Origin: an uncultured Planctomycetia bacterium
GTDB taxonomy: Bacteria > Omnitrophota > Gorgyraeia > CAYVEO01
DNA: 64,000 nucleotides
Assembly: GCA_964449965.1 (NCBI GenBank)
Contig: CAYVEO010000003.1
Coordinates: forward strand, 1,052-65,051
Direction of reading: 5' to 3'
This document shows, one piece after another, positions 1 through 64,000 of this stretch. The first letter of the stretch is position 1, and the number at the start of each line of letters is the position of its first letter. A model generated the notes under the pieces. That model did not search any database, was not told the DNA's origin, and saw only the letters and a list, made by a program, of their open reading frames with translations. The translations under genes were made by a program, and so were the position numbers.

Positions 1-5
1 TTATT

Positions 6-929
6 ATGTTTGGTATCTATACCCTTTCCTTTGGCCTTGCCCTCGCATCCATATCCCGCCATTATTATATCTTATTGCTGGCATCAGGTTTGATGGGCAT
101 AGGTGCCGGACTGATTGAGGGCTTGATAAGTGCCCTCATATCAGACCTGTATGCAAAGAAGAGGACAAAGACACTAAATATAACGCAATCATTCTTTAAC
201 ATAGGCGCTATCATAGGCCCTGTAATGGCGGGATATATAATACAGAAAAACATGGGCTGGAGGACGGCGTATCTCGCTACTTCTGTAATGACGCTGGCAA
301 TAGCAATTATATATAGTAGAGTGCCGGTCCCGCCGAATTGTCATGCAGATAAGATAAACGGCACTGTTATACACACTTTGTTTAAGGATAAGACCTTTAT
401 CTTCCTGAATCTTGTAATGTTCTTATACGTAGGTGCAGAAATAGGGACAGCCGCATGGATACCTAACTACCTGAGTGAAGAATATGGATTAAAGGACTCA
501 ACCTGTGGCATTGTCCTGGGGGCGTTCTGGGGGCTGATGATGCTTGGAAGACTTGTCTATAGTCGGGCAATAGAAAAACTCCATGCATTAAGACTCATCT
601 TTATCAGCACAATAGGGGCCCTTATATGTTTGCTTATTAATCTGGTTACCAATATCGCTCCAATATCCATCTTATCCTTTTGCGGTACAGGGCTATTCTT
701 CGCAGGTATATGGCCTACTATCCTGGCATATGCAGGAGAAAAACTTCCCGGATACTCAGGGACCATTTTTGGTATAATCATAGCCTCGGGCGCAGCAGCA
801 TCAGTTATATTCCCATGGCTTATCGGGATAATTGCTAACTACATTGGTTTGAAGAATGGCATGGGTGTTGTGTCTATTCTAATGGCTCTGAACCTCATAG
901 TGTTATGGCGATTGAAAATTAACAAATAA
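6..929 (+). CDS. MFS-type transporter. N-terminal part is probably outside the window; the frame is open to position 1.
   Basis: About 8-9 hydrophobic helices with MFS-like loops (GxLxDRxGRK-like 'DLYAKKRTK'). There is no in-frame stop upstream of the first ATG at 6. Confidence 0.6.
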   Translation: MFGIYTLSFGLALASISRHYYILLLASGLMGIGAGLIEGLISALISDLYAKKRTKTLNITQSFFNIGAIIGPVMAGYIIQKNMGWRTAYLATSVMTLAIAIIYSRVPVPPNCHADKINGTVIHTLFKDKTFIFLNLVMFLYVGAEIGTAAWIPNYLSEEYGLKDSTCGIVLGAFWGLMMLGRLVYSRAIEKLHALRLIFISTIGALICLLINLVTNIAPISILSFCGTGLFFAGIWPTILAYAGEKLPGYSGTIFGIIIASGAAASVIFPWLIGIIANYIGLKNGMGVVSILMALNLIVLWRLKINK

Positions 930-959
930 TAAATTTTTTATTTTTTATTTGACAAATCA

Positions 960-1075
960 AAACCCTCTTGATATAATCCTTATGGTTGTAGCGGTCCGCC
1001 TAAGGCGGACCTGTCAGGGTCGGATGGATCCGACCCCTACGAGTAGGACGGGCGTCTCGCCTGTCAAATAACAAA
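960..1075 (+). repeat. GC-rich palindromic repeat (family 1, diverged copy C) in the 5' leader of the SurA-like gene.
   Basis: Contains 'cggtccgcctaaggcggacc' and 'gtaggacgggcgtctcgcctgtca', which match the cores of copies at 9347-9404, 33619-33676, 25326-25352 and 44418-44450. It is followed by the RBS 'aaaggagg' and the ATG at 1090. Confidence 0.55.
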
Positions 1076-1089
1076 ACAAAGGAGGATGT

Positions 1090-2409
1090 ATGAAAAAGTG
1101 GTCCATCGTATTATTGGGAAGTTTGTCAATGTATTTGCTGTTATCCTGTGCAGGCATAAAGGTTTATTCTGAAGGTTCTGAAGCAGAAGTCAAGGAAAAC
1201 CCGGGTAAAGAAAAGGTGCTCGCTACAGTAAATGGCGTGTCTATATATCAGAAAGACATATTTGGTATAGGCGGCATGCCCCCTGCAGCCTTCCAGCAAG
1301 GGCAGGGAGGAAAAGACTTTAGTCAGGATATACTTAAGAGGGCTATTGACCAGGAACTATTATACCAGGAGGCAAAGAGTCTGGAACTTGACAAAGACCC
1401 CGAATATCAGGAACAACTCAACAGGATGAAACAGTATGAAAAACAATATGAGACCCAGAGATTAGCAAACCTTTTAGAGACCAAGAGGATGTCAGAATCA
1501 AGGGAAAAGTCAAACTACACGCCCTCACAGGAAGAGATAGATAACTATTATGAAGCGAACAAGGATAGATTCTCAAAGATTGCTGAAGACCAGGCAAAGT
1601 CACGAATATCACAGATACTCATAAGCCAGAAGGCAGGAGAAGAATATCAGAAGTGGCTGAAGGAAGTCTTTGCAAAGGCAGATATTAAGGTAAACGGCAG
1701 CCCCATTTCCAAAGAAACCTTAAGTGCAAGTATAGAATCCGACCTTTTATCCACCCCAATGTTTGGGGCACCTATGGCACCAAGAACCGAGAAACCTTCC
1801 AATGTTTTCTTTGAGACTGTTAAGCAGATGATTATTGAACAGTCTGCAAAGGAAAAGGAGGCAGAAAAATCAGAGATAGAAAAGGACCAGGCAAAGGTTA
1901 AGGAACTTTTCCTATCGGCAAAGATGTCTATTAATGATAAGACAGTTCTGTTAGGGGATTATCCCCAGTTGCAAACCTTATTCGTCCAGAATCCACAAGG
2001 TCCCCCTGTGCCTATGTATTATCCTGCCTTACTTATGATAGTAAAGGAAGAACTATTAGCACAGCAGGCTAAGGCTGAAAAGTTAGACCAGGGTGCGGCA
2101 TTTCCAGGCTCACCTTATCCTGTAATGGGAGGGTTGAACCAGGAAAGGATGATGCTGATAAGGAGACTGGAAGAAAAGAGCGGTTTCTATAGCCAGCCCG
2201 CAAGCATCACGGATGAGGAGATTAACCAGTATTACGAAGAGAATAAGGCAAGGTGGGAAAAGATGGGGTTTGAGAAGGCAAAGATGCGTATTAGAAATAT
2301 CCTCATCTCTCAGAAGGCACAAGAAAAAAGAGAAGGATTCTTAGGAAACCTTCGGGCAAAGGCTGATATAAAGATAATGGAGCAAGAAGTCCCGGAAACC
2401 AAAGAATAA
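1090..2409 (+). CDS. Periplasmic lipoprotein, SurA-N/PrsA-like chaperone with an internal duplication and no recognisable PPIase domain.
   Basis: Signal peptide with lipobox 'LLSC'. Two homologous segments are present ('SQEEIDNYYEANKDRFSK...ISQILISQKAGEEYQKWLKEVFAKADIKVNG' and 'TDEEINQYYEENKARWEK...IRNILISQKAQEKREGFLGNLRAKADIKIME'), typical of SurA/PpiD chaperone modules. Confidence 0.45.
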   Translation: MKKWSIVLLGSLSMYLLLSCAGIKVYSEGSEAEVKENPGKEKVLATVNGVSIYQKDIFGIGGMPPAAFQQGQGGKDFSQDILKRAIDQELLYQEAKSLELDKDPEYQEQLNRMKQYEKQYETQRLANLLETKRMSESREKSNYTPSQEEIDNYYEANKDRFSKIAEDQAKSRISQILISQKAGEEYQKWLKEVFAKADIKVNGSPISKETLSASIESDLLSTPMFGAPMAPRTEKPSNVFFETVKQMIIEQSAKEKEAEKSEIEKDQAKVKELFLSAKMSINDKTVLLGDYPQLQTLFVQNPQGPPVPMYYPALLMIVKEELLAQQAKAEKLDQGAAFPGSPYPVMGGLNQERMMLIRRLEEKSGFYSQPASITDEEINQYYEENKARWEKMGFEKAKMRIRNILISQKAQEKREGFLGNLRAKADIKIMEQEVPETKE

Positions 2410-2411
2410 AT

Positions 2412-3845
2412 ATGGCAGAAGTAATAACTACACCAAAAAAAAGCGGGGTGCCTGGAGAAACACAGTTACCCAAATTAGTCAAGGACTACTATGATAAGGG
2501 TCTCTTTGCCTTTAATAAGGCGAACTATGACTATGCAATAGAATTATTCAGTCAGGCACTCGCTTTAAAACATGATTTTGTAGATGCACGGCGCCAGCTC
2601 AGGTTAGCAGAAAAGAAGAGGATTGAAAGACATCCTCCATCCCTGATTAAAAAAAGCCTAATGCAGCTCACAAGTGTCATCCCTCTCGTGATTGCCATGG
2701 CGCTGGATATGCTGGGTAAGAGGATGAAGGCTATAGACAATTATGAGAAGATTCTCAAGACAGACCCTGCTAATATAATCGTCCTGCATCAGATTGCAAA
2801 CCTGTTTATAAAAGAAGGGATGACCGAATCTGCTATTGCCGCCTATGAGGACATCATAGAGGTGGACACCAAAGATATTGGAACGTTCAAAGAACTTGCA
2901 AGACTCTATTCCGAAAAGGGGGATTATAACAGGGCACGATTCTGTTATAACAGTGTCCTCCAGACTCAGCCTGGTGATTCAGATGCAGAGGACGGGCTTA
3001 AAAACATAGATGCCCTGGGCGCCATAAGGAAAGGCAGATGGGATGACCAGACCACCACATACAGGACCAAGATAAAGGACCAGGAGGCATCCCTCAAACT
3101 TGAAAAGGAAGGTAAAAAGGCAAGGACAGAATCTGATATTGAACTATTGATAAAAGATAATGAGGGAAAGTTAAAGACAAACCCAAATGACCCTGTAACG
3201 CTCAGGACACTCGGAGACCTCTACGTGCGGCTCGGGGAGTTAGACAAGGCTACTGAGCGGTATAAGAGGGCTATAGAATTAGACCCGACCAACTATTCCA
3301 TCCAGATCAAACTTTCTGATATTCAGTTTAAGAGATTAGACACCGGTATAAGTGAGAAGGAAGAGGCTCTAAGAAAAACCCCTGATGACATAACATTAAA
3401 GAAAGAACTTGAGGAACTCAAAGAGAATAGAGGAAATTTAGAACTGGATGAGGCAAAAAGAAGGGTAGTCCAGTATCCGAGCGAAACCTCTTATAAATTT
3501 CAATATGGAATACTCCTTGAGAAGAGAGGCAAGAGAGACGAGGCTATAGGTATGTTCCAATTAGCTGTCAATGACCCTGTTTACAGGAACAAGTCCCTCA
3601 ATATGCTGGGACTCTGCTTTCAGCAGAAAAAGATGTTTGACCTGGCAGTGACACAGTTCCAGAAGGCATTGGAAAAAAACACAGACCTGAATGAAGATAC
3701 AAAAGAAATAATCTACAACCTCGGCACAACCTACGAAGAGATGGGCAATCACGAAAAGGCCCATGCAGAATTCAAGAAGATATACGAAGTTGATATAACC
3801 TACCGAGACGTCTCCCAGAAGATAGAAAAAGCATATAAAAAATAA
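2412..3845 (+). CDS. Tetratricopeptide-repeat protein.
   Basis: Multiple TPR-like 34-aa units (e.g. 'AIELFSQALALKHDFVDARRQL', 'YNLGTTYEEMGNHEKAHAEFKKIYEVD'). It follows the upstream gene after a 3-bp gap, suggesting an operon. Confidence 0.6.
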   Translation: MAEVITTPKKSGVPGETQLPKLVKDYYDKGLFAFNKANYDYAIELFSQALALKHDFVDARRQLRLAEKKRIERHPPSLIKKSLMQLTSVIPLVIAMALDMLGKRMKAIDNYEKILKTDPANIIVLHQIANLFIKEGMTESAIAAYEDIIEVDTKDIGTFKELARLYSEKGDYNRARFCYNSVLQTQPGDSDAEDGLKNIDALGAIRKGRWDDQTTTYRTKIKDQEASLKLEKEGKKARTESDIELLIKDNEGKLKTNPNDPVTLRTLGDLYVRLGELDKATERYKRAIELDPTNYSIQIKLSDIQFKRLDTGISEKEEALRKTPDDITLKKELEELKENRGNLELDEAKRRVVQYPSETSYKFQYGILLEKRGKRDEAIGMFQLAVNDPVYRNKSLNMLGLCFQQKKMFDLAVTQFQKALEKNTDLNEDTKEIIYNLGTTYEEMGNHEKAHAEFKKIYEVDITYRDVSQKIEKAYKK

Positions 3846-3849
3846 GAAT

Positions 3850-5184
3850 TTATAATATAGGCAGATACTTATCTAACTCATAATCAGTAATGTGAATACG
3901 GTACCTGTCCCATTCTATCTTCTTATTCTCTATAAAACTGTTGAATATATGGTCACCCAATGCCTTCCGGACAAGTCCGCTCTTCTCAGTCAGAAGGATT
4001 GCGTCGTGCAGATTTCCTGGTAATGTCGCTATCCCTCTCTTCTTGCGTTCCGCTTCGCTCATCTTAAATATATTCTCTTCTACAGGTTCTGGCAATTCAT
4101 ATCCTTTTTCTATTCCTTCAAGCCCTGCAGCCAGCATTACGGCAAATGCAAGATACGGGTTACATGCCGGGTCAGGAGACCTGAACTCAACCCTTGTAGC
4201 ATTCTCTTTTCCTGGTTTATAAACAGGGACTCTGACAAGGTCAGACCTGTTTCGCTCTGCCCATGATAGATATACAGGCGCCTCGTATCCCGGGACCAGC
4301 CTCTTGTATGAATTTACCCACTGATTGGTAATAGAGGTTATCTCAGGTGCATGTTTTAACAAGCCGGCGATATAACATTTACCAACCTTTGACAGGTGAT
4401 AACTGTCATTCTTATCAAAGAAGGCATTCTTGTCTCCCTTAAAAAGGGATTGGTGCGTATGCATGCCGCTGCCATTCTCTCCGAATATGGGTTTTGGCAT
4501 AAACGTAGCATAGACATTGTGCCGGAGTGCTATTTCCTTTACGACCAAACGATAAGTCATGGCATTATCAGCCATGGTAAGCGCATCTGTATATCTCAAG
4601 TCTATTTCATGCTGGGAAGGTGCTACTTCATGGTGGCTGTATTCAACGCCTATACCCATCTCTTCTAATGTCAGGACAGTGTCTCGCCTTAAGTCACTTG
4701 CCACGTCCAAGGGGGTAAGGTCAAAGTATCCGCCCTTGTCAAGGGTTACTGTTGACTTTGAATCCTGGAAATAGAAATATTCAAGTTCAGGCCCCACATA
4801 AAAGGTATAGCCTTTTTCAGCCGCACGTTTGAGATTCTGCTTCAGGATATGCCTTGGGTCACCTTCATAAGGTTCACGATAAGGTGTAAGAATATCACAG
4901 AACATCCTCGCCACTGCATGCTGCTCTCTCGGCCTCCACGGAAGTATCTGAAAGGTATTCGGGTCAGGGAAGGCTATCATGTCGCTTTCATCTATTCTGG
5001 CAAAACCTTCTATAGATGAGCCGTCAAACCCCATCCCTTCTTCCAGCGCCCCTTCCAACTCTTCAATAGTGATTGCAAAACTTTTCAAGAACCCTAATAT
5101 ATCCGTAAACCACAGCCTTACAAATTTTACACCCTTCTCCTTTGCAGTCTTAAGAACGTATTCCTTATCTCTTCCCTTTGCCAT
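3850..5184 (-). CDS. glnA: Glutamine synthetase type I.
   Basis: Motifs 'FDGSSIEGF', 'GPELEYFYF', 'KPIFGENGSGMHTHQSL', 'NSYKRLVPGYEAPVYLSWAERNRS'; 444 aa. Confidence 0.9.
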   Translation of the reverse strand: MAKGRDKEYVLKTAKEKGVKFVRLWFTDILGFLKSFAITIEELEGALEEGMGFDGSSIEGFARIDESDMIAFPDPNTFQILPWRPREQHAVARMFCDILTPYREPYEGDPRHILKQNLKRAAEKGYTFYVGPELEYFYFQDSKSTVTLDKGGYFDLTPLDVASDLRRDTVLTLEEMGIGVEYSHHEVAPSQHEIDLRYTDALTMADNAMTYRLVVKEIALRHNVYATFMPKPIFGENGSGMHTHQSLFKGDKNAFFDKNDSYHLSKVGKCYIAGLLKHAPEITSITNQWVNSYKRLVPGYEAPVYLSWAERNRSDLVRVPVYKPGKENATRVEFRSPDPACNPYLAFAVMLAAGLEGIEKGYELPEPVEENIFKMSEAERKKRGIATLPGNLHDAILLTEKSGLVRKALGDHIFNSFIENKKIEWDRYRIHITDYELDKYLPIL

Positions 5185-5205
5185 TTTATCATACCCCTTT
5201 CTAAT

Positions 5206-5242
5206 TTTTCAATAGCATACCACAAGTATTTGTTTGTGTCAA
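5206..5242 (-). promoter_or_regulatory. σ70-type promoter for glnA (TTGACA-17-TGgTATGCT on the minus strand).
   Basis: Reverse complement of 5206-5242 reads 'TTGACAcaaacaaatacttgtggTATGCT'. The RBS 'aaagggg' and the ATG at 5184 lie about 22 nt downstream. Confidence 0.45.
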
Positions 5243-5249
5243 TAAAATT

Positions 5250-6164
5250 TTATACCCGGGCCATCTTCAAAATTTCCAGCCCTACCCGCAGTGCCTCTCT
5301 GCCATCCTTACCTGATACTACCGGCTGAGTGTCTTTTCTAACACATTCCATAAAGGATTTCAGTTCTGACTTGAGAGGCTCATCCCTTTCAATGTTTATC
5401 TCTTCCCTTACTATCCTGTTCTTGAGTTTTCTGCATAAGGTAGCAGACTGTCTGACGTAGTCAACTGAGACATAGGCATCTTCCTGGAATACCCTGAGTT
5501 TTCTGACAGTATCCTGCGAGACGCGGCTTGCAGTGAGATTACAGACTGTGCCATTTTCAAATATTATACGGGCATTAGTTATGTCCTCATAGTCTGAGAG
5601 GACCTTCATCCCTATTGCATCTAAGCGTTTTATCCTTGAACAGACAAGGTCAAGGACAATGTCTATATCATGAATCATCAGTTCCAGGACAACTCCCACA
5701 TCAGTCCCCCTATTGGGGAAAGGAGAGAGCCTCAGGGCCTCTATAAACCTTGGACCTTTAGAAATCCTTTTCAATGCCTTGATGGCTGCATTAAACCTTT
5801 CTACGTGTCCTACCTGCAGAATTGTTTTCTTCTTGCGTGCGATTTCAAGCAGTTCATCTGCCTCATTTAATGTTCTCGTAATTGGTTTTTCCACCAGAAC
5901 GTCTATGCCATGGGTTAAAAAGTCCTTTGCAATCTTATGATGGAATTGGGTAGGGACAACAACACTTACCGCATCCACCTCATTTAACAAGTCCTTATAG
6001 TCTGAGTAGTATTTTGTAGAACAGAGCCTTGCAACATCTTCTGCACGCTTTTTATCGCAATCACATACCCCTTTTAAAACCACGCCATCCAGCATAGAAT
6101 ATATCTTGGCATGGACCGAGCCTAAATGGCCTACACCTATTACACCAACGCTTATTCTTTTCAA
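5250..6164 (-). CDS. Gfo/Idh/MocA family NAD(P)-dependent oxidoreductase.
   Basis: N-terminal Rossmann motif '[16 protein letters not shown]' and a GFO_IDH_MocA C-terminal-like region. Confidence 0.65.
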
Positions 6165-7234
6165 AACCCTATCTCCTTCACTATCAAATCCATCCTGGGA
6201 GAAAGACTAACAGGTTCAGGTGCAGCCTCTATCGCCCTTTCAGTATCTTTTAAACCGTGTCCTGTTAGCACACATACTATTTTCAAGGATTTAGATTTAC
6301 CAGAAGTTTTCTTAAAATATCCCTTCCTGACTAATTTCAATACACCTGCCACAGAGGCGGCAGAGGCTGGTTCAACAAACACCCCTTCTCTGTCTGCCAG
6401 AAGTTTATAGGCGTCCAGAATCTCATTATCATTCACCATGTCAATCAATCCACCTGATTCATCCCTGGCAGACTCTGCCTGTCTCCAACTGGCAGGGTTT
6501 CCTATCCTGATGGCGGTAGCAACTGTCTGTGGTTTTTCTATAATCTCACCCCTCACTATAGGGGCGGCACCTTCAGCCTGAAACCCAAGCATCTTTGGCA
6601 ATGATTTTATCTTTTTCAAATGATAATATTCTTTATACCCTTTCCAATAGGCAGTGATATTACCTGCATTCCCCACAGGAATAGCATGGTAATCAGGGAC
6701 CCCTAACTCATCACATATCTCAAATGCCCCGGTTTTCTGCCCTTCAATCCTGTAAGGATTTATGGAGTTCACAAGGGTAACCGGATATTTCTGTGTAATC
6801 TCCTTTACTAATGTCAGGGCTTCGTCAAAATTCCCTTTGATGGTGATGACCTTTGCACCGTGTATCATCGCCTGTGCTAATTTCCCCTTAGCTATGGCAG
6901 CCTCAGGTACAATGACTATACACCTTATACCTGCCTTAGCCGCATAGGCACTCGCAGAGGCTGAGGTATTACCTGTAGAGGCACACATGATAGCCCGCGA
7001 ACCCTGCTCCAATGCCTTTGAGACAGCCATTGTCATCCCTCTGTCCTTGAACGAACCTGTTGGGTTCATACCATCGTATTTGAGATATACCTCTATACCT
7101 TTTCCAGCCAGTTTACTCAAGGTCTTAGAATAGAGGAGCGGCGTGCCGCCCTCTTTCAACGTAACAATCGGCGTTTTATCTGTTACCGGCAGGAATTCCC
7201 TGTATCTATCTATCAACCCCATCGTTGGCATCAT
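6161..7234 (-). CDS. thrC: Threonine synthase (PLP-dependent).
   Basis: PLP-lysine region '[18 protein letters not shown]' and '[19 protein letters not shown]'. Overlaps hom by 4 bp. Confidence 0.85.
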
Positions 7235-8535
7235 TCCTCTTTCTCCATCCTTATTACAACGCTCTTTCTCTTCATAATAGGCAAAAGGTCTATCTCCTCT
7301 ATCGCCTGACGAATATTCATTTCATCAGCCTCATGTGTAAGCATGACTATAGGAACTATTCGTTCCTTCATCCTCTCCTTCTGTATGACGCTTGCAATGC
7401 TTATGTTATGTTCGCCTAAAACCTTCGTAATCTGTGCAAATACGCCAGGGCGGTCAATCGCAGAGAACCTGATGTAATATCTCGTCTCTATCTCTTCCAT
7501 TCTCTTTATTCTCTTTATGCTCGCATCATGCACGGGAAAAGGAATCCTCCTCTTTGAATTATGGATTATATTTCTCGCTATATCCACTACGTCGCTAATC
7601 ACAGCGCTGGCAGTAGGCCTCTGTCCCGCGCCCTTCCCATAAAGTAATAGATTGCCTACCATATCGCCTGATATATAGATGGCGTTGAATACCCCGTTCA
7701 CTGAGGATAATAGATGCCCTTTCGGGATGAGGGTAGGATGGACCCTGACCTCTAACTCTTCCCCGACCTTCTTTGCTATAGCGAGCAATTTCAGGACACA
7801 TCCCAATTCATCTGCATATCTTATGTCATTAGGTGAAATATCAAGAATACCCTCTACATGGACATCACTGAGTTTCACGTCTATGCCAAATCCCAATGTC
7901 GCCAGTATTGCTAACTTATGGGCAGAGTCAATCCCTTTTATGTCTAATGAAGGGTCCTTTTCAGCATAGCCTTTCTCCTGTGCCTCTTGTAATGCTACTT
8001 TAAAATCGCAATTCTCATCAGTCATCTTGGTCAGGATATAGTTGGATGTGCCATTTACTATCCCGAATATAGATTGGACGTGATTGGCTATAAGCCCTTC
8101 TCTCAAGGATTTTATTATGGGTATCCCGCCGCCGACACTCGCTTCAAAATAAAGGTCAACATCGTTGTCCAAGGCTGTCTGAAAGAGTTCGCCCTTGCAT
8201 TCTGCCAGGAGTGCCTTATTTGCCGTAATGATATGCTTACCGCTTTGCAATGCCCTTATTATAAACTCCTTTGCAGGATGAATGCCGCCCATTAACTCTA
8301 TAACTATCTTTATATCAGGGTCGTTAATAACCTTGTGGACGTCTGTAGTCAAAAGCCCGGGTTCTACCTCCACATCCCTCGGAGAAATAATGTCCTTGTC
8401 ACAGATAGTTTTAAGCCTGAGTTCAACCCCCACCCTCTTTTCTAAAAAGGATGCTCTTTCTTTTAATGCCTTGACTACACCTGTGCCAATAGTCCCAAAT
8501 CCTATTAGTCCTATGTTTATTGTATTTTTCATCAT
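7231..8535 (-). CDS. hom: Homoserine dehydrogenase with a C-terminal ACT domain.
   Basis: N-terminal '[13 protein letters not shown]', a central HSDH catalytic region and a C-terminal ACT-like segment. Confidence 0.85.
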
Positions 8536-9404
8536 TATCTTTTCCTATTTAATATAAAATCGGCGATGCCTCTCAGGCTATCTGCCTTTTTCCCAAAATT
8601 TCTGAGCTCGTATTTGGCTTCTTCTGTAATTCGGGCTGCTTCGTCCATGGCCCCTTTCGCTCCAAAGTATTGAGCATAACCATCATTGTCAATGACATCA
8701 TCTACAATCTGAAATGCCAGTCCTATGTATTGACCAAATCTAAAGATAGATTTTATCTTTCTATCATCTGCCGTAGTGCCGATAGCCCCTATCTTGACCG
8801 AGGCTGCTATCAATGCACCTGTCTTATGGGTATTGATATATTCAAGGACAGCTAATCCTGTATCATTCTTACCCTTCTCTTCCATATCCACAACCTGTCC
8901 GCCTATCATCCCTGTACTTCCTATAGCCCTTGTAATTTCTCTAATCCTCAATATATTAGTTTCTGAATCTCTTCCCTTAGCCAATAATTGAAAACCTAAG
9001 GTAAGGAGTGCATCACCGGTAAGGATACCGATAGCCTCTCCGAATTTCTTATGGCAGGAGGGTTTACCTCTCCTGTAATCGTCATTGTCCATCGCCGGCA
9101 GGTCATCATGGATAAGTGAGTAGGAATGTATAATCTCTATTGCACAGGCAGATGGCATAACGTCTCCCATATTACCCCCACATGACTGTGAGGAGGCTAT
9201 AGCAAGTATCGCCCTGAGCCTCTTTCCGCCTGAGAAGACAGCGTATCTCATCGCCTTATGAATACTTCTTGGAAATACATCTTCACCAGGCAGATATTTA
9301 TTTAATGCCTCATCTACCCTTTTTTTATTTTCTTCTATATAATCTCTGATGACAGGCGGGACGTCCGCCTTGGCGGACGAGACGCCCGTCCTACTAATTT
9401 TCAT
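8535..9404 (-). CDS. ispA: Farnesyl-diphosphate synthase / geranyltranstransferase. The first ~19 codons are the family-1 repeat, so the true N-terminus is uncertain.
   Basis: Polyprenyl synthase motifs 'LIHDDLPAMDNDDYRRG' (FARM) and 'GLAFQIVDDVID' (SARM). It sits in the classical xseA-xseB-ispA arrangement. Confidence 0.8.
   Translation of the reverse strand: MKISRTGVSSAKADVPPVIRDYIEENKKRVDEALNKYLPGEDVFPRSIHKAMRYAVFSGGKRLRAILAIASSQSCGGNMGDVMPSACAIEIIHSYSLIHDDLPAMDNDDYRRGKPSCHKKFGEAIGILTGDALLTLGFQLLAKGRDSETNILRIREITRAIGSTGMIGGQVVDMEEKGKNDTGLAVLEYINTHKTGALIAASVKIGAIGTTADDRKIKSIFRFGQYIGLAFQIVDDVIDNDGYAQYFGAKGAMDEAARITEEAKYELRNFGKKADSLRGIADFILNRKR
9347..9404 (-). repeat. Family-1 palindromic repeat, copy A (57 nt, includes the ATG).
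   Basis: 'ATGAAAATTAGTAGGACGGGCGTCTCGTCCGCCAAGGCGGACGTCCCGCCTGTCATC' on the minus strand. It is nearly identical to the copy at 33619-33676. Confidence 0.7.
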
Positions 9405-9636
9405 TATTTACCTTCCCTGTATTAAACGGCTCAAGGTCAAATTTACCGTCATCCTTCTTCACCAGAACCTCCACCTTCTTCTTTGCGGCCTCAAGTTCCT
9501 TTGAAAGAATACGGGATAACTTAACCCCCTCTTCATACCTTTTCAATGACTCATCTAATGATAATTCTCCTCCCTCTAACTCAGAGACTATCTTCTCAAG
9601 TTTCTTCAGTGCATCTTCAAACTTCATCTCAGCCAT
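9394..9636 (-). CDS. xseB: Exodeoxyribonuclease VII small subunit.
   Basis: 80-aa helical protein 'FEDALKKLEKIVSELEGGELSLDESLKRYEEGVKL', translationally overlapped with xseA. Confidence 0.8.
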   Translation of the reverse strand: MAEMKFEDALKKLEKIVSELEGGELSLDESLKRYEEGVKLSRILSKELEAAKKKVEVLVKKDDGKFDLEPFNTGKVNNEN

Positions 9637-10855
9637 CTATACTCTCCACCTTTCCTGTAAAAGACCCCTTCCCCAATCTTGTTCGGACAAGGTCTCCTAT
9701 CTTAACGGACTTTGCATCTTTTATCAAAATCTCACCCGGCAATTTCAGCGTGATGCTATATCCCCTTGATAATATCGCGAGCGGACTCAAAGTATCTAAT
9801 TTACCTAATATTGCCTTCAATCGTTCTGTATTTAGTTTAAGAAAATATTCCATCACCTGATGCAGCTCTTCGGTTAAATCATCTATCATCTGTTGATACT
9901 GCTGGACTATGTTTAAAGGGTGTCTCAGGACATAGGTTGACATTAGAGACTCAAATTCCTTTTTCAAAAGATTCACCTTATTTAAAAGTGCAGATTTTAA
10001 CCTTACGTTAAAACCATCTATCCTCATCATTAGGTCTTCTTTCCTGCCTATAACAAGTTCTGCAGCGGCAGAAGGCGTAGGTGCACGTAGGTCAGCCACA
10101 AAATCTGCTATAGTCCAATCTATCTCATGACCTACTGCTGATATGACAGGTATATTTGAATTATAAATTGCCCTCGCTACAATCTCTTCGTTGAATGCCC
10201 ATAAGTCCTCCAGACTGCCGCCGCCCCTGCCTACTATCATTACGTCTATATTCCCAAACGTATTTAAATCCCTTATGGCATTAGATATCTCCTCTCGTGC
10301 CCCTTCACCCTGGACCTTCACAGGGTATATTATGACCTCTACGTTAGAGAACCTCCTGTCAAGGACATTCAGTATGTCCCTTATCGCAGCCCCTGTAGGT
10401 GAGGTCACTATTCCTATCCTTTTCGGCAGGAGAGGCACCGGCTTTTTATGGGCAGGGTCAAACAAACCCTCTTTAGAAAGTTTCGCCTTCAGTTGTTCAA
10501 ATGCCAATTGCAGGGCACCCAGCCCCCTCGGCTCAAGTTTTTCTACGTATAATTGATACTGCCCCTGCTTGTCATAGACGCTTAGTCTTCCAAAGCATAT
10601 CACTGCTGTGCCATCCTTCAATTCAAACTTAAACCTAACAGCCGTATCCTTCCAGACAATGGCACGCAGCTGGCTGGATTCGTCTTTTAAGGTAAAATAG
10701 AGATGACCTGAGGTATGCAATTTATAGTTAGATACCTCACCCTCAACCCATACACGAGGAAAACTATCCTCTAAAATAATCTTGAGCTCTTTAGTTAATT
10801 CACTTACGGTATAGACGTGTTCTTTTACTGCAGTCCATTCCTCTATCTCTGCCAT
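9629..10855 (-). CDS. xseA: Exodeoxyribonuclease VII large subunit.
   Basis: N-terminal OB fold 'VWVEGEVSNYKLHTSGHLYFTLKD' followed by the catalytic and coiled-coil C-terminal region. Confidence 0.85.
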   Translation of the reverse strand: MAEIEEWTAVKEHVYTVSELTKELKIILEDSFPRVWVEGEVSNYKLHTSGHLYFTLKDESSQLRAIVWKDTAVRFKFELKDGTAVICFGRLSVYDKQGQYQLYVEKLEPRGLGALQLAFEQLKAKLSKEGLFDPAHKKPVPLLPKRIGIVTSPTGAAIRDILNVLDRRFSNVEVIIYPVKVQGEGAREEISNAIRDLNTFGNIDVMIVGRGGGSLEDLWAFNEEIVARAIYNSNIPVISAVGHEIDWTIADFVADLRAPTPSAAAELVIGRKEDLMMRIDGFNVRLKSALLNKVNLLKKEFESLMSTYVLRHPLNIVQQYQQMIDDLTEELHQVMEYFLKLNTERLKAILGKLDTLSPLAILSRGYSITLKLPGEILIKDAKSVKIGDLVRTRLGKGSFTGKVESIDG

Positions 10856-11565
10856 ATCTTTAACGACTTCTCCTTGATGCTTATAAACCTGCCATCCCCT
10901 ACGATAATGTGGTCTAACAGGTCTATGTTCATTATCCTGCCGGCATCTATAAGCTGTTTGGTCACCTTCATATCATCTTCACTCGGGGTTGGGTCACCGG
11001 ACGGGTGATTGTGTGCCACGATAAGCCCTGCTGCTGAATACTCCACCGCAGGAAGGAACGCCTCTCTGGGATGGACGAGATTGGCTGTAAGGGTGCCAAT
11101 GGATATTACCTCATCATGGATAAGTTTATTCTTTGTATTAAGGTAAAGCCCCCTCAACTCTTCCTTCTTTAGTTTTCTCATGTCCTCCAAATATTTGTAT
11201 GCATCATCAGGTGACCTTATGATAGGGGTCTTACTCGGGTCCTCTTTAAAGAAACGCCTGCCTAATTCAAAACAGGCGACTATCTGGCATGCCTTTACCT
11301 TAGGGACACCCAATGTCTCCATCATTCTCGCAACATTCCTCTCAAACGTAATCGCCTTTGAGCCATACTCTTTGATAATCCTGCCTGAAAGTTCCAGGAC
11401 ACCTTCCTTCTTAGAACCGGTATTCAGGACTATGGCGAGCAGTTCTGCATTCTTCAATGCCCCTGGCCCATATTTGAGCAGTTTCTCCCTGGGTTTTTCA
11501 TCCTCAGGCAGAACCTTCAGATTGATTTCGTACAATTCATCTGCCATAATTTTTGTAGTTGCCAA
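10843..11565 (-). CDS. radC: RadC-family JAB/MPN domain protein.
   Basis: HhH N-terminal region and the JAMM motif 'HNHPSGDPTPSEDD'. Confidence 0.8.
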   Translation of the reverse strand: MATTKIMADELYEINLKVLPEDEKPREKLLKYGPGALKNAELLAIVLNTGSKKEGVLELSGRIIKEYGSKAITFERNVARMMETLGVPKVKACQIVACFELGRRFFKEDPSKTPIIRSPDDAYKYLEDMRKLKKEELRGLYLNTKNKLIHDEVISIGTLTANLVHPREAFLPAVEYSAAGLIVAHNHPSGDPTPSEDDMKVTKQLIDAGRIMNIDLLDHIIVGDGRFISIKEKSLKIWQR

Positions 11566-12241
11566 CCTTGGTTGGCGTATTTCTCAGAAATGACCTTAGA
11601 ACCAATCTAAAAAACCGTATAGTATCTACAATGGGATTAATATTGCTGTGCTGACCATTGTATATCGTAGTTATGGGCAGAGATATAATCTGAAAATTAT
11701 TTCTTGCCGCCTCTATAAGCATCTCTGACTCTGTATCATAATTTGAGGTAGATAATTTCAAATTATCCAGAACCCCTCTCTTTATAAGCCTGAACCCGCA
11801 CTGACTGTCAGGAACACTCTGGCGGATAAACTTGGATATAAGGAAAGAGGTAAACCTGTTCGTCATCCGTCTTAAGAACGGCATCTTCGCTACATCCTGC
11901 ATCCTGTCCCCTATAATAATCACATCACCCTTCTTTGAACCTGCTTCAATGAATAGCGGAATATCCTCAGGCCTATGCTGGCCATCGGCATCCATTACTA
12001 TTACAGCATCGTAACCTAATTCCTTAATGTATGCAAATCCATCTTTAAGAGACTCTCCCTTGCCCTTGTTTGTCCTATGTCTTATGACAAATGCACCTTC
12101 TCTTGAGGCAATATCACCTGTCCTGTCAGATGAACCATCATCCACCACGATAATATCAGAGACGTAATGCCTTATCCCTTTTATCAGGTCCCCTATATTC
12201 TTTTCTTCATTATATGATGGTAGTAATACAGATACTTTCAT
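11537..12241 (-). CDS. Family-2 glycosyltransferase (polyprenol-phosphate sugar transferase-like).
   Basis: 'VLLPSYNEEKNI...IVVDDGSSDRT', a DxD-like 'MDADGQ' and a C-terminal membrane-association region. Confidence 0.65.
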   Translation of the reverse strand: MKVSVLLPSYNEEKNIGDLIKGIRHYVSDIIVVDDGSSDRTGDIASREGAFVIRHRTNKGKGESLKDGFAYIKELGYDAVIVMDADGQHRPEDIPLFIEAGSKKGDVIIIGDRMQDVAKMPFLRRMTNRFTSFLISKFIRQSVPDSQCGFRLIKRGVLDNLKLSTSNYDTESEMLIEAARNNFQIISLPITTIYNGQHSNINPIVDTIRFFRLVLRSFLRNTPTKVGNYKNYGR

Positions 12242-13101
12242 CCAATTAAACCTTTCTCAAAAAAGTTGTTGAACATATACCACTGGGTTGGGTATTTTGA
12301 AATATATCTTTCCATGACCTCTGCAATCCTTCTCGTAAGGATGACTAAATCCTCATTGCTGTTTCCTGTAGGACTGTATTCTATTGGTTGTTCTATAATC
12401 AATCTAAAATGGTCCCTATCCTCCCGGACAAGAAAACCTGGTAATATCGGAGCACCTGTCTTTAATGATAAAGCCGCTGGACCCTTAGGCAGTGCAACCT
12501 GGGTACCAAAGAATTCTACAGGTATACCGTCATTGGCAAAATCCCTGTCACCTAATAAGGCAAGAAACTCGTTATTTGCGAGGGCAGAAAAACACCTCCG
12601 GACAGCAACGCCTGTGGGTATCACCTTGATACCGGTAATCTCCCTTTGCTTAGTGAAAAAATTATTAACATTCTTATCGGCGTGGCTTAAGGCTACCGCA
12701 TTTACCGGGTAACCTAATATGGACAATATTGCCCCGCCAAGTTCCCAATTACCCAGATGTGCGGTAATGCCTATACATCCCTTGCCCCGGGCTAAAACCT
12801 TATCTAAGTGTTCCAGACCCTCTATTACAACAAATCTTTGGACGTACCCCTTATCCAATCTGGAGAATCTTAAGAAATCTACCAGGTATCTTCCGAAATT
12901 TCTGAAAACGGACTTTGCGTAATATTCTGCTTTTTTATCATCTACCTTCAAGATGAGTTTTATGTTCGTAATTATATTAGCCGTGTCATGAGGTGAGGTC
13001 CTCCTGTGGATATCTGCTATTCTTTCGGCAAGCCAGTACCCAACCTTAATTGGCAGCCGCAGAACCATGAATTGCCCTACCCTGTACAATAGATACATCA
13101 T
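12238..13101 (-). CDS. Lysophospholipid/lipid A acyltransferase (LpxL/HtrB family).
   Basis: LPLAT fold with 'GITAHLGNWELGG' (HX4D-like region). Overlaps both neighbouring genes. Confidence 0.6.
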   Translation of the reverse strand: MMYLLYRVGQFMVLRLPIKVGYWLAERIADIHRRTSPHDTANIITNIKLILKVDDKKAEYYAKSVFRNFGRYLVDFLRFSRLDKGYVQRFVVIEGLEHLDKVLARGKGCIGITAHLGNWELGGAILSILGYPVNAVALSHADKNVNNFFTKQREITGIKVIPTGVAVRRCFSALANNEFLALLGDRDFANDGIPVEFFGTQVALPKGPAALSLKTGAPILPGFLVREDRDHFRLIIEQPIEYSPTGNSNEDLVILTRRIAEVMERYISKYPTQWYMFNNFFEKGLIG

Positions 13102-14210
13102 AGTTCCAGAATCAACCTCGCAGTATCAATAGCCGCGTGGACCTTACCATGTGAAAGTGCTGCCTGATGCATATGAGCTAACTTCACGGGGTTATTCAGC
13201 AGGCTTTCGGTAAGAACTGCTGAGTCCTCCTCATTATTTGCCTTCACTGCCGCACCGCATCGTAATAGGAATTTGGCATTATTCGCCTCCTGCCCGGGAA
13301 TAGGATTTATAATAATCATGGGTAACCCCTTGACTAATGCTTCAGCAGTGGTAAGTCCTCCGGACTTGGTTATTACGAGGCTTGATACTGACATCAATTT
13401 AGAAATTTCATCACTATGGTCCAATATCAATATCCTCTTTTTATACCGGGATATTTTTCTCATCAGTGACTCTCTTAGGCGTTTGTTTGTCCCCGTCGCA
13501 ACTATAATCTGAAAATTTGTTACTAATCTATTCAGCCATCCTATTACTTCCCTGATAGGCCCTAATCCCTGGCTCCCGCCCATGATAAGTACTATAGGAA
13601 GTTTGTTATCTATTCCTAATCCCTGCAAGACATAATCTTTATCAAATTTTTCTGCAAATTTATTATCAATGGGTATGCCAAAAACCTTTACTCTATCCGG
13701 CAATATACCATTATGCACTAATTTTTCCTTAGTATCTTCGGCAGGGACTACGTAAAAATCTACATTGTCATAGAGCCAATATGAATGTGGCATATAATCA
13801 GTCAATATCCCGACTAACGGAATATCTTCTCCACTCGTCTTCTTATAATCTGCTACCATGCCGCAAGGAAATGCCTGGGTACATCCTATTACGTCCGGTT
13901 TAAAATCAGAGAGCAGGACTTTTAATTTCGCTGAATTAAACCTGTGTATCAACTCACGCAGTTTCTGTGTATTTTTAACGACCTTTGGGTTATCATAAAG
14001 ATATTCCCATACCTCAGGCGTATTCTTAATGATTCCCATATAAGTATTGTTTATAATCTTTTCCAGGACAGGGTTCGTATAATTAAAGGCATCTATATTT
14101 AGCACCTCAACATCGCCTTCAAGGGACTTTAATGCTTTCTCTATAGCGAGACTTGCAGAATGGTGGCCTGAATTATCATTGATGTACATCAATAGTATTC
14201 TTTTACCCAT
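13098..14210 (-). CDS. Family-28 glycosyltransferase (MGDG-synthase / UgtP-like diacylglycerol glycosyltransferase).
   Basis: MGDG_synth-like N-terminus 'LLMYINDNSGHHSASLAIEKAL' and a C-terminal GT-B half 'LIMGGSQGLG'. Confidence 0.6.
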   Translation of the reverse strand: MGKRILLMYINDNSGHHSASLAIEKALKSLEGDVEVLNIDAFNYTNPVLEKIINNTYMGIIKNTPEVWEYLYDNPKVVKNTQKLRELIHRFNSAKLKVLLSDFKPDVIGCTQAFPCGMVADYKKTSGEDIPLVGILTDYMPHSYWLYDNVDFYVVPAEDTKEKLVHNGILPDRVKVFGIPIDNKFAEKFDKDYVLQGLGIDNKLPIVLIMGGSQGLGPIREVIGWLNRLVTNFQIIVATGTNKRLRESLMRKISRYKKRILILDHSDEISKLMSVSSLVITKSGGLTTAEALVKGLPMIIINPIPGQEANNAKFLLRCGAAVKANNEEDSAVLTESLLNNPVKLAHMHQAALSHGKVHAAIDTARLILEL

Positions 14211-14211
14211 A

Positions 14212-14595
14212 TTACCCTACAAGTGCTATAACGTCTATCTCAATCCTGACATCCTTTGGAAGCCTTTTAACCTCTACAGTAGAACGTGCAGGTTGAACAT
14301 TGCCGAGGTATGCCGAATAAACCTCGTTAATCCTGCCATACTCATCCATATCCTTGATATACAGGGTAGCCTTCACCACATTATTCATGGATGCGCCGCC
14401 TGATTCCAGTATACCTTTTATATTCTCCAGGACCTGCTTAGTCTGAAGGGCTATGTCACCTTCTATTATTTGATTCGTCTTAGGGTCAATGGGTATCTGG
14501 CCAGAGACAAATAAAAAATCCCCCGCCAATACCCCTTGAGAATAAGGCCCTATTGCCTTAGGTGCATTACTGGTTGCAATTATCTTTTTTTCCAT
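14212..14595 (-). CDS. ridA: RidA/YjgF-family reactive-intermediate deaminase.
   Basis: '[12 protein letters not shown]...[20 protein letters not shown]' and a 127-aa size. Confidence 0.8.
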
Positions 14596-15677
14596 TGCAT
14601 TACTTTAATCTTCTTCTCTAACTCTAATATCTCGCGTTTTCCTGGTAAAACGCCGAGCTCTAAATGATATTCCCTCTTTTCGCCTGGCTCAAGAAACTCC
14701 AGTTCCCCTCTCTTCCTTGCCTCACTTCTCCCTGCCACCCGGCAGTTCGCCGGTTCCATCCCAACGACGTACTCCCTTTCCCCGCACATCTTCCATTCTA
14801 TAAAGCAGGGGAGTTCTTTCTTGAAATATTTCACGTAGAACCCAAATCCTTCTCCGCCATTAAACTTTTTATTCACAAGCGCTGTCAGGACGTTTCCTTC
14901 CTTATCACAACCCATATCGTGATAATATACCCTTTCTTTAAAACCATGAGTAGGTCCGTAGAATTTATTATACTCATCCATTTTTATCTTAGCCTCATCA
15001 TCCCTCGGCTCTGCCTTTTTTGTGGGTGACAGTAACAAAGACCCATCATCTACCGCTGGATATCCCCCATTAATATGGTAAAGGAGCATATGTGGAATTG
15101 GACTAAAGCCGCGATTTTCTATAACGTCATGGACATAGAGACATGATTCGCCCATCTTGGCAGAAATTTCCCGGTGCAAGACAACGTTCTCGCCAAAGAC
15201 CCTCGTTTCTATAACCTTGCCTCGGACCCACATAGCGTACTCATCCGCAACCCATGCACTATCTGCATGGACATTTTTAGCAGGGATATTGGATACCCTA
15301 CCGTGCAGCCCTAATTTCTCACCCATATCCTCGCAAGGCATCCCCACTTGTGTAAGTCCGCACGTGAATAAAAGTCCGCCATGGACATTCCTTAAGTATC
15401 CTAATCCTTCCGGCTCATAATAAGGTGCAGCCACCTCGCCGCAGGAGGAAATCCATGATAGAGGTATCCCCTTATATTCTGCAAAAGAGATGTCTAATCC
15501 CCTGCCTGGCAGGACTGTAAAACGAAAACCTGTACCGGTTTTAACGTCTACTGCCTCTACGCCCTTCTCATTACCCTCGGTAAGTTCGTATATCCTCACC
15601 CCTGCAATCTGGGATATATCCCCAACTCTCTTAAGTAACTCTTTCCGCATCACCTTCTTACCGTATAATATAGACAT
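14580..15677 (-). CDS. Hypothetical protein, possibly a galactose-mutarotase-like fold (DUF4432-like).
   Basis: '[12 protein letters not shown]' resembles the aldose-epimerase HGG motif. No other recognisable signature. Confidence 0.3.
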
Positions 15678-15683
15678 CTATGC

Positions 15684-16004
15684 TCACTCCCTTTTTGTCA
15701 CCTCTTCCACCCACTTCAAATATTCTTTATTGCCCTTGACTATAGGTATCGCAATAATTTCAGGGACATCATAGCTATGAAGCGCCTTCACCTCGTCCAT
15801 TAATTCGGGGACTCGTGATTCTCCGGTCTTGGCAAGTAAAAGCAATTCATCGCCTGTTTCTATTTTTCCTTTCCATCTGAATATTGACTTTACTGCGGGC
15901 ACAATATTTACGCACGCAGCAAGCCCTTTCTTAACCAGACTGCGGGCAATCTTCTCTGCCTCCTTCTGGCTGCCTGCCGTGACCAATACAACGACTTTTT
16001 TCAT
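15684..16004 (-). CDS. cutA: Divalent-cation tolerance protein CutA.
   Basis: 'VVLVTAGSQKEAEKIARSLVKKGLAACVNIVP...SIFRWKGKIE' over 106 aa. Confidence 0.8.
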   Translation of the reverse strand: MKKVVVLVTAGSQKEAEKIARSLVKKGLAACVNIVPAVKSIFRWKGKIETGDELLLLAKTGESRVPELMDEVKALHSYDVPEIIAIPIVKGNKEYLKWVEEVTKRE

Positions 16005-16198
16005 TTCCTCAAATACACCATATAATCCTTATCACCTTCCAGAACTACGTGCCCTTCCCTGGCAAGCCACCCTACACTCATCAGAATTATATCGCGAGGT
16101 TTATCAATATTCTTGAATAACTCGGACAGGTGTATCTTACCATGTTCATCTAAATAATGCCATATCTCGCCTGCTACGATACCTATCTCGGTAATCAT
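16001..16198 (-). CDS. Small winged-helix-like protein, function unknown.
   Basis: 65-aa ORF overlapping both neighbours by 4 bp, which suggests real coding. No assignable motif. Confidence 0.35.
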   Translation of the reverse strand: MITEIGIVAGEIWHYLDEHGKIHLSELFKNIDKPRDIILMSVGWLAREGHVVLEGDKDYMVYLRK

Positions 16199-16920
16199 TT
16201 CACCCTCCTCTCCCGTGAAGATAGAAATTTCTCTATCTTATTTTTAACGTCATCTCCTACCCCTGTAAAACGAACCGCTATCTCCTGCATCTTTGTAGTA
16301 GGCATCTCCTCAACCCTTGCCACCTTGCCTGTGACACTGACCTTTGTATCGCCCGGCGGGAATTCCAGCATCATCTCTAAATCAGTCCCTACAGGGACTA
16401 TCTCACGCGATTCAAACAAGATACCCAGCAGGCTTATGTTTACTGCTGCAGTCTCATCCCATTTTGAAAAGAATTTCTTCTTTGGTAATCTCGTATATTT
16501 AATAAGCAAAGGAGATTCTAACCTGTCAATTTTGCGATTACTCAATTGTAATTCTTTCATGTGCATAATCTTATCCAGTACATCTATAATTTTCTTTTCT
16601 TCAAAAGGCTCCTTGATAATGCCGCTTACCCCGGCATCCATAGCCTCTTTGATAAGGTAACGGTCGGTAGGTGAGCTGGATATGATTATAGTAGCATGGG
16701 GGTCACGAGATATGATTTTCTTTGCCGCTTCTATGCCGCCCAGGACAGGCATAACCAGGTCCATGATAATTAAATCAGGATTAGCCTGGGCATATAAATT
16801 TATTGCTGACTCACCATCGCCTGCCTCACCGGCTATTTCAAACCCATTCTTTATAAGAAGTCTTTTAAGATATTCTTTAAGCTCATTATCACTCTCAATA
16901 ACCAGCACCCTCTTACCCAT
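16195..16920 (-). CDS. Response regulator with CheY-like receiver plus a C-terminal PilZ domain. The start is trimmed to the internal ATG at 16920.
   Basis: Receiver 'VLVIESDNE...DLIIMDLVMP...IISSSP' and a C-terminal PilZ-like 'ISLLGILFESREIVPVG...VTGKVARV'. The track ORF extends to 17058, but that extension has no coding character. Confidence 0.6.
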   Translation of the reverse strand: MGKRVLVIESDNELKEYLKRLLIKNGFEIAGEAGDGESAINLYAQANPDLIIMDLVMPVLGGIEAAKKIISRDPHATIIISSSPTDRYLIKEAMDAGVSGIIKEPFEEKKIIDVLDKIMHMKELQLSNRKIDRLESPLLIKYTRLPKKKFFSKWDETAAVNISLLGILFESREIVPVGTDLEMMLEFPPGDTKVSVTGKVARVEEMPTTKMQEIAVRFTGVGDDVKNKIEKFLSSRERRVK

Positions 16921-16921
16921 A

Positions 16922-17152
16922 TCACCCCCCTCTCTTATTATAACTCTTGCACACAGGACATAAAGACAGGAGTTCATGTTTAGAATCCACGTATGTATGG
17001 CTGCATATAGAACACTGCCATACATACTCTTCGTCCCTGGTATATCTCTTAAATGCACCCCTCCTCTCTAAGAATAGCCAACCGACAAATAATCCCAGGA
17101 TAGATATGGATAAATATAAACATATAGCTGCGGACAGGTCCAATTTAAACAT
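16922..17152 (-). CDS. Small membrane protein with a C-terminal zinc ribbon.
   Basis: One TM helix, then 'CSICSH...CPVCKS'. Confidence 0.4.
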   Translation of the reverse strand: MFKLDLSAAICLYLSISILGLFVGWLFLERRGAFKRYTRDEEYVWQCSICSHTYVDSKHELLSLCPVCKSYNKRGG

Positions 17153-17161
17153 ATCTAATCC

Positions 17162-17842
17162 CTAATCCTCTGAGCCCTTTTTCAGCCTAAAATGTATCTT
17201 TATAATGCCCCATTCTTCTTTCTTAGAGGCATCTTTAGATAACGAGACGAATCTCCATCTCTTTAAATAGGCGGCGCCGAGAAGGTCAACTTGAGGCTCT
17301 CCAGACGATGTCAGAATACTAACGTTCTTCACCTCCCCTTCCTGAGAAACGGAGAATCTAACATCTATATCAAAATCCATTCCCATCTCTTCTGCCCACT
17401 CCGGATATTCAGGCAGAATGGGTTTATACAATATCTCCCTGTACCTGGCAGGGCCTGTAACCTCAATTAACTGGGTTTCATAAAGTTTTTTGTCTAACTC
17501 AACTTCCCTATATGCAGGAATTTCTTTATGTCTATTAAGTCCATAAGAAACATCAATTTTCTCTTTCTGAACTTCCGTTGTTATGTTATCCGGATTAACT
17601 ATTTCAGGCAAGTCTACCGTAACCTTAACCGCCTCATCCTTAAATGGCAATATATCCAGCGGTTTCTCCTCCATTATCTCATTGAAAAATTTATCTTCTA
17701 ATATAGGACCAAGAAATGAAACCACAGGGAATCCCTTCAAGGAAAATTCTACCGGCAGGACAACTACTGTAATTAGAATCGTCCATAAGAGATGCCATAG
17801 TAGAGATAAGGCTATAAATATCCCAAATGCTTTTTCTTTCAT
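17162..17842 (-). CDS. tonB: TonB-family energy transducer.
   Basis: N-terminal TM helix, an extended linker and a C-terminal TonB_C-like 'VDVRFSVSQEGEVKNVSILTSSGEPQVDLLGAAYLKRWRF'. Adjacent to exbD/exbB. Confidence 0.65.
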   Translation of the reverse strand: MKEKAFGIFIALSLLWHLLWTILITVVVLPVEFSLKGFPVVSFLGPILEDKFFNEIMEEKPLDILPFKDEAVKVTVDLPEIVNPDNITTEVQKEKIDVSYGLNRHKEIPAYREVELDKKLYETQLIEVTGPARYREILYKPILPEYPEWAEEMGMDFDIDVRFSVSQEGEVKNVSILTSSGEPQVDLLGAAYLKRWRFVSLSKDASKKEEWGIIKIHFRLKKGSED

Positions 17843-17848
17843 AATGCA

Positions 17849-18250
17849 TCATTTTTGTTCCTGACTTGTGGCTATATTCACCTGCGGGACGCCTGCCTCT
17901 CTGCACATGTCCCATATCTCTACGACCCTGCCTACGGAAGCCTTTTTATCAGCCTTAATCAATAACGTCCCCTTTTCTTTGGAGACTTTCTTCAATTTTG
18001 AGATAAGTTCCTGGACTGTAGCAATTTTATCATTAAGATAAATAGCATCCTCACTTGTAACAGTAATAACTAAAGGCTCTTCCTTCAGTACCTCTGACGT
18101 CACTGCCTTAGGCAGGTTTATCTTAATGCCAGGCTGAAAAACGTACGATGAAGTAAGCAAAAAGAACATGAGCAGGTTAAAGACCGTATCTATAAGAGGC
18201 GTCATATTAAATTCCGCCTTTATTCTACGCCCTCTTCTTTTAAACCGCAT
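17849..18250 (-). CDS. exbD: ExbD/TolR biopolymer transport protein.
   Basis: 'MTPLIDTVFNLLMFFLL' TM helix and an ExbD periplasmic domain. Confidence 0.8.
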   Translation of the reverse strand: MRFKRRGRRIKAEFNMTPLIDTVFNLLMFFLLTSSYVFQPGIKINLPKAVTSEVLKEEPLVITVTSEDAIYLNDKIATVQELISKLKKVSKEKGTLLIKADKKASVGRVVEIWDMCREAGVPQVNIATSQEQK

Positions 18251-18878
18251 TAGAATTTTCCCTATCAGATAGAAGATTAATCAGTTCTGTAGCACTCCGC
18301 TCCATCTCCAGGACAAAACTGTCTACCTTTGTCACCAGATAATTATAGGCTACAATTGCCGGGATGGCAACTATCAGTCCGAAGACTGTCGTAAGGAGTG
18401 CCTCCCATATACCGCCTGCCAGGTCCCCTGGACTAACAGGATTAAGTGCCCCTGCCTTCTGCTGGACAACCTGGAATGCCTTGACCATTCCCGTAACCGT
18501 CCCGAGAAGCCCCAGAAGCGGGGCGATATTGGCAACCGTCCCCAATATGCCTAAATTCTTCTCTAATCTCGGTATCTCATGCAGCCCTGCCTCCTCAATA
18601 GACTCTTTTATCTCCTGTTTGTCCCTGTCGTGTTTCAGTATGCCAGCCTTTAATATAGACGCTATGGGCCCCGGGGTCTGGTCACACATCTCTATTGCCT
18701 CCATAACCCTGTTACGCCTGAGTGCGCCAGAGATACCCTCCATGAATTTTTTCGTATCTATCCGTGCCCTGTATAAATGATAGAGCCTTTCTATTACTAC
18801 AGCAAATCCTATTACTGAAGTGAGAGCTATAAGATACATTATTGGCCCGCCCTTTTGCATCCATTCTAATCCAAACAT
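18240..18878 (-). CDS. exbB: ExbB/TolQ/MotA proton channel.
   Basis: Three TM helices with 'GLLGTVTGMVKAF' and 'DLAGGIWEALLTTVFGL'. Confidence 0.8.
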   Translation of the reverse strand: MFGLEWMQKGGPIMYLIALTSVIGFAVVIERLYHLYRARIDTKKFMEGISGALRRNRVMEAIEMCDQTPGPIASILKAGILKHDRDKQEIKESIEEAGLHEIPRLEKNLGILGTVANIAPLLGLLGTVTGMVKAFQVVQQKAGALNPVSPGDLAGGIWEALLTTVFGLIVAIPAIVAYNYLVTKVDSFVLEMERSATELINLLSDRENSNAV

Positions 18879-18896
18879 CTCTACCTCCTAATCATA

Positions 18897-20441
18897 TTAA
18901 AATTCAATCTTAGCCCCGCCCATAACATTCCTGCCTAATGCAGGATAACCTTCCCGCAACTCGTAATCTTCATTCAATAGATTATCAATTATCACAAATA
19001 ATGTCAAGTAATCTTTTATCTCATAGGATAGTCTGGAATTCATCAAGAAATAATCGGGAATGGTATCCTTTGTGATTTTATCAGAGAACTGTTCGCCTAC
19101 ATATTCCCCTGTAATGTCCATCCTTAAACCTTTATTGTCTTTAATGGTCCATCCCATCTCAACATGGTCATTGGGATAATAGGTAACGGCATTGGCAGAA
19201 CTATCCTTATTATGAATATCAGTAAAACTGTAATTGATATACTCACTTATGTATTCATTCCAATAACACTCAAACCCTGCCTTTATTCCCTCAAAATATG
19301 CCTTGTGAAGATTAATTGGTTTGTATAGCCCATCGTTGTCGTCCGAATCATCCCAGATAATAAAGTCTTTACTGTCCTTTCTAAATAACGTCAGACTGCC
19401 CCTTAATCTATCCGGACGGAACCAGTGGTCCACACCAACCTCAATATCCCATGACCGTTCAGGATTCAGGACGTCAGGATTTATCTCTGCATAATTGTCC
19501 TCTAAATACAGTTTGTCAAACAAATGCGGCGAAAAAGTCCTCTGGACACTTGCCTTATAGGTAGTTCTTTCGTCCATATTCCACGAAATCCCGACAATGG
19601 GATTCAGCCTCACGCCAAAACCCTCCTGGTAATCCAGTCCCCCGCTTAGAGTTGATTTTATTCTGTCAGTCCATTCTATATCATCCTGGACATGAAATGA
19701 AGTCAGGGTAAGGTCATAATTCGTCAGCAATTCATTCCGGGATATATTTAAAACAAAATCCATTCCACCGGTTTGATATGACGTATCTATCCCGTAGAAT
19801 CTATTTGAATAATCGGGACGTTCGGCATTTTCTTCTACCCTTGAGCCATCAAAATAGCCCTTGAAATGCAGCCTCTCGTCCCGGGAAAGATTTTTATCAC
19901 TGGCAATAAAAAATTTTAAATCATCATTCCTTCTTTCCGCATCAGGGAAAGGGCTGTTTACCGGTCCAGGCAGCTCCATGTCCTTTGAAAAGAAATTACT
20001 CCCGATAGATAAATTCCATACTTCATCCATAGAAAATGAAGCATTCAGAGAAGACCTGTACGCTATCTCGTCACTATTCGCCCTGTCCCAGCTTGTAGGC
20101 TTTATCCCTAACGTAGAAGAATAACCGAAGTTCTTGAACCTGGCAGAATGGATGACGTCAAGATAGCCTGTTTTAAATGCCCCGTAGCCCCCTGTAATCT
20201 TTGTAGTCATAGAAGGCTCCTCCTCTCTTGAGGAAATATCGCCCTTTACTTTTTCACCTGTATCAGGAGAGATTCCTGCCTCTTTCTCTGCCGCAGTTTT
20301 AGATTCATCAACCCCGAATATGGTAACCTCTGGCAATTGCAGAGTTGGCTTCTCAAACTCGTCAGCAATTGCAGTCCCGCAAAGATTCAGGAAGACCAAC
20401 AATATGCAGTAAATTATCATTTTATATTCTTTTTTATCCAC
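18897..20441 (-). CDS. Outer-membrane β-barrel protein, TonB-dependent-receptor-like. At 514 aa it is unusually short.
   Basis: Signal peptide, alternating β-strand pattern and a C-terminal 'YPALGRNVMGGAKIEF' ending in Phe. Confidence 0.5.
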   Translation of the reverse strand: MDKKEYKMIIYCILLVFLNLCGTAIADEFEKPTLQLPEVTIFGVDESKTAAEKEAGISPDTGEKVKGDISSREEEPSMTTKITGGYGAFKTGYLDVIHSARFKNFGYSSTLGIKPTSWDRANSDEIAYRSSLNASFSMDEVWNLSIGSNFFSKDMELPGPVNSPFPDAERRNDDLKFFIASDKNLSRDERLHFKGYFDGSRVEENAERPDYSNRFYGIDTSYQTGGMDFVLNISRNELLTNYDLTLTSFHVQDDIEWTDRIKSTLSGGLDYQEGFGVRLNPIVGISWNMDERTTYKASVQRTFSPHLFDKLYLEDNYAEINPDVLNPERSWDIEVGVDHWFRPDRLRGSLTLFRKDSKDFIIWDDSDDNDGLYKPINLHKAYFEGIKAGFECYWNEYISEYINYSFTDIHNKDSSANAVTYYPNDHVEMGWTIKDNKGLRMDITGEYVGEQFSDKITKDTIPDYFLMNSRLSYEIKDYLTLFVIIDNLLNEDYELREGYPALGRNVMGGAKIEF

Positions 20442-22774
20442 TCTAATCTTTCCTTCGCATATTTTCCTTCATCCCTGTCTAAACTTGATAATTTCTCATA
20501 GACCTTCTCCGCCTCATTCCACTTATTCTGGCCCTCCAATAGACGAGCCACGTTTAGCTGGGCATTGACAGGCCAGTAAGGGACGTCAGGGAATAGATAT
20601 GCTGCCTTTAGATACTCGCGTTCAGCATCTTCTATCCTGCCCTGTTTCTCGTAACATTCCCCTATCCGAAACTGAATTTGACAATTTCTTGAGTTTTTTT
20701 CAGCCGTAAGAGATTTATTATACGCCTCTATAGCCTCATCGTACCTGCCATCATCCATGGCGAGCCTTCCTAATTTTTCGTATGATTCCTTCTCAAAATT
20801 GGTATCCGGATATCGTCTAATTACCTCTTTAAGACAGGCTCTCGCATCTGATTTTAACCCCTTTTTCATTAATATCTCTGCCATGTAGAAGACGGACTGT
20901 GGAGCAAATGGGCTGCCTGAATAGGAATCCTTAAGTTTCTTGAAATACTCGGACGCCGCATCATATAATTCTTTATCATAGTAGTACTGACCCAGCCAGA
21001 ATTGGACCTCAGGCAGGACACCTCCGGTTGGATACTGGGATATGTAACTTTTAAAGACTGATACCGCCTCTTTCTCATCTCCCTTTGCATAATAGGAAAG
21101 ACCCAGCCCGTATGTCCCCCTGTGAAACTCATTACTATCAGGATACTCTTTCATTAATTGTTTAAATATTTTTATAGAGTCATCGTATCTTGAGCTATTG
21201 AACAACGCATTGCCTAACTGGTATAAGGCAGAAACCCTGACATCGTCTTCTTTGGGAAGCTTATCTATGAGCTTCTCAAATTGTCCTATGGCGCCCTTAA
21301 AGTCACCTCTCCTTACATACGAAAGACCTATCTGATACTCTGCCTTGCTGTGTAATTTACTTTTAGGAAAATTTATCAGCACGCTCTGGAATGCCAAAGC
21401 ACTTGCAGTAAAGTTTTCCATCTTAAAAAGGACTATACCTAACTGATACTGGGCATAATCACCGTATAAACTGTCCGTATACTCTTTTAATACCACCTCA
21501 TACGCCTCTATCGCCTTCTTAAACTCCTTCTTTTCAAGCCATATATCCCCTATTCTGCATAATGCGCTGGCTTTAAGATTTACACTTTTAGCACTATTGC
21601 GCACCCCTTCAAATTCACTTATCGCATTTAGATAATCACCTTTTTTGAGATAAGCCCATCCTAAGTTATATCTAAAATCATCCTTTAATTCACTGTTTGG
21701 AAAACGTTTTATCCCCTCGTTGTAAGATAAAATAGCATCGGCAAACCTCGTCATGGCATATAGGGCATCCCCTTTCCAGAATAAGGCATCATCATTGAAT
21801 TCACTATCCGGAAATCGCTTTAAGAGCTGGTCATATAGTTCGCACGCCTGAGCATATTCTCCCAGATTACCGTAACACTGCCCCATTCTTAACATGACCG
21901 AGTCCATAAGCGGGTCTTTAGAAAACCGTTCTGCAAAACCTTCAAATGCCTCTAAACTCTCTATATATTTCTTTAATTTGAAATATGTCCAACCAACACC
22001 ATATCTGGCATATGCTGACAATTGACCCTTAGGCAGTAATTTTATTGCCTCATTGTATTCCTCTATCGCCTGATTAAAATTGCCTGAATAGTAATTCGCC
22101 TCTCCAAGAAAATATCTTGCCTCAGCCTTTCTGGAACTCTCAGGATAATCCTTTAGAAATGCATTAAAGGACGATATAGTTTCATCAAATTTTTTCAGGT
22201 TATATAATGATTCGATTAACCTGAATCTGGAATCTTCTACTACTTTTTCATCCGGGAAATCCTTTATAACCTGATTAAATTGAGAAACGGCATCGTCAAA
22301 TCGCTTGAGTTTAAAATAAGACCACCCTATTGAATATAAGGCATATACCCTGTACTTAGAATCCGGATGGTTATTAATGACCTTATCGTAAAATTCTATC
22401 GCTCCTTTATAGTCCTCAGCCCCGGAATGGGTCTCTCCTGTCCAGTATAGGACCTCATCTTCAAATCTTGGACTGTGGACTAATTGCAATTCCTCCTTTG
22501 CCTTATAAAATTTACCTGAGTGGTAGTGACCTTTGCCAAGCAGGAGGTGCACCTCATCAAGCCATTCGCTTCTCGGGTAATTCTTTAAATACTCTTCTAA
22601 CTGTGATATGGCAATTTCATAAAACCCATCTTCAAACGTCCTCCTTGCTACAAGAAAATCCTCATATTCCCCCCCTTCCTTAGCATATAATAGATTGGCG
22701 TAATAGGAAGGAAAGACTAAAGACATGAAAACCAGAAGACATACCCATTTAGACATAATTTTACTATACCACAA
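20417..22774 (-). CDS. Large TPR-repeat protein with a signal peptide.
   Basis: Signal peptide and more than 15 TPR-like units ('YRVYALYSIGWSYFKLKRFDDAVSQFNQV' etc.). Confidence 0.65.
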   Translation of the reverse strand: MWYSKIMSKWVCLLVFMSLVFPSYYANLLYAKEGGEYEDFLVARRTFEDGFYEIAISQLEEYLKNYPRSEWLDEVHLLLGKGHYHSGKFYKAKEELQLVHSPRFEDEVLYWTGETHSGAEDYKGAIEFYDKVINNHPDSKYRVYALYSIGWSYFKLKRFDDAVSQFNQVIKDFPDEKVVEDSRFRLIESLYNLKKFDETISSFNAFLKDYPESSRKAEARYFLGEANYYSGNFNQAIEEYNEAIKLLPKGQLSAYARYGVGWTYFKLKKYIESLEAFEGFAERFSKDPLMDSVMLRMGQCYGNLGEYAQACELYDQLLKRFPDSEFNDDALFWKGDALYAMTRFADAILSYNEGIKRFPNSELKDDFRYNLGWAYLKKGDYLNAISEFEGVRNSAKSVNLKASALCRIGDIWLEKKEFKKAIEAYEVVLKEYTDSLYGDYAQYQLGIVLFKMENFTASALAFQSVLINFPKSKLHSKAEYQIGLSYVRRGDFKGAIGQFEKLIDKLPKEDDVRVSALYQLGNALFNSSRYDDSIKIFKQLMKEYPDSNEFHRGTYGLGLSYYAKGDEKEAVSVFKSYISQYPTGGVLPEVQFWLGQYYYDKELYDAASEYFKKLKDSYSGSPFAPQSVFYMAEILMKKGLKSDARACLKEVIRRYPDTNFEKESYEKLGRLAMDDGRYDEAIEAYNKSLTAEKNSRNCQIQFRIGECYEKQGRIEDAEREYLKAAYLFPDVPYWPVNAQLNVARLLEGQNKWNEAEKVYEKLSSLDRDEGKYAKERLEWIKKNIK

Positions 22775-22924
22775 GATTTACCGTATTTCAAGAAAATTCC
22801 TCACTTCGCTTTCGCTCAGTTCGTCATTTCTTATACTTTACTATACTTCAAGGATTTTTTAGAATTTTATGAAAAAATGAGGTGATAGAAATGGTTGAGC
22901 AAAAGATAAGGACACGAGGGACAA

Positions 22925-23425
22925 CTAAACATTTACCAATGTGTCTAAATAGTTGATGAAACGCCCAATCTCTTCTCTCAACAAATTTACTATCTTTGGT
23001 AATTCCCTGGAGAGAATCTTTACACGTTCAGGGTCTAAAAGAAATCCGTAGACATTACGAAATACGTGCCTGAATCCAAGATAATTATGGAGTCTTGCTG
23101 AAAGTTCATCAGATATTACTGATGGACGAACACCATCAATATTCAAACTCATATCTATAAGAATCTGTTTATGCCAATCCTGACCAACAGGAATTCCTCC
23201 GTTCAACTCATGAGCAATACGTCGGAAGATTGCCTCAACACCGTTATAAAAATCGTGGAGTATGGAGCCGGCTGCTCTAATATCATAAGGAGACGGTTCA
23301 GAAGCGTTAATCTTTTCTTGCAATCCTATCAGTTCTTGTTCAAGTCTATTTAATTGCTCTATCTCACGCTCAATTTCTGCTTTAAGACGCAGGAGTTTTT
23401 GTTTCTCCTCTGATGGTCCCTCCAT
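22925..23425 (-). CDS. HEPN-type (HI0074-like nucleotidyltransferase substrate-binding) toxin component.
   Basis: Helical protein with 'GFRHVFRNVYG' (Rx4-6H-like HEPN region). It overlaps the upstream MNT gene by 44 bp. Confidence 0.55.
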   Translation of the reverse strand: MEGPSEEKQKLLRLKAEIEREIEQLNRLEQELIGLQEKINASEPSPYDIRAAGSILHDFYNGVEAIFRRIAHELNGGIPVGQDWHKQILIDMSLNIDGVRPSVISDELSARLHNYLGFRHVFRNVYGFLLDPERVKILSRELPKIVNLLREEIGRFINYLDTLVNV

Positions 23426-23792
23426 ATAAGAGCCTCCCTTCTTTCATGATTTTTCCCTTCAAATCCTGTGGACAATCTTCCAGTGGAACTATGTTGACAA
23501 TAAATTCTTTACCTTCAGACAGATGGCCAACTGCCTCAAAGTATCGAATACCGTTCAATCCTTCAACAGCCAGGTCAATATCAGAACCCCTCATAAAATC
23601 ATATCCTCTTGCTAAGGACCCAAAGAGATATATCTGACGCGCTTTGTATTCTTTTACCAAAATCTGAGATATAGAACTCGCCGTGCGTAAGGCATCCTTT
23701 CTTAAAGATAACCTCTCCTTCTGTTCGGCAGTAAGTTTTTCTCTCCATGCTTGAATATATTTTTTATAATCCATAAATACCCCTGACCTCAT
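23382..23792 (-). CDS. Minimal nucleotidyltransferase (MNT) antitoxin partner.
   Basis: 'LFGSLARGYDFMRGSDIDLAV' nucleotidyltransferase motif. Confidence 0.65.
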   Translation of the reverse strand: MRSGVFMDYKKYIQAWREKLTAEQKERLSLRKDALRTASSISQILVKEYKARQIYLFGSLARGYDFMRGSDIDLAVEGLNGIRYFEAVGHLSEGKEFIVNIVPLEDCPQDLKGKIMKEGRLLYGGTIRGETKTPAS

Positions 23793-23879
23793 AAATTTTT
23801 ATTCATCCATCTAATATCTTACCACAAATTTCTCAAAAAGCAAGGAAAATTAAAAAAATTTTTGTAAGGATTGGGTAGG

Positions 23880-24198
23880 ATCTTGATAATTATCCCATAC
23901 ATCCACCTTTCCTATACCCCATTTAAAACATCCGGATTCAAAAGTCATCGCAGTAAGGTCACCATTACCGAGTGGAGCCCCACACTGCCAGTAGGGTAGA
24001 TTTTCCAGACCTCCTTACTCCAACGATGGATATAACCTTATCAGTGTTTATAAACTTTAATATTTTTTTCAGATGGTTTTCCCGGGGATAACCTGTGTTT
24101 AAATCATTCTTCCAGAAATTCCACGTGTTTAATATCTCAATAATTCTTTCCTTATTCATATTACAAATCTCCTTATATTTGTCATTTGTATATGACAA
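23880..24198 (-). pseudogene. Remnant (N-terminal ~100 codons) of a COG1373-type AAA ATPase (DUF4143).
   Basis: 'IVGVRRSGKSTLL' P-loop, then a frameshift. The shifted frame still reads '...GDLTAMTFESGCF' (like YINFED). The gene is truncated before the MNT gene. Confidence 0.5.
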
Positions 24199-24245
24199 AT
24201 ATGCAATATCTCCTTCAAAATGTCAAGTTTTAATTTTACGGATAA

Positions 24246-25298
24246 TTACTCATATTTTAACAAAGCCGCATAGCCTGAAAATCCTGCCCCAAAAGAAGCC
24301 ATGATAATGTTATCGCCTCTCTTGAGCCTTCCTTTTTCAAGGATGTCTCTTAATATATACAGGACTGTAGGTGAAGACATGTTCCCGTATAGAGAAAGCA
24401 CCCTTCTGGAATATGATAGGGCTTCTTGATTTAATCCTAAGACACTTTGAATTCTATCCAGCACCCTTCTACCACCGGGATGTATAGCCCAAAACGTGAT
24501 ATCCTTCATCTTTAAATGGTTCTTCTTAAGTATAGAATCTGTTATTTCTTTAATGAGAGATGATGCTATATCAGGGATAGTCTTCTTTATAACATTCCTG
24601 AGTATGGAATTTTCTATTTTGAACCTCAATTCATCTCTATGCTCAGTCAGAATCCTGGATGAAAAATCCTTGAATCTTAATCCATTAATACCGTTCTTAT
24701 TAGTAAGGATACACGCTGCAGCCCCATCTCCAAATATTGAATTAGATAAAATTAATTCCGGGTCGTTACCCCATGAAGCTGCTGATGAGCATATCTCTGT
24801 ACATAGGACAAGTGCATTTGAATTATTATTAGCCTTCAAAAAATTATAAGCCCCCTGCAAGGCTGGCAACGCCGCTCCACAACCCATGCCAACGATGTCG
24901 TTCAGGTAAATGTCCCTTCTGAATCTGCCTTTTTCAACGATATATGATGTCAGACCCGGACATAGATAGCCAGTGCAAGTAGTGGTTATAAGACAATCTA
25001 TATCTTCTTCTTTTATCGTTGAATGCTTGAAGCATTTCTTTAGAGAAGCCATAGATAAACCAACGGCCTTTTTCTGGAATCTATCAATTATAATATCCTG
25101 ATTCTCTATAAAAATGTCTTCAACCTTATCCAATGCGAAATATCTCGCATTTATCCCCCCATCCCGCAGAAATCTTTTATATAGGATTTTCTCCTCTTGA
25201 GAGATGTTTTTGGAACTAAGGAGGAATTGCAATGCCTCATCCTGGGATAATTTTAGTTTGGGATTCGCAGTACTTATATTGGCAATTTTAATGTCCAT
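24246..25298 (-). CDS. Type III polyketide synthase (chalcone/stilbene synthase family).
   Basis: Catalytic triad contexts 'GMGCGAAL' (Cys), 'WAIHPGGRRVLD' (His) and 'LYGNMSSPTVLYIL' (Asn); 350 aa. Confidence 0.8.
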   Translation of the reverse strand: MDIKIANISTANPKLKLSQDEALQFLLSSKNISQEEKILYKRFLRDGGINARYFALDKVEDIFIENQDIIIDRFQKKAVGLSMASLKKCFKHSTIKEEDIDCLITTTCTGYLCPGLTSYIVEKGRFRRDIYLNDIVGMGCGAALPALQGAYNFLKANNNSNALVLCTEICSSAASWGNDPELILSNSIFGDGAAACILTNKNGINGLRFKDFSSRILTEHRDELRFKIENSILRNVIKKTIPDIASSLIKEITDSILKKNHLKMKDITFWAIHPGGRRVLDRIQSVLGLNQEALSYSRRVLSLYGNMSSPTVLYILRDILEKGRLKRGDNIIMASFGAGFSGYAALLKYE

Positions 25299-25325
25299 AG
25301 ATTAATATAAAGAAGAGCATGAGGA

Positions 25326-25352
25326 ATGTAGGACAGGTGTCTCGCCTGTCAA
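25326..25352 (+). repeat. Family-1 repeat fragment (copy D).
   Basis: 'gtaggacaggtgtctcgcctgtca' matches the outer arms of copies A, B and C. Confidence 0.45.
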
Positions 25353-25453
25353 TGGAATTTCAAAAATACTGCGCGAGTTCTATGAACTGGAGAATAATGA
25401 TGCACAATACCAGCGCGACTGAAATTACCAACAATATCTTAAAAGGTTTATCC

Positions 25454-26209
25454 TTATTGATATCTGACATGGTCATCTTCTTTTATACCTGCCTGTCTAT
25501 ATTCTGGGAGAATAACTGCTGAGGACATATTATCATAAACATCTTCTACCTTTATCTTACCTATCGTGTTACTATTCCTGACTATCGTCAATATCATTCC
25601 AGGTTCTATCGTGCTTCTGCGTCCCAGATTAGTTACTACAAAATTAAACTCCTTATTTACAACCAGGACCTGTCCTTCTATTTCTCCTTTTGGTCTGACT
25701 ACCACAGGTTTAAGTCCAACCCCTCCGGCAACCAATTCCTGCATATTCTCTTCAAGTTGTTCCTTGGCAAATCTGATTTGAGCAAGTTCTTCCTGGATAA
25801 CCTTGTTCTCCTCTTTCAATTTATCAATAGAAGCAGTCAAGCCCTCTACTTCCCTTTTTGAACCTTCCAGCGAAGAGTTTAATCTTTCCACATCCTTTTC
25901 CTTCTCTGCCAGATTCTGGGCAAGTTCATCCTTAGCACGCCTTTCAGTAACAATCTCTTCCTCAAGGGTACGTGCCCTTTCCTTCTCCCTGACAAGTTCT
26001 GATTCGGCAGTCTCTTTTAATTTTGTCATATTACCCAGGTCCACTTCTACCTTGGCTTTTTCCTGCGTCACAGTTGTAAGTTGGGTCTCTGCCTGAACCC
26101 TCTTGGACTTCTCATTGACCTTTACAGCAAACAATCTTAATACCACTAAAAAAGAAACTACGCTTACCACAAATAGTGCCATTATACTTATCTTCATTAA
26201 CTTATTCAT
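25454..26209 (-). CDS. Membrane-anchored coiled-coil protein with a small C-terminal β-rich domain (possibly periplasmic adaptor-like).
   Basis: N-terminal TM helix, ~130 aa of heptad-rich sequence, and C-terminal 'GQVLVVNKEFNFVVTNLG...GMILTIV'. Confidence 0.3.
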   Translation of the reverse strand: MNKLMKISIMALFVVSVVSFLVVLRLFAVKVNEKSKRVQAETQLTTVTQEKAKVEVDLGNMTKLKETAESELVREKERARTLEEEIVTERRAKDELAQNLAEKEKDVERLNSSLEGSKREVEGLTASIDKLKEENKVIQEELAQIRFAKEQLEENMQELVAGGVGLKPVVVRPKGEIEGQVLVVNKEFNFVVTNLGRRSTIEPGMILTIVRNSNTIGKIKVEDVYDNMSSAVILPEYRQAGIKEDDHVRYQ

Positions 26210-26227
26210 AACCCACTCCTCTCTTGA

Positions 26228-26275
26228 TTAAGCCCCGACGTAACGTCGGGGCAACTACAATATTTGAAATCCCTG
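26228..26275 (+). repeat. Family-2 repeat copy 1 (hairpin + AACTACAATATTTGAAAT).
   Basis: 'gccccgacgtaacgtcggggcaactacaatatttgaaatccctg'. Confidence 0.7.
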
Positions 26276-26327
26276 AATATGCTCTTATTATACTAACAGT
26301 ATATAAAAAGTCAATCTTTTTTTGTTC

Positions 26328-27839
26328 CTACTCAAATTTTATGTCCCATTTTTTAAACAGGGTGCCTTTGACATTTTCTAAGTTAGCAATAGATTTATTA
26401 TAGTCTATCGTTGCCTTCAGGCTATTTGACCGAGCCTTTGCCACGTCATTTTGAAATTCTAAAAGGTTGTGACTCGTAGCCAGCCCTTCTTCAAATCGTT
26501 TCTTCTCAGTCTCCAACTTACTCTCTTCCAATTGCAGGGCTATCTTATTAGACTCTATCCTGTTAAGGTCGGTTGCTATCTGCCGCACAGCCTCTCTCGC
26601 CTCCATGACAATATCCTGCTCTAATTTTTTAAACTTAACAAGTATCTGCATCTTCTCCAGTTTACTCTGCATATAGTCACTCCTGGCAGACTGATTCCCC
26701 CACGGCACTTGGACAGATAACCCGACTGACCATGAAGGGAAATCACCTGAACCTATATCATTCAGGCTGGATTCGTATTCTCTGCCCAAGCCGTTAATGC
26801 CAAGACTTCCTACAAGGTCTAAGGTTGGAAGAAGCTGATTCTTTGTCACCTTAAGACGGATGTCCTTATTCAGGATGTCCTTTTTAAGTCCAAGATAATC
26901 AGGGCGGTTCTCAAAGGCAGCGGCTATGCAATTCACTATATCCTGTCGTTCCATTTCTACCACAGGGCTGTCAGTAGGTTCTACATCCTTATCCCAGAGT
27001 GTCATATCGTCAATCATATGAGTCATTGATTTGAGTTTATCCGATGCATCCCGGACACTATCCTTTGCAGATATAATCTCAAGAGAACGGTTTGCTACAC
27101 CAGTCTCAGCCTCCAGGACATCAATAGGCGGCAGGAGACCGACGTCTACCTTGGCTTTGTTTATCTCAAGCAAATCCTTAGCCTCTTTCAAGGATAGTTC
27201 CTTCACCTTCAGGTCTTCTATCGCATAAACCATGTCCCAGTAGACCTTTTCCACGTCTAATACTGTCCTCATCACCTGAGCCTTGAACATCTCTTCTGAT
27301 ATTTCCTTATTGTTCCTGGCTATCACAATCCCTGACTCATTTACTGCTTTTCCAAAGTCTTTTAACAATGGCTGGGTCCACTCCCATAAAAGATTGGTTC
27401 CATAGGCTGGATTAGGGGACTGGAAAAATGCATTACTTTCATACCTGTTATTATAGAACTTCAATTCATAATTGCCGCCGGTTATCAACTTCTGCTCTAT
27501 CCCTGTATTCATATTAACTTGTTCCACAATAGATATATCAGCACCTGTAAGGAACGACGTCGCTGAAGGGATTTCAGACCTTTCATCAGTAATATCTATT
27601 GTCCAGACGGGGTCAAATTCAGCTAATTCTCTGGTTATATTAGTGTCCTGAATCAGGGGATTAAATCCCTCTATCTTTATATCCGGATTATTATTTAGTG
27701 CTAATCTTATACAATCCTGTAATGATAACCTCATTACCTCTTCATTCCCCGCGGCATTATCTCCGCCCCACCAGAGAAGCAGAAGAAATGTCACGAAGAC
27801 AAGTGATGTATTATGCCACGCCTTATCTTTTATGTACAT
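26328..27839 (-). CDS. TolC-family outer-membrane efflux protein.
   Basis: Signal peptide, 'LSLQDCIRLALNNNPDIK' OEP N-terminal motif and two-repeat coiled-coil/β architecture. Confidence 0.75.
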   Translation of the reverse strand: MYIKDKAWHNTSLVFVTFLLLLWWGGDNAAGNEEVMRLSLQDCIRLALNNNPDIKIEGFNPLIQDTNITRELAEFDPVWTIDITDERSEIPSATSFLTGADISIVEQVNMNTGIEQKLITGGNYELKFYNNRYESNAFFQSPNPAYGTNLLWEWTQPLLKDFGKAVNESGIVIARNNKEISEEMFKAQVMRTVLDVEKVYWDMVYAIEDLKVKELSLKEAKDLLEINKAKVDVGLLPPIDVLEAETGVANRSLEIISAKDSVRDASDKLKSMTHMIDDMTLWDKDVEPTDSPVVEMERQDIVNCIAAAFENRPDYLGLKKDILNKDIRLKVTKNQLLPTLDLVGSLGINGLGREYESSLNDIGSGDFPSWSVGLSVQVPWGNQSARSDYMQSKLEKMQILVKFKKLEQDIVMEAREAVRQIATDLNRIESNKIALQLEESKLETEKKRFEEGLATSHNLLEFQNDVAKARSNSLKATIDYNKSIANLENVKGTLFKKWDIKFE

Positions 27840-27857
27840 TACTTCTCCCCTTATCTT

Positions 27858-27904
27858 TAATTAAGCCGAGCAAGCTCGGCAACTACAATATTTTGGAATT
27901 CCTG
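27858..27904 (+). repeat. Family-2 repeat copy 2. The stem sequence differs but its complementarity is preserved.
   Basis: 'gccgagcaagctcggcaactacaatattttggaattcctg' abutting the folE stop codon. Confidence 0.7.
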
Positions 27905-28462
27905 CTAAGACCTTATCAATGACATTGCCTCAGCCCTGGTCTTCTCATTTTCCTTGAATATGCCCCTCACTACACTCGTTATGGTCATTGTCCCTGGCTT
28001 CTTCACGCCGCGCATACTGATACACATATGCTCTGCCTCTATGATAACCATAACCCCCATGGGTTTGAGTTTCCGCATGATAATCTCAGCTATATCTGTA
28101 GTAAGCCTTTCCTGAACCTGCAATCGCCTGGACAGTGTATCAACCACACGGACTAATTTACTCAATCCTGTAACCCTGTCACCTTTTGGAATATACGCCA
28201 CATGTGCCTTTCCAATAAACGGAAGTAAATGGTGTTCACACACAGAATAGATGGGAATATCCTTTAACAAAACTATCTCTTCATGGTTCTGTGCTAATAA
28301 AACCTCCAACTCCTCCTCCGGGTCCTGCCCCATACCGCTGAATATCTCCTGATACATCTCAGCAACCCTGTAAGGGGTCTTGGACAAGTCTTTGCGAGAC
28401 AAATCTGCACCGAGCCCTTCCAATACCATTTTCATCCCTTTTTCTATCTTAACCTTATCCAC
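27905..28462 (-). CDS. folE: GTP cyclohydrolase I.
   Basis: '[21 protein letters not shown]' active-site region; 185 aa. Confidence 0.9.
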
Positions 28463-28474
28463 TTTACCTCCTCC

Positions 28475-29866
28475 TTATTTCCCAATGCAAAACTGAGAGA
28501 ATATAAATTTCAGAACATCTTCAGTAACAACTTCTCCTGTTACCTCGCCTAATCCCTCCAGTGCCTCTTTAATGTCAATCGCAGCAAGTTCTGCAGGCAT
28601 TTCTTTATTTAGACCATCAATAGCCCTGTCTAAAGCCTCTTCAGCCCTTCGGACCAAATCCCTGTGCCTGATATTGGTAATAATCACTTCATCATTCGCT
28701 GCTATCTTACCTCCCCAGACCATGTCACTAATAGAATCTTCCAATGACTCTAACCCTAATCTGCAAGCGGCAGAGACCTCAACGATGGTATTGCCGGACA
28801 ATAATCCTGCCACCTCTTGAATGTCTAACCTCCTTGGTCTATCTATCTTATTGATGACCACTATTGCCTTCTTTTTAGTCAGGCTTCCCAGTATTCTCCT
28901 GTCATCCGTAGAAAGCGCCTCGCTTCCATCTAATACTGCCAATATCAGGTCTGCCTTCTCAACGCAATCCCATGACCTCTCTATACCTTTTTGCTCAATG
29001 AGTTCTTGTGATTCAGTAATACCTGCAGTATCAGCTATTCTTAACAGGATACCTCTAACATTCACTGCCTCCTCTATCACATCTCTCGTAGTCCCTGGTA
29101 TAGGCGTAACAATTGCCCGCTCTTCTTTTAATAATGCATTCAATAATGATGATTTGCCTACATTTGGCCTGCCGCAGAGCACTGTGAATAAACCGTTTCT
29201 CAATATTATTCCTGTAGAACTTGTCTCTAACAATTTTTTTAACTTCATCTTCAATTCTATCAACTCGTCTTTTATGCTGGCTTGAGATAGCACCTCTATA
29301 TCATCTTCAGGGAAATCTATAGATGCCTCTATGTTTGCATAAATCTCAAAGAGTTTTTTCTTAACACATTCTAAATATTTTGAAAGTCCCCCGTCTAATT
29401 GGCGAACTGCAGTCTTAAGTCCTGCATCAGTCTTTGCATGGACAATGTCCAGGACTGCCTCTGCCTGGGAAAGGTCTATCCTTCCATTCAAGAATGCCCT
29501 TTCAGTAAACTCACCCTGCCTCGCCAGCCTTCCCCCCATACTTAAAGTCAATTCCAGGACCTTTCTCATCGCCACGAGCCCGCCGTGGCAGTTGACCTCA
29601 ACGATGTCCTCTTTGGTGTAGGTACGGGGTGCACGCATTACCGTAAGAAGGACCTCATCCAGGACATCCCCATTCTCATCCATGATATGACCATAATGGG
29701 TCGTGAATGACTTTGCCCCTGTAATCACCTTCTTTCTATCTGCAGGACAAAATATCTTGCTTGCGATAAGAATAGCATTTCTACCGCTCATCCGCACTAT
29801 CCCTATCCCGCCCTCTCCTATAGGTGTAGAAATAGCAACTATCGTGTCATCAGTACCATTAATCAT
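28475..29866 (-). CDS. mnmE: tRNA modification GTPase MnmE.
   Basis: N-terminal THF-binding domain, G-domain 'GRPNVGKSSLLN' and the C-terminal 'CIGK' motif. Confidence 0.9.
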   Translation of the reverse strand: MINGTDDTIVAISTPIGEGGIGIVRMSGRNAILIASKIFCPADRKKVITGAKSFTTHYGHIMDENGDVLDEVLLTVMRAPRTYTKEDIVEVNCHGGLVAMRKVLELTLSMGGRLARQGEFTERAFLNGRIDLSQAEAVLDIVHAKTDAGLKTAVRQLDGGLSKYLECVKKKLFEIYANIEASIDFPEDDIEVLSQASIKDELIELKMKLKKLLETSSTGIILRNGLFTVLCGRPNVGKSSLLNALLKEERAIVTPIPGTTRDVIEEAVNVRGILLRIADTAGITESQELIEQKGIERSWDCVEKADLILAVLDGSEALSTDDRRILGSLTKKKAIVVINKIDRPRRLDIQEVAGLLSGNTIVEVSAACRLGLESLEDSISDMVWGGKIAANDEVIITNIRHRDLVRRAEEALDRAIDGLNKEMPAELAAIDIKEALEGLGEVTGEVVTEDVLKFIFSQFCIGK

Positions 29867-31205
29867 TTAAACTCTCCATCGCCTCGCCAACTAAGTAGAG
29901 TGAACCTGTAATTAATATCAAACTATTATCGGAACAATTAGAGACTGCCTCACGAATAGCCTCTCTGACATTATCCCGCATGATAGACTCCCTGCAAAAC
30001 CTGCTTAACCTTGCATTTAAACTAACAGGCTCTTCTGCCCTTGGGCTATTTGCCTTTGTAAATATTACTTTATCTGCCATGGGGCAAAGTTCCTTCCCGA
30101 GCCCTTCTATATCCTTATCACTTGAAATACCCAGGATTAGCATCACCCTCTTGCCTTTGAACAAGTCATTGACCGTGGCTTTTAACGCCTTAGCAGATGC
30201 CCTGTTCTGTGCACCATCTACGATTATCAGCGGCTCCCGGCTCAATATCTGAAACCTGCCATGCCACTCTACCTTTTCAAGCCCATTCTTAATCGCCTCT
30301 TGAGCAATAGATATGCCATTGAACCTTAATAACTCCACAAGCCCCACTGCTGTAGCCCCATTGACAATCTGGTGTCTCCCAATTAGCGGAATAGAAAGGG
30401 CAGGATATTCACTCCATATCCCGGTAATATTAAACGTGCTGCCTTCAATAGATGAGTTTATTACACTATATGATATATCCTTACCCACCTCGTAGAGTCT
30501 GGCACCCATACCCTCTGATACCTCACGGAGGACCCTTGCCGCTTCTTCCTCCTGCGGTGCAGATACTACAAAAGAACCTTCCTTTATAATCCCTGATTTC
30601 TCTTTTGCAATAAGTGTAAGAGTAGAACCTAACTTATCTGTATGGTCATAACTGATAGGTGTAATACCACAGGCAATAGGCTGGACTACATTCGTTGCAT
30701 CCAGCCTCCCGCCCATTCCAACCTCAATAACGCCGATATCCACACCCCTCTCTGCAAAGAATTCAAATGCCATGGCAGTATAAACCTCAAAGAAGGTAAT
30801 CCCATCCATACCTTCTTCCTGCTTCACATTTTCTACGACAGGTTTTATATTTGTTTCAATGAGTTCACAAATCTCATCTTCACTGATAAGTCTATCTTTA
30901 CCGTCCTCCCGGTCTATGAGCCTGATTCTCTCTCTGAAATCCACCAGATGCGGTGATGTATAAAGCCCGCACCTTTTGCCTGCCTCTCTTAATATGGAGA
31001 ATACCATAGCACATACAGAACCCTTGCCTTTAGTCCCTGCAACATGGATAGTCCTGAATTTATGCTGGGGATTGCCTAACTCTTTAAGGAGTCTATACGT
31101 CCTCTTTAACTTAAGGTCTGTAGAGTAAGAAAAAACCTTCTTCTCATAGTTGACGAACGAGTCAAGATACGCCACCGCCTCACTGTATTTCACATTGTTT
31201 TCCAT
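29859..31205 (-). CDS. folC: Folylpolyglutamate synthase / dihydrofolate synthase (Mur ligase family).
   Basis: 'IHVAGTKGKGSVCAM' P-loop. Confidence 0.85.
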   Translation of the reverse strand: MENNVKYSEAVAYLDSFVNYEKKVFSYSTDLKLKRTYRLLKELGNPQHKFRTIHVAGTKGKGSVCAMVFSILREAGKRCGLYTSPHLVDFRERIRLIDREDGKDRLISEDEICELIETNIKPVVENVKQEEGMDGITFFEVYTAMAFEFFAERGVDIGVIEVGMGGRLDATNVVQPIACGITPISYDHTDKLGSTLTLIAKEKSGIIKEGSFVVSAPQEEEAARVLREVSEGMGARLYEVGKDISYSVINSSIEGSTFNITGIWSEYPALSIPLIGRHQIVNGATAVGLVELLRFNGISIAQEAIKNGLEKVEWHGRFQILSREPLIIVDGAQNRASAKALKATVNDLFKGKRVMLILGISSDKDIEGLGKELCPMADKVIFTKANSPRAEEPVSLNARLSRFCRESIMRDNVREAIREAVSNCSDNSLILITGSLYLVGEAMESLND

Positions 31206-31250
31206 CTGTGTAATCTCACTTTTAAATCTGTGTAATCATAAATATTGGCT

Positions 31251-32837
31251 TTAATGTTTAAAATGCCTTACGCCGGTGAATATCATGCTTATACCCTTAG
31301 CGTCTGCGGTCTTGATAACTTCTTCATCCCGTATAGACCCGCCAGGCTGTATTATAGCCGTGACGCCTGCACTCGCTGCCATCTCTATCCCGTCTTCTTT
31401 TGGAAAGAATGCGTCACTCGCCAAGACGCTTCCACGTGAGCGTTCCCCTGCCTTTCTGGACGCTATAATAACAGAATCAACCCTGCTCATCTGCCCTGCC
31501 CCTATACCCACAGTCGCTTTATTTTTGACCAGAACTATCGCGTTGGACCTCACATGTTTGGCAATGGCCCAGCCGAATATCAAGGATTTTAATTCCTCAT
31601 CCGAGGGCTTTTTCTTCGTAACGACTTTGAGATTCAAGGCATCTATACTACACACATCCTTATCCTGAATCAATAATCCGCCTGAGACCTTTTTCAAATC
31701 CCATTCTTTATCTGCGTCTTCTCCAAATTCCCCTGTCTCAATGACCCTCATATTCTTTTTCTTTTTAAGTGCCTCCAATGCCTCTGTATCATATCCCGGG
31801 GCAATGACGCATTCCACAAAGTCTGATGAGACAATCTCATTCGCAGTATCCTTATTTAATCTCTTGTTCAAACCTACTATGCTTCCAAATGCAGATAACT
31901 TATCACACTCTAAAGCCGCCTTATACGCTTCTTTTAAGGAATCTCTTAGAGCCACACCACATGGATTGGTATGTTTTATAACGCAGGCGGCAGGCTCGTC
32001 AAATTCTTTTACCAACTGTAAGGCAGCATCCAAGTCAAGGATATTGTTGAATGACAGTTCCTTACCGTGTAACTGTCTGGCAGAGCCTATAGATGGATAT
32101 TCCCTGACTTTGGAAGCAAATCCCGCATCTTTATAGAATGCCCCTTTCTGATGGGGATTCTCACCGTATCTTAGGTCCTGGAGTTTCTCATATCGTAAGA
32201 GAAGGTTTTCGGCAAATTTACTTTCATCCAGAGTAGTTACCTTATCCTTGAATGCATCGGAAAGAAACTCATATATCATGCTGTCATATCCTGATGTCCG
32301 ATTGAATACCTCTATCGCCAGGCTGGCAAGGGTTTCTCTTGAGAGCGTTAAATCATTTGCTTTAAGTTCCTGAAGGATTTCTTTATACCTATCAGGATTA
32401 CATATCACAGCCACGCTTTCAAAATTCTTCGCGGCAGACCTCAGCATAGAAGGACCACCTATGTCTATGTTTTCAATAGCCTCTTCTAACTTAACGCCTT
32501 CTTTTTGAATCACCTTCTCAAACGGATATAGATTTACTACAACCATATCTATCAAACCTATCCCATATTGTTGGACCTGGCGTATATGTTCAGGATTATC
32601 TCTAAGAGCAAGAAGACCCCCGTGTATCTTTGGATGCAGCGTCTTTACCCTCCCATCCAATATCTCAGGAAAACCTGTCCAGTCTGATACCATCTTCACA
32701 GGGATATTTGCCGACAGGAGTAATTTGGCGGTTCCGCCTGTAGAAAGGAGCTCAATCCCCATCTTATGAAGTTCCCTTGCAAAATCTTCTATCCCCTCTT
32801 TATCTGATACGCTGATTAACGCCCTCTTAACCTTCAT
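31251..32837 (-). CDS. purH: Bifunctional AICAR transformylase / IMP cyclohydrolase.
   Basis: MGS-like N-terminus 'ALISVSDKEGIEDFARELHKMGIELLSTGGTAK' and the AICARFT domain. Confidence 0.9.
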   Translation of the reverse strand: MKVKRALISVSDKEGIEDFARELHKMGIELLSTGGTAKLLLSANIPVKMVSDWTGFPEILDGRVKTLHPKIHGGLLALRDNPEHIRQVQQYGIGLIDMVVVNLYPFEKVIQKEGVKLEEAIENIDIGGPSMLRSAAKNFESVAVICNPDRYKEILQELKANDLTLSRETLASLAIEVFNRTSGYDSMIYEFLSDAFKDKVTTLDESKFAENLLLRYEKLQDLRYGENPHQKGAFYKDAGFASKVREYPSIGSARQLHGKELSFNNILDLDAALQLVKEFDEPAACVIKHTNPCGVALRDSLKEAYKAALECDKLSAFGSIVGLNKRLNKDTANEIVSSDFVECVIAPGYDTEALEALKKKKNMRVIETGEFGEDADKEWDLKKVSGGLLIQDKDVCSIDALNLKVVTKKKPSDEELKSLIFGWAIAKHVRSNAIVLVKNKATVGIGAGQMSRVDSVIIASRKAGERSRGSVLASDAFFPKEDGIEMAASAGVTAIIQPGGSIRDEEVIKTADAKGISMIFTGVRHFKH

Positions 32838-33676
32838 TTCTCAAGCCTCCTTTTAGTGGTCACTTTTCTAAATTCATCTAACAGTTTCTTTGTGATTGAC
32901 CCTGGTTTTCCATCACTTATAATCCTCTTATCTACCGATACAACTGGCATTACTTCTATACTTGTATTTGTCAGGAATACCTCTGCTGCATTATAGACAT
33001 CGTGTCTGGTAATAGGCGTCTCCAATACCTTGAGCCCGCACTTCTCTGCCAGTTCTATGACAACGCCCCGTGTAATTCCTTTAAGGAGTCCTGAATAGAC
33101 AGGAGGTGTCAGAATTATACCGGCTTTCAGAATAAATACATTGCTAACAGAACCCTCTGTAAGATGCCCTTCATGATTTAACATTAGCACTTCAAACGGC
33201 TCCTGATTCATCCCATCTATCTTTGCAAGTATTCCCCATAGAAAATTGGATGACTTGACACTGGGCAAGATGTCTTTTGGAGAATCCCTCCATACAGCAG
33301 AAGTCATAACCTTTACCCCATTTTCATAATATTCAAGAGGATAAGGGACGAACTTCTTAACTATTATTTCAACGTTTTCTGCACATATACTTACCCTTAT
33401 ATATGTATTTTCTATATGACATTCAGCGAGTTTCTCTTTAATCAACCCTGCTAATATTTTCTTTCTATACGGCATTTTAAACCCTATGGAATTGGCAGAT
33501 GCGAATAGTCTGTTTAGATGCTCATCAAGTTTGAAAATCATGCCATTATACGCACGCATACTTTCAAATATGCCACTTGCACCATTTTCCATGAGTTCTA
33601 TGGAGATACTGCTGTTACTGATGACAGGCGGGACGTCCGCCTTGGCGGACGAGACGCCTGTCCTACAATTTATCAT
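32834..33676 (-). CDS. pabC: Class IV aminotransferase. Context suggests aminodeoxychorismate lyase. The N-terminal 19 codons are the family-1 repeat, so the true start may be downstream.
   Basis: Fold-type IV motifs 'GIFESMRAYNG...HLNRLFASA' and 'EGSVSNVF'. It sits immediately downstream of pabB. Confidence 0.65.
   Translation of the reverse strand: MINCRTGVSSAKADVPPVISNSSISIELMENGASGIFESMRAYNGMIFKLDEHLNRLFASANSIGFKMPYRKKILAGLIKEKLAECHIENTYIRVSICAENVEIIVKKFVPYPLEYYENGVKVMTSAVWRDSPKDILPSVKSSNFLWGILAKIDGMNQEPFEVLMLNHEGHLTEGSVSNVFILKAGIILTPPVYSGLLKGITRGVVIELAEKCGLKVLETPITRHDVYNAAEVFLTNTSIEVMPVVSVDKRIISDGKPGSITKKLLDEFRKVTTKRRLEK
33619..33676 (-). repeat. Family-1 palindromic repeat, copy B (57 nt, includes the ATG).
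   Basis: 'ATGATAAATTGTAGGACAGGCGTCTCGTCCGCCAAGGCGGACGTCCCGCCTGTCATC' on the minus strand. Confidence 0.7.
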
Positions 33677-35192
33677 AACCGCCTACAATGTCCACTGCCT
33701 TAAATAATGCCTCTGCCTTGTAGAGCGTCTCATAATATTCCCGGACAGGGTCTGAATCTGCTACGATACCTGCACCTACCTGTAGATACCCCATGCCTTT
33801 GGTAAGTATCAATGTCCTTATAACTATATTTAAGTCCATGTCTCCATTGAAACTTAGATATCCTATTGAACCTGTATAGATATTCCTGGTTACGGGTTCT
33901 AACTCGTCAATGATTTCCATACACCGGACCTTGGGACAGCCTGTTATGGTTCCGCCGGGAAAACCTGCCCTCAACAGGTCAAAACAGTCCATACCGTGTC
34001 TCATCTTGCCTACTACATTGGACACTATATGGAAGACATGGGAATATTCCTCAAGCACAAGGAATTCATCTACCAATACACTCCCATATTCACATACCCT
34101 GCCCAAGTCATTCCTTTCCAAATCAACGAGCATTATGTGTTCTGCCCTCTCTTTTTCATTAAGTATTAATTCGTTAGACAATCTCCTGTCTTCTTCATCG
34201 GTCTTACCCCTCGGCCTCGTTCCTGCTATCGGACGGGTCTGGACATCCCTGCCTTCTAACTTCAACAGCCTCTCAGGTGATGAACTCACAATCTGTAAAT
34301 CGCCTAAGTCAAGATAAGCCGCAAAAGGCGATGGATTGATATTCCTCAGTGCCTTATATAAGACAAACGGGTCATGCTCACAGGGAATAGAAAACCTCTG
34401 TGATAGATTGGCTTGGAATATATCGCCTGACGCGATATATTCCTTTGCCTTTTTTACTATTTTACAGAATCCTTCTTCGGTAAAGTTGGATTTAATAGAT
34501 GTTAAATTAAGCCCCGACGTAACGTCGGGGCAACTACAATATTTTGAAATTCCTGTACACTCTAAATTATTACCTTCCCTTAACCTTGCAACAACCCTTT
34601 CAATCTTATCAACGGCTTCGTCGTAAGATTTGTCAGTATCCTCAATACCCTTGGCGTTTGAAATAACCTTGACACTGCCCTTAATATGGTCAAATGCAAT
34701 GATGGTATCAACAAATAGAAGATTTATGTCAGGTATTTCAAGGTCATCCTCTGCTATTCTCGGAAGGCTTCCAAAGAAGTGTCTGATATCGTATCCAAAA
34801 TATCCTACGGCCCCGCCTGTCCAATTTGGCAAGCCATCTAAGCGGACAGAATGCAGGTTATTAAAGAGCCGCCGCAATTCTAATACAGGGTTTCCTTCAA
34901 GCCGCTCAGTATTTCCGTCTCTTCTTACAATCTCTATACATCTATCCTTGCTCCTGAATACCATAAATGGATCAAAGCCTATAAATGAATATCTCCCTGT
35001 CTTTGGATGAACCCTGGCGCTCTCAAGAAGAAAACTGTTCTTGCCTGGATTCAGCCTCTCAAATATTTCAGAAGGTTCGGGGACAGTCCCAGAACAGGGA
35101 CAGTCCCCTTTAGCATTTAACTCCTTATAAACAGGCACCATCAAGCCTTCTTTAGATAATTCTTTGAATGTTTTCTTATCAGGGTAATACAT
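33663..35192 (-). CDS. pabB: Aminodeoxychorismate (or anthranilate) synthase component I. It carries a 19-codon in-frame insertion derived from the family-2 repeat.
   Basis: Chorismate-binding domain 'IASGDIFQANLSQRF', 'PIAGTRPRG', 'VDLERNDL'. Pairs with the adjacent class IV aminotransferase. Confidence 0.8.
   Translation of the reverse strand: MYYPDKKTFKELSKEGLMVPVYKELNAKGDCPCSGTVPEPSEIFERLNPGKNSFLLESARVHPKTGRYSFIGFDPFMVFRSKDRCIEIVRRDGNTERLEGNPVLELRRLFNNLHSVRLDGLPNWTGGAVGYFGYDIRHFFGSLPRIAEDDLEIPDINLLFVDTIIAFDHIKGSVKVISNAKGIEDTDKSYDEAVDKIERVVARLREGNNLECTGISKYCSCPDVTSGLNLTSIKSNFTEEGFCKIVKKAKEYIASGDIFQANLSQRFSIPCEHDPFVLYKALRNINPSPFAAYLDLGDLQIVSSSPERLLKLEGRDVQTRPIAGTRPRGKTDEEDRRLSNELILNEKERAEHIMLVDLERNDLGRVCEYGSVLVDEFLVLEEYSHVFHIVSNVVGKMRHGMDCFDLLRAGFPGGTITGCPKVRCMEIIDELEPVTRNIYTGSIGYLSFNGDMDLNIVIRTLILTKGMGYLQVGAGIVADSDPVREYYETLYKAEALFKAVDIVGGYDKL
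34504..34555 (+). repeat. Family-2 repeat copy 3, located inside the pabB reading frame. On the coding strand it translates as 'GISKYCSCPDVTSGLNLTS'.
   Basis: 'ttaagccccgacgtaacgtcggggcaactacaatattttgaaattcctg' is identical in hairpin and tail to copy 1. Confidence 0.7.
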
Positions 35193-35212
35193 ATTATGCG
35201 GGTTTTGAGATC

Positions 35213-36742
35213 TTAGAACAGAATATTCCTGTCGAGGGTGCGATATTGTATAGCCTCAGAAATATCTTCTTCCCTGATTGATTCGGAACCAGCCAGGTCA
35301 GCAATAGTCCTTGCTACTTTAAGGATCTTATCATACGCCCTCGCAGAAATACCCAATTCATCTATGGCGGCCTTTAGCAGATTCTTAGTCTCATCATTAA
35401 GGGAACAAGATTTCTTTATCATCCTGTGATTCATCTGGGAGTTAAAATATATCCCTGTATCTTTAAATCTTTGAATCTGGAAGCCGCGGGATTTTTCCAC
35501 GCGTTCCTTTATGTCCTTAGAACTTTCACCATCATCCTTTCCTGTAAGTTCCCTGTATTTAAGTGCCGGGACCTCAATGTGTATATCAATCCTGTCTAAT
35601 AACGGCCCTGATATCTTCTCCCTGTATTTCTGTATCTGATAAGGATTACAATGGCATTCCTTTGAAGAACCGAAAAAACCGCATGGGCACGGATTCATCG
35701 TAGCAATAAAGAGAAACCTGCTCGGGAACCTGAGGGATTTGCTTATCCTTGAAATCGTCACATATCCATCTTCAAGCGGCTGTCTGAGCGCCTCTAACGT
35801 ATCCCTGTGAAATTCCGGAAGTTCATCAAAGAATAATACCCCATTGTGGGCAAGGCTCACCTCGCCAGGCCTCGGTATCGTCCCGCCACCCACTATGGAA
35901 ATGTCTGATGCCGTATGATGTGAATTCCTGAAAGGCCTGTTAGTGACCAGGGATTCTTTAGACGAAAGTAAACCCGCAACGCTATAAATCTTTGTGGTTT
36001 CTAACGCCTCCTCAAGCGTTATGTCAGGCAATATCGTAAGGAGCCTCTTTGCAAGCATACTCTTCCCGCTGCCAGGCGGGCCAATCATTAACAAGTTATG
36101 ATACCCTGCTGCAGCAATCTCTAAAGCCCGCTTAGCATGTTCCTGACCTTTTACTTCAGAAAAATCAACGTCATAATTTGACGCACCTTTAAACATATCT
36201 TCCGGATTAACCCTGTGGCGCGGTATGGAAGACCCTTCATTAATAAACTCTATTGCCTGGGCTAATGTCTGGACAGGATAGACCTCAATATCTTCAACAA
36301 TAGCAGCCTCAGAGGCATTTTCCTCCGGTAAAATAAATTTCTTTATATGAGAGCCCTTCATGCTCAAAGCGATGGGCAAGGCGCCGCGGGTAGTCCGGAC
36401 GCTGCCGTCAAGAGCGAGTTCTCCCAATATTATATACTCTTTTAACGAACCTTCTTTAATCTGGGATGTGGCGGCTAATATCCCGAGGGCTATTGGCAGG
36501 TCAAAACTTGGTCCTTCTTTCCGGACATCGGCAGGGGCAAGATTAACCGTGATTCTGCTTACAGGGTAGTCAAACCGGCTGTTCTTAATGGCAGACTTGA
36601 CGCGGTCTTTACTTTCCCGGACAGCAGTATCAGGTAATCCTACGATTACTACGGTTGGCAGGCCGCTTGAAACATCCACCTCTATCTCTGTCAAGTATGT
36701 CTCCATTCCGAGAGTGGAATAGGAAAAGACTTTTGCGAGCAC
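35213..36742 (-). CDS. comM: YifB/ComM-family Mg-chelatase-like AAA+ ATPase.
   Basis: N-terminal Lon-like ChlI domain, Walker A 'MIGPPGSGKSM' and Walker B 'GVLFFDELPEF'. Confidence 0.85.
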   Translation of the reverse strand: MLAKVFSYSTLGMETYLTEIEVDVSSGLPTVVIVGLPDTAVRESKDRVKSAIKNSRFDYPVSRITVNLAPADVRKEGPSFDLPIALGILAATSQIKEGSLKEYIILGELALDGSVRTTRGALPIALSMKGSHIKKFILPEENASEAAIVEDIEVYPVQTLAQAIEFINEGSSIPRHRVNPEDMFKGASNYDVDFSEVKGQEHAKRALEIAAAGYHNLLMIGPPGSGKSMLAKRLLTILPDITLEEALETTKIYSVAGLLSSKESLVTNRPFRNSHHTASDISIVGGGTIPRPGEVSLAHNGVLFFDELPEFHRDTLEALRQPLEDGYVTISRISKSLRFPSRFLFIATMNPCPCGFFGSSKECHCNPYQIQKYREKISGPLLDRIDIHIEVPALKYRELTGKDDGESSKDIKERVEKSRGFQIQRFKDTGIYFNSQMNHRMIKKSCSLNDETKNLLKAAIDELGISARAYDKILKVARTIADLAGSESIREEDISEAIQYRTLDRNILF

Positions 36743-36762
36743 TATTTCTCCTGCATTGCAAA

Positions 36763-37320
36763 TTATTTTTTCTTGAGCACAAATATGTTTACTATCAACC
36801 GGATATTGTGGACCATTGGGTCAGGATTAGTATTGATGGTAAGGTCTGTAACCTTCATGAATCTATCTGAATTCTCTATCATGTTAATGAACCTGCCTAA
36901 ATCATGGTAGCTGCATATTAGATTTATAGTTATAGGGATTTCTATATAAGGGGCTGCCACTGCAGGACTTTGAGAATACATGTCTTGAGGCTGGATAGTA
37001 ATAAATTTTATCCTGCATTGATTTGCCATGTCCGTAAACCCTTTCAGAAGTGAAGGCATCTCTTTCTCTGCAGGGAGTTTATCTTTATAATAAGTTACCT
37101 TCTTCTCAATCTCTGCAAGTTCTCTCTTAAGTTTATCTAAATTTGCCTTTGCAGACTTAGCATTATTTATCTCCACTATCTTCTTCTCAATTACAGCCTT
37201 TTTAGCCTTCAATGAACTTGCCATCGGCTTAAACACCAGCATGTAAGACAGTGCCCACAGGATGGCTATAACTAAGCCAGTCAAGATTATATATTCTTTT
37301 TTAATAGGTTTTATATTCAT
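36763..37320 (-). CDS. pilO: Type IV pilus assembly protein PilO.
   Basis: N-terminal TM helix, coiled coil and a C-terminal PilO-like domain. Positioned after pilM and pilN. Confidence 0.65.
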   Translation of the reverse strand: MNIKPIKKEYIILTGLVIAILWALSYMLVFKPMASSLKAKKAVIEKKIVEINNAKSAKANLDKLKRELAEIEKKVTYYKDKLPAEKEMPSLLKGFTDMANQCRIKFITIQPQDMYSQSPAVAAPYIEIPITINLICSYHDLGRFINMIENSDRFMKVTDLTINTNPDPMVHNIRLIVNIFVLKKK

Positions 37321-37321
37321 A

Positions 37322-38002
37322 TTAAGGATTTTTTCTAAAAGGCAGGCTTAACTCAAAATTCCATATATCTACCCCGCCTATCGCTCCCCTCTGTCCAGGT
37401 CCCAATTCTATACTTGAGAAATCTTTGAAAAATGATTCGTCTCCCTTCATCCTATTTATAAAGGCGCCTACTAAATCTACAATCTCCTCGCCTTTCTTTA
37501 ATGAAACCGTGCTGCCTCTGATTACTAAAATCTTAGTTTCCTTCTTTTCCATAGACACAGGCGCTTGTGCCTGTGTCTCGTCACTGCCTCCTTTACCCTT
37601 TGCCTTTACAGCCTGTTTAGAAGGAACCATCTCTACCTTGTTCTCAAGTAAAATACTGGAGAGCCATACGCCTTCCGGAATAAGGTTACTGAGTTGGTTC
37701 AGTTTCTTAGCCCACAAGAGTCTCCCCTTCGTCAGGGTCTCTATAATCGTCACTCTCTCCTCAAGCTGCTGTTTCTTTTCCATTAACGCAGACGTCTCTT
37801 CGGTAATCGGGAGCAGCTCTTTCCATTCGCGTTCAAGGCGGGATAGTTTCCCATTAACCACGATAATCTGGATACTCGAGAAAATCCATGCTAATATAAG
37901 AATGCCCACGAGAAATCCCCCAATAAAAAAGAGAAGGAGTTCCTTAGGCAATTCCTTCTTTTCTTTCCTCATGGATTCCGGCAGCAGATTTATTTCAATC
38001 AT
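37322..38002 (-). CDS. pilN: Type IV pilus assembly protein PilN.
   Basis: 'MIEINLLPE' N-terminus typical of PilN, a single TM helix and a coiled coil. Confidence 0.7.
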   Translation of the reverse strand: MIEINLLPESMRKEKKELPKELLLFFIGGFLVGILILAWIFSSIQIIVVNGKLSRLEREWKELLPITEETSALMEKKQQLEERVTIIETLTKGRLLWAKKLNQLSNLIPEGVWLSSILLENKVEMVPSKQAVKAKGKGGSDETQAQAPVSMEKKETKILVIRGSTVSLKKGEEIVDLVGAFINRMKGDESFFKDFSSIELGPGQRGAIGGVDIWNFELSLPFRKNP

Positions 38003-38009
38003 AAATTTA

Positions 38010-38951
38010 TCACCTTAGAGCCAATCCTATTCCTACAGGCAGGATTGGTCCAACTTCTTTCAATTTATCCATATCAAATTTACCATGGTCTATTTTTATA
38101 TTAGTCAATGGGTCCCATACTTTAGCCTCTACGCCTAACTGGGTATGAATCACATGGCTTAACCCTTTCAATGTAGTGCCGCCGCCGCTCAAATATATCA
38201 GACCCACGTTCTTCTCAGTCTGGTTCTCATAATGGTCAAAACAGAGCCGGACCTCACTTAGTAGATTACTCAGTGCTATAGGAGGTTCCTCGCCTATTTC
38301 CCTGAGTTCCCCATCCTCTGTGATATGGCTTGTGCCTATGTATATGTCCCTGGTAAAGTAAGGGATGCTGCCTTTCAGTATATTCACGCTTGTCCCACCA
38401 TGACCGATGTGAAGAAGGGCTGCAGTATCCTCGTTCAATACCTTTGGCCCGTTCATCTCAAAACAATTAATCAGACAGAATGAGTCTATGTCAATAACCC
38501 CGGGAAATAACCCTGCACTCTTTATTATATCAATCTGCTCATTTATCAGTTCCTTCCTTGCAGCTACAAGGAGTACCTTAACCTTGTTACCGGGTATTTC
38601 TTCCAATGGATAGAAATCAAAGTTCACTTCTTCCATCTTAAGCGGAAGATACTGTTCTGCCTCATATTTTATCGCACTCGCCAGTTCCGCCTTTGTCATC
38701 CTCGGGAGGTCTATGTATCTGACTATCACAGATTCACCAAATACAGCCACATTGACCCTGTGGATACTGCCCGGGGTTTCCTTAATAACCCTTTTTATAG
38801 CATCTATTACAGCATCCTTTCCCTTACCATTGATTTGTGCAACACCAAAACCGGCAAGTTCCATGCCCTCGGACGTCCGGGCAAGTTCTACGAGTTTTAC
38901 AGAACTATCCCCGATATCCAACCCTGCAGATGTTCCCTTCTTCTTAATCAT
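38010..38951 (-). CDS. pilM: Type IV pilus assembly ATPase-fold protein PilM.
   Basis: Actin-like fold 'GLDIGDSSVKLVEL' ... 'IYLSGGGT'. Confidence 0.8.
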   Translation of the reverse strand: MIKKKGTSAGLDIGDSSVKLVELARTSEGMELAGFGVAQINGKGKDAVIDAIKRVIKETPGSIHRVNVAVFGESVIVRYIDLPRMTKAELASAIKYEAEQYLPLKMEEVNFDFYPLEEIPGNKVKVLLVAARKELINEQIDIIKSAGLFPGVIDIDSFCLINCFEMNGPKVLNEDTAALLHIGHGGTSVNILKGSIPYFTRDIYIGTSHITEDGELREIGEEPPIALSNLLSEVRLCFDHYENQTEKNVGLIYLSGGGTTLKGLSHVIHTQLGVEAKVWDPLTNIKIDHGKFDMDKLKEVGPILPVGIGLALR

Positions 38952-39011
38952 TGCATTTTATCCTTAAATAAATTATAACATACTTTATGATAAAGTCAAA
39001 CAAAATTACCC

Positions 39012-40934
39012 CTAATACGCCTCCTGCCAGTTAGTAGTTGTAATCAGATAATTTGCACTTCCACCCAAACCTGTAAATCCTGGTATGGAACTAATACTGC
39101 TTGCCAATGCAGGAACCTGGTATATCTTTGGTACTTGACTGCCTAAACTGAAATAATTGGATACGAAAGACCCTGCGATTTCGTTCTGCTTGGCGCTCTC
39201 AATCTCACCCTCAGCATAGAAAGCCCCTATCATCTTGAGCTGGGAATCTCCTCCACCAGTGGCTAATTCTATATCTCCATCTGCTATAAGTCCAAGGGCA
39301 TCTGTAGATGGGAATATCCCTTGTGATAAAAGGTCACCATGGACCTCAAATTCCTCACTAAATAGAGAGCCTCTTCCTGTATATTGAATCGTCATATTCT
39401 TTTCTCCGAGTTTCAATTCACCTCCACTGCCAGCATCACTCCCATCTGTTATCCGGACAACACCACTGATAGTCAGTATCCTGCTTGCACTATTCCATGC
39501 GATGCTGCCATAAGCACCTACGTAACTGAAATTACCTGTGCTTGAGTCAATCTTTCCTGAGATAAGATCTTCATTTAAGGAATAAGAATTATCTGCCAGC
39601 CATGCCCTATATGTTGAATAACCTCCATACGGGTCATTCAAACTCGGAAAACTGACCATATCATCCAGGTCATATGGGTTTGTAATCCCATTATCTGAAT
39701 TGACATTTGAAGGACCCTGGGTCCCTCCAAATCCATCATAATATGTGCCAGGTGTGTTATCTCCATCATATGGACCAACATCTACATATACCCCATCCAT
39801 AGTCTCCTTGACACTATTACCTGACACGTTAGTCTGTCCCACTGTAGCACTACCTGATAAGTCTGTCCTACCATTCTTTACCCTGAACTCAGCACTTAAA
39901 CTCCCAACCGTCTCACCGTTAAATGTTACTGTAGGAAGTGGAGGAATTCTGCTTGATAAATCCGCTGGCATACCTTCATAATTATTCCCTATACTGGCAG
40001 TTCCGCTCAAGTCAATGGCTGTATCAGTAGAAGCCAGACCAGAGCCAAGGATATGGACAGAACCATGTAGATAGACATTCCCGCTTATAGCTGAACCACT
40101 CGCCCCTGTCCCTGCAAAGACTGCGTTATTCCATGGAGAGATATTTTTTATCCTTACATAAGCCTGAACCTTCCTTGTAACATTATTATAAGTCCCCTGG
40201 GACCTCACCCATATCTCATCTGTTTCATTTAGGACGTTCTTAAGAGAAGCACTGTAACTGCCGCCGCCAAGATAATTAGAATATAGTGTATAAAAATTAT
40301 TCTCATCCGGGCCAACAACGTAAGCATTAATACTTCCATCACTCCAGCTTGGCGAACCTCCGCCGTTTACAAAATCCTGTTTTAAATCATATAATGCCCG
40401 CTGGAACCCGCCCTCAGCTATATATAGCGCCTTCAGAGAATCCCCTTGACGCACAGTTGCCCTGATTTCGTTATTGCTCAATTTTATAAAACCGGTAGCA
40501 ATAACAACCAGGAGCAGCATAAACGCCATTACCAGGACAAAGACCAACCCTTTTTCATCCCTTTTCATTTTAATAGATACCTTGCTAAAAATTATATATA
40601 ATCCCGCACAGAATAATAATAAGAGAAAATAGAAATCTGGCTTTACATAGAATTTTTTTACGCCTTTTTCAGTCCCTATCAAACCCTTGTCTATCTTCTC
40701 CGTTCCCGGAGACTTCACAATATCTTCTGACCCGCCTTGGTTCAAATCCTTAGCAGATTCTACTCTTTCGGACTCCTTCTGTTTCACCATTTCATTGTAT
40801 TCTTCAAGTGCCTTGTCACGTTCCTGCTGGACAATATATTTCATATCCTCTGGGTCAACATCATCCGGCATCATGGCATAAGAGAATCCATTAAACAGGA
40901 TTACCATGAGTAAAGAAACCTTAAGGACATTCAT
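39012..40934 (-). CDS. PilX_N-domain giant minor-pilin-like protein, paralog 1. A probable alternative start at 40568 would give 518 aa.
   Basis: 'KGLVFVLVMAFMLLLVVIATGFIKLSNNEIRATVRQGDSLKALYIAEGG' (PilX N-terminal signature), then a G/S/T/N/Y-rich β-region. The 5' ~130 nt are nearly identical to paralog 2. Confidence 0.55.
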   Translation of the reverse strand: MNVLKVSLLMVILFNGFSYAMMPDDVDPEDMKYIVQQERDKALEEYNEMVKQKESERVESAKDLNQGGSEDIVKSPGTEKIDKGLIGTEKGVKKFYVKPDFYFLLLLFCAGLYIIFSKVSIKMKRDEKGLVFVLVMAFMLLLVVIATGFIKLSNNEIRATVRQGDSLKALYIAEGGFQRALYDLKQDFVNGGGSPSWSDGSINAYVVGPDENNFYTLYSNYLGGGSYSASLKNVLNETDEIWVRSQGTYNNVTRKVQAYVRIKNISPWNNAVFAGTGASGSAISGNVYLHGSVHILGSGLASTDTAIDLSGTASIGNNYEGMPADLSSRIPPLPTVTFNGETVGSLSAEFRVKNGRTDLSGSATVGQTNVSGNSVKETMDGVYVDVGPYDGDNTPGTYYDGFGGTQGPSNVNSDNGITNPYDLDDMVSFPSLNDPYGGYSTYRAWLADNSYSLNEDLISGKIDSSTGNFSYVGAYGSIAWNSASRILTISGVVRITDGSDAGSGGELKLGEKNMTIQYTGRGSLFSEEFEVHGDLLSQGIFPSTDALGLIADGDIELATGGGDSQLKMIGAFYAEGEIESAKQNEIAGSFVSNYFSLGSQVPKIYQVPALASSISSIPGFTGLGGSANYLITTTNWQEAY

Positions 40935-42656
40935 CTAATTTTGACTCCATGTTATAACACGGGGAGGTTCAAGTCCTCTCGGAAGGTGAAAATCATCCCC
41001 TCTTGAACGTACCCTTATATCATAATTCATCTTTATACTTCCACTATAGACCATCGCCTCATCCCTAGAAACCATACCCCCGTTTACAGAAAATGCCCCT
41101 AACTTTCCAGTGATAACATGGTTTGTATAAATAACAGCATTTACATTCTGAACATTTACTGATGCCCCTATAGAAGTTATGGTACTATCTGCAAGGGATG
41201 ATTCATAATATTTCCTTGAGGCGCCTCCAACTTTTGTTCCACCATCACTTACCGTATAGTTGCCATTGAACAGGTAGCCATTTCCTGAATAATTGTCAGA
41301 ATCATAACCCAATGGCGCATCTGTGGCGTCTGTTGTATAGGCTTGAGTAAAAGGCGGCCTGAGGTAGGTTAAACAGTTAGATTGCCAGCCTGTATTCGTA
41401 TAATTCCCAATCACGACATTTCCCTTTGCTGCGAGTCCGAGAAAATCCCTTGAATTATTAGTGGTATCTGTCTGTGCGGGATTTGTATCCGGCTTGGGCC
41501 ATGCAGGTCCATTGGCATACGTAAGGTTATCCAGTACGTGGATATTTCTACCTGCATATATTGTCCCCTGACCCTGCACCGTTCCCTTTATCAAGAGGTC
41601 TCCATTTACCACAACAGGACCACTTAGGACAATCGGATTAGAAACTGTACCGGTAAGAACTATACTGCCATCATCTGGTGTCCCGGTAACATTGTCAGGA
41701 CCAGTTCCTGAATAGACATTATTAACAAGAGTAACGCCACCCTGGGTTATTTGCCCATTTTCAGCAATTGCTATATTTCTATAATCTTGCAGGTCTCCAA
41801 GATAAGGCATATCAAGTACCTGCTGATATTGGTAACGGGTGCTTGTTCCATTATAACCGGGTTCATAGGCATAGGTATCAAGTTGGCCGCTCATATTCGT
41901 ATCTTCTCCTGAGTCAAGCAGCCCGTTAGAATTTGAATCCTCACTCGTTGCGGTAGGATTTGTCGGTCTTGCCTGGGCAGGTGCATTGCTTCTATACCAG
42001 GAGATGGTATTATTTCTACTGCTTCCTGTTATTGTCCCTGCAGCGCCGAGTGCTGTATTTATGGCCGCATATATATCACCATTTACAGTTGGGTTCCCGC
42101 TAAATGCAAAGTTACCATTAGACCTGGTATTTCCATGTGCAGTTATGCCTGCCCCATAGAACCATCCAAAATTATTGATAAAATAGGCATAGTCAAATAC
42201 GCCTGACGCCCTAAGTTCATACCTGACAGTACCACGGACTTTTCTTATTTCATTTCCGACGGTAGCAGTGGAAAGCATCTCTACGTCACGTTGTCCTGTC
42301 CCAGGGGTTGTAACGGACGTTACAGTTACAGTATATCTTCCTCCACCGAGTATTTCATTCGTTGGGAGTCCACCAGTATAATTACTCGGATTATCAAACC
42401 ATGTAAAGGACGAGGTTGCCCAGCCGCTTGCTATAAATACATCTCTAAACGAATTATACAGAACCTGCTTTGCCTTATCAATCCCGCCCTCAGCGATATA
42501 AAACGCCTTCATGGAATCCCCCTGGTGCATAGTCGCCCTGATTTCGTTATTACTCAATTTTATAAAACTGGCGGCAGAGACAACCAATATGACCACAAAT
42601 GCCATTACTATGATTAAGACAAACCCTTTTCTGTTCATTTTCGTAACATAGGACAT
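40935..42656 (-). CDS. PilX_N-domain giant minor-pilin-like protein, paralog 2.
   Basis: 'KGFVLIIVMAFVVILVVSAASFIKLSNNEIRATMHQGDSMKAFYIAEGG' and a strong RBS (AGGAGG); 573 aa. Confidence 0.6.
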   Translation of the reverse strand: MSYVTKMNRKGFVLIIVMAFVVILVVSAASFIKLSNNEIRATMHQGDSMKAFYIAEGGIDKAKQVLYNSFRDVFIASGWATSSFTWFDNPSNYTGGLPTNEILGGGRYTVTVTSVTTPGTGQRDVEMLSTATVGNEIRKVRGTVRYELRASGVFDYAYFINNFGWFYGAGITAHGNTRSNGNFAFSGNPTVNGDIYAAINTALGAAGTITGSSRNNTISWYRSNAPAQARPTNPTATSEDSNSNGLLDSGEDTNMSGQLDTYAYEPGYNGTSTRYQYQQVLDMPYLGDLQDYRNIAIAENGQITQGGVTLVNNVYSGTGPDNVTGTPDDGSIVLTGTVSNPIVLSGPVVVNGDLLIKGTVQGQGTIYAGRNIHVLDNLTYANGPAWPKPDTNPAQTDTTNNSRDFLGLAAKGNVVIGNYTNTGWQSNCLTYLRPPFTQAYTTDATDAPLGYDSDNYSGNGYLFNGNYTVSDGGTKVGGASRKYYESSLADSTITSIGASVNVQNVNAVIYTNHVITGKLGAFSVNGGMVSRDEAMVYSGSIKMNYDIRVRSRGDDFHLPRGLEPPRVITWSQN

Positions 42657-42665
42657 TCCTCCTGC

Positions 42666-43184
42666 TTAATTCCTCACCTTGACAGCCGTGTACAAAGTAA
42701 CTGACATCGCCTTACTCTTCACCATCTGCTGTAATGCCAATTTTATGCCTAACCTATCTTCACTTCCGTATTGGGTAGTACCATTGCCTCTTATAAATTC
42801 TAACCCGCTTACATTCTTGACTATGCGGGATTCACCACCAGATGTTGACGTATTAGGGTCATACCAGAGTTCTCCATTACTCAGATAAAAACTCCTGTTG
42901 ACATTATCCACGCCGGTAAATACCACGGTATTGTCTATATTAGGCGGTGTAGAATTTGGCGTATTAACAGATTTTGCGTCCATTATGCCATAAACCCCGC
43001 TAATTCCCCTGAGCATCTTTCCCATTGCTATACTGGCATCACGCTCAATACCTATCTGTGCATTACCCTCTGTCCATGATACCTGTGACATGTTATATAT
43101 GGTTAAGACAGCACCCATCACAAGGAGCATGATAACCATGCCCATCATAATCTCCGGAATAGTAAAACCTTCAGCTTTTTTCAT
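42666..43184 (-). CDS. Minor pilin with prepilin-type N-terminal cleavage/methylation domain (PilW-like).
   Basis: 'GFTIPEIMMGMVIMLLV' class-III signal motif (G|FT.PE). Confidence 0.6.
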   Translation of the reverse strand: MKKAEGFTIPEIMMGMVIMLLVMGAVLTIYNMSQVSWTEGNAQIGIERDASIAMGKMLRGISGVYGIMDAKSVNTPNSTPPNIDNTVVFTGVDNVNRSFYLSNGELWYDPNTSTSGGESRIVKNVSGLEFIRGNGTTQYGSEDRLGIKLALQQMVKSKAMSVTLYTAVKVRN

Positions 43185-43582
43185 TGGCTTACTACCGTAA
43201 CTACGTTCTCACTTACCTGATTACTCCCGCCCCATTTGTGCTCTGTCCATGTAATGGTAACTGTTACCTCTTTATATCCACTTGCTACAACTTCGTTTAC
43301 ATTAACACTCCTCTGTCCTATAAGGTCATCAGTAGTTGAGACGGTCCCAGCATTGTCAATAGTAACAGGCGTAGATGACTCACTTGCAATAGAGGAGTAA
43401 GTCGTATCCCTTATAATTTCCACCTTCTCCTGAATGAGATTGAACGCCTCTATCCTGTGTTTTGCCTTCGCAACGCTGACCCTGCCCATAACAAATGCCG
43501 TCAACATCCCGCCTATAGAAAGTGACAGGATTAACGCCGAAATCATAATCTCAATAAATGTTACGCCTTTTTTATTAAGCAT
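43181..43582 (-). CDS. Minor pilin (PilV-like) with prepilin-type N-terminus.
   Basis: 'KGVTFIEIMISALILSL'. Confidence 0.6.
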   Translation of the reverse strand: MLNKKGVTFIEIMISALILSLSIGGMLTAFVMGRVSVAKAKHRIEAFNLIQEKVEIIRDTTYSSIASESSTPVTIDNAGTVSTTDDLIGQRSVNVNEVVASGYKEVTVTITWTEHKWGGSNQVSENVVTVVSQ

Positions 43583-43591
43583 ATCTCATAC

Positions 43592-43921
43592 TCACTCAAT
43601 CGTATGCCCCTGTGAGTTCAAGGTACAAGTCGGGTATGTCCCTATTGTCCCGTAGGTGTATGTCCCTGCACCTGGACAGGCAGGAACAATAGAACCTAAA
43701 TAGCCGTTTATCTGTGCCTCTGTGACAGATGCCCCATTCTGAAGGCTATAATCCATAGCATATTGCTCCTTGGCAGCATTAATCTGGCTCAAGTTTGCTA
43801 TGCAGCCATTCTTACGCGCCTTTGCCCCGGCATTTATAAAACTCGGTATTGCAATACTCGCTATTACGGCTATTATTCCAACCACTATCATGATTTCTAC
43901 AAGGGTAAAACCTTTTTTCAT
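43592..43921 (-). CDS. Type IV pilin / pseudopilin (PilA-like, second copy).
   Basis: 'KKGFTLVEIMIVVGIIAVIASIAIP', two Cys pairs and a 'CIANLSQINAAKEQY' region homologous to the upstream pilin. Confidence 0.75.
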   Translation of the reverse strand: MKKGFTLVEIMIVVGIIAVIASIAIPSFINAGAKARKNGCIANLSQINAAKEQYAMDYSLQNGASVTEAQINGYLGSIVPACPGAGTYTYGTIGTYPTCTLNSQGHTIE

Positions 43922-43928
43922 ATTTAAA

Positions 43929-43957
43929 GTATACCATAATTAGAAAATTTTTGCAAA
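43929..43957 (-). promoter_or_regulatory. σ70-type promoter (TTGCAA-17-TGgTATACT) placed so the transcript would start at or next to the pilin AUG (leaderless candidate).
   Basis: Reverse complement of 43921-43960 reads 'aaaTTTGCAAaaattttctaattatGGTATACTttaaat' immediately followed by ATGAAAAAAGG. Confidence 0.35.
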
Positions 43958-43959
43958 TT

Positions 43960-43999
43960 TAAAAAAAATAGGGACACCCGTTTTATACGAATGTCCCTT
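43960..43999 (-). terminator. Rho-independent terminator downstream of the first pilin gene.
   Basis: The minus-strand transcript forms the stem 'agggaca...tgtccct' followed by the U-tract 'tattttttttt'. Confidence 0.5.
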
Positions 44000-44022
44000 T
44001 ATGCTCTTGCAGTAGACCTTTT

Positions 44023-44385
44023 TTATTGTAATGCGTGACTCACGCCACCGCTTGAAGTGGTAGAGCCACTGGTAACACAAGTTGGGGGACTAACAGTCGG
44101 AGTATAGGTACCCCCTGCAGGACAAGATGGTGTCCTTGCAAGCCAGTTCGGAACAAGTCTAACCATGGTCGCATTAGTAACGTCATTGTTGTTACTGTCC
44201 AATAAGTACTGCTGTGCCGCACCCTCAATCTGCTTCAGATTGGCTATGCATGTCCTTGCCTGTGCCTTGCCTCTATTCTGGACAAAGTTCGGGATAGCAA
44301 TGGCTGCTAATAACCCGATTATTGCTACTACAATCATTATCTCAACCAATGTAAAGCCCTTCTTGCTCTTCCTTAACTTCATCAT
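44023..44385 (-). CDS. pilA: Type IV major pilin (PilA-like).
   Basis: 'KKGFTLVEIMIVVAIIGLLAAIAIP' prepilin signal and a C-terminal disulfide region. Confidence 0.8.
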   Translation of the reverse strand: MMKLRKSKKGFTLVEIMIVVAIIGLLAAIAIPNFVQNRGKAQARTCIANLKQIEGAAQQYLLDSNNNDVTNATMVRLVPNWLARTPSCPAGGTYTPTVSPPTCVTSGSTTSSGGVSHALQ

Positions 44386-44417
44386 ATACCTTCCCTCCTT
44401 TCTTTTTAGGTCGTCGG

Positions 44418-44450
44418 ATAAATCTCCGCCTAGGCGGACGGGCGACCGCT
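44418..44450 (-). repeat. Family-1 repeat copy E in the pilA 5' leader.
   Basis: Minus strand reads 'gtagcggtcgcccgtccgcctaggcggag' (compare copy C 'gtagcggtccgcctaaggcggacc'). Confidence 0.5.
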
Positions 44451-44471
44451 ACATTTTACATTTTATATAGT

Positions 44472-44488
44472 AGCAATTTTCATGCCAA
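44472..44488 (-). promoter_or_regulatory. σ54 (RpoN) -24/-12 promoter for pilA.
   Basis: Minus strand reads 'TTGGCATgaaaaTTGCT' (TGGCAC-N5-TTGCW with GG-N10-GC spacing). It lies ~85 nt upstream of the pilA ATG. A σ54-dependent NtrC-family regulator is encoded immediately upstream. Confidence 0.6.
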
Positions 44489-44617
44489 AGCAACAAAATA
44501 GATATACTAAGTTTATAACTTATTTATAAATAAAGACTAAAGATTATTAGGATAGGTTTTGGGCAGGATGGCTTAGACAAGCAAAAGTGACAAATTTTGT
44601 AACTTTGTCATTTATAG

Positions 44618-45997
44618 TTACAAATTTTGGTAGTTTAACTTATATTTCTCAATCAGGTATCTCAACGACCGAACCTTTATATTCAATATCTTAGCAGCCT
44701 TTGTATGAGAGCCCTCACATTCTTTTAGGGCACTGATAATAAGTTCTCGCTCTGTATTTTGAGTAACCTTGAGAAAATCAACCCCTTTACCTGATATGGG
44801 AATAATAAAGTTTTCCCTTACTCCATGTTTTAATATCATTTCATCAATATCATCAATCTTAATCTCTTCCTCATCTTTCAACGCTACAATGCGTTCTATA
44901 GTATTCTCTAACTCTCTAACATTGCCTGGCCACGAATAGTTCATAAATAGTTCCATTGTCTCACTTGATACACGTTTCATTGGTTTTTTCAAAAGGCCGG
45001 TATGTTTTTTCAAAAAATGATTTATCAACAAAGGTATATCTTCTTTTCTATCACGGAGCGGCGGCAGCACAATAGGGACTACGTTCAACCTATAAAAGAG
45101 GTCTTCACGAAATTTGCCCGTTTTAACAGCCTCTGACAAATCCCTGTTAGTAGCTGCTATTAGCCGTATATCAACCTTAGTAGTAGAGGTAGCACCGAGA
45201 GGTCTGAGTTCCTTCTCTTCTAATGTCCTTAATAGTTTCACCTGGATACCAGGGCTCACTTCTCCAACTTCGTCTAAGAATAATGAGCCTTTATCAGCCA
45301 CCTCAAACAATCCTTTCTTTGATTCCCTGGCGTCTGTAAATGCCCCTTTGACATGTCCAAATAGTTCACTCTCTAAAAGAGTCTCAGGCAGTCCGCCGCA
45401 ATCTATAGGTACAAAAGGCCCTTGACTTCTGCTACTCTTCCTGTGAATAGCCCTTGCCACTAATTCCTTGCCGGTTCCGCTTTCCCCTTGAATCAAGATA
45501 GTGCTTTCAGTAGGAGCGATGCGATTTATCAATTCAAAGAGTTTCTGCATAGGCGGGCTATTTCCGATTATTTCATCAAAACCTGTCTTTCTCTCAAGTT
45601 CCTGACGCAGGAATCTATTCTCTTCTACTATAGCCCTCTCCTTCAGTGCCTTTTCCACTCTGCGCTTGATTATATCCACCTTGAACGGCTTTTCAATATA
45701 ATCATAAGCACCCTCTTTAATACAGTCTATAGCATTCTCTATAGAGGAATATGCGGTCATCATGATAACTGTGACGTCTCCTGACTCCTCTCTTATTTTC
45801 CTTAGAAGTTCTATCCCGCCCATAGGCGACATCTTTATATCGGCAATGACCAGATCAACAGGTTCTCCTTTAATAATCTCTATTGCCTTTGCACCGTCTC
45901 TGGCACAAAAGACCTCATAACCTTCCTTTGAAAATAGAATTTCAAGGAATTCAAGCATGCTCTCTTCATCATCTACTATCAGTAGTCTTCTTGTCAC
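44618..45997 (-). CDS. pilR: σ54-dependent response regulator (NtrC family, PilR-like).
   Basis: Receiver domain, AAA+ σ54-activator motifs 'GESGTGKELVARAIH' and 'GAFTDA', and a C-terminal Fis-type HTH. Confidence 0.85.
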   Translation of the reverse strand: MTRRLLIVDDEESMLEFLEILFSKEGYEVFCARDGAKAIEIIKGEPVDLVIADIKMSPMGGIELLRKIREESGDVTVIMMTAYSSIENAIDCIKEGAYDYIEKPFKVDIIKRRVEKALKERAIVEENRFLRQELERKTGFDEIIGNSPPMQKLFELINRIAPTESTILIQGESGTGKELVARAIHRKSSRSQGPFVPIDCGGLPETLLESELFGHVKGAFTDARESKKGLFEVADKGSLFLDEVGEVSPGIQVKLLRTLEEKELRPLGATSTTKVDIRLIAATNRDLSEAVKTGKFREDLFYRLNVVPIVLPPLRDRKEDIPLLINHFLKKHTGLLKKPMKRVSSETMELFMNYSWPGNVRELENTIERIVALKDEEEIKIDDIDEMILKHGVRENFIIPISGKGVDFLKVTQNTERELIISALKECEGSHTKAAKILNIKVRSLRYLIEKYKLNYQNL

Positions 45998-47610
45998 TTT
46001 TTATACCTCGGAAGACGAACTATAAATTTGCTTCCCCTGCCAAATTCACTCTCTACGTCTATTGACCCATTATGGTTCTGGACAATGCGGTTTGCAATGG
46101 CAAGCCCTATCCCTATGCCTTTATATTTTGTAGTCCTGAAAGGCTCAAAGATTCTCTTCAAATCCTCATTTCTAATCCCGCATCCTGTGTCACTGAAACT
46201 CACACCCACAAATTCACCTTGATGAGGCAAATTCTCTAAATATGTAGTAACGGTTAGATTACCTCCGTCAGGCATAGCATCACATGCATTGATAAGTATA
46301 TTGAGAAAAACCTGCTTTATCTCCTCGGCATCTACGTAAGAGGTAAGTTCGTCGTCCACCCAAGGCGGATGTGTCCCATCTTTATAGGAATAAATTATAT
46401 TTACTTTCTGGTTAAATTGTTTATCATTTTTAATCAGCATTATACATTCGTTCAGGATTTCATTCAGATTATGGACGCCTAACTTAACCGGTCTTGACCT
46501 GGCGAAATCCAGGAACCCTGATACTATTCCGTTAAGTCTATCAGTCTCTTTCAGGATAATATCCATTAATTTTGAATGTTCTGTCTCCTTATTTAAACAA
46601 TCATTCCTGAGCATCTCTACCGAACCGCTTATTGATGCCAGTGGATTACGAATCTCATGGGCAAGCCCTGTAGCCATCTCGCCCACGGCTGAGAACCGCT
46701 CCTGCCTCCTTATTCGCTCTTCCATATCCTTTATAACAGTCAGGTCTCTGAAGACAAATACCTTGCCACGTCCATTCCCATCCTCATCCTTTAATTCTGA
46801 GACATTATATCCTATCGGTATCACCTTACCGTTTTCCTTATTGAATTTTATTTCCTTATGCGCAAATTGATGGGAAATGTCAACTGCTCCTTCGCCGAAA
46901 AGGCTGCTTATATTGGATTCCCAGACATCCTTTATCTCGCACCCTAAAATCATCTCTGCTGCCTGGTTCATGTATATGATGGCATCATTCTTATTAGTAG
47001 CGATAAGTCCGCTGCCCATATTTTTGAGTATGCACTCATTCAGCCTCCTTAAGGATACCACCTCGGCACTGCGTTCCTTGAGTCCCCTGAGCAGGTAACT
47101 GTGCAAAAAACTCACCAATCCGAATATGGTAATCCTGATATACAATAGATATACTACAAGAAAGCCGTTATTGTAGATATCAATATCACCACCTGAGGAT
47201 AGCCGCGGGATAATACGAAAGAACTCAAGAGCCACCATCATAGAATATAACAGGCTTGCTGTGACAGTCGTTACAGTACTTGCCCTTGAAGAGAGTATAG
47301 TACCGGAATATGCTATGGGCAGTATATAAAACATTACGAGGCTGCTCTCTATACCTCCGGAGTAATGGACCATAAACGTAATGAGTATAACATCTATGAG
47401 TATCTGAAGATAGGCCAGAAAGTTGAGAAGCCTTGCAACCCGCAGCATTAATAGGTAGATTATTGTAAGGAAACAGATGAGGCTTATAAATATATAGAAT
47501 GTGACTGCACTAATCTGCAGGACCAGTGCACCTGATACTAAGGTGAGGGTGGTGATAATAAGCCTTAAATACGTCAGCCACTTTATTCTACGGTATCTTA
47601 TATCAGGCAT
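45994..47610 (-). CDS. pilS: Sensor histidine kinase (PilS-like) with a polytopic membrane N-terminus, PAS, HisKA and HATPase domains.
   Basis: ~6 TM helices; 'MATGLAHEIRNPLASISG' H-box; 'DTGCGIRNEDLKRIFEPF...GIGLAIANRIV' ATPase boxes. Overlaps pilR by 4 bp. Confidence 0.8.
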   Translation of the reverse strand: MPDIRYRRIKWLTYLRLIITTLTLVSGALVLQISAVTFYIFISLICFLTIIYLLMLRVARLLNFLAYLQILIDVILITFMVHYSGGIESSLVMFYILPIAYSGTILSSRASTVTTVTASLLYSMMVALEFFRIIPRLSSGGDIDIYNNGFLVVYLLYIRITIFGLVSFLHSYLLRGLKERSAEVVSLRRLNECILKNMGSGLIATNKNDAIIYMNQAAEMILGCEIKDVWESNISSLFGEGAVDISHQFAHKEIKFNKENGKVIPIGYNVSELKDEDGNGRGKVFVFRDLTVIKDMEERIRRQERFSAVGEMATGLAHEIRNPLASISGSVEMLRNDCLNKETEHSKLMDIILKETDRLNGIVSGFLDFARSRPVKLGVHNLNEILNECIMLIKNDKQFNQKVNIIYSYKDGTHPPWVDDELTSYVDAEEIKQVFLNILINACDAMPDGGNLTVTTYLENLPHQGEFVGVSFSDTGCGIRNEDLKRIFEPFRTTKYKGIGIGLAIANRIVQNHNGSIDVESEFGRGSKFIVRLPRYKK

Positions 47611-47619
47611 AAGTTGACA

Positions 47620-48834
47620 TTACATATTTACAATATCTGACATCTTGAATATTGGCATAAACATGGCGATTACAATAGAGCCTATAACGATGCCGAGAAA
47701 AGCGATAATCAAAGGCTCTATCATAGAAGTAAGTCCTGCTACGGCACTATCCACCTGTTCATCATAGAAATCTGATATCTTTTCCAGCATCTTTTCCAGT
47801 TCCCCTGTCTGCTCACCTACGGATATCATCCTCACCACCATCGGCGGGAATACGCCGCTTTTGGCAAGCGGGGTCGCTATATTTTCGCCTTCACGAATAC
47901 TTGCACGGACGTCAGTTACTGCATTCTCTACCACCTTATTCCCGGCAGTCTTTCCTACTATCTCTAATGCCGCCAATATGGATACGCCGCTTTTTATCAA
48001 TGTTGAAAGCGTCCTCGTAAATTTGCTAACTGCAACCTTTTTGAACAATATCCCGAAAACAGGCAGGTCAAGCATCAACTGGTCATATTTCAATCTGCCT
48101 TTCTCTGTCCTGACATATCTTGAAATAAGAAATCCCAGAACCACTGCCACACCCAATAATAGCAGGAAGTAACTTCTCAATGCATCGCTTATTGTAATAA
48201 GGACAAGCGTAGGGGCAGGCAATTTAGCTCCAAATCCTGCAAAGATTTCTTTAAAAGTGGGTATAACCTTAAGCAATAATATTAATGTAATCAGAAACGC
48301 CATACATATTACCACTGCAGGATAGACAAGGGCAGAGCTAATCTTTCGCTGGAGTGCACTTGATTTTTCTAAATAACCGGCAAGCCTGTCCATGATATCA
48401 TCCAGCATACCGCTGGATTCACCTGCCTTGACCATATTTATAAACAACTGTGAAAAGACCTTTGGGTGCCGGCCAATAGCCTCTGAAAGCGTACTCCCTG
48501 TCTCTACGTCATTCCTCACCCTGGATACAATATTTCTGAACTCCTTATGCTCTATCTGTTCACTTAATATGTCTAACCCCTGCACCAGAGGTATCCCTGC
48601 GTCTATCATCGTGGCAAGCTGCCTGGCAAATACAACCAGGTCATCTACCTTTATTTTCTTCTTAACGGCAAATGAAATACCCTTCTTTTTTTTCTCTACA
48701 CTCTCTTCAATTGAGATAATGGTGAGTCCTTTTTTACGAATCGCATCTACCACGAAAGCCTGCCCCTGGGCCTCTAAAGTAGCCTGGACAGTCTTTCCGG
48801 TTATGTCCTTTGCCTTATATGTATATACTGGCAT
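47620..48834 (-). CDS. pilC: Type IV pilus platform protein PilC (GspF family).
   Basis: Two T2SSF repeats ('GSTLSEAIGRHPKVFSQLFINMVKAGESSG' and 'GENIATPLAKSGVFPPMVVRMISVGEQTGELE'). Confidence 0.85.
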   Translation of the reverse strand: MPVYTYKAKDITGKTVQATLEAQGQAFVVDAIRKKGLTIISIEESVEKKKKGISFAVKKKIKVDDLVVFARQLATMIDAGIPLVQGLDILSEQIEHKEFRNIVSRVRNDVETGSTLSEAIGRHPKVFSQLFINMVKAGESSGMLDDIMDRLAGYLEKSSALQRKISSALVYPAVVICMAFLITLILLLKVIPTFKEIFAGFGAKLPAPTLVLITISDALRSYFLLLLGVAVVLGFLISRYVRTEKGRLKYDQLMLDLPVFGILFKKVAVSKFTRTLSTLIKSGVSILAALEIVGKTAGNKVVENAVTDVRASIREGENIATPLAKSGVFPPMVVRMISVGEQTGELEKMLEKISDFYDEQVDSAVAGLTSMIEPLIIAFLGIVIGSIVIAMFMPIFKMSDIVNM

Positions 48835-48840
48835 ATTCTG

Positions 48841-50544
48841 TTACTCCTCTGAGGTTATGCGCAATATCTCTTCCAGCGTGGTAAGCCCGGAGACAAATTT
48901 CTCTACCGCATCATCACGCAGCGTCTTCATACCATGCTGGACAGCATAGGTTTTGAGTTCATGGCTTGAAGAACGATTTATAATCATGTCCCTTATGGCA
49001 TCATCCGGGACAAAAATCTCCGAGGCCCCCATACGTCCATAGTAACCTGTGAGCCTGCATTGAGGACATCCCCTGCCATGATAGAACGCTCTATTCTTTC
49101 CGTCTCCTATTCCTAATTCCTTCAATTCTGATTCAGGAATATCAGCAGGTTCTTTGCAATTCGGGCAAATCTTCCTGCACAGCCTCTGTGCCGCAACCAT
49201 TATTACCGAGGATGCGATAAGGAATGGTTCTATACCCATATCTACCAGCCTGGTCACTGCCCCGGGGGCATCATTGGTATGCAGCGTACTGAATACCAAC
49301 TGTCCAGTCAGAGACGCCTTGATGGCAATATCAGCCGTTTCAAAATCCCTTATCTCCCCAACTAAGATTATATCAGGACTCTGCCTTAAGATAGACCTTA
49401 AACCATTTGCAAACGTGAGTCCTATCTCCTGCTGGACCTGCACCTGGGTAATACCCTCTACCAGATATTCCACCGGGTCCTCAACCGTCATTATATTTCT
49501 GTCCTGTGTATTTAATTGATTAATTATAGAATAGAGTGTGGTGGACTTGCCGCTGCCGGTGGGACCTGTTATGAGTATCATACCATACGGTTTTGCTATA
49601 GCCTCTTTAAATAGTTTAAGTGAATTTGGAGAGAACCCAAGCCTATCAAGCCCTATGGACAAACTTGACTTATCAAGCGCCCTTAAGACCACCTTGCCGC
49701 CATGCGTTATGGGAAGAACCGAGACCCTGAAATCCACCTCCCTCTCTTCTAATTTTACCTTAAACCTGCCGTCCTGCGGCAGGCGTGCCTCAGTAATGTC
49801 CATACCAGACATAATTTTTAGCCTCGCCAGGATTGCGTTCTGGTGAGTCTTTGGCAATACAAATGCCTCCTGCAATGCACCGTCAACCCTGTAACGTATC
49901 CTGAGTTTATTTTCATACGGCTCAATATGTATATCGCTTGCCCTTCTTTTCAGTGACTCTGATAATAATAAGTCAACCATCTTTATTATCGGAGCCTTCT
50001 GGCTTTCTTTCTCAACCTCTCCTACTTCAAACCTCTCCTCCTCAACAGTGCTTACCACATATTCTTCATTAGACTCTTTTAAAATGGTTTCAAGAGTTCC
50101 TGCCTCAGAGACAAAACATTTATCTATGGCTTTAAGTATCTCTTTGTCAGTGCTTATTACGGGTTTTATCTCGTAATTTGTCAAAAGCCTGATATCGTCT
50201 ATCGCTAATATGTTAAGCGGGTCGGCTGTTGCAACCGTAATAATATTACCTAATCTGGAAATCGGAATGAGCCGGTAATGCCTTGCCATGCGTTCAGGCA
50301 CAATCCTTGCAACATTCTGGTCTATCTTATACCTTGAAAGGTTGATAATGGGTATATCAGTCTCCTGGCTCAACAATGCCATAAGGTCATTTTCAGTAAT
50401 AGAACCCTGCTCTATGAGGAGCCTGCTCAAATTCCCCCCGCCCCTTTTCTTCTGCTCTTCAATGGCTTTATCTAATTGTTCCTTCGTAACCAGATTGCTC
50501 TCTATCAATAGTTCATTAAGTTTTTCCTTGATAGACTTTACCAT
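48841..50544 (-). CDS. pilB: Type IV pilus assembly ATPase PilB (GspE family).
   Basis: T2SSE_N domain, Walker A 'GPTGSGKSTTL', Asp/His boxes and tetracysteine 'CPNCK...CPQC'. Confidence 0.9.
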   Translation of the reverse strand: MVKSIKEKLNELLIESNLVTKEQLDKAIEEQKKRGGGNLSRLLIEQGSITENDLMALLSQETDIPIINLSRYKIDQNVARIVPERMARHYRLIPISRLGNIITVATADPLNILAIDDIRLLTNYEIKPVISTDKEILKAIDKCFVSEAGTLETILKESNEEYVVSTVEEERFEVGEVEKESQKAPIIKMVDLLLSESLKRRASDIHIEPYENKLRIRYRVDGALQEAFVLPKTHQNAILARLKIMSGMDITEARLPQDGRFKVKLEEREVDFRVSVLPITHGGKVVLRALDKSSLSIGLDRLGFSPNSLKLFKEAIAKPYGMILITGPTGSGKSTTLYSIINQLNTQDRNIMTVEDPVEYLVEGITQVQVQQEIGLTFANGLRSILRQSPDIILVGEIRDFETADIAIKASLTGQLVFSTLHTNDAPGAVTRLVDMGIEPFLIASSVIMVAAQRLCRKICPNCKEPADIPESELKELGIGDGKNRAFYHGRGCPQCRLTGYYGRMGASEIFVPDDAIRDMIINRSSSHELKTYAVQHGMKTLRDDAVEKFVSGLTTLEEILRITSEE

Positions 50545-51162
50545 TTATTCACCATATACCATGTTTCCGCCAAGATGGCCAAGGGTTATCCCGATTGGCA
50601 CGAGCAGAAGGACGCCAAGGATATAAATCCATCTGTAAAGGTGAGGATCTATTACTACACCGGGATTGAGGGTCCGCCAGATTAGACAACTAATGCCAAT
50701 CACGAGGAACGCTATAGAAAGACATATCTTGGAACGAATGATGAAGTATCTGCGTTTACTGAAGCGTCTAAACCAGTCATAGAGCCCTGAACCAAGCCCG
50801 AGAAATGAGGTCCCTACACCGCCTATGAGAGAATAATATGCACCCTGCTCAAATAATGGATTGCCTGTTAAAAGATAGATGAATATCAACAGAATAGAGG
50901 CAGGGACAAGGCTTAAAGGAAAACTGGCTGATACAGGATGAAGCCGCATCCTTAATTGATGACGATACGTCTCCATATCCACGACCACAGTAAAGATAAA
51001 CCCTGCCGATTCCACAACCTGCAAAACTGCCCCGCAGACAGGGCATACGACGAACCCGCCTTTTTCTATATCTGCCTGGGTCATCTTGAAATGGCACACC
51101 GGGCAGACAAATATTCTGCCATACAACCGCTTTCTAATATTATCAATGATTCTCTTTATCAT
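50545..51162 (-). CDS. Zinc-ribbon + DUF2231-like polytopic membrane protein.
   Basis: 'CPVCHF...CPVCGA', then '[12 protein letters not shown]' and four TM helices. Paralogous to 52416-52940. Confidence 0.45.
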
Positions 51163-52304
51163 CTTCCTCTCAATAACTCCGCAGTAATAATCGTCCTCTG
51201 TATCTGGCTTGTCCCTTCGTATATCTGATAAATCTTCGCATCACGCATCAATTTTTCCACAGGATATTCCTGTGAATAACCATACCCGCCAAAACACTGG
51301 ACTGCATCCGTAGTAACGCGCATAACCATATCTGCTGCAAATGCCTTGGCAAACGCCGCCTGCTTTGTATTCTTTATCCCATGGTCAATAAGCCATGCGG
51401 CATGCCATACAAGAAACCGCGCAGCGTCTATGTCCATTGCCATATCTGCTATCTTAAAACTTATACCCTCGTATGAAAGTATACTCCTGCCAAAAGCCTT
51501 CCTCTTTCTGGAATAATTTAAGGCGTGTTCCATTGCAGTGCGCGCCAGCCCTACCGCAGCAGCCGAGACCATTGGCCTGGTATGGTCAAAGGCAGCCATT
51601 GCAATTCTGAATCCCTCGCCTTCCTTTCCCAAAAGGTTCTCTTTTGCCACCTGGACATCCTCAAACGTAACACGCACGGTATTGGATGCATGCTGACCCA
51701 TATTCTGTTCCTTTGGTCCTCTCACAATCCCAGGCGTATCTGCCGGGACTATAAATCCACTCAGTGACTGATACCCTTTACCAGGGTCTGTATTCGCTAA
51801 TACAAAATACCAACTGGCGACCCCGCCATCAGTAATCCACCACTTGGTCCCGTTCAAGACGTAGTCATCCCCTGTCTTTTTTGCCGAGGTCTGTATCCTC
51901 GCCACGTCTGAACCTGCCTCAGGCTCTGTTACGGCATAGGCAGCGAATCCAAAATTTTTACATAAGGTAGTGAGGAACCTCTTCTTCTGGTCATCATTGC
52001 CAGCCACTATAATAGGTGCCTCTGCCAGGCTGTTTGCCTCCATGGCTGTGCCTATGCCGGTACAACCCGCACCAATCTCCTCGGCAACTATGCATCCCTC
52101 CAGAACTCCAAGACCCAATCCGCCGTATTCCTTTGGGACATGGGTGTTCATCAACCCGAGTTCCCATGCCTTGCGGCATATATCCCTCGGAAACTCACCA
52201 GTCTTATCATGATAGGCAGCCTTTGGGGCAATTTCATTTTTTGCAAATTCACGTGCCTTTTCCTGAAGTTTAAGCTGTTCCGGACTCAGACTAAAATCAA
52301 TCAT
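51159..52304 (-). CDS. Acyl-CoA dehydrogenase (short/medium-chain type).
   Basis: ACAD N-terminal, middle and C-terminal domains; '[13 protein letters not shown]' near the C-terminus. Confidence 0.85.
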
Positions 52305-52318
52305 TAAAGACCTCCTGT

Positions 52319-52419
52319 TGTAACGGAAGGCTTTAGCCTTCCATATCTGGAGACTTGTAAGGGAAGCCTTTAGGCTTCCATTGGAGACCTAAAGGTCTCC
52401 GCTACTATGTCTCCGTTAC
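52319..52419. other. Structured region made of three tandem perfect 7-bp/4-nt-loop hairpins of different sequence, bracketed by a short outer complement.
   Basis: 'ggaaggcTTTAgccttcc' (52325-42), 'ggaagccTTTAggcttcc' (52362-79) and 'ggagaccTAAAggtctcc' (52383-52400). 'gtaac' (52320-24) pairs with 'gttac' (52415-19). Confidence 0.5.
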
Positions 52420-52940
52420 ATATCTAATGTATTCTCTTCTGCACCCTCTTCTTCCTTTGGTTGATAAAGAATAGGCTTGCCATACGATGCCCTCCCGCCG
52501 AATTTACCGTAACTCAGGAGCAATCCATAATAGACCAATAGAATTGTCAAGACTGGCAGGATAATGATAGTTATTAATATATAGAGAGATTCTCCTCTTT
52601 TGTACCAACTCAATGAACATAAACTGAAACGTGCCGTTAGAGTCTCTACCCATATAAGGCCGCGCCACAAGACACATAAGCCCCCAAATATTAATAGAAG
52701 GACAGAAAGGCTCGTCTTTCTGACAAATATAGGTGCCCAGTGAGTCCAATGTTTCAGTCTATCATATAATCCGCTTATAAAACCAATGAGCGTCCCGATG
52801 AATGCTATTAAAAGAAGAAAAAATGAGGTAATTTCAAATGAGGCATTACCTGTAATTAGATACAGGATAAGAAAGATTGCTGCAGCAGGAAATAACCCGG
52901 CCGGAAGATGAACAGATATGGCATGGACATGTAACTTCAC
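52416..52940 (-). CDS. DUF2231-like polytopic membrane protein.
   Basis: 'HAISVHLPAGLFPAA', four TM helices and an acidic C-terminal tail. Confidence 0.45.
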   Translation of the reverse strand: MKLHVHAISVHLPAGLFPAAAIFLILYLITGNASFEITSFFLLLIAFIGTLIGFISGLYDRLKHWTHWAPIFVRKTSLSVLLLIFGGLCVLWRGLIWVETLTARFSLCSLSWYKRGESLYILITIIILPVLTILLVYYGLLLSYGKFGGRASYGKPILYQPKEEEGAEENTLDM

Positions 52941-53024
52941 GTAACCAATTATATCACAAATTCTTATAAGTGCAAGGAATTTTTTCTGTGCTTACCCGTA
53001 ACATCCTTTCTCTGATTCCGCTTT

Positions 53025-53273
53025 TCATGACGCCCATTTCATCTGCAGTTTCCGATGATGCATGGCACAATCACGCAAGTAGAGATTGATCAGATTTTGA
53101 TAGGGTAATCCCGACTCAGTAGATAGTGCCTTGAAATATGTAACCGTGTCCTTATCAAGTCGGATCGTAATGGGTTGTCTCAAGTATTTGATATAAGGGT
53201 TCTTTTGACCCTTCATCCGTGCAAAGTCATAGTGCTTTCTCATAGCCTCATCTCCAATAATTGTTTTGTTCAT
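53025..53273 (-). CDS. brnA: BrnA-type antitoxin (CopG/RHH-like).
   Basis: 'HYDFARMKGQKNPY...ITIRLDKDTVTYFK'. Overlaps brnT by 26 bp. Confidence 0.7.
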   Translation of the reverse strand: MNKTIIGDEAMRKHYDFARMKGQKNPYIKYLRQPITIRLDKDTVTYFKALSTESGLPYQNLINLYLRDCAMHHRKLQMKWAS

Positions 53274-53529
53274 CTTTGTCTGCTTTTCTGGCCGATATTA
53301 TCCGGATAATGGCTTCCCGCTTGCGATAAGAATGACATACAACAATTACCCTCAGCTTGTAGCTCATACCTAGCATGATGAAGCGATCCTCATCGGTGGA
53401 ATGATCTGGATCAAAGTATTGATTAGCGTTTTCATCAAAGAATACAGTTTGTGCTTCTTCAAAAGAGATGCCGTGTTTTCGTATATTTTTTCGGTTCTTG
53501 TCTTCATCCCATTCAAATTGGAGACTCAA
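53248..53529 (-). CDS. brnT: BrnT-type ribonuclease toxin (DUF497). It appears to use a TTG start.
   Basis: 'FEWDEDKNRKNIRKHGISFEEAQTVFFD' signature. Confidence 0.75.
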   Translation of the reverse strand: MSLQFEWDEDKNRKNIRKHGISFEEAQTVFFDENANQYFDPDHSTDEDRFIMLGMSYKLRVIVVCHSYRKREAIIRIISARKADKDEQNNYWR

Positions 53530-53557
53530 TGTAAGTCCCTTTCATTTTACACCCACA

Positions 53558-53585
53558 GTATATACGTAATTGCCTTCCTTGTCAA
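53558..53585 (-). promoter_or_regulatory. σ70 promoter TTGACA-17-TATACT for brnTA.
   Basis: Minus strand reads 'cacTTGACAaggaaggcaattacgtaTATACTgtgggtg', ~25 nt upstream of the TTG start. Confidence 0.5.
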
Positions 53586-53669
53586 GTGAAACCTCAAATT
53601 TCAGTATATCACGAATTCACCTGCCAAAAAAGCGCAGATTTTTGACCGTATGGGATGAGATGTTATGTT

Positions 53670-54167
53670 TTAATCTTTATTTATTTCTTTTAATTTACCT
53701 TCTGCCCACATCCAATATGGGCCTGTATATTCAAATGCAACACTTTTACTTTCTTCAATTAATATTTGTTTTGTGGTGAGTTTACCAAAAACATCTCCAT
53801 AAATACCCTTCCATATTTTTGGTAAAGCAAAAATTTCTAATTTATGAGATCCTGTATCTATGATAATTCTTGTACTGCTGTATTTAAATATTGTAATTAT
53901 ATCTCTATCATCAATTTTAATGCCATAATTATTAATTGCAATCTGCTGACTGGGTGGAATAGCATAGATTAGAAGAATGCCTGTTTTAGGGGTCGTGGAT
54001 AAATCAAAATTGTAATTTTGTTTCCCCCCTTCTAATTTTTTCTTTTCTAACCCAGATTCAAGCGTTGCACAGCCAACAAGAAAAATTAAGGGTAATAGAA
54101 TAATTATTTTAATATTTTTAGACATAACGAGAATCTCATCTGTACGGCCTGTCCGTATCTGCCCCAC
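53670..54167 (-). CDS. Lipoprotein, function unknown. The likely start is the internal ATG near 54125.
   Basis: 'LLPLIFLVGC' lipobox. AT-rich. Confidence 0.45.
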   Translation of the reverse strand: MGQIRTGRTDEILVMSKNIKIIILLPLIFLVGCATLESGLEKKKLEGGKQNYNFDLSTTPKTGILLIYAIPPSQQIAINNYGIKIDDRDIITIFKYSSTRIIIDTGSHKLEIFALPKIWKGIYGDVFGKLTTKQILIEESKSVAFEYTGPYWMWAEGKLKEINKD

Positions 54168-54179
54168 GCAATGGCTGAG

Positions 54180-54785
54180 TTATTTTTTAATCTCACTTAC
54201 TTTTCGCACCATGTCACTGAAATCACCAAAAGCATCCTTGGTCTTTTCGTGCTTGATCAGGAAGATTTGTAACTCTTTCGGTTTTCCTGTGAGCAAGAGA
54301 CCATCGTCTATTTTCTCGTGCTGAATAGCATCAGGATGATCTTGCAGGAATTTCTTGATCCAATCATAGTTGAGCATCGCCATCCGCAGAGTCGGTTCGA
54401 TTTGTTCAATCCGTATAAATGTGTGGATTGGTAATAGGTGCCCTTTGTAGAAATCATTCTCTTTTAGATCAGGGTTCTCCGGAAAGAGGTCAAGAAACAG
54501 GCGTCCTTCTACTTTCACCAGGTGGACTACGAACTTCCCCTCTTTCCCATCGGCATCTATATAAAGAAGGCGGTATTCTTTCTCATTGCTCTTCGTGAAA
54601 ATCCATCTTTCCTCAAAGTTTTTTTCTGACCACTCGCCCACAATGGCGGGATCAAAAACCAAGTCCTCGTCTGTGTAAAGCGGATGGAGAGAAGGAACGC
54701 ACCCTACAAGAGCAACCAGAACTACAACGCCAACTAACCAAAAGCACTTGTTCACTATCTTGCTCCTCGTTTCAATACCCAACAT
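54180..54785 (-). CDS. Lipoprotein, function unknown.
   Basis: 'VVLVALVGC' lipobox. Confidence 0.45.
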   Translation of the reverse strand: MLGIETRSKIVNKCFWLVGVVVLVALVGCVPSLHPLYTDEDLVFDPAIVGEWSEKNFEERWIFTKSNEKEYRLLYIDADGKEGKFVVHLVKVEGRLFLDLFPENPDLKENDFYKGHLLPIHTFIRIEQIEPTLRMAMLNYDWIKKFLQDHPDAIQHEKIDDGLLLTGKPKELQIFLIKHEKTKDAFGDFSDMVRKVSEIKK

Positions 54786-54850
54786 TGCGGTTAAGAGGCT
54801 GGCAAAGGAGCGTAGCGGATTTGCCAGTCCTTCTTGAACCGATTGGGCAC

Positions 54851-56314
54851 TTATTTTGCTAATCTTTTAATGTTCATTCGGTATGGCGCTAATACGGTTT
54901 CTCTTTCGTCTTCTAGGTTCAAAAAATTTATTTTAAGGCGGTATCTTGGTGTAATTAACGCCTTAGAGAGTTCTTCTTTCAATTCATCCTTTTTTGTTTT
55001 TCTTAGGAAGTCATCTTTTTCTGGATCAAAATACTCATTTCCTGAGTCATCATAAAGAACATTGTCTCCCTCGAAGAAGACACCGTCTATTGCTTTATTG
55101 TCTTTTTCAAATTCGATACAAGACACATCAATACTAATGCCTCTGGCAGATGAAGGGATATAAAAGAGGTTTTTAAAATACGGTTTAAGAGCTTGCTGAA
55201 TGAATTTAAATGACTCTTTGAATTGATCGGATTCTTCAATTTGAAAAACATTGTCAATCATGTCTGCTTTTGTTCGTGTCCTAAAACTTCCTGTTGAGTC
55301 AAAATAAACCTCAAACAATAATCCATTAAGCAAATGAAAACTTATACTTTCGTTTGTTTTGCTGAGATTGCCTTGCAAATTATCCAAATACAACACTGCC
55401 TTTTGAGCAGAGCCACATGCTGCTTGATATATGTTTCTTCCCAAAACAAATATTTCATCTTTAGTTAATTGTTCTAGATTGCTTTGATTAATCTTGGAGA
55501 TTGATGGATTCTGTACGTACCAATTATAGCTCTTGAGTCCATCAATTATTTCACGTGCAATATCAGATGAGCGTGGCTTAAAGCCGGAATCTGCTAATGC
55601 AGTTTCACTGTATTCTGGCAACAATTCTTCGGTGACAAAAGAATAGTTGAAATAAAAATCACCCATAAGAGAAGTGTGCTCCCATGATATTTGGTGACCG
55701 CGAGTAGATGAGCTTAAGGTATTTCTTACCCTCTTAAACAAGTCTTCAATAGTAATGTCTGGCGTGGACACATGCTTGAGGAACGCATCTGTGTAAGCTC
55801 CGTTTTGGCCATCACCATCGTATGCAACTTGACCTGGGGATGTAGCGTATCCGATTATCATTCCTTTTGGGGCATATACTGGTGCTAGTCCTCTTGAATC
55901 TGCTCCACGCCATCTGCGCTCGTATGGGTTATTTCGGCACGCATCTAACATAATAATATTCGTCTTATTTGTGCCTCTTTCCATAATTTCTATCACTTTA
56001 TCCAAAGGTAGCGAAGAATACTTGGCGTCAATTTCTTTATCGAAATTAGTATCTATAGCGGTTAGGTAATTTTTTCCCTCTATCTGCATCCCATGACCTG
56101 CAAAAAAGAAAAGAGCAACTTCACTATCATTAAGATGTGAAGAAAACTCATTTAGCCCTTCTTCCATTCTCTTATTTGTCGCATCTGTTTGTTTAAATGT
56201 CTTAAAGCCAAGTTTGACCAATCTTTCTTGGACAGCATTAGCATCATTCACGGGATTCTTTAGGGGTGAGCCCGGGTAAGTAGAGTTACCAATTATTAGG
56301 ACGATTTTATTCAT
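54851..56314 (-). CDS. Caspase-like (peptidase C14) protein with a ~250-aa C-terminal region of unknown function.
   Basis: Catalytic dyad contexts 'VALFFFAGHGMQ' (His) and 'NIIMLDACRNNP' (Cys). No signal peptide. The C-terminal half has no recognisable motif. Confidence 0.65.
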   Translation of the reverse strand: MNKIVLIIGNSTYPGSPLKNPVNDANAVQERLVKLGFKTFKQTDATNKRMEEGLNEFSSHLNDSEVALFFFAGHGMQIEGKNYLTAIDTNFDKEIDAKYSSLPLDKVIEIMERGTNKTNIIMLDACRNNPYERRWRGADSRGLAPVYAPKGMIIGYATSPGQVAYDGDGQNGAYTDAFLKHVSTPDITIEDLFKRVRNTLSSSTRGHQISWEHTSLMGDFYFNYSFVTEELLPEYSETALADSGFKPRSSDIAREIIDGLKSYNWYVQNPSISKINQSNLEQLTKDEIFVLGRNIYQAACGSAQKAVLYLDNLQGNLSKTNESISFHLLNGLLFEVYFDSTGSFRTRTKADMIDNVFQIEESDQFKESFKFIQQALKPYFKNLFYIPSSARGISIDVSCIEFEKDNKAIDGVFFEGDNVLYDDSGNEYFDPEKDDFLRKTKKDELKEELSKALITPRYRLKINFLNLEDERETVLAPYRMNIKRLAK

Positions 56315-56386
56315 AATATTTATCCACCCAACTGAAATCAGCGGCTCACCGTAGGCGAGTCCACTGGAGTGAGTGGTTAGACATAT

Positions 56387-56983
56387 TTATTTCCTTCTAA
56401 AAAGATACTTAAATTTTTTTATTAAATAATTGAAATTTAAGCCTATGCCGAAAAGATTTGGCTTCAACTCAAGAGCATCAATATTGTTATTTGAAAGACC
56501 TACTAAAGCTTTGATACGAACAACAACATTAGAGATAGCCCTGTAATCTATGATTACGCTTTTCGTTTCTTCGTATATCGGATCTATTAAACAATGCCTC
56601 AAAGATTCATCCTTTAATTCGACTTGTATGAAATCTGTCTTAAAAACAGTGCATTTTCTTTCTTCATTTTGACTACTATCGAATAGTTGGCCCAGCGCTT
56701 CCACATGTCGTTGTTCAATGGATAGCGGTAATTCCTTAATTAGTCTATTGAGTTCATCCGAATAACGTTTAAACAAATCAACAAAATAAATAATATACCC
56801 TTCAATTTGATCTGGATGATATAATTTATCTCGATGACCCTTTACTTGAGAAAGCAAAGATTCTAATTTTGATATGGCATGGTTGGTATTTTCCCGCCAT
56901 TCACTTAAATGTTTAATAATATCTTCTATACCTACGCCAGTGTAGTCTGTCATACCAGAAATTATTGATCTTTTTCTACCCAT
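56387..56983 (-). CDS. Hypothetical 198-aa protein co-oriented with and 72 bp upstream of the caspase-like gene.
   Basis: Strongly AT-rich codon usage. No recognisable motif. Confidence 0.4.
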   Translation of the reverse strand: MGRKRSIISGMTDYTGVGIEDIIKHLSEWRENTNHAISKLESLLSQVKGHRDKLYHPDQIEGYIIYFVDLFKRYSDELNRLIKELPLSIEQRHVEALGQLFDSSQNEERKCTVFKTDFIQVELKDESLRHCLIDPIYEETKSVIIDYRAISNVVVRIKALVGLSNNNIDALELKPNLFGIGLNFNYLIKKFKYLFRRK

Positions 56984-57066
56984 TTTTATAATTTATTTCT
57001 GCCTAACGGTATGCAGTTCAGCCGCACGATTTAACATGTCGGCTGCAACCGTTGGTTAGGCGAAGT

Positions 57067-57954
57067 TTAAATTTTAACATAATCAAACAATTCTAATACG
57101 TTTTGAGAATTTTCTGTCTTAATATTTCGTTTTCCATATTTACCAGTAAATTCACCTTTTTCTTTTCTCTCCTTAAATGTTTTTTCAACAACGTGCTTTG
57201 CAATTTCTTCATTTGCACACTTAATCTCATTTCTATAATTTTTCAGTCTTTCTTCAGCGAGTTTGACGTATTCATCAGAAATTTCAATTCCTATGAAAGC
57301 ATGCCCCAATATTTTTGCAGATACTAATGTTGTCCCGCTTCCACAATAAGGGTCAATAATTACCCCTTTTTTCTCATCCATAATAGAATAAATTACCCTA
57401 ACAGGTAATGCCAAAGGAAAAGGCGCAGGATGGGTATTTTTCTTTTCGGGTGGAAAACGCCAGATTGAAGTCTGTAATGCATGTTTAGGTTTTAATTCTT
57501 CACCTATTAATTCCTTTCCTTTTGGTTTGTAAAGCCAATATACCCTTTCTTCTACCTGCCAGAATCTCCACCCTCTAATATTTGCTGCGATCATTCTATT
57601 CCAGATTATCTCTTGTCTGATTGTCCATTTTGTTTTTCTTAGCCAATCCATAGGATGAAACATTTCTCCTCTTTCCCACCTGATTTTATGATTGTAAAAG
57701 AAAGAACCATCAGGTCTTGTAATTCTGTAAACTTCATTTAAAACATCTATTTGACTTTTTTGATATGAATCTTCTGGGAATTTATCTGTAGCCCCTGAAT
57801 ATTTTACATTTGTAACAAGCCAACCCTTCTTATTCTCACCTTTATTATAAGGTGGAGATGTTACTCCCAAGTCAAGAATTCCATCTGGTAAGGTTTTCAA
57901 AATAGTTAAAGCATCTCCTTTAACTATTTTATTCAAATATTCATTCTCACTCAT
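57067..57954 (-). CDS. DNA methyltransferase, β-class (N4-cytosine or N6-adenine) with an SPPY motif.
   Basis: Motif IV 'LGVTSPPYNKG' lies N-terminal to motif I 'DPYCGSGTTLVSA', the circular permutation typical of β-class amino-MTases. Confidence 0.75.
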   Translation of the reverse strand: MSENEYLNKIVKGDALTILKTLPDGILDLGVTSPPYNKGENKKGWLVTNVKYSGATDKFPEDSYQKSQIDVLNEVYRITRPDGSFFYNHKIRWERGEMFHPMDWLRKTKWTIRQEIIWNRMIAANIRGWRFWQVEERVYWLYKPKGKELIGEELKPKHALQTSIWRFPPEKKNTHPAPFPLALPVRVIYSIMDEKKGVIIDPYCGSGTTLVSAKILGHAFIGIEISDEYVKLAEERLKNYRNEIKCANEEIAKHVVEKTFKERKEKGEFTGKYGKRNIKTENSQNVLELFDYVKI

Positions 57955-58660
57955 TTGCCTTTCCCTCTAAGAATTCATAAAAAACTTTTGATATATATGG
58001 TTCGTATTTTGTTAATTCATCTTTGTTTAAAAGATATACAATTCTTAAATTTGGACTTTTAATAAAATCCTTGTAATCAAAATCGGCACTTCTTAGAAAT
58101 TGCCCTTCTGTGCTTTTGCTTCCTTTTAATTTCCTCTGCCATTTTTGTATTTTCATTTCCAAATTTTTCACAAAGTCTGAAAAGGTAAAAGGGAACTCAA
58201 TAATATAAATAAGTTTGCCATCAACGAATCCACTTACTAACATATTTAAATCTTTTTCATGTTTGTCCTTCTCTAATCTTAAGGAAGTATAGTCTGTAAA
58301 ATTTCCACCGCCATTTAATTTTGCGGGACTTGATTTTCTTTCACCTCTTTTATATTTTTCAGACTCTTCGGTATTAAAATTTTTAGGTTTGGCTTCACAT
58401 TTTAGGGTTTTTCCTGAAATAAATGTATCTTGCTTAAAACCATTGTAACCTATTTTACTTTCTTTATGTTCATATCCCGCTAAAGTAACTGTTATAAATT
58501 CTCTGATTGTTGATGAATTTTTATCATTTATATACATCGTTAATAAATCAACAAGCGTTCCAATAAGCGTATCTTTTGATTTGCCTATTAAATAACTACT
58601 CAATTCTTTATGACTCCCTGTTGAATATATTTTTATAACATTTGCCAATTCTTGATTCAT
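57947..58660 (-). CDS. Putative type II restriction endonuclease (PD-(D/E)XK candidate). The start is trimmed to the ATG at 58660, which has RBS 'ggaagagg'.
   Basis: Overlaps the MTase start by 8 bp (operon). Possible 'D-x10-EAK' catalytic motif (FKQDTFISGKTLKCEAK). Very AT-rich. Confidence 0.45.
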   Translation of the reverse strand: MNQELANVIKIYSTGSHKELSSYLIGKSKDTLIGTLVDLLTMYINDKNSSTIREFITVTLAGYEHKESKIGYNGFKQDTFISGKTLKCEAKPKNFNTEESEKYKRGERKSSPAKLNGGGNFTDYTSLRLEKDKHEKDLNMLVSGFVDGKLIYIIEFPFTFSDFVKNLEMKIQKWQRKLKGSKSTEGQFLRSADFDYKDFIKSPNLRIVYLLNKDELTKYEPYISKVFYEFLEGKANE

Positions 58661-58814
58661 GTTTTCGCCTCTTCCGAATTTTAAATTCCGCCTAACATGT
58701 ATTAGACTACCGAACAAAATTTGCAAACACTGTAAGTTTTGCAGTCTAACTACTACACATATTTAAACCAATTAAAAAGTTGCGAAGCAGTTAAGAAAAT
58801 ACTGATGCTTGATG

Positions 58815-59093
58815 TTATGCAGCCTTCAGTTCGCGTACGTGGAGAATTTCCTTTCCTCTCATTGCCCTGACATCGCCAGTACTGAGAGTCACAACAGCAG
58901 CAGTTCCCCCCTCACCCGTCACAAACTCGACTTCAAGTGCCTTGCCACTCCGATAGCAGTGTACAACGGCTCCGATGTCGCCAGCCTCCAACCCATATTC
59001 AGGTGCATTCCGAGTTAACACAACCGCATCCAATTCTTTTATCATAATACCATCCGTGAGGCCGGTTGGATTCATCAGCTTGTTAGACATCAC
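58815..59093 (-). CDS. DUF4926-family small protein.
   Basis: 'LDAVVLTRNAPEYGLEAGDIGAVVHCYRSGKALEVEF'. Overlaps the hicA stop by 4 bp. Confidence 0.5.
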   Translation of the reverse strand: MMSNKLMNPTGLTDGIMIKELDAVVLTRNAPEYGLEAGDIGAVVHCYRSGKALEVEFVTGEGGTAAVVTLSTGDVRAMRGKEILHVRELKAA

Positions 59094-59302
59094 AAATCTT
59101 CAGGCTGGAGACCCGTGTGTTTTGCAATGCGAGCCAACATCCGAGGACCAATTTCTTCGCGATCATGAAAGGCAAAAACGAAATCAGGATGCCCTTCCCT
59201 TGCAAGTATCTGGTGAGACCCTGAGATCCTCTTGACCTTCCATCCTATACGCTCCAATGCCTTTAGGACTTGCCGGGCTCGCGTACTGGACCAGTGGCTC
59301 AT
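59090..59302 (-). CDS. hicA: HicA-family mRNA interferase toxin. The start is trimmed to the internal ATG at 59302.
   Basis: 'ALERIGWKVKRISGSHQIL...FAFHDREEIGPRMLARIAK' (YcfA/HicA). The upstream part of the track ORF overlaps hicB in another frame and is not coding. Confidence 0.7.
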   Translation of the reverse strand: MSHWSSTRARQVLKALERIGWKVKRISGSHQILAREGHPDFVFAFHDREEIGPRMLARIAKHTGLQPEDL

Positions 59303-59505
59303 GCCGCTTTGAACAAGATCGTAATGGGAGCCGCAAGTTGCTCGCCCTTTTCTATTCTTTCCGCTATCACCCTCAAGGCAAGAGCCTCCGCTTGTCCCAA
59401 GGCTTCCTCTCGGCTTCCTCCGTACTTCATTACGCCGGGGAGTTCTATGATCTCGGCGATCCAACGACCATCGGTTTCCTGTTCAGTTTCAATTGTGAAC
59501 TGCAT
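59299..59505 (-). CDS. hicB: HicB-like antitoxin (UPF0150).
   Basis: 'MQFTIETEQETDGRWIAEIIELPGVMKYGGSREEALGQAE'. ATGA overlap with hicA. Confidence 0.65.
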   Translation of the reverse strand: MQFTIETEQETDGRWIAEIIELPGVMKYGGSREEALGQAEALALRVIAERIEKGEQLAAPITILFKAA

Positions 59506-59668
59506 GTTTCCTCCTAACTACGACCCTCTATAGTTTTAACCTTGGCAACTCGTGATGTGCTATATGGGAAGGTAACCGTATGCCCTTTCTTACGTATTTA
59601 AAAATATATCATGTAAAAATGATTTTGTCAAACACTTTTTCAGGTTTTTGGGGACAGGTTTTAGAATT

Positions 59669-59698
59669 CTTTTTTTCTTGCCTTATGTAAAAAATTCT
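59669..59698 (+). promoter_or_regulatory. σ70 promoter TTGCCT-17-TGTATAAT for the small-ORF/putA transcript.
   Basis: 'TTGCCTtatgtaaaaaattctTGTATAAT' with a perfect extended -10. Confidence 0.55.
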
Positions 59699-59783
59699 TG
59701 TATAATTTCCTTTGAGCGGCAACCTGTCGGGGCGTCATAAATGTCGCCCCTACAATTTAAAGTTAGAAAGAGGGGTATAAATT

Positions 59784-60014
59784 ATGCAGGACTTTGAGAA
59801 GTTAGGGGTGTTTTATTTAGGGCGGTTGTATGACATGAAGGCAGAAGGTCAAAGGGAGGGATTACTCCTGTACGATTCCAATGATCTTGTTACGCATCTG
59901 GAGACTATTAACCTCATGCCTACTAAGACTAATATTTCAGTACAGATTACCTCACTAACCTGGATTCCCAACTGGCAGGACGCGCAGGCAAAAATAACGC
60001 CTGCATGGAAATAA
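59784..60014 (+). CDS. Small protein (76 aa), translationally coupled to putA.
   Basis: Strong SD 'gaaagagggg' 7 nt before the ATG. Its stop overlaps the putA ATG by 10 nt. No recognisable motif. Confidence 0.4.
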   Translation: MQDFEKLGVFYLGRLYDMKAEGQREGLLLYDSNDLVTHLETINLMPTKTNISVQITSLTWIPNWQDAQAKITPAWK

Positions 60015-62923
60015 CCATGACCCAACGAGACTATAAGATTGAAGACCTGACAAAGGCAATCGGATACGAGATTTTTTCTCTGCTAAAAAAAGAAGTCCCT
60101 GCCTTCTTTGAGCGAGAACATTGGGAAACACAGGTCATGCAGTGGTGCATGGGCGATGATGACCTCAAGGTCAGAATCTTGAGATTTATAGATGTATTCC
60201 CCTCTATTAAAAGACCCGGACAGGTTGTGCGGCATCTGAGAGAATATTTCCCCGGTGCTGATATGCGTATTCCAAAGGCACTCCGCATCGGAATGGCGTG
60301 GACGAGGCCAACGATTATCACATCACGTGCCGTTACCTCTACTACTCAATGGCTCATTCAACGCATAGCGAGAAAATTTATCGCAGGTTCAACATTAGAA
60401 GAGGTCATCCCTGTCCTTGAACGTCTTAAGGTAGAAGGTGCCTCAGCAACCTTAGACGTCCTCGGGGAAGCAACAACGAGTGAAAAAGAGGCTGATGTGT
60501 ATATGTCACGCTATATAGATTTAATAAAGGGTCTTGGCACATCAAACGTATCATTAAAACTTTCTTCCCTTTACTCCAGATTTAACCCTCAAGACCAGGA
60601 AGGAAGTTCTTCCCATGTAAAACAACGTCTTAAGGAAATCTTCCGTGCAGCCAGGACATGCGGCACTTTCGCTAACATAGACATGGAACAATATAAATAC
60701 AGGGATTTAACTACCAGGATATTCAGAGAACTACTTATGGAAAAAGAGTTTTATGATTTTAAGGATGCAGGTATTGTCGTCCAGGCATATCTCAAAGATT
60801 CTGAAGAATCTATTCTGGATTTGATTCGCTGGGCAAGGGAGCGGAAGACCCCTATTACGATACGTCTTGTAAAGGGTGCATACTGGGACTGGGAGATTAT
60901 AAATGCAAGATTGGAAAATTGGCAAGTGCCGGTCTGGACAAATAAATGGGAAACCGACGCCGCTTTTGAAAGATTGACAGACATCCTCCTTAAAAATCAT
61001 GATGCTGTCCAGACTGCCATCGCAAGCCATAACGTTCGCAGTATCGCCCATGCCATGGCTTTCGCAAAATCAATGGGATTGGATAAGATGGCACCTGAAT
61101 TTCAAATGCTTTATGGCATGGCAGAGCCTGAAAAAAAGGCGATTATCTCTTTAGGATGGAATCTGCGTATCTATACCCCTTATGGAGAACTTATACCTGG
61201 CATAGCCTATCTTGTGAGGCGGATTCTTGAAAATACATCAAATGAGTCTTTTTTAAGACAGAGTTTCATCCGGGATTTACCAGAAGAGGAACTTTTAAAA
61301 AGCCCTGAAGAGATAGCACATCTTACACCGCAGGCGAAGAAAGAAGTGACAGGTATTAAGGTCACGGTTCCTGAATTTGAGAACGAACCTGATACTGATT
61401 TTTCTAAAGACAAGAATAGGACAAAGATGAAAGAGGTGATTAAGCGAGTCCAGAGACAGTTTGGCGCCTCATATATTCTGAAGGGTGCTAAAGGGCAATT
61501 TTTCTCAACTAACCCCGCACGTCCGAGCGAGGTCCTTGCCACCTTTTCCTTAGCCGAACCACATCATGCTGATGAGGCGATTAAGTCTGCAGAGGGTGCC
61601 TTCCTGACATGGAGGAACCTCGCGCCTGAGAAGAGACAGCGTCTGCTATACCGTGCAGCAGATATTATGCAGGAGGAACGTTTTGATTTGGCTGCCTGGG
61701 AGATTTTTGAAACAGGCAAGACATGGGAAGAGGCAGATGCAGATGTCAGCGAGGCAATAGATTATCTTAAGTATTACGGTCTTGAAGCCGTTAGGTTAGG
61801 TTCACCTCAGTTTTTAGGAAAGAGGCAGGGTGAGGTCAACGAATATAGTTATCAGCCTCGCGGTGTAGGTCTTGTCATTTCACCATGGAATTTCCCTCTT
61901 GCAATACTTACAGGCATGGTATCTGCATCTATTGCGGCAGGCAATTGTGTCATACTAAAACCATCAATGCTGTCAACCCTTGTTGCTGAAAAATTCATCT
62001 CATGTTTAAAAAGGGCAGGCATACCCGACGGTGTGGTCAACCTCATTCCGGGAGAGGGGCACACTGTAGGAGAGTATATGGTTTCTCATCCTGACATAAG
62101 TTTTATCGCCTTCACAGGCTCAATGGAAGCTGGACTGCGCATCAATTCTATTGCAGCGAATACTGCTAAAGGACAGGAATCCGTGAAAAGGGTCATAGCT
62201 GAAATGGGGGGTAAGAACGCTATAATCATTGATGAGGATGCTGATTTGGATGAGGCGGTAGTAGGGACTATTCATTCTGCCTTTGGCTACCAGGGGCAGA
62301 AATGCTCTGCTGCATCCAGGATTATAGTGCTTGAAGATGTATACGATAGGTTTATCAGCCGGCTGGTTGAATCTGCCAAGGCAATAAAGATTGGATATCC
62401 TGAAGACCCAGGGACACATATGGGGCCGCTTATAAGCGCTGATGCAAAAAATCGTGTTCTTGGATATATAAAAGAGGGAAAGGAAAATTTTACACTACTA
62501 TTAGAAACGAATGTGGATTCAATAGAAGGCGGCGGCCATTTTGCAGGCCCTGCAATCTTTGCAGATGTTCCTCACAATTCCCGTATGGCACAGGAGGAAA
62601 TTTTCGGACCTGTTCTGGCAGTCTTTAAGGTTAAGGATTTTAGAGAGGCAATACGCTTATTAAATGATACACGCTTTGCACTCACAGGCGGGCTTTACTC
62701 AAGGAGCCCGGTAAACATAGAACTTGCAAAAAAGGAACTTCAGGCAGGCAATTTTTATATAAACAGAAAGATAACCGGGGCAAAGGTGGGACGCCAGCCG
62801 TTCGGTGGATTTAAGATGTCAGGGGTAGGGTCAAAAGCCGGTGGACATGATTATCTACTGCAGTTTGTCCTCCCGCGCACAGTAACAGAGAACACTATCC
62901 GGCATGGCTTCGCCCCAATATGA
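60005..62923 (+). CDS. putA: Bifunctional proline dehydrogenase / Δ1-pyrroline-5-carboxylate dehydrogenase (PutA-like, without DNA-binding domain).
   Basis: N-terminal PRODH barrel region. The C-terminal ALDH has 'EMGGKNAIIIDEDAD' (catalytic Glu) and 'FGYQGQKCSAASRIIV' (catalytic Cys). Confidence 0.85.
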   Translation: MEITMTQRDYKIEDLTKAIGYEIFSLLKKEVPAFFEREHWETQVMQWCMGDDDLKVRILRFIDVFPSIKRPGQVVRHLREYFPGADMRIPKALRIGMAWTRPTIITSRAVTSTTQWLIQRIARKFIAGSTLEEVIPVLERLKVEGASATLDVLGEATTSEKEADVYMSRYIDLIKGLGTSNVSLKLSSLYSRFNPQDQEGSSSHVKQRLKEIFRAARTCGTFANIDMEQYKYRDLTTRIFRELLMEKEFYDFKDAGIVVQAYLKDSEESILDLIRWARERKTPITIRLVKGAYWDWEIINARLENWQVPVWTNKWETDAAFERLTDILLKNHDAVQTAIASHNVRSIAHAMAFAKSMGLDKMAPEFQMLYGMAEPEKKAIISLGWNLRIYTPYGELIPGIAYLVRRILENTSNESFLRQSFIRDLPEEELLKSPEEIAHLTPQAKKEVTGIKVTVPEFENEPDTDFSKDKNRTKMKEVIKRVQRQFGASYILKGAKGQFFSTNPARPSEVLATFSLAEPHHADEAIKSAEGAFLTWRNLAPEKRQRLLYRAADIMQEERFDLAAWEIFETGKTWEEADADVSEAIDYLKYYGLEAVRLGSPQFLGKRQGEVNEYSYQPRGVGLVISPWNFPLAILTGMVSASIAAGNCVILKPSMLSTLVAEKFISCLKRAGIPDGVVNLIPGEGHTVGEYMVSHPDISFIAFTGSMEAGLRINSIAANTAKGQESVKRVIAEMGGKNAIIIDEDADLDEAVVGTIHSAFGYQGQKCSAASRIIVLEDVYDRFISRLVESAKAIKIGYPEDPGTHMGPLISADAKNRVLGYIKEGKENFTLLLETNVDSIEGGGHFAGPAIFADVPHNSRMAQEEIFGPVLAVFKVKDFREAIRLLNDTRFALTGGLYSRSPVNIELAKKELQAGNFYINRKITGAKVGRQPFGGFKMSGVGSKAGGHDYLLQFVLPRTVTENTIRHGFAPI

Positions 62924-62954
62924 AGTAGGCATATTTACCTTTCATCGGACGTTT

Positions 62955-62990
62955 GTTTGCCCCTGCGTGGCAAACTGCACTCACTTTTTG
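62955..62990 (+). terminator. Possible terminator hairpin after putA.
   Basis: 'gtttgcc-cctgcgt-ggcaaac' stem-loop with a T5 run 9 nt downstream, which is not immediately adjacent. Confidence 0.3.
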
Positions 62991-63089
62991 CGCTCGCTCG
63001 TCCTTCGGACACCATGCCCGCTCGCACAAAATATGCCTCTTCAAGATAAATATGTCTACTTTTAGAAAGAAAAATTCAAGGAGGCGGTA

Positions 63090-64000
63090 ATGTATAAAGA
63101 AACACTAGAACTAAGAGGGCATATCATTGATTCTTTAACCCTGCCTAAAATTTTAGACAATATAATATCGCACGGGGGCGATTATAAGATTGAAGAAATC
63201 CTCATCGGTCATAAGAAAGAAGACCCATCTTATGCACGTATTGCCATTCAGGCGGCTTCAAAGAAAAACTTTCAGTGGATTTTAAAAGATGCCATTGCAA
63301 ACGGTGCTATAATTCTAAAAGAGGAGGAGGTTGTAACCGGAAAAGCCCCCCGTAATGGCATATTCCCTGATGACTTCTATTCTACCACAAACCTGCCAAC
63401 ATTTGTTCTAATTAAAAGGCGATGGATTGAGGTCAAAGATATTGAAATGGACTGTGGCATAGTAGTCCACTGCGAAAAAGATGAAGCAGTATGTGCCCCT
63501 ATGTGCGATATCCGGAAAGGCGACCACGTGGTTATAAACGGCAGGGGTATAAAAGTAACCCCTGTAGAGCGGGCACGCGGGAAAGAGGTATTTAGTTTTA
63601 TGTCCAGTGCAGTCTCTTATGAAAAACCAAAATTGCTTATAACGCGCCAGATAGCAGATTATATAAGGGGCGTCAAGAAACATGGTAAAAAGGTGCTTTT
63701 CGTAGCAGGTCCGGCAGTAGTTCATACAGGCGCAGGCAGATATCTTTCCAGTATTATAAGAAGCGGTTATGTTGACATCCTCTTTGCAGGTAATGCCCTG
63801 GCTGTCCATGACATAGAGTCAGCCCTTTACGGGACGTCACTCGGTATTTCCCTTGAGAAAGGCATCCCCGCCACGAGAGGACACGAACATCACATGAGGG
63901 CAATTAACACTATACGTGCTATTGGCAGCATAAGGACCGCAGTAAATAAGGGTGTCCTCAGGAAAGGTATCATGTATTCGTGCATCAAGTACGGTGTGGA
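63090..64000 (+). CDS. Partial ORF (3' end outside the window; absent from the supplied track because it has no in-window stop). It resembles archaeal-type ornithine cyclodeaminase / LOR-SDH N-terminal-domain proteins (TIGR00300-like).
   Basis: SD 'aaggaggcgg' + ATG at 63090. The frame is open to the window end. Sequence 'MYKETLELRGHIIDSLTLPKILDNI...GPAVVHTGAG...RGHEHHMRAIN'. The family assignment is from memory only. Confidence 0.35.
   Translation, partial: MYKETLELRGHIIDSLTLPKILDNIISHGGDYKIEEILIGHKKEDPSYARIAIQAASKKNFQWILKDAIANGAIILKEEEVVTGKAPRNGIFPDDFYSTTNLPTFVLIKRRWIEVKDIEMDCGIVVHCEKDEAVCAPMCDIRKGDHVVINGRGIKVTPVERARGKEVFSFMSSAVSYEKPKLLITRQIADYIRGVKKHGKKVLFVAGPAVVHTGAGRYLSSIIRSGYVDILFAGNALAVHDIESALYGTSLGISLEKGIPATRGHEHHMRAINTIRAIGSIRTAVNKGVLRKGIMYSCIKYGV

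Follow-up and report, generated by a model that had tools for sequence, protein, structure and literature searches.

Two unrelated enzymes, a polyprenyl synthetase (IspA) and a PabC-like class IV aminotransferase, begin with the same peptide in an Omnitrophota MAG, and the question is where that peptide comes from and whether it is made. In the 64,000-nucleotide stretch of DNA analysed here (the window), the minus-strand open reading frames 8535–9404 and 32834–33676 share RTGVSSAKADVPPVI over their first 19 codons, so that, at the level of the ORFs, the shared N-terminal peptide described in the initial annotation is real. The best explanation, which we consider very likely, is that each gene carries an in-frame, probably translated copy of a GTAG-tagged repetitive extragenic palindrome (REP), spread in the manner of RAYT-associated REPs and inserted at an operon gene junction. 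The features at the two junctions are as follows.

8535–9404, minus strand: ispA (polyprenyl synthetase) coding sequence, with a REP-encoded insert between K2 and I19.
9347–9404, minus strand: composite REP at the xseB/ispA junction; REP unit proper at 9351–9394.
9363–9378, no strand: inner palindrome of the ispA copy, identical to 33635–33650; orthologues L003 and L004 lack it.
32834–33676, minus strand: pabC-like class IV aminotransferase coding sequence, with a REP-encoded insert after codon 3.
33619–33676, minus strand: composite REP at the pabB/pabC junction; REP unit proper at 33623–33666.
33635–33650, no strand: inner palindrome GTCCGCCAAGGCGGAC of the pabC copy, part of the 21-nt REP-A loop insert; orthologue L127 lacks it.

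The near identity first noted for the two copies holds: at 9346–9404 and 33618–33676 (minus strand) they are 59 nt each and 93% identical, with 4 differences. Both contain the core GTCCGCCAAGGCGGAC, which is, as had been claimed, a perfect palindrome of 16 nt (9363–9378 and 33635–33650). When the window was searched for this core with up to three mismatches, 6 strand-matches were obtained against 0.14 expected, a number equalled in 0 of 100 shuffles, and a two-mismatch relative was located at 44424–44439. The core belongs to a 21-nt palindrome nested, in the focal copies, in the loop of a second repeat, REP-A, which has the form GTAG + GACRGGCG-TCT-CGCCTGTC, that is, a GTAG tag, a GC-rich stem of 8 bp and a loop of 3 nt. 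The composite at the pabB/pabC junction comprises GTAG, an 8-bp outer stem (GACAGGCG/CGCCTGTC) and the nested 21-nt palindrome, owing to which the composite REP unit is 44 nt long, against about 20–40 bp for the usual stem-loop of a GTAG REP. It is predicted to fold into a hairpin with two tiers, at about −30 kcal/mol (z-scores −3.5 and −4.2). An intrinsic terminator was considered and rejected: the hairpin has no T-run on its 3′ side and is positioned inside operons. The focal element is a REP of the GTAG-tagged superfamily and not a dedicated leader or tag; the early suggestion of a REP/MITE-like element is confirmed by the GTAG tag with its GC-rich stem-loop, by a 24-mer that flanks RAYT genes in other genomes and by presence/absence polymorphism among relatives.

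The window holds 13 GTAG-REP units of several classes that share a GTAG-plus-hairpin architecture, each of them, both focal copies included, consisting of GTAG, 0–3 nt and a GC-rich stem of 6–9 bp. Four copies derive from REP-A and nine are other GTAG REPs, against 0 expected in the 64 kb. Besides the two composites, the units are as follows.

988–1011, plus strand: free-standing GTAG REP, GTAGC-GGTCCGCC-TAA-GGCGGACC, with the same core as the nested palindrome.
1017–1040, minus strand: GTAG REP of another (third) class, GTAGGGGTCGGATCCATCCGACCC, inverted within a three-REP cluster.
1043–1065, plus strand: simple REP-A (GTAGGACGGGCGTCTCGCCTGTC), third unit of the three-REP cluster, 25 nt 5′ of the ATG of a SurA-like gene.
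11555–11576, plus strand: family-2 GTAG REP at the GT2/radC junction, antisense to the genes.
25328–25350, plus strand: simple REP-A variant (GGTG), intergenic, antisense to both flanking minus-strand genes.
26232–26258, minus strand: family-2 GTAG REP, intergenic.
27865–27886, minus strand: family-2 GTAG REP in the folE/OEP spacer; the site is empty in relative L125.
34511–34537, minus strand: family-2 GTAG REP (TTGTAGTTGCC + hairpin) read in frame inside pabB, encoding the 13-residue stretch KYCSCPDVTSGLN in an inter-domain linker.
44418–44450, minus strand: GTAGCGGTCGCC...GACGACC REP enclosing the nested palindrome GTCCGCCTAGGCGGAG; located in a pilin gene's 5′ UTR.
52383–52405, minus strand: GTAG REP (GTAGCGGAGACCTTTAGGTCTCC), 10 nt past the stop codon of the upstream gene.
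59730–59753, minus strand: GTAG REP (GTAGGGGCGACATTTATGACGCCC), intergenic.

A single family of at least five copies, as first proposed, is replaced by several GTAG-REP classes, two of them nested, and the supposed diverged copies of the 57-nt unit at 1043–1065 and 25328–25350 are simple 23-nt REP-A units without the inner palindrome. The 26232–26258 unit lies in a 39-nt repeat (26227–26265) that is 100% identical to the pabB copy (34506–34544). The placement of the 44418–44450 unit in a sigma54-type pilin leader was correct, a sigma54-like promoter (TGGCATGAAAATTGCT) lying 5′ of it. Three further flags of the hairpin finder in the window (316–365, 43652–43688 and 51967–52022) were discarded as long-loop chance matches in conserved coding or rRNA sequence, as were three in the related locus L001, one of which resembles 16S rRNA.

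REP-A extends far beyond this genome. The exact 17-mer GTAGGACRGGYGTCTCG has matches at at least 119 loci in many phyla and is continued by the complementary CCTGTC in about 130 of the 143 matches listed; the 24-nt REP-A occurs with identical sequence across many bacterial phyla and is abundant in Oscillatoria, Cylindrospermum and Hormoscilla. In a Nitrospirota MAG and a Cylindrospermum genome, Y1_Tnp genes have inverted REP-A flanks (loci at which REP-A flanks a RAYT gene are L073, L006 and L057), and in 98 of 120 homologues of that RAYT, several of them annotated as ‘REP element-mobilizing transposase RayT’, REP-A is read in frame (GQASRLS) and immediately precedes the conserved core. REP-A, the cognate repeat of one RAYT (IS200/IS605-like HUH-Y1) transposase family, would most likely have spread as single-stranded hairpin DNA by means of a RAYT enzyme. 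Searches by tblastn with the L073 and L006 RAYTs and with an approximate sequence of E. coli YafM returned no RAYT gene in the window or in the contigs of relatives that were searched, and a literature search returned no publication with the exact REP-A sequence.

Comparison with relatives of this MAG revealed empty, simple REP-A and composite states at both gene junctions. The ispA and pabC sites and the MFS/SurA and folE/OEP spacers are filled in the window and empty in a Hainich relative, the three-REP cluster at the SurA-like gene is missing from the orthologous locus L001, and the GT2/radC junction carries a REP-A variant in sense orientation in L001 and the antisense family-2 REP in the window. 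Filled and empty orthologous sites of this kind are the evidence by which mobility is recognised in GTAG-REP/RAYT systems. Their distribution does not follow the protein-identity tree, a pattern that calls for several gains or losses at each site.

The nested form poses a problem of its own since the same 21-nt insert at two REP-A copies requires either loop-specific insertion or gene conversion. That the composite represents a loop-length variant within a single REP family, spreading among existing REP-A copies by gene conversion, or had a single origin and replaced simple copies, instead of arising by nested transposition, is possible, but we lean clearly against it. The two window copies do not differ in the 21-nt insert or its junctions, a copy in relative L131 differs by one loop base only (A to G), and REP families with short loops and with long self-complementary loops coexist in E. 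coli and Bradyrhizobium according to the literature; the homology arms, however, are only about 20 nt, and the palindrome core also stands free with its own GTAG (988–1011) and is nested in a different outer REP (44418–44450), both of which suggest an independently inserting module. The L131 copy, which lies in the same frame within a continuous 580-aa PMT_2/TPR ORF, was the one true third composite recovered when metagenomes were scanned with a relaxed pattern, the full 30-nt composite pattern giving no match; a relaxed-pattern match in L130 was rejected on reading the sequence, as a chance match in a high-GC contig. A more far-reaching proposal, to which we attach little credence, is that the inner 21-nt palindrome is a mobile unit targeting the single-stranded loops of REPs (REP-in-REP) and so regenerating the composite at more than one site, and that REPs placed exactly at overlaps of TAG stop and ATG start are kept because the hairpin, once translated, enforces coupling between neighbouring operon genes. 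If this were true, a selfish repeat would serve both as an N-terminal segment common to two proteins and as a regulator between cistrons.

Whether the repeat is translated turns on the start codon, which it had been thought to bring with it. That view fails on two counts: some 140 REP-A copies elsewhere have unrelated 5′ flanks, and the element-free ispA orthologue keeps the same ATG. A start codon supplied by the element was rejected on these empty alleles. The native ispA ATG occupies 9404–9402 with the Shine-Dalgarno sequence GGGAAGGT upstream, and both are invariant between empty and filled alleles; distant IspA homologues likewise begin MK-I..Y. The xseB stop codon TAG (9396–9394) abuts the GTAG of the composite, and the REP is placed after codon 2–3 of ispA, directly 3′ of that stop. 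The alleles among relatives form a series of empty (MKNRILTYIEE), simple (MKISRTGVSPVIRDY) and composite (MKISRTGVSSAKADVPPVIRDY), in which the simple REP adds 7 codons and the nested palindrome a further 7. The empty allele differs at 10 nt and shows no clean excision or insertion footprint. An orthologous copy (L004) carries a compensatory G:C to A:T change in the stem that is synonymous on both sides. The 289-aa IspA has the same protein in the protein collection (P0001), and an exact look-up of the ORF in the contig index gave no match.

The pabC junction is built alike. The TAG of the composite's GTAG is itself the pabB stop codon (33665–33663), and the REP unit spans pabC codons 4–18. 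Empty (MKNANLAMQN), simple (MINCRTGVSPVISN) and composite alleles are again found among relatives, the simple REP adding 6 codons and the nested palindrome a further 7. The empty orthologue has a ATGAAAAAT start at the equivalent position; about 60 nt around it have diverged too far for alignment and show no clean footprint.

We propose that both copies landed at overlapping operon gene junctions, right 3′ of an upstream TAG stop and 2–3 codons into the downstream gene, where they add whole codons and no stops, with the host ATG and Shine-Dalgarno sequence retained at ispA. Judging from the sequence, IspA and PabC probably both carry 17 REP-encoded residues just after their own first few, given that the insert lies downstream of the native start codon and that no insertion disrupts the frame; were the REP translated, the peptide MKISRTGVSSAKADVPPV... 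would be expected. As with RPEs, the palindromic elements of Rickettsia genes, whole codons without a stop are added at ispA and pabC, and homologues without the insert exist. The shared peptide would be incidental to selfish or neutral DNA, which persists only at sites where it keeps the frame. With the hairpin at mRNA position +15, the two enzymes probably rely for their translation on ribosomes coming through from xseB or pabB; the same hairpin may also dampen expression of the genes upstream.

It is unlikely, in our judgement, that translation of ispA and pabC starts 3′ of the hairpin instead, which would make the element an intercistronic mRNA structure and the peptide an artefact of ORF finding. 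A −30 kcal/mol hairpin beginning at +15 disfavours initiation from the upstream ATG, yet the ispA ATG and its Shine-Dalgarno sequence are kept in the element-free allele and close and distant homologues all begin MK. The near-cognate ATC or ATA just 3′ of the ispA hairpin might serve as a start, but canonical ATG, GTG and TTG codons are absent from the stretch that separates the element from IspA's conserved N-terminal block (IxxYIEE). In pabC an in-frame ATG (MENG) lies 28 codons downstream and might likewise serve; its methionine, however, is L (TTG or TTA) in relatives, and MENG is inside a conserved EF(L/M)ENG strand that aligns with the strand before the conserved Gly of distant class IV enzymes. 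For Pseudomonas putida, Citrobacter koseri and Stenotrophomonas maltophilia, the majority of REPs located at ORF 5′ ends were judged non-coding (Di Nocera et al., PMC3733652), whereas all five independent insertion states considered here consist of whole codons and are stop-free.

The initial annotation also had the element always in sense orientation and in 5′ leaders. The units at 25328–25350, 11555–11576 and 1017–1040 are antisense, that at 34511–34537 is in the middle of pabB, and both focal copies are inside coding sequences. Within the window the sense orientation is seen in 10 of the 13 units, an excess that falls short of significance (binomial p about 0.09) and is confounded because nearly all genes are on one strand. 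Tabulation of REP-A in other genomes likewise gave no such rule, with 24 sense and 27 antisense copies among the 119 loci listed, where 16 lie between convergent and 5 between divergent genes. An Rfam scan of the whole window gave no match at the gathering score; together with the absence of the element from the same junctions in close relatives and its random orientation across genomes, this speaks against the leader RNA structure that had been suggested. In E. coli, a REP no more than about 15 nt from a stop codon reportedly down-regulates the upstream gene through ribosome stalling, a finding of Liang, Rudd and Deutscher from 2015 that we count in favour of regulation here. A selected cis-regulatory device, acting in sense at stop/start junctions to tune coupling or mRNA stability as a leader or intercistronic RNA or a protein-binding site, would fit the three REPs whose GTAG contributes or abuts the upstream stop, the sense majority in the window, the compensatory L004 change and the G-T stem pairs compatible with RNA pairing, but is improbable given functionally unrelated flanking genes, the scatter of the 24-mer over many phyla without preferred orientation and more often between convergent than divergent genes, element-free junctions in close relatives, one junction with a different REP in opposite orientation, the lack of an Rfam match and the confounded sense bias.

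The reading as a translated GTAG REP has precedents. The element fits the GTAG-REP superfamily described by Di Nocera et al. (2013; PMC3733652), known from eight phyla and in which TAG is often the stop codon of flanking ORFs, and it resembles the RPEs of Rickettsia; intragenic and N-terminal REPs and RPEs are both on record (PMC3733652). With the GTAG REP/RAYT REPtrons (Nunvar, 2010; Di Nocera, 2013, PMC3733652; Corneloup, 2021, PMC8266576), for which a RAYT cleavage and strand-transfer assay exists (PMC8266576), the window units share the unpaired GTAG, a GC-rich stem of 6–9 bp and a loop of 2–4 nt, the occurrence of several classes per genome as singletons and small mixed-orientation clusters, the use of the tag's TAG as the stop of an upstream ORF, copies inside ORFs, and, for REP-A in other genomes, inverted pairs flanking a Y1 HUH transposase gene. 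They differ in that Omnitrophota is not among the phyla named for GTAG repeats (PMC3733652), that the cognate RAYT of REP-A was seen in other phyla only and not in the window, that the focal copies have a second palindrome in the loop, and that both fall in the opening 20 codons of genes for essential pathways. REPINs (Bertels and Rainey, 2011; PMC3116915) are also RAYT-associated, REP-derived mobile units, but consist of an inverted REP doublet (PMC3116915), whereas the focal element is a single REP with an internal palindrome.

The SDRs of filamentous cyanobacteria, reportedly described by Elhai and colleagues in 2008, are said to be palindromic units of 21–27 nt nested in one another and in other repeats, their mobility reportedly inferred from filled/empty comparisons and no mobilising enzyme described. 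By this description they resemble the present repeats in being palindromic and nested with filled and empty sites, and REP-A is abundant in the three cyanobacterial genera named above. RPE-1 is about 100–150 bp long, and RPEs are not known outside Rickettsia and are probably unrelated in sequence to the present repeats. Described as selfish DNA within protein-coding genes (Ogata et al., 2000, cited in PMC3733652), RPEs are, as far as that citation describes them, similarly palindromic repeats read in frame in unrelated coding genes, giving a shared peptide and tolerated at permissive positions including N-termini, although RPE-1 is the longer palindromic insert (PMC3733652) and the units here measure 23–45 nt. 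The rickettsial REPs treated in PMC3733652, by contrast, are CGTC-tagged, and CGTC repeats have no associated transposase; the present element carries GTAG, and for REPs of that kind a class of mobilising enzyme is known.

For annotation, the identical N-termini of IspA and PabC and the odd segment of PabB are to be read as REP-encoded inserts and not as a signal peptide, tag or domain; public gene calls already contain them. Shared extra residues on two enzymes are a curiosity already known from other bacteria, and current understanding is not overturned. The locus does offer a clean case, outside Proteobacteria and Rickettsia, of REPs in the first codons of genes at stop/start overlaps, with empty, simple and nested forms preserved among relatives as three evolutionary states. 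One 24-nt REP and its RAYT, common to many phyla and almost unchanged among them, point to the spread of a REPtron between phyla.

The focal repeats at 9404–9346 (ATGAAAATTAGTAGGACGGGCGTCTCGTCCGCCAAGGCGGACGTCCCGCCTGTCATCAG) and 33676–33618 (ATGATAAATTGTAGGACAGGCGTCTCGTCCGCCAAGGCGGACGTCCCGCCTGTCATCAG), both on the minus strand, each span 59 nt, share 93% identity and contain a perfectly palindromic 16-nt core (GTCCGCCAAGGCGGAC); the near-identity claimed in the initial annotation thus holds. A search of the window for the core (≤3 mismatches) gave six strand-matches versus 0.14 expected, with a two-mismatch relative at 44424–44439. The mechanically called ORFs 8535–9404 and 32834–33676 encode, according to Pfam, a polyprenyl synthetase (IspA) and a class IV aminotransferase (PabC), and these unrelated enzymes do share a peptide, RTGVSSAKADVPPVI, in their first 19 codons. 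Their upstream neighbors encode the exonuclease VII small subunit (xseB) and a chorismate-binding PabB/TrpE-type enzyme (pabB), respectively.

Each copy consists of GTAG followed by an 8-bp stem (GACRGGCG/CGCCTGTC) with a second hairpin within its loop, and folds as RNA into a two-tier hairpin (8 bp, 3 × 3 internal loop, 7 bp, 4-nt loop) of −30 kcal/mol; compared with shuffles, the z-scores of the two copies are −3.5 and −4.2. The GTAG-tagged superfamily of repetitive extragenic palindromes (REPs) is described as having an unpaired GTAG, stems of 6–13 bp and mostly 2–3 nt loops, with short and long self-complementary loops side by side within families, of which there are 24 in eight phyla (Di Nocera et al., 2013; PMC3733652). 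We term the outer element REP-A, composite when a 21-nt palindrome is nested in its loop and simple when it is not. Scanning the window for GTAG and a GC-rich hairpin identified 13 units of several sequence classes with the architecture of the focal copies.

GTAG-REP units in the window besides the focal copies (coordinates, strand, description)
988–1011, plus: free-standing unit bearing the inner-palindrome core, GTAGCGGTCCGCCTAAGGCGGACC
1017–1040, minus: GTAG REP of another class, inverted
1043–1065, plus: simple REP-A (GTAGGACRGGYGTCTCGCCTGTC) from the GTAG-hairpin scan, without inner hairpin
11555–11576, plus: family-2 GTAG REP (TTGTAGTTGCC and hairpin)
25328–25350, plus: simple REP-A (GTAGGACRGGYGTCTCGCCTGTC) from the same scan, without inner hairpin
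26232–26258, minus: family-2 GTAG REP (TTGTAGTTGCC and hairpin)
27865–27886, minus: family-2 GTAG REP (TTGTAGTTGCC and hairpin)
34511–34537, minus: family-2 GTAG REP (TTGTAGTTGCC and hairpin), within pabB
44418–44450, minus: different outer REP with the inner palindrome nested in it
52383–52405, minus: GTAG REP of a further class
59730–59753, minus: GTAG REP of a further class

The REP-like nature suspected in the initial annotation is therefore correct, and the five copies that it assigned to one family belong to several GTAG-REP classes, two of which are joined by nesting. The nested unit at 44418–44450 lies between the RBS of a pilin-like gene (N_methyl motif) and a sigma54 −24/−12 consensus match (TGGCATGAAAATTGCT; 44460–44500, minus strand), in agreement with the proposed sigma54-driven pilin leader. 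A 160-nt direct repeat (40407–40566 and 42483–42642, 79% identity) was also observed within adjacent minus-strand ORFs of 640 and 573 aa, which are probably tandem paralogues.

Judging from the names of homologues, the window comes from Candidatus Omnitrophota. IspA homologues without the element begin MKNRILTYIEE... (P0003) or MKDAIRYIEE... (P0005), those with a simple REP-A begin MKISRTGVSPVIRDYIEE... (P0002 and P0004), and the window protein, with the composite, begins MKISRTGVSSAKADVPPVIRDYIEE...; distant IspA homologues all start MK-I..Y. In the ispA DNA alignment, filled and empty alleles alike have the SD-like GGGGAAGGT, the ATG and the TAG that ends xseB. The final base of this TAG is also the first of the REP. 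Relative to the simple alleles, the window shows a difference of exactly 21 nt, located in the REP loop. PabC is found in an empty state (MKNANLAMQNIPIEFLENG, P0123) with an ATGA stop/start overlap with pabB, in a simple state (MINCRTGVSPVISNSSISVEFLENG, P0122) and in the composite state (the window and P0121); in filled alleles the pabB stop codon is the TAG of the GTAG tag. Judged from these comparisons, the ATG is the start of the host gene and lies outside the repeat: for ispA the same ATG is present in the empty allele, and for pabC its homology is suggested by the similar ATGAWAAAT start and its position, the junction being too diverged for alignment. Moreover, ~140 REP-A copies among the matches listed from other genomes have unrelated 5′ flanks, and the idea that the repeat supplies its own ATG is not supported. 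The peptide shared by the two enzymes is a by-product: GTAG REPs inserted at stop/start overlaps, within the first codons of both genes.

L001, a relative's locus, lacks the three-REP cluster that precedes the SurA-like gene, and the window's folE/OEP spacer, with its REP, exceeds that of another (L125) by 56 nt. At the GT2/radC junction (window, 11537–11576; L001, 7820–7848) the window carries an antisense family-2 REP and L001 a sense REP-A variant whose TAG is the GT2 stop. The antisense REP lengthens the window GT2 ORF by six codons; the radC TTG start called by the ORF finder falls within it, and the conserved ATG lies 7 nt downstream of the REP. Allele states do not match protein identity, P0004 and P0122 being more distant yet filled and the closer Hainich genome empty, and more than one gain or loss has therefore occurred at each site. 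The pabB gene (33663–35192) contains a family-2 GTAG REP in frame (34506–34544, minus strand; KYCSCPDVTSGLN) in the Anth_synt_I_N/Chorismate_bind linker, its 39 nt 100% identical to the intergenic copy at 26227–26265. At exactly the same site the Hainich orthologue (L124, 1530–1680) has a different, longer repeat-derived insert of ~50 aa (motifs IASLTLAMT and HCEESRGIGTTWQS), making the site a hot spot of recurrent insertion. Codons 26–33 of pabB (35085–35110, minus strand) add eight residues, NAKGDCPC, that the Hainich orthologue lacks and that are encoded by a small palindrome (GGGACTGTCCC) present twice in tandem.

The 21-nt insert of the composite (CGTCCGCCAAGGCGGACGTCC or its one-base-shifted equivalent) is identical in both window copies and differs in L131 by a single loop base (A to G). 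Gene conversion of simple copies by composite ones is possible; a slight edge goes to a palindromic unit inserting specifically into the single-stranded REP-A loop, which is supported by the core occurring free-standing with its own GTAG tag (988–1011) and nested in a different outer REP (44418–44450).

At least 119 stretches from representative genomes in GTDB contain the REP-A 17-mer GTAGGACRGGYGTCTCG; by our own arithmetic, 596 Gb could give a few hundred chance matches. Among the hosts are Cyanobacteriota, Acidobacteriota, Verrucomicrobiota, Nitrospirota, Atribacterota, Armatimonadota, Planctomycetota, Chloroflexota, Syntrophales and Omnitrophota. Of the 143 matches listed, however, ~130 run on into the exactly complementary arm CCTGTC, and many genomes have several copies, often in tandem; the listed matches are real copies of one REP. 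Three of the listed loci place REP-A beside a Y1 transposase (RAYT): in L073 (Nitrospirota, 936–1490) the gene lies between inverted copies with GTAG ends outward, in L006 (Cylindrospermum, 3662–4192) copies flank it on either side, and in L057 (Verrucomicrobiales) a tblastn match to the RAYT, not a confirmed intact gene, lies at most ~430 nt from a copy. A REP-A variant (GTGAACAGGCGAGACGCCTGTTCTAC; L006, 3930–3960) interrupts the RAYT gene in frame (peptide NRRDACST), separating the HUH motif from the remainder of the protein. GQASRLS, the in-frame translation of REP-A, directly precedes the conserved SWRRHLPHFQL core in 98 of 120 L073-protein homologues (P0241–P0360), several of them annotated "REP element-mobilizing transposase RayT"; VGQASRLS is often present as several tandem copies. 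This makes REP-A the cognate REP of a single RAYT family that has been widely transferred. Many of these sequences lack a Met after REP-A, so translation of the RAYT apparently runs through its own REP. Homologues at 68–89% identity are labeled Nitrospirota, Actinomycetota, Deltaproteobacteria, Schekmanbacteria and Atribacteria, a spread that suggests transfer between phyla. No RAYT of this family was found by tblastn in the window or the relatives' contigs.

The GTAG lies on the neighbors' coding strand in 10 of the 13 window units (binomial p ~0.09), a count that includes three clustered, non-independent units and is confounded by the minus-strand orientation of almost every gene, with strong GC skew, between 3.8 and 59.5 kb. 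In other genomes' loci, classified with crude longest-ORF gene calls, REP-A lay in unidirectional contexts in sense (24 copies) or antisense (27), in convergent (16) or divergent (5) contexts, or inside an ORF call (29). These copies follow no orientation rule, as for a generic REP, which is the outcome that the initial annotation itself had named as refuting its proposal, and the sense-oriented leader placement put forward initially is not borne out. That convergent contexts outnumber divergent ones points to an association with gene 3′ ends, not leaders; REPs are described as lying mainly between unidirectional and convergent ORFs, near the upstream ORF's 3′ end (Di Nocera et al., 2013).

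Intra-ORF REPs, including N-terminal ones, have been catalogued, with the warning that many of those at N-termini are probably not coding sequence; RPE-1-decorated Rickettsia N-termini are expressed (Di Nocera et al., 2013). For IspA and PabC, we consider translation of the REP-encoded insert fairly probable. The native ispA start and SD lie upstream of the insert, and the stretch from the insert to the conserved IxxYIEE block of IspA contains no canonical start codon; starting at the next ATG (KAMRY) would cost invariant residues, and the downstream PabC ATG (MENG) is Leu in relatives, within a conserved strand. The insertions (ispA, +21 nt net then +21 nt; pabC, +18 then +21 nt) are whole codons without stops; a family-2 REP is likewise read in frame within pabB, and a relative's 580-aa PMT_2/TPR ORF contains a composite in the frame used in ispA and pabC (SRTGVSSARADVPPV). 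We also count in favor the ispA REP of L004 (228–270), where GGAC...GTCC has become GAAC with GTT on the GTTA side, a compensatory G:C to A:T pair change, with both substitutions synonymous when read in frame with ispA. Cylindrospermum has a REP-A subfamily with this GAAC/GTTC stem, so the L004 copy may alternatively reflect replacement by another subfamily. Against translation, the hairpin begins at +15 and should impede independent initiation; initiation may instead depend on translational coupling, through ribosomes that terminate at the TAG found at the foot of the hairpin. In E. coli, REPs within ~15 nt of stop codons reportedly down-regulate the upstream gene (Liang et al., 2015), and by analogy the hairpin could dampen the upstream genes.

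Every feature of the focal repeats fits the GTAG-REP/RAYT frame of the literature (Di Nocera et al., 2013; Corneloup et al., 2021, PMC8266576); the repeat is real, and its supposed own ATG and sense-oriented leader position are not supported. What is added is a host phylum, Omnitrophota, that PMC3733652 does not list as carrying GTAG repeats, palindrome-in-palindrome nesting, at two or three sites, and a preserved empty/simple/composite series.

Follow-up and report, generated by a model that had tools for sequence, protein, structure and literature searches.

The window, by which we mean the whole 64-kb stretch of Omnitrophota DNA analysed here, contains an intact ORF of the PabB/TrpE family (Table 1) in which all of the family-invariant residues are present. 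Assignment to the TrpE/PabB family is secure at the Pfam level. The narrower identification as aminodeoxychorismate synthase (pabB), put forward in a sequence-only reading of the region, is plausible but unproven: structural neighbours and gene context agree with it, but none of the NCBIfam equivalog cut-offs is reached. The best NCBIfam match, trpE_most, scores 509.9 bits where 517.7 are required, and the PabB models also fall short of their cut-offs. Among the nearest solved structures, the top match is 7qu9, whose label says only "anthranilate synthase component I family protein"; 7pi1 (aminodeoxychorismate synthase component 1) is another. Speaking for pabB are 7pi1, a class IV aminotransferase gene that overlaps the ORF on its downstream side, and the nearby folC (29859-31205) and folE (27905-28462) genes. 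Loci L003, L013, L102 and L103 likewise have the overlapping Aminotran_4 gene downstream.

The segment between the two Pfam domains harbors a hairpin repeat, which codes for approximately residues 212-232 of the protein; the peptide GISKYCSCPDVTSGLNLTS corresponds to residues 214-232 (codons 34553-34497). AlphaFold2 assigns a pLDDT below 50 to residues 209-226, a stretch located between helix 186-206 and helix 239-254 of the chorismate-binding domain and predicted to form a disordered loop. Together, the intact ORF, the Pfam domains and the AlphaFold2 model bear out the earlier claim that the repeat is translated in-frame within the inter-domain linker. The accompanying claim of a 19-codon insertion is not demonstrated by comparison: the 120 best PabB homologs yielded no empty-site ortholog, and the site is occupied in the only three close relatives among them. 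The linker is hypervariable in all homologs and measures 33 aa in the window, against 19-82 aa (median 25.5) among the 120, so that it exceeds the median by only about 7 aa. A gain of 19 aa and nothing else would imply that the ancestral linker was shorter than that of any of the 120 homologs.

Table 1. Coordinates of the ORF, the hairpin repeat copies and other GTAG-headed hairpins in the window
Feature	Position	Strand	Remarks
PabB/TrpE-family ORF, 509 aa, intact	33663..35192	-	Pfam Anth_synt_I_N 39-174, Chorismate_bind 239-492
pabB copy, REP core	34506..34539	-	R1 match 31.7 bits, E=2e-4
Left module ACAGGAATTTCAAAATA of pabB copy	34540..34556	-	Alignment and flanks
Copy 1	26227..26277 (core 26227-26260)	-	Intergenic, TolC-like OEP gene / coiled-coil gene
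Copy 2	27860..27906 (core 27860-27888)	-	R1 match 47.8 bits; intergenic, folE (GTP cyclohydrolase I) / OEP gene
Copy 4	11553..11581	+	R1 match 42.6 bits, E=1e-6; opposite orientation
59-nt GTAG family, nested hairpin, pabB/pabC junction	33618..33676	-	Shares 93% identity with 9346-9404; folds at -35.6 kcal/mol (z=-5.0)
59-nt GTAG family, second copy	9346..9404	-	First ~20 codons of longest ORF of polyprenyl synthetase gene
Inverted pair of GTAG hairpins, GTAG ends outside (HH dimer, Di Nocera nomenclature)	988..1040	.	Gap between two + strand genes
GTAG-headed imperfect hairpin upstream of putA	59718..59762	-	ATTGTAG-GGGCGAC..GACGCCCC, one stem mismatch

A hairpin repeat family with four copies in the window

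Searching the window with a covariance model (R1) identified four copies of the repeat, all of them singlets. The model was built without the copies carrying a 21-nt stem and yet recovers them at E=2e-4. Three of the copies had been located, and recognized as a dispersed hairpin family, in the sequence-only reading, which also called for the covariance search; the fourth, at 11553-11581(+), had been missed. Read in the sense of the genes, the unit has the anatomy (ACAGGAATTTCAAAATA)-TT-GTAG-TT-[GCC..stem-loop..GGC]-TTAAT, with perfect stems of 6-9 bp, loops of 2-4 nt and a core of 29-34 nt, in keeping with the 20-40 bp of GTAG-tagged REP units. The TTAAT tail is conserved, and the unit is usually preceded by the ACAGGAATTTCAAA module. 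The core of the pabB copy, TTGTAG-TT-GCCCCGACG-TTA-CGTCGGGGC-TTAAT, comprises the GTAG tag (34537-34534) and a 9-bp stem (arms 34531-34523 and 34519-34511) closed by a 3-nt loop (34522-34520), and folds with -18 kcal/mol on either strand. The left module ACAGGAATTTCAAAATA joins the core in copies 1-3 of the window, in assembly L001, in metagenome contigs L097, L099 and L100 and in the singlets of the related MAG CAYWFU01 (L016).

The stem of copy 1 is identical to that of the pabB copy, and the two share an exact 39-nt match, ATTAAGCCCCGACGTAACGTCGGGGCAACTACAATATTT (26227-26265 and 34506-34544). The 39-mer originally quoted as common to both is exact for copy 1 only, since an additional T is present in the pabB copy (ATATTTTGAAAT). 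Copy 2, as noted from the outset, keeps the tail and has a different stem, GCCGAGCAAGCTCGGC, that pairs perfectly; this variant (GCCGAG-CTTG-CTCGGC) recurs in L097, L099 and L100. Copy 4 has the stem GCCAAC-CTTG-GTTGGC (GCCAACCTTGGTTGGC) and a divergent tail, GTATT. The 14-mer CAACTACAATATTT occurs three times exactly, and five times when up to two mismatches are allowed, against 0.77 occurrences expected; none of 100 shuffled sequences reached five.

Copies 1 and 2 occupy gaps of 65-118 nt in a string of co-directional genes, 17-20 nt upstream from the next start codon (copy 1 ends 17 nt ahead of the ATG of the coiled-coil gene, at 26209), and copy 4 lies at the junction between the end of a glycosyltransferase ORF (11537) and the start of a RadC-like ORF (11565). 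The family is thus predominantly extragenic, as GTAG-tagged REPs are. The pabB copy had been described as antisense to its gene. This reflected an arbitrary choice of strand: under the REP convention, which puts the GTAG tag 5′, the copy lies in the sense orientation, like copies 1 and 2 in their operon.

Copies in related genomes and covariation of the stem

REP families number tens to thousands of copies per genome. The examined 8-kb blocks of CAYWFU01 contain approximately 50 copies of the repeat, to be compared with the four in the 64-kb window. Most form inverted doublets (TT dimers), in which the GTAG ends point towards one another and the units are about 10 nt apart; they occur in all kinds of intergenic contexts and are mixed with other GTAG palindromes. 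Only three further true copies (L097, L099, L100) came from JGI metagenomes. In the scan of genome contigs, a collection that does not include the species of the window, about 40 of the 92 matches were chance occurrences inside unrelated genes, with non-palindromic spacers. None of 52 copies in other genomes lies deep inside an ORF, so the intragenic pabB copy fits a tolerated accident. The GTAG tag is invariant in all eight distinct variants and in about 60 copies, a figure to be read with the proviso that the collection scans required GTAG in the pattern, whereas the window copies were found without that requirement.

The eight distinct stem variants provide 56 base-pair cells, every one of which is Watson-Crick. 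Four of the seven pairs are changed on both sides and none on one side only. The covariation score is 0.735, against 0.195 in shuffles (0 of 500 reach 0.735) and at most 0.10 when the partner position is slid. These data uphold the initial description of compensatory stem changes between fixed flanks and show that pairing is maintained. There are no G-U intermediates in the 56 cells, and every variant pairs as well on one strand as on the other, which is what a DNA palindrome should do. The further proposal that structure rather than sequence is selected goes beyond this: compensatory changes alone are no proof that an RNA is under selection, and templated copying between copies would give the same pattern. 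Sub-families with alternative complementary stems have already been described in REP families (PMC3733652).

At least five further GTAG-headed hairpins, belonging to other families, are present in the same 64 kb. One of these, a member of a 59-nt family, lies where pabB meets pabC: its GTAG tag supplies the TAG with which pabB ends, and the longest pabC ORF begins with ~20 codons formed by its body. The hairpin in the putA leader had been suggested as a distant relative of the pabB repeat. It is indeed GTAG-headed (on the - strand), but it has one mismatch and gave no match to R1; it is a distant member of the GTAG superfamily, in a family different from that of the pabB repeat.

The pabB site in other assemblies

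The element at the pabB site is identical in L003, a second MAG (96.3% nt identity). In L001 (93.6-96% nt), the stem is shorter (GCCGACCTTGGTCGGC), having undergone a symmetric 2-bp deletion and the swap of one pair, and part of the element is read in another frame. Differences between the window and L001 cluster in the element, at 11 of 64 positions against 5.7% outside it (P ~1e-3). The five indels add up to -6 nt, and where the window encodes LECTGISKYCSCPDVTSGLNLTS, L001 encodes LVFRNFNNFVVADLGRLNLTS. The more distant L002 (79.5% nt) has CCTCCGATG-TTA-CATCGGAGG, in which three of the nine pairs differ from those of the window, all by double changes. R1 does not match the L002 hairpin, whose homology is argued from its location, from the TTA loop that both have and from identity at 20 of 29 aligned positions. 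Overall, the frame is kept through several indels summing to a multiple of three.

The peptide encoded by the pabB copy is therefore unconstrained, while the palindrome stays perfectly paired. Same-site hairpins with a variable peptide indicate that it is the nucleic-acid palindrome that is maintained, not the peptide. The occurrence of the identical element in L003, and of a hairpin at the same position in L001 and L002, also disposes of the assembly artefact that the sequence-only reading had named as a possible refutation. As to its expectation that homologs would lack the 19 residues, the three close relatives are occupied, and the next clade (L101-L103, 62% aa identity) has unalignable linkers of similar length with no hairpin.

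Perfect pairing at one site across lineages that have diverged by about 20% is more than a purely neutral passenger predicts, unless the copy is refreshed repeatedly from other copies.

Discussion

The repeat closely resembles the GTAG-1 and GTAG-2 REPs of Di Nocera, De Gregorio and Rocco (2013; PMC3733652), in which an unpaired dinucleotide separates the tag from the stem and a short tail is conserved. Shared features include the unpaired GTAG at one end, the dinucleotide spacer, a GC-rich stem of 6-9 bp, a loop of 2-4 nt, the short tail, the coexistence of several families in a genome and the location between co-directional genes. GTAG REPs have likewise been described as having sub-families with alternative complementary stems, as forming dimers, as providing stop codons from the GTAG tag and as lying now and then within genes, in loops or linkers (PMC3733652); here these features have counterparts in the stem covariation, the TT doublets of CAYWFU01, the HH dimer at 988-1040, the pabB stop and the pabB copy itself. 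The Omnitrophota repeat differs in carrying an additional conserved left module of 17 nt, and its sequence does not appear, as far as checked, to be a published consensus family. The literature search returned no paper mentioning REPs and Omnitrophota together.

Two other systems invite comparison. REPIN/BIME doublets, which are mobilised by RAYT (TnpAREP) HUH enzymes (PMC2817692, PMC3479197, PMC8266576), are paralleled by the inverted doublets of CAYWFU01, and a second group of REPs (PMC8266576) similarly combines a perfect palindrome with a conserved motif before it; the window copies, however, are singlets. Rickettsia palindromic elements (RPE) are also palindromic, inserted in-frame in coding genes, translated, and tolerated at surface positions. 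Yet they are longer (~100-150 bp for RPE-1), carry a CGTC tag in Di Nocera's scheme and belong to an unrelated lineage; moreover, RPE are mostly intragenic, whereas the Omnitrophota repeat is so only exceptionally.

In REP systems mobilised by a RAYT (HUH/Y1, Pfam PF01797), the RAYT gene is typically flanked by cognate REPs, and the enzyme binds the single-stranded REP and cuts it beside the tag. Here the window and ~0.4 Mb of related loci, which are fragments of genomes, gave no credible RAYT or Y1 transposase when searched by tblastn with E. coli RAYT and IS200 TnpA queries and by a crude HUH...Y motif scan in six frames. Mobility of the repeat is something that we infer.

Altogether, the pabB element is most probably a GTAG-tagged REP-type palindromic repeat of this Omnitrophota lineage. 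GTAG units would spread, or be homogenised, at the DNA level by one or both of two routes: a RAYT-like HUH/Y1 enzyme that acts in trans to process single-stranded hairpins, and templated copying between copies. Most copies sit between co-directional genes; the one in pabB lies inside the disordered linker and is transcribed and translated as a passenger. The enzyme would tolerate it because the loop presumably acts as a surface spacer of variable length. No new kind of element or mechanism is revealed: elements of this kind are known, and their occurrence within genes, in loops and linkers, has been reported before. What the finding does is to extend GTAG-tagged REP-type repeats to the Omnitrophota, a mostly uncultured phylum of the PVC group.

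We considered whether the hairpin might instead be a selected cis-acting RNA at each of its locations, stabilising mRNA 3′ ends, terminating transcription in part as an intrinsic terminator, marking a site for RNase processing or pausing translation between the two domains. Copies 1-3 are sense-oriented in a long co-directional gene string, copies 1 and 2 stand 17-20 nt from the next start codon, REPs have been reported to act as RNA elements (PMC3733652), and at the pabB site the hairpin remains perfect in lineages 4-20% diverged in spite of a non-conserved peptide. The pabB copy also passes a simple terminator scan of the - strand, its 9-bp stem being followed by TTAATTTAAC; the U-tract is weak, however, and the other copies fail the scan. 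An RNA function is further at odds with the lack of G-U pairs and the equal pairing on both strands, with the opposite orientation of the copy at 11553, with the ~50 copies of the related MAG, mostly inverted doublets in varied intergenic contexts, and with the next PabB clade having no linker hairpin. No Rfam family reached the gathering threshold anywhere in the window, the element region giving a chance-level match (E=0.97). We regard a cis-acting RNA as unlikely, and equally so its corollary that the family is a regulatory motif rather than selfish DNA. Also rather unlikely is a narrower possibility, namely that selection acts on the pabB hairpin as a nucleic-acid structure at precisely this position, so that it is not a mere passenger. 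It might mark a pause or a processing step between the two enzyme domains, serve the expression of pabB-pabC or be kept as a substrate for an enzyme that processes REPs. Such a structure would explain the perfect stem at the same position in lineages up to about 20% diverged, the symmetric indels in the arms, the compensatory swaps and the frame-hopping of the encoded peptide.

The small size of the element, its dispersal as several near-identical copies and its polymorphism between close strains could also suggest a MITE inserted with a target-site duplication. At only ~50-57 nt, lacking terminal inverted repeats other than the central hairpin itself and having asymmetric GTAG...TTAAT ends that fit REP-type units, the element makes this very improbable; comparison of the flanks of six copies disclosed no target-site duplication. 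As to the idea that the pabB stretch is simply a native linker resembling the repeats by chance, or an assembly chimera, a length found in many homologs and the lack of an empty-site ortholog would agree with the former. Both are effectively refuted by the match to an intergenic copy 8.3 kb away (39 of 39 nt; 96% over 50 nt), the existence of the family in other genomes and the recurrence of the element, identical or as a variant, at this position of pabB in three independent assemblies.

Several other candidates were discarded. Reading CTACAAT on the + strand as a promoter yielded consensus-level matches only (27 promoter-like sites in place of the 20±4 expected); the terminator scan is passed by the pabB copy alone, with a weak T-tract; and an integron attC site was ruled out by inspection, the element being too short and having neither R''/R' core sites nor a nearby cassette array or integrase.

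The orthologous intragenic site constitutes an unusually clean natural experiment, in which palindrome and flanks are kept while the loop is read in different frames. It shows that the process by which REPs are maintained, whatever its nature, works at the level of the nucleic acid even within coding DNA. At gene boundaries, GTAG repeats provide stop codons as well as apparent starts and N-termini (the pabB stop, the pabC and polyprenyl synthetase starts) and can, as a result, mislead gene callers in such MAGs.

Hairpin repeats in the window

All three hairpin copies described in the sequence-only reading were found in the window. Two of them, one intergenic (copy 1) and one inside a TrpE/PabB-family gene (the pabB copy), have 39 identical bases in common (26227-26265 = 34506-34544; window repeat family D6) and are 96% identical across 50 nt. 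The 39-mer originally quoted is exact for copy 1 but not for the pabB copy, because the tail of the latter has one extra T. The third copy (copy 2, intergenic) keeps the flanks around a different stem, GCCGAGCAAGCTCGGC. The 14-mer CAACTACAATATTT occurs three times exactly in the window and five times with up to two mismatches (0.77 expected). Searching the window with R1, a covariance model of the family drawn from eight stem variants (alignment A4), identified exactly four copies.

Repeat copies and other GTAG-headed hairpins in the window
Feature	Position	Strand	Remarks
Repeat copy (copy 2)	27860-27888	-	R1 match
Repeat copy	11553-11581	+	R1 match; new, not in the sequence-only reading
Repeat copy (copy 1)	26227-26260	-	R1 match; stem class outside model
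Repeat copy (pabB copy)	34506-34539	-	R1 match; stem class outside model
59-nt nested GTAG hairpin	9346-9404 and 33618-33676	-	Family D2; fold z about -5
Inverted pair of GTAG hairpins	988-1040		
Single GTAG-headed unit	25328-25350		
Single GTAG-headed unit	52383-52405		
Imperfect GTAG-headed hairpin	59718-59762		putA upstream region

From about 4 kb to 60 kb, almost every gene is on the - strand; in that direction, the element reads ACAGGAATTTCAAAATA-TT-GTAG-TT-GCCCCGACG-TTA-CGTCGGGGC-TTAAT: the GTAG tag is followed by an unpaired TT and a perfectly paired, GC-rich hairpin with GCC/GGC at its base, after which comes a fixed tail. The GTAG-headed reading falls on the gene strand; hence, the "antisense" orientation initially assigned to the pabB copy is not supported as stated. 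The hairpin folds with about -18 kcal/mol, both strands alike. Several other GTAG-headed hairpins, differing in sequence, are present in the window.

Stem pairing is clearly maintained. The eight distinct variants give 56 pair cells, every one of them Watson-Crick: the three GCC/GGC pairs are invariant while the other four vary, always on both sides, with no one-sided (G-U) state in any pair. The covariation score is 0.735; shuffles gave 0.195±0.058, with 0/500 as high, and sliding the partners gave no more than 0.10. With wobble pairs absent and both strands equally stable, a DNA palindrome explains the pattern no less well than an RNA structure.

Some further features of the window were recorded. 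GC skew of the + strand is uniformly negative from 4000 to 60000, and 7 of about 10 GTAG tags lie on the - strand, which would serve as lagging-strand template should genes and replication run the same way. The bias is compatible with single-strand processing, with transcription direction as a confounder. A strong sigma-70-like match (TTGACT-16-TATAAT, 11/12; 26287-26314, - strand) lies between the stop of the OEP gene and copy 1; copy 1 would then lie within the 5′ UTR of the coiled-coil gene 25454-26209. The ORF adjoining the putA upstream region and its GTAG hairpin (59090-59464, - strand) encodes a HicA toxin domain (residues 64-119). A 160-nt direct repeat with 79% identity (40407-40566 and 42483-42642) occurs in the adjacent large ORFs 39012-40934 and 40935-42656, probably tandem paralogous genes.

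The copy within pabB

The host ORF (33663-35192, - strand) is intact and encodes a 509-aa protein of the TrpE/PabB family with Anth_synt_I_N (39-174) and Chorismate_bind (239-492) Pfam domains and all family-invariant residues. It reaches no NCBIfam equivalog cut-off (trpE_most, 509.9 vs 517.7). Its identity as PabB is plausible: among solved structures, the top hit is 7qu9 (415 bits, labelled only "anthranilate synthase component I family protein"), the aminodeoxychorismate synthase 7pi1 is also among the closest (407 bits), and the highest-scoring chain with a TrpE label (anthranilate synthase component 1), 7bvd, is well below both at 313 bits. The PabB reading is also favoured by a class IV aminotransferase gene overlapping pabB downstream, a pairing kept in four related loci (L003, L013, L102, L103), and by the nearby folC and folE. 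The pabB copy encodes about residues 212-232 (GISKYCSCPDVTSGLNLTS being residues 214-232). In the AlphaFold2 model (mean pLDDT 79, pTM 0.85), residues 209-226, which follow helix 186-206 and precede the helix that opens the chorismate-binding domain, form the main stretch with pLDDT below 50, the sole other being a short one at 413-416.

The 120 best homologs of the host protein were collected and three close relatives (L001, L002 and L003) examined at the DNA level. No empty site was found among the orthologs (the 120 homologs, with the three close relatives among them, and L101-L103 of the next PabB clade). The linker from the KIER helix to the IKSNFT motif spans 19-82 aa in the 120 homologs (median 25.5) and 33 aa in the window. 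A pure gain of 19 codons, as had been proposed, would need an ancestral linker shorter than any observed and is not supported as stated; therefore, the old linker was probably partly replaced, or the acquired piece was shorter than 19 codons. The reading of the element as native linker was rejected.

In L003 (Omnitrophica MAG GCA_016188875.1, 96.3% nt) the element is identical to that of the window, and an assembly artefact was thereby rejected. In L001 (ENA metagenome, 93.6-96% nt) an element with stem GCCGACCTTGGTCGGC occupies the same site: two base pairs are symmetrically lost, one pair is swapped and the loop is shorter. Five indels, two of them small ones in the left module, sum to -6 nt, so that the gene remains in frame while the middle of the element shifts frame; the peptide changes from LECTGISKYCSCPDVTSGLNLTS to LVFRNFNNFVVADLGRLNLTS. 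Differences cluster in the element (11/64 positions vs 5.7% elsewhere; binomial P about 1e-3). L002 (79.5% nt) carries CCTCCGATG-TTA-CATCGGAGG at this site, a 9-bp stem with three pairs unlike the window's, each altered on both sides; its GTAG is degenerate (GCGAG) and the hairpin falls below R1 recognition. The linker hairpin is absent from L101-L103 (about 62% aa).

In the L002 gene (GCA_900217965.1; L002 positions about 1800-1850), 48 further nucleotides are inserted in frame after the conserved DTDK motif. They encode 16 aa (SYPKKDRPSPFHIREG) and are missing in all 21 other aligned homologs. This imperfect palindrome (AGACCTTCCCC...GGGAAGGGTCT), flanked by the direct repeat TCTTAT and devoid of a GTAG tag, is a true presence/absence insertion, another small element in pabB.

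Copies in other genomes

Scanning species-representative genomes, the window's own species not among them, for TTGTAGTTGCC-N6-20-GGCTTAAT returned 92 loci, about half being chance matches, located in unrelated genes and having spacers that are not palindromic. MAG CAYWFU01 accounts for about 50 and also has a pabB-pabC pair (pabB 65% nt identical to the window's). All CAYWFU01 copies have stem TGATT(T/C)ATCA, and most form inverted doublets with GTAG ends facing, TCGATAAATCGA-GCAACTAC-ATTGAAATTT-TTGTAGTTGCC-TGATTTATCA-GGCTTAAT, interspersed with other GTAG palindromes and a ACAGGAATTTGAAA module. None of 52 copies in other genomes lies deep inside an ORF. JGI metagenomes yielded three more intergenic copies, identical to copy 2.

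The 29-nt core, TTGTAGTTGCCTGATT(T/C)ATCAGGCTTAAT or the compensated variant TCATTTATGA, also occurs in MAGs assigned to other phyla: L060, L077 and L091 bear the label Dehalococcoidales, L095 that of Proteobacteria. In L077 and L095 it comes with an inverted partner. Such occurrence could reflect cross-phylum spread of the family or mis-binned contigs. Downstream of the doublet, three CAYWFU01 loci (L011, L038, L076) carry a longer mosaic repeat, ACAGGAATTTGAAA...TTAGGCACAAAGGCACAAAG(T/C)AGCAAAGGCACAAAGTTT..., with its inverted complement about 60 nt further on; it looks like a larger composite element with the ACAGGAATTTGAAA module in common.

The 59-nt family

The two 59-nt copies are 93% identical and start with ATGAWAAWTWGTAG, at whose ATG the longest downstream ORF begins at both sites. 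As a result, a PabC-like class IV aminotransferase and a polyprenyl synthetase, unrelated proteins, would share the N-terminus M(I/K)(N/I)(C/S)RTGVSSAKADVPPVI; their Pfam domains begin at residues 35 and 47. The repeat either donates start codons and N-termini or misleads gene callers. Within this element's GTAG tag, TAG serves as the pabB stop codon; the pabB 3′ end in L001 differs, and the element is missing there. In L103, the pabB-pabC gap (about 6440-6600) holds a large nested palindrome, CCCCGTTAGAGATA...GTCCGCCTGAGGCGGAC...TATCTCTAACGGGG, whose inner hairpin resembles that of the 59-nt family (GTCCGCCAAGGCGGAC) and the unit at 988-1011.

Relationship to known repeats

The element belongs to a known kind, the GTAG-tagged REPs, and its features match the catalogue of these repeats (Di Nocera et al. 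2013, PMC3733652): GTAG left unpaired at one end of the unit; a short conserved tail and two unpaired nucleotides separating tag from stem, as in the GTAG-1 and GTAG-2 families; 6-9 bp stems with 2-4 nt loops; sub-families whose stem residues differ but stay complementary; dimers of HH and TT type; placement between genes of the same direction; and tags supplying the TAG stop of a flanking ORF, as the 59-nt element does for pabB. REPs wholly inside ORFs, which PMC3733652 argues are tolerated where linkers or loops are flexible, parallel the pabB copy, and the initial view of a structured repeat tolerated in frame within an enzyme gene was largely right in spirit. MITE and attC readings were rejected.

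That the hairpin is a dedicated regulatory RNA structure, acting as stabiliser, terminator or pause site, seems unlikely. The pabB copy does pass a crude terminator scan, and persistence of a perfect stem at one specific site is notable; yet wobble pairs are absent, one copy has the opposite orientation, the CAYWFU01 doublets occur in all kinds of contexts, and the next PabB clade does without the hairpin.

Earlier publications on GTAG-tagged REPs already cover copies inside genes, covarying stems and the donation of stop codons. New are the lineage, Omnitrophota (the literature search returned no paper with both "Omnitrophota" and "repetitive extragenic palindromic"), and a clear case of orthologous intragenic copies in different reading frames with the palindrome kept. 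Mobilisation of REPs is generally ascribed to RAYT/TnpAREP HUH enzymes, whose substrate is a single-stranded hairpin after a conserved motif (PMC8266576); no RAYT gene was found in the window and about 0.4 Mb of related loci, which are parts of genomes only. The stems of the pabB copy and copy 1 are identical, whereas the orthologous pabB site in a strain diverged by about 5% has another stem, which suggests recent copying or homogenisation between copies.

Follow-up and report, generated by a model that had tools for sequence, protein, structure and literature searches.

That bacterial immunity can employ a promiscuous caspase-like protease as its executioner has a precedent in type IV Thoeris, an operon of a TIR protein and a caspase-like effector (Rousset et al., preprint 10.1101/2024.10.24.620036). 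The gene described here lies in a 64,000-nucleotide stretch of DNA (the window) and encodes a caspase-like protease domain followed by a C-terminal half of ~260 aa, referred to below as the module. It resembles type IV Thoeris in its likely role as a promiscuous executioner protease and in being found on mobile elements and close to defence genes; it differs in that TIR, in the family defined by the module, is an alternative N-terminal domain and not a partner gene. No TIR gene was found beside the caspase in the window, in ~80 family loci or among 50 tightly linked and 148 nearest neighbours. When the module profile was compared with a TIR-adjacent caspase (L090, from Proteus pPp47; a single exemplar, chosen by operon architecture), the hhalign probability was 0.2%. 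That protein is 315 aa long, its C-terminal region is much shorter than the 260-aa module, and its BLASTP similarity is limited to residues 3-129. Membership in type IV Thoeris was rejected on the basis of the missing TIR partner and of the unrelated C-terminal region in this one TIR-adjacent caspase.

Sensor-effector fusions such as TIR-SAVED, TIR-STING and ThsA SIR2-SLOG also join a constant regulatory domain to interchangeable toxic enzymes, with presumed oligomerisation. However, the genes of these proteins always have a signal synthase gene next to them, whereas the module family has no linked synthase, and the fold of the module matches no known nucleotide-sensor fold. SpbK (a TIR protein) and Avs/STAND proteins are single-protein abortive-infection sensors which recognise phage proteins directly. 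They are similar to the present family in that one gene combines effector and sensor logic, with TIR, protease and nuclease effectors recurring; they differ from it in that the module family lacks an NTPase domain, the module is no longer than ~260 aa, and the part of it that is best conserved shows invariance instead of diversification. MALT1 paracaspase and the bacterial orthocaspases come closest in sequence to the protease domain, MALT1 being the nearest among solved sequences (E~1e-11), and have the same His/Cys dyad, but the homology is confined to the catalytic domain and the accessory domains are unrelated. No match to the gasdermin family was found among the window neighbours; the genes next to the caspase encode a helical bundle and a pair of lipoproteins, and the family has no recurrent neighbour. 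The model for EACC1-associated caspases (NCBIfam NF047832) scored 56.2 bits, below its cutoff of 140. In PADLOC-DB v2 the protease domain alone matched the generic 'caspase' model PDLC02987 (model positions 6-130 of 453), and neither the module nor the 198-aa protein encoded upstream was matched.

The protease domain and the C-terminal module

The gene and its domains are as follows:

54851 to 56314, minus strand: caspase-CTD gene, 487 aa, single-gene unit (ORF; NCBI MBI4242468.1, Planctomycetota MAG)
55652 to 56308, minus strand: Peptidase C14 (caspase-like) effector domain, residues 3-221, with catalytic His74 and Cys126 (Pfam, E=7.5e-39)
55169 to 55606, minus strand: helical subdomain of the module, residues ~237-382 (AF2 model; invariance across 68 proteins)
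54884 to 55138, minus strand: β-rich, fast-evolving subdomain of the module, residues ~393-477 (AF2 secondary structure; pairwise identity)

Residues 3-221 matched Peptidase_C14 (PF00656) with 134 bits, against a cutoff of 21.4. The dyad reported in the preliminary description is present and intact, with His74 in 'FFFAGHG' and Cys126 in 'LDACRN', and is kept in 49 of the 51 caspase-type family members; the catalytic cysteine had been numbered C258 there, a position occupied by Asp. As judged by its sequence, the gene belongs to peptidase family C14. The N-terminus already forms the first strand of the caspase fold, and a signal peptide is therefore absent, as had been stated.

The C-terminal half, which had not been recognised earlier, had no match in Pfam, NCBIfam, PADLOC or PDB. 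The structure prediction suggested for it yielded a confident AF2 model (pLDDT 92, pTM 0.90), consisting of a helical and a β subdomain and resembling no solved structure; relatives of the module were absent among PDB sequences, PDB folds and viral folds. A literature search on the module, on PIN_8 in defence and on the signature motifs retrieved no description, which is not proof of absence.

The two subdomains differ markedly in conservation. Twelve residues are invariant among 68 proteins at 20-45% identity; those in the helical subdomain are D242, Q268, F289, G292, R293, N294, Q297, G331, E335, F338 and R345, while W265, Y296 and K349 are each kept in 67 of the 68. Mean pairwise identity of the helical subdomain is 41% overall and 46% among caspase-type members, as compared to 22% and 26%, respectively, for the β subdomain and 60% for the protease domain. 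In a RelA/SpoT member (P0032) the protein stops directly after the helical subdomain.

Exchange of effectors and spread of the module family

With the C-terminal half as the query, the same module was found behind Peptidase_C14, TIR_2, PIN_8 or RelA_SpoT domains. The N-terminal effector of the 68 full-length genomic members is a caspase in 51, PIN_8 in 10 and TIR in 7. The family comprises 908 clusters (50% identity, E<=1e-3), or 648 at E<=1e-10, and 158 relatives were found in species-representative genomes from many phyla. By sequence comparison the family is real and bounded, and it consists of previously unannotated, single, horizontally mobile genes in which an interchangeable N-terminal effector is joined to a constant C-terminal module of ~260 aa.

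Three relatives are similar to the caspase locus at the nucleotide level (L007, 84%; L008, 78%; L009, 77%), the match being limited to window positions ~56321-54800. Those at 84% and 78% identity are Nitrospirales and Chloroflexota MAGs, and essentially only the caspase ORF is common to them and the window. Carriers of the module include an integrase- and relaxase-bearing element in Pectobacterium, a TraH/TraG region in V. cholerae, plasmids and IS-flanked sites; none was found in sequenced phages, a result which is neutral with respect to function.

Neighbour clustering in ~80 loci, together with Pfam scans of 50 tightly linked and 148 flanking ORFs, revealed no recurrent neighbour of the family members. 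Tightly linked neighbours are often of defence type (AbiJ, HEPN, OLD-like ATPase/TOPRIM, RES, ResIII). PADLOC matches were sparse among the 148 neighbours, and the enrichment for known defence genes is anecdotal, the sample having no matched background.

A constant module combined with interchangeable cell-killing enzymes marks the family as a candidate for one-gene anti-phage proteins. A rival explanation is that the family consists of orphan effectors of nucleotide signalling. The module would then be a second-messenger receptor, like SAVED, STING, SLOG, Macro or the C-terminal domain of the type IV Thoeris caspase, and its signal would come in trans, made by the phage, by a second defence system or by an enzyme of the host. 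CBASS, Thoeris and Pycsar effectors display this very pattern, in which a constant receptor is fitted with swapped TIR, protease or nuclease effectors, and the polar residues that do not vary point to a small ligand that is itself conserved. We nevertheless regard this explanation as improbable, as no TIR, cyclase or CD-NTase recurs beside family members, the fold of the module is unlike known nucleotide sensors, and the TIR-adjacent Proteus caspase examined above has only the protease domain in common with the family.

The neighbouring genes and the low-GC island

All of the ORFs described earlier are present at their reported positions on the minus strand, and the AT-rich stretch in which they had been placed is evident as a drop in GC content to 0.31-0.39 over ~53000-58800, compared to 0.42-0.49 in the flanks. 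Pfam recognised BrnT, BrnA, an N6/N4 methylase, HicA and DUF4926 among the neighbours. The toxin-antitoxin and restriction-modification surroundings thus hold for BrnTA, HicA and the methylase; the 259-aa 'restriction enzyme' has phrog_3210 as its sole family match, so that the proposed restriction-modification pair was verified by half. No tRNA genes were found within the window, nor were repeats bounding the island. A scan of the island for promoters and terminators remained at chance level; a weak terminator-like match lies at 56351-56339, in the 198-aa/caspase spacer.

The gene immediately upstream of the caspase is:

56387 to 56983, minus strand: 198-aa gene, four-helix bundle (residues ~19-165) and conserved tail (~170-198); not a conserved caspase partner

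The tail spans ~30 residues and follows the pattern 'ALELKPN-FG-G-N-N..I.K + basic' (also 'LELKPN-FG-G-NLN'); relatives carry TIR, GGDEF or deaminase domains in its place. A profile search returned 137 relatives, and the protein, earlier called an orphan, is a member of a second, independent modular family; contigs retrieved for this family by a metagenome scan were all short. Its homologs adjoin RES, HicAB, integrases, IS91 or housekeeping genes, and a caspase was never found beside them in the loci examined. The tail was also considered as half of an amyloid-signalling pair (a C-terminal motif on an effector and an N-terminal one on an NLR); the motif occurs once per locus, always C-terminally, and this possibility was discarded.

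The preliminary description had proposed that the caspase and the 198-aa protein, possibly with the two lipoproteins encoded downstream (53670-54785), form one multi-gene defence system. The genes are indeed co-directional, the 198-aa ORF lying 72 bp upstream of the caspase and the following spacers measuring 65 and 12 bp; they share one low-GC island, and both the caspase C-terminal half and the 198-aa protein are unannotated. That description also held that the pair would fall if it were not conserved as a unit. In the neighbourhood survey that it called for, 85 loci were searched with a profile HMM for the 198-aa protein and with each of the two lipoproteins; matches came only from an identical contig (L006), not even from the relatives at 75-84% identity, and the pair showed no co-conservation outside that contig. 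The closest relatives from other phyla have the caspase ORF alone in common with the window, members of the 198-aa family never adjoin a caspase, hairpins lie between the genes, and the two proteins each have a module-swapping pattern of their own. The two-gene reading is unsupported because the caspase and 198-aa genes are not conserved together, and systems of two or four genes, which we consider highly improbable, were rejected for this lack of joint conservation. In the best reading, the caspase gene lies in one acquired island with the 198-aa gene and both lipoprotein genes but is unrelated to them. What stands of the original interpretation is a genuine caspase-like protease whose C-terminal module is uncharacterised, located in a toxin-antitoxin and restriction-modification island and belonging to a conflict-type family; its two-gene system does not.

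Hairpins in the intergenic spacers

Three spacers around the caspase and 198-aa genes have the potential to fold:

56984 to 57066, minus strand: methylase/198-aa spacer, long imperfect hairpin with attC-like ends (57001-57061; GCCTAAC...GTTAGGC); DNA fold z = -4.6 (sense) and -3.6, R-box 7/7, not significant window-wide
56315 to 56386, minus strand: 198-aa/caspase spacer, moderate hairpin on the sense strand only; z = -2.2 (sense) and -0.2 (other strand)
54786 to 54850, minus strand: spacer after the caspase stop, stable hairpin, partly within the stretch shared with L007; z = -3.9 and -3.5

These structures raise the question of whether the island is an integron-type cassette array (an attC cluster without an integrase), in which each gene, the caspase included, would be an independent promoterless cassette. 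Integron cassettes can carry toxin-antitoxin and defence genes, and the genes of the island all lie on one strand. The element at 57001-57061 has perfect RYYYAAC/GTTRRRY ends, an imperfect palindrome, an unpaired spacer and bulges; the two adjacent spacers form significant hairpins as well, and the unit in common with L007 is an ORF with a short 3' element. Conversely, attC-like matches over the whole window are not above expectation (4, versus 1.9 +/- 1.5 in shuffles), the hairpin 3' of the caspase has the wrong R-box polarity, and the R boxes of the 198-aa/caspase spacer pair poorly. The blastn match to L007 extends to 54800, and the post-caspase palindrome is degenerate in that relative; an attC-like site was found beside the focal gene in 0 of 85 homolog loci, and no tyrosine recombinase was found within the window. 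With a single canonical attC-like site, no integrase and no such site beside the homologs, the array is kept as a side reading of low probability.

Proposed function

The architecture of the gene, the exchange of effectors, the mobility, the intact catalytic dyad and the lack of a conserved partner are established. On balance, we lean towards ORF 54851-56314 encoding a self-contained, mobile, single-gene sensor-effector protein of the abortive-infection type, in which the C-terminal module would be the sensing and regulatory part. The strongly conserved helical subdomain would offer an invariant polar surface or pocket (D242, W265, Q268, R293, N294, Y296, Q297, E335, R345 and K349), which may bind a conserved ligand or mediate activation-coupled self-association, while the specificity for the trigger would stem from the fast-evolving β subdomain. 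To become active, caspase-like and TIR domains, like many PIN and RelA-SpoT toxin domains, commonly need to dimerise or oligomerise. The trigger, most likely phage infection, would be expected to cause the caspase-CTD protein to dimerise or oligomerise; the activated caspase could then broadly cleave cellular proteins and bring about cell arrest (abortive infection).

Against an anti-phage role stands the fact that no known defence model matches the module. Furthermore, a protein that senses fast-evolving phage proteins directly would not usually be expected to have an invariant pocket. Such a pocket better suits a ligand that is a small molecule or a host factor, but the family has no linked enzyme that could make a signal. 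The same genomic signature would be left by a module that acts in addiction or as a toxin on mobile elements. The gene may thus serve the selfish stabilisation of such elements, or another non-immune form of regulated cell death or proteolysis, such as an orthocaspase-like housekeeping or developmental function. The occurrence of the family on plasmids, integrative elements and IS-flanked sites, the toxin-antitoxin modules around the caspase gene in the window and the weak enrichment for known defence genes in the crude neighbour sample are all consistent with this scenario. It is made rather unlikely by the patchy distribution, with near-identical copies across phyla, and by the lack of a conserved cognate antitoxin gene; in addition, the replacement of the protease by TIR, PIN or RelA/SpoT on one and the same module speaks against a housekeeping function in specific proteolysis.

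Beyond the sensor-effector function favoured above, a broader and more tentative proposal is that the ~260-aa module is an immune sensor or regulatory domain of a new class and defines an unrecognised single-gene anti-phage system. A conserved infection cue, not produced by a linked gene, would act on one receptor, which through its invariant Asp/Trp/Gln/Arg-Asn/Tyr-Gln/Glu/Arg/Lys pocket would activate caspase-like, TIR, PIN or RelA/SpoT effectors. The 198-aa protein, under the same proposal, would be a second undescribed one-gene system, its tail serving as an output element that TIR, GGDEF or deaminase domains could replace functionally.

What looks like a gene pair in a defence island can be two independent single-gene modules lying side by side, and this bears on how candidate systems are delimited and cloned. 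For the family itself, the invariant pocket gives mutagenesis and the search for a ligand a precise target, and the swapping of effectors provides natural controls. If the module is a sensor, bacterial immunity would gain a new receptor domain, one which, with neither a linked signal synthase nor an NTPase, would control four classes of suicide effector, a caspase-like executioner among them.

Results

The caspase gene proved to be a single mobile gene without a partner, belonging to a family in which a constant C-terminal module is combined with interchangeable toxic N-terminal enzymes. The ORFs outlined in the preliminary description were confirmed at their coordinates, all on the minus strand, and three of the adjoining spacers were seen to form long imperfect hairpins upon DNA folding (sense-strand z values):

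56984-57066, spacer upstream of the 198-aa gene, hairpin, z = -4.6
56387-56983, minus strand, 198-aa ORF
56315-56386, spacer between the 198-aa and caspase genes, hairpin, z = -2.2
54851-56314, minus strand, 487-aa caspase ORF
54786-54850, spacer 3' of the caspase gene, hairpin, z = -3.9
54180-54785, minus strand, first lipobox protein
53670-54167, minus strand, second lipobox protein

Peptidase_C14 occupies residues 3-221 of the 487-aa protein (Pfam, E=7.5e-39) with an intact His74/Cys126 dyad; the catalytic mutant earlier named C258A reflects an indexing error, residue 258 being Asp. MALT1 paracaspases were the only solved-structure sequence matches, aligned over the protease domain alone. 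The C-terminal half, described as lacking a recognisable family, was indeed unmatched in Pfam, NCBIfam and PADLOC (residues ~228-487).

When residues 226-487 were used as a query, 37 proteins were found to carry the same ~260 residues behind various N-termini (Peptidase_C14, TIR_2, PIN_8, RelA_SpoT or unassigned). An exhaustive profile search yielded 908 clusters (50% identity) at E<=1e-3 and 648 at E<=1e-10, and a genome scan located 158 relatives in species-representative genomes of Proteobacteria, Acidobacteriota, Bacillota, Bacteroidota, Nitrospirota and Chloroflexota, together with one archaeal fragment. This sole archaeal match, a 146-aa piece of the module in a Methanotrichaceae archaeon MAG (L014, 2045-2485), is probably a decayed transferred copy. 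The effector was a caspase in 51 of 68 full-length genomic members, PIN_8 in 10 and TIR in 7; the module was C-terminal in every case.

The AlphaFold2 model of the module, built from a 20-sequence alignment, confidently predicts a helical subdomain and, after it, a β-rich one (pLDDT 92, pTM 0.90); neither a PDB profile search nor a viral structure library returned a meaningful relative. Twelve positions (D242, Q268, F289, G292, R293, N294, Q297, G331, E335, F338, R345 and P387) are invariant in all 68 proteins, which are otherwise 20-45% identical, and W265, Y296 and K349 are each conserved in 67. They include an invariant set of polar residues. All of these positions except P387 lie in the helical subdomain, across three helices and the following loop. 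Caspase-type members share a mean pairwise identity of 60% in the protease; the value falls to 46% in the helical subdomain and to 26% in the β subdomain, the fast-evolving part. As the RelA/SpoT member terminates directly behind the helical subdomain, the latter is the core of the module.

Nucleotide similarity to the closest relatives was limited to the caspase ORF and about 50 bp: 84% identity to a Nitrospirales MAG (window 56321-54800), 78% to a Herpetosiphon MAG (56314-54843) and 77% to a Desulfobacteraceae MAG. Such ORF-limited identity across phyla indicates a recent transfer of the caspase gene alone. The caspase and 198-aa genes had been proposed as a two-gene defence system, perhaps with the lipoproteins. 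Among 85 homolog loci, the 198-aa HMM and both lipoproteins matched in L006 alone, a contig of 4.8 kb that is identical to the window; the pair is not kept as a unit, nor are the lipoproteins kept with it, and we consider the two-gene reading very improbable.

BLAST clusters of flanking ORFs revealed no conserved neighbour (the biggest covered 8 of ~80 loci, in variable positions). Among 50 co-directional neighbours in tight linkage, a Pfam scan detected no TIR and no recurrent family; defence-type domains were many (AbiJ_NTD3, HEPN_LA2681, AAA_15/21 with OLD-like TOPRIM, RES, ResIII), and integrases were also present. Across 42 loci, the 148 ORFs closest to the gene yielded 167 different families, integrase being the commonest at 4, and no recurrent partner. 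We describe this context as mobile, variable and sometimes defence-rich, and claim no statistical enrichment because PADLOC matches were sparse among the 148 ORFs.

Carriers include a Pectobacterium element with integrase and relaxase, a Vibrio cholerae TraH/TraG region, a Loktanella plasmid with an adjoining R-M system, ten distinct plasmids, and IS-flanked sites; the module was not found in sequenced phages. A mobile-element toxin, or a non-immune role, is an alternative that we regard as unlikely, though worth keeping in mind.

On Edwardsiella anguillarum IncFII plasmids (L113, 9 records) the gene appears disrupted, probably a pseudogene: its annotation is limited to a 130-aa 'caspase family protein', with no CDS over the module region, and IS5 and IS110 transposases flank it. 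In a TIR/short-N-terminus sub-clade (L054, L077, L081), three conserved genes (about 250-300, 430-460 and 250-300 aa; junctions of 0 to -3 bp in two loci) precede the module-bearing gene; some branches may have gained operon partners.

The surrounding ~6 kb has a GC content of 0.31-0.39, compared to 0.42-0.49 in the flanks, and contains BrnT/BrnA, an N6/N4 methylase followed by a 259-aa ORF, and DUF4926 with HicA/HicB. At NCBI the window proteins are listed under a Planctomycetota groundwater MAG; each falls in a singleton cluster. Housekeeping-looking genes flank the island, assigned from translations by eye: PilC-like and PilB/GspE-like genes (type IV pilus / type II secretion; 47620-50544, minus strand, just outside), an acyl-CoA dehydrogenase-like ORF (51159-52304) and a PutA-like ORF (60005-62923). 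The island is therefore viewed as an insertion between them. The 259-aa ORF (57947-58726, minus strand), a putative restriction partner, overlaps the methylase start and matches phrog_3210 (unknown function, E=5.7e-17), with no match in Pfam, PADLOC or PDB. The HicB-like (59299-59505), HicA (to 59090) and DUF4926 (58815-59093) ORFs overlap or abut in a three-gene minus-strand string (58815-59505), and the HicAB module may include the DUF4926 protein as its third member.

The three hairpins would fit genes that are units of their own; the island's four other spacers showed none upon DNA folding. That the island is an integron-cassette array, as the 61-nt imperfect palindrome at 57001-57061 might suggest with its perfect attC-type ends (GCCTAAC...GTTAGGC), unpaired spacer and bulges, seems doubtful: attC-like matches across the window did not exceed shuffles, neither of the other two hairpins is canonical, attC-like sites are absent from the homolog loci, and no recombinase was found within the window. 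The hairpin 3' of the caspase gene lies partly within the stretch shared with the Nitrospirales relative, where it is degenerate.

The 198-aa protein, earlier considered an orphan, has 137 relatives by profile search (P0187-P0299 included), mostly metagenomic stand-alone proteins of ~200 aa. In its model (pLDDT 82.5), residues 19-165 are predicted to form a four-helix bundle, which is followed by a disordered linker and, at the C-terminus, a short helix; fold matches were generic. The family has a conserved ~30-residue tail (ALELKPN-FG-G-NLN..I.K plus basic residues). Six relatives keep the bundle but have a TIR, a GGDEF (in some cases with a Cas10-palm-like match) or a cytidine-deaminase domain in place of the tail. 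Conversely, the tail by itself recurs at 54-68% identity behind unrelated N-terminal domains, that of an AAA protein among them. Each locus has a single copy of the motif, invariably at the very C-terminus, which does not support a paired amyloid-signalling arrangement. The family was not found in the plasmid or phage collections; its contexts include RES, HicAB, integrases, IS91, a Mor/primase region and housekeeping genes, and no caspase in those examined. Given its own relatives, the tail swapping and these caspase-free contexts, the 198-aa gene is a second, independent modular gene beside the caspase gene.

In type IV Thoeris, a caspase-like protease has a short TIR protein as its partner (Rousset et al., preprint 10.1101/2024.10.24.620036). 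The Proteus penneri plasmid pPp47 (NZ_MG516912.1; L090, 3577-4945) encodes a 137-aa TIR protein and, after an 8 bp gap, a 315-aa caspase, directly downstream of TnsD/TnsE. The pair is a type IV Thoeris-like operon that forms Tn7 cargo on this conjugative resistance plasmid. Similarity of its caspase to the window protein is confined to the protease domain (28% identity over residues 3-129), and in this one exemplar, picked by operon architecture, the caspase's C-terminal region bears no match to the module profile (hhalign probability 0.2%). This mismatch and the absence of TIR neighbours rule out that the window protein belongs to type IV Thoeris; the likeness may be a functional analogy only, that of a promiscuous executioner protease.

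Discussion

We lean towards a mechanism in which the module would sense an infection-linked cue and activate its effector through induced self-association, and the activated effector would cause abortive infection. A receptor for a nucleotide signal made in trans is, in our estimate, a rather improbable role for the module.

Sensor-effector immune proteins are a known kind; the module on which they would be built here is undescribed. The specific two-gene claim fails, and what is left is a well-delimited, testable candidate family beside a second such family.
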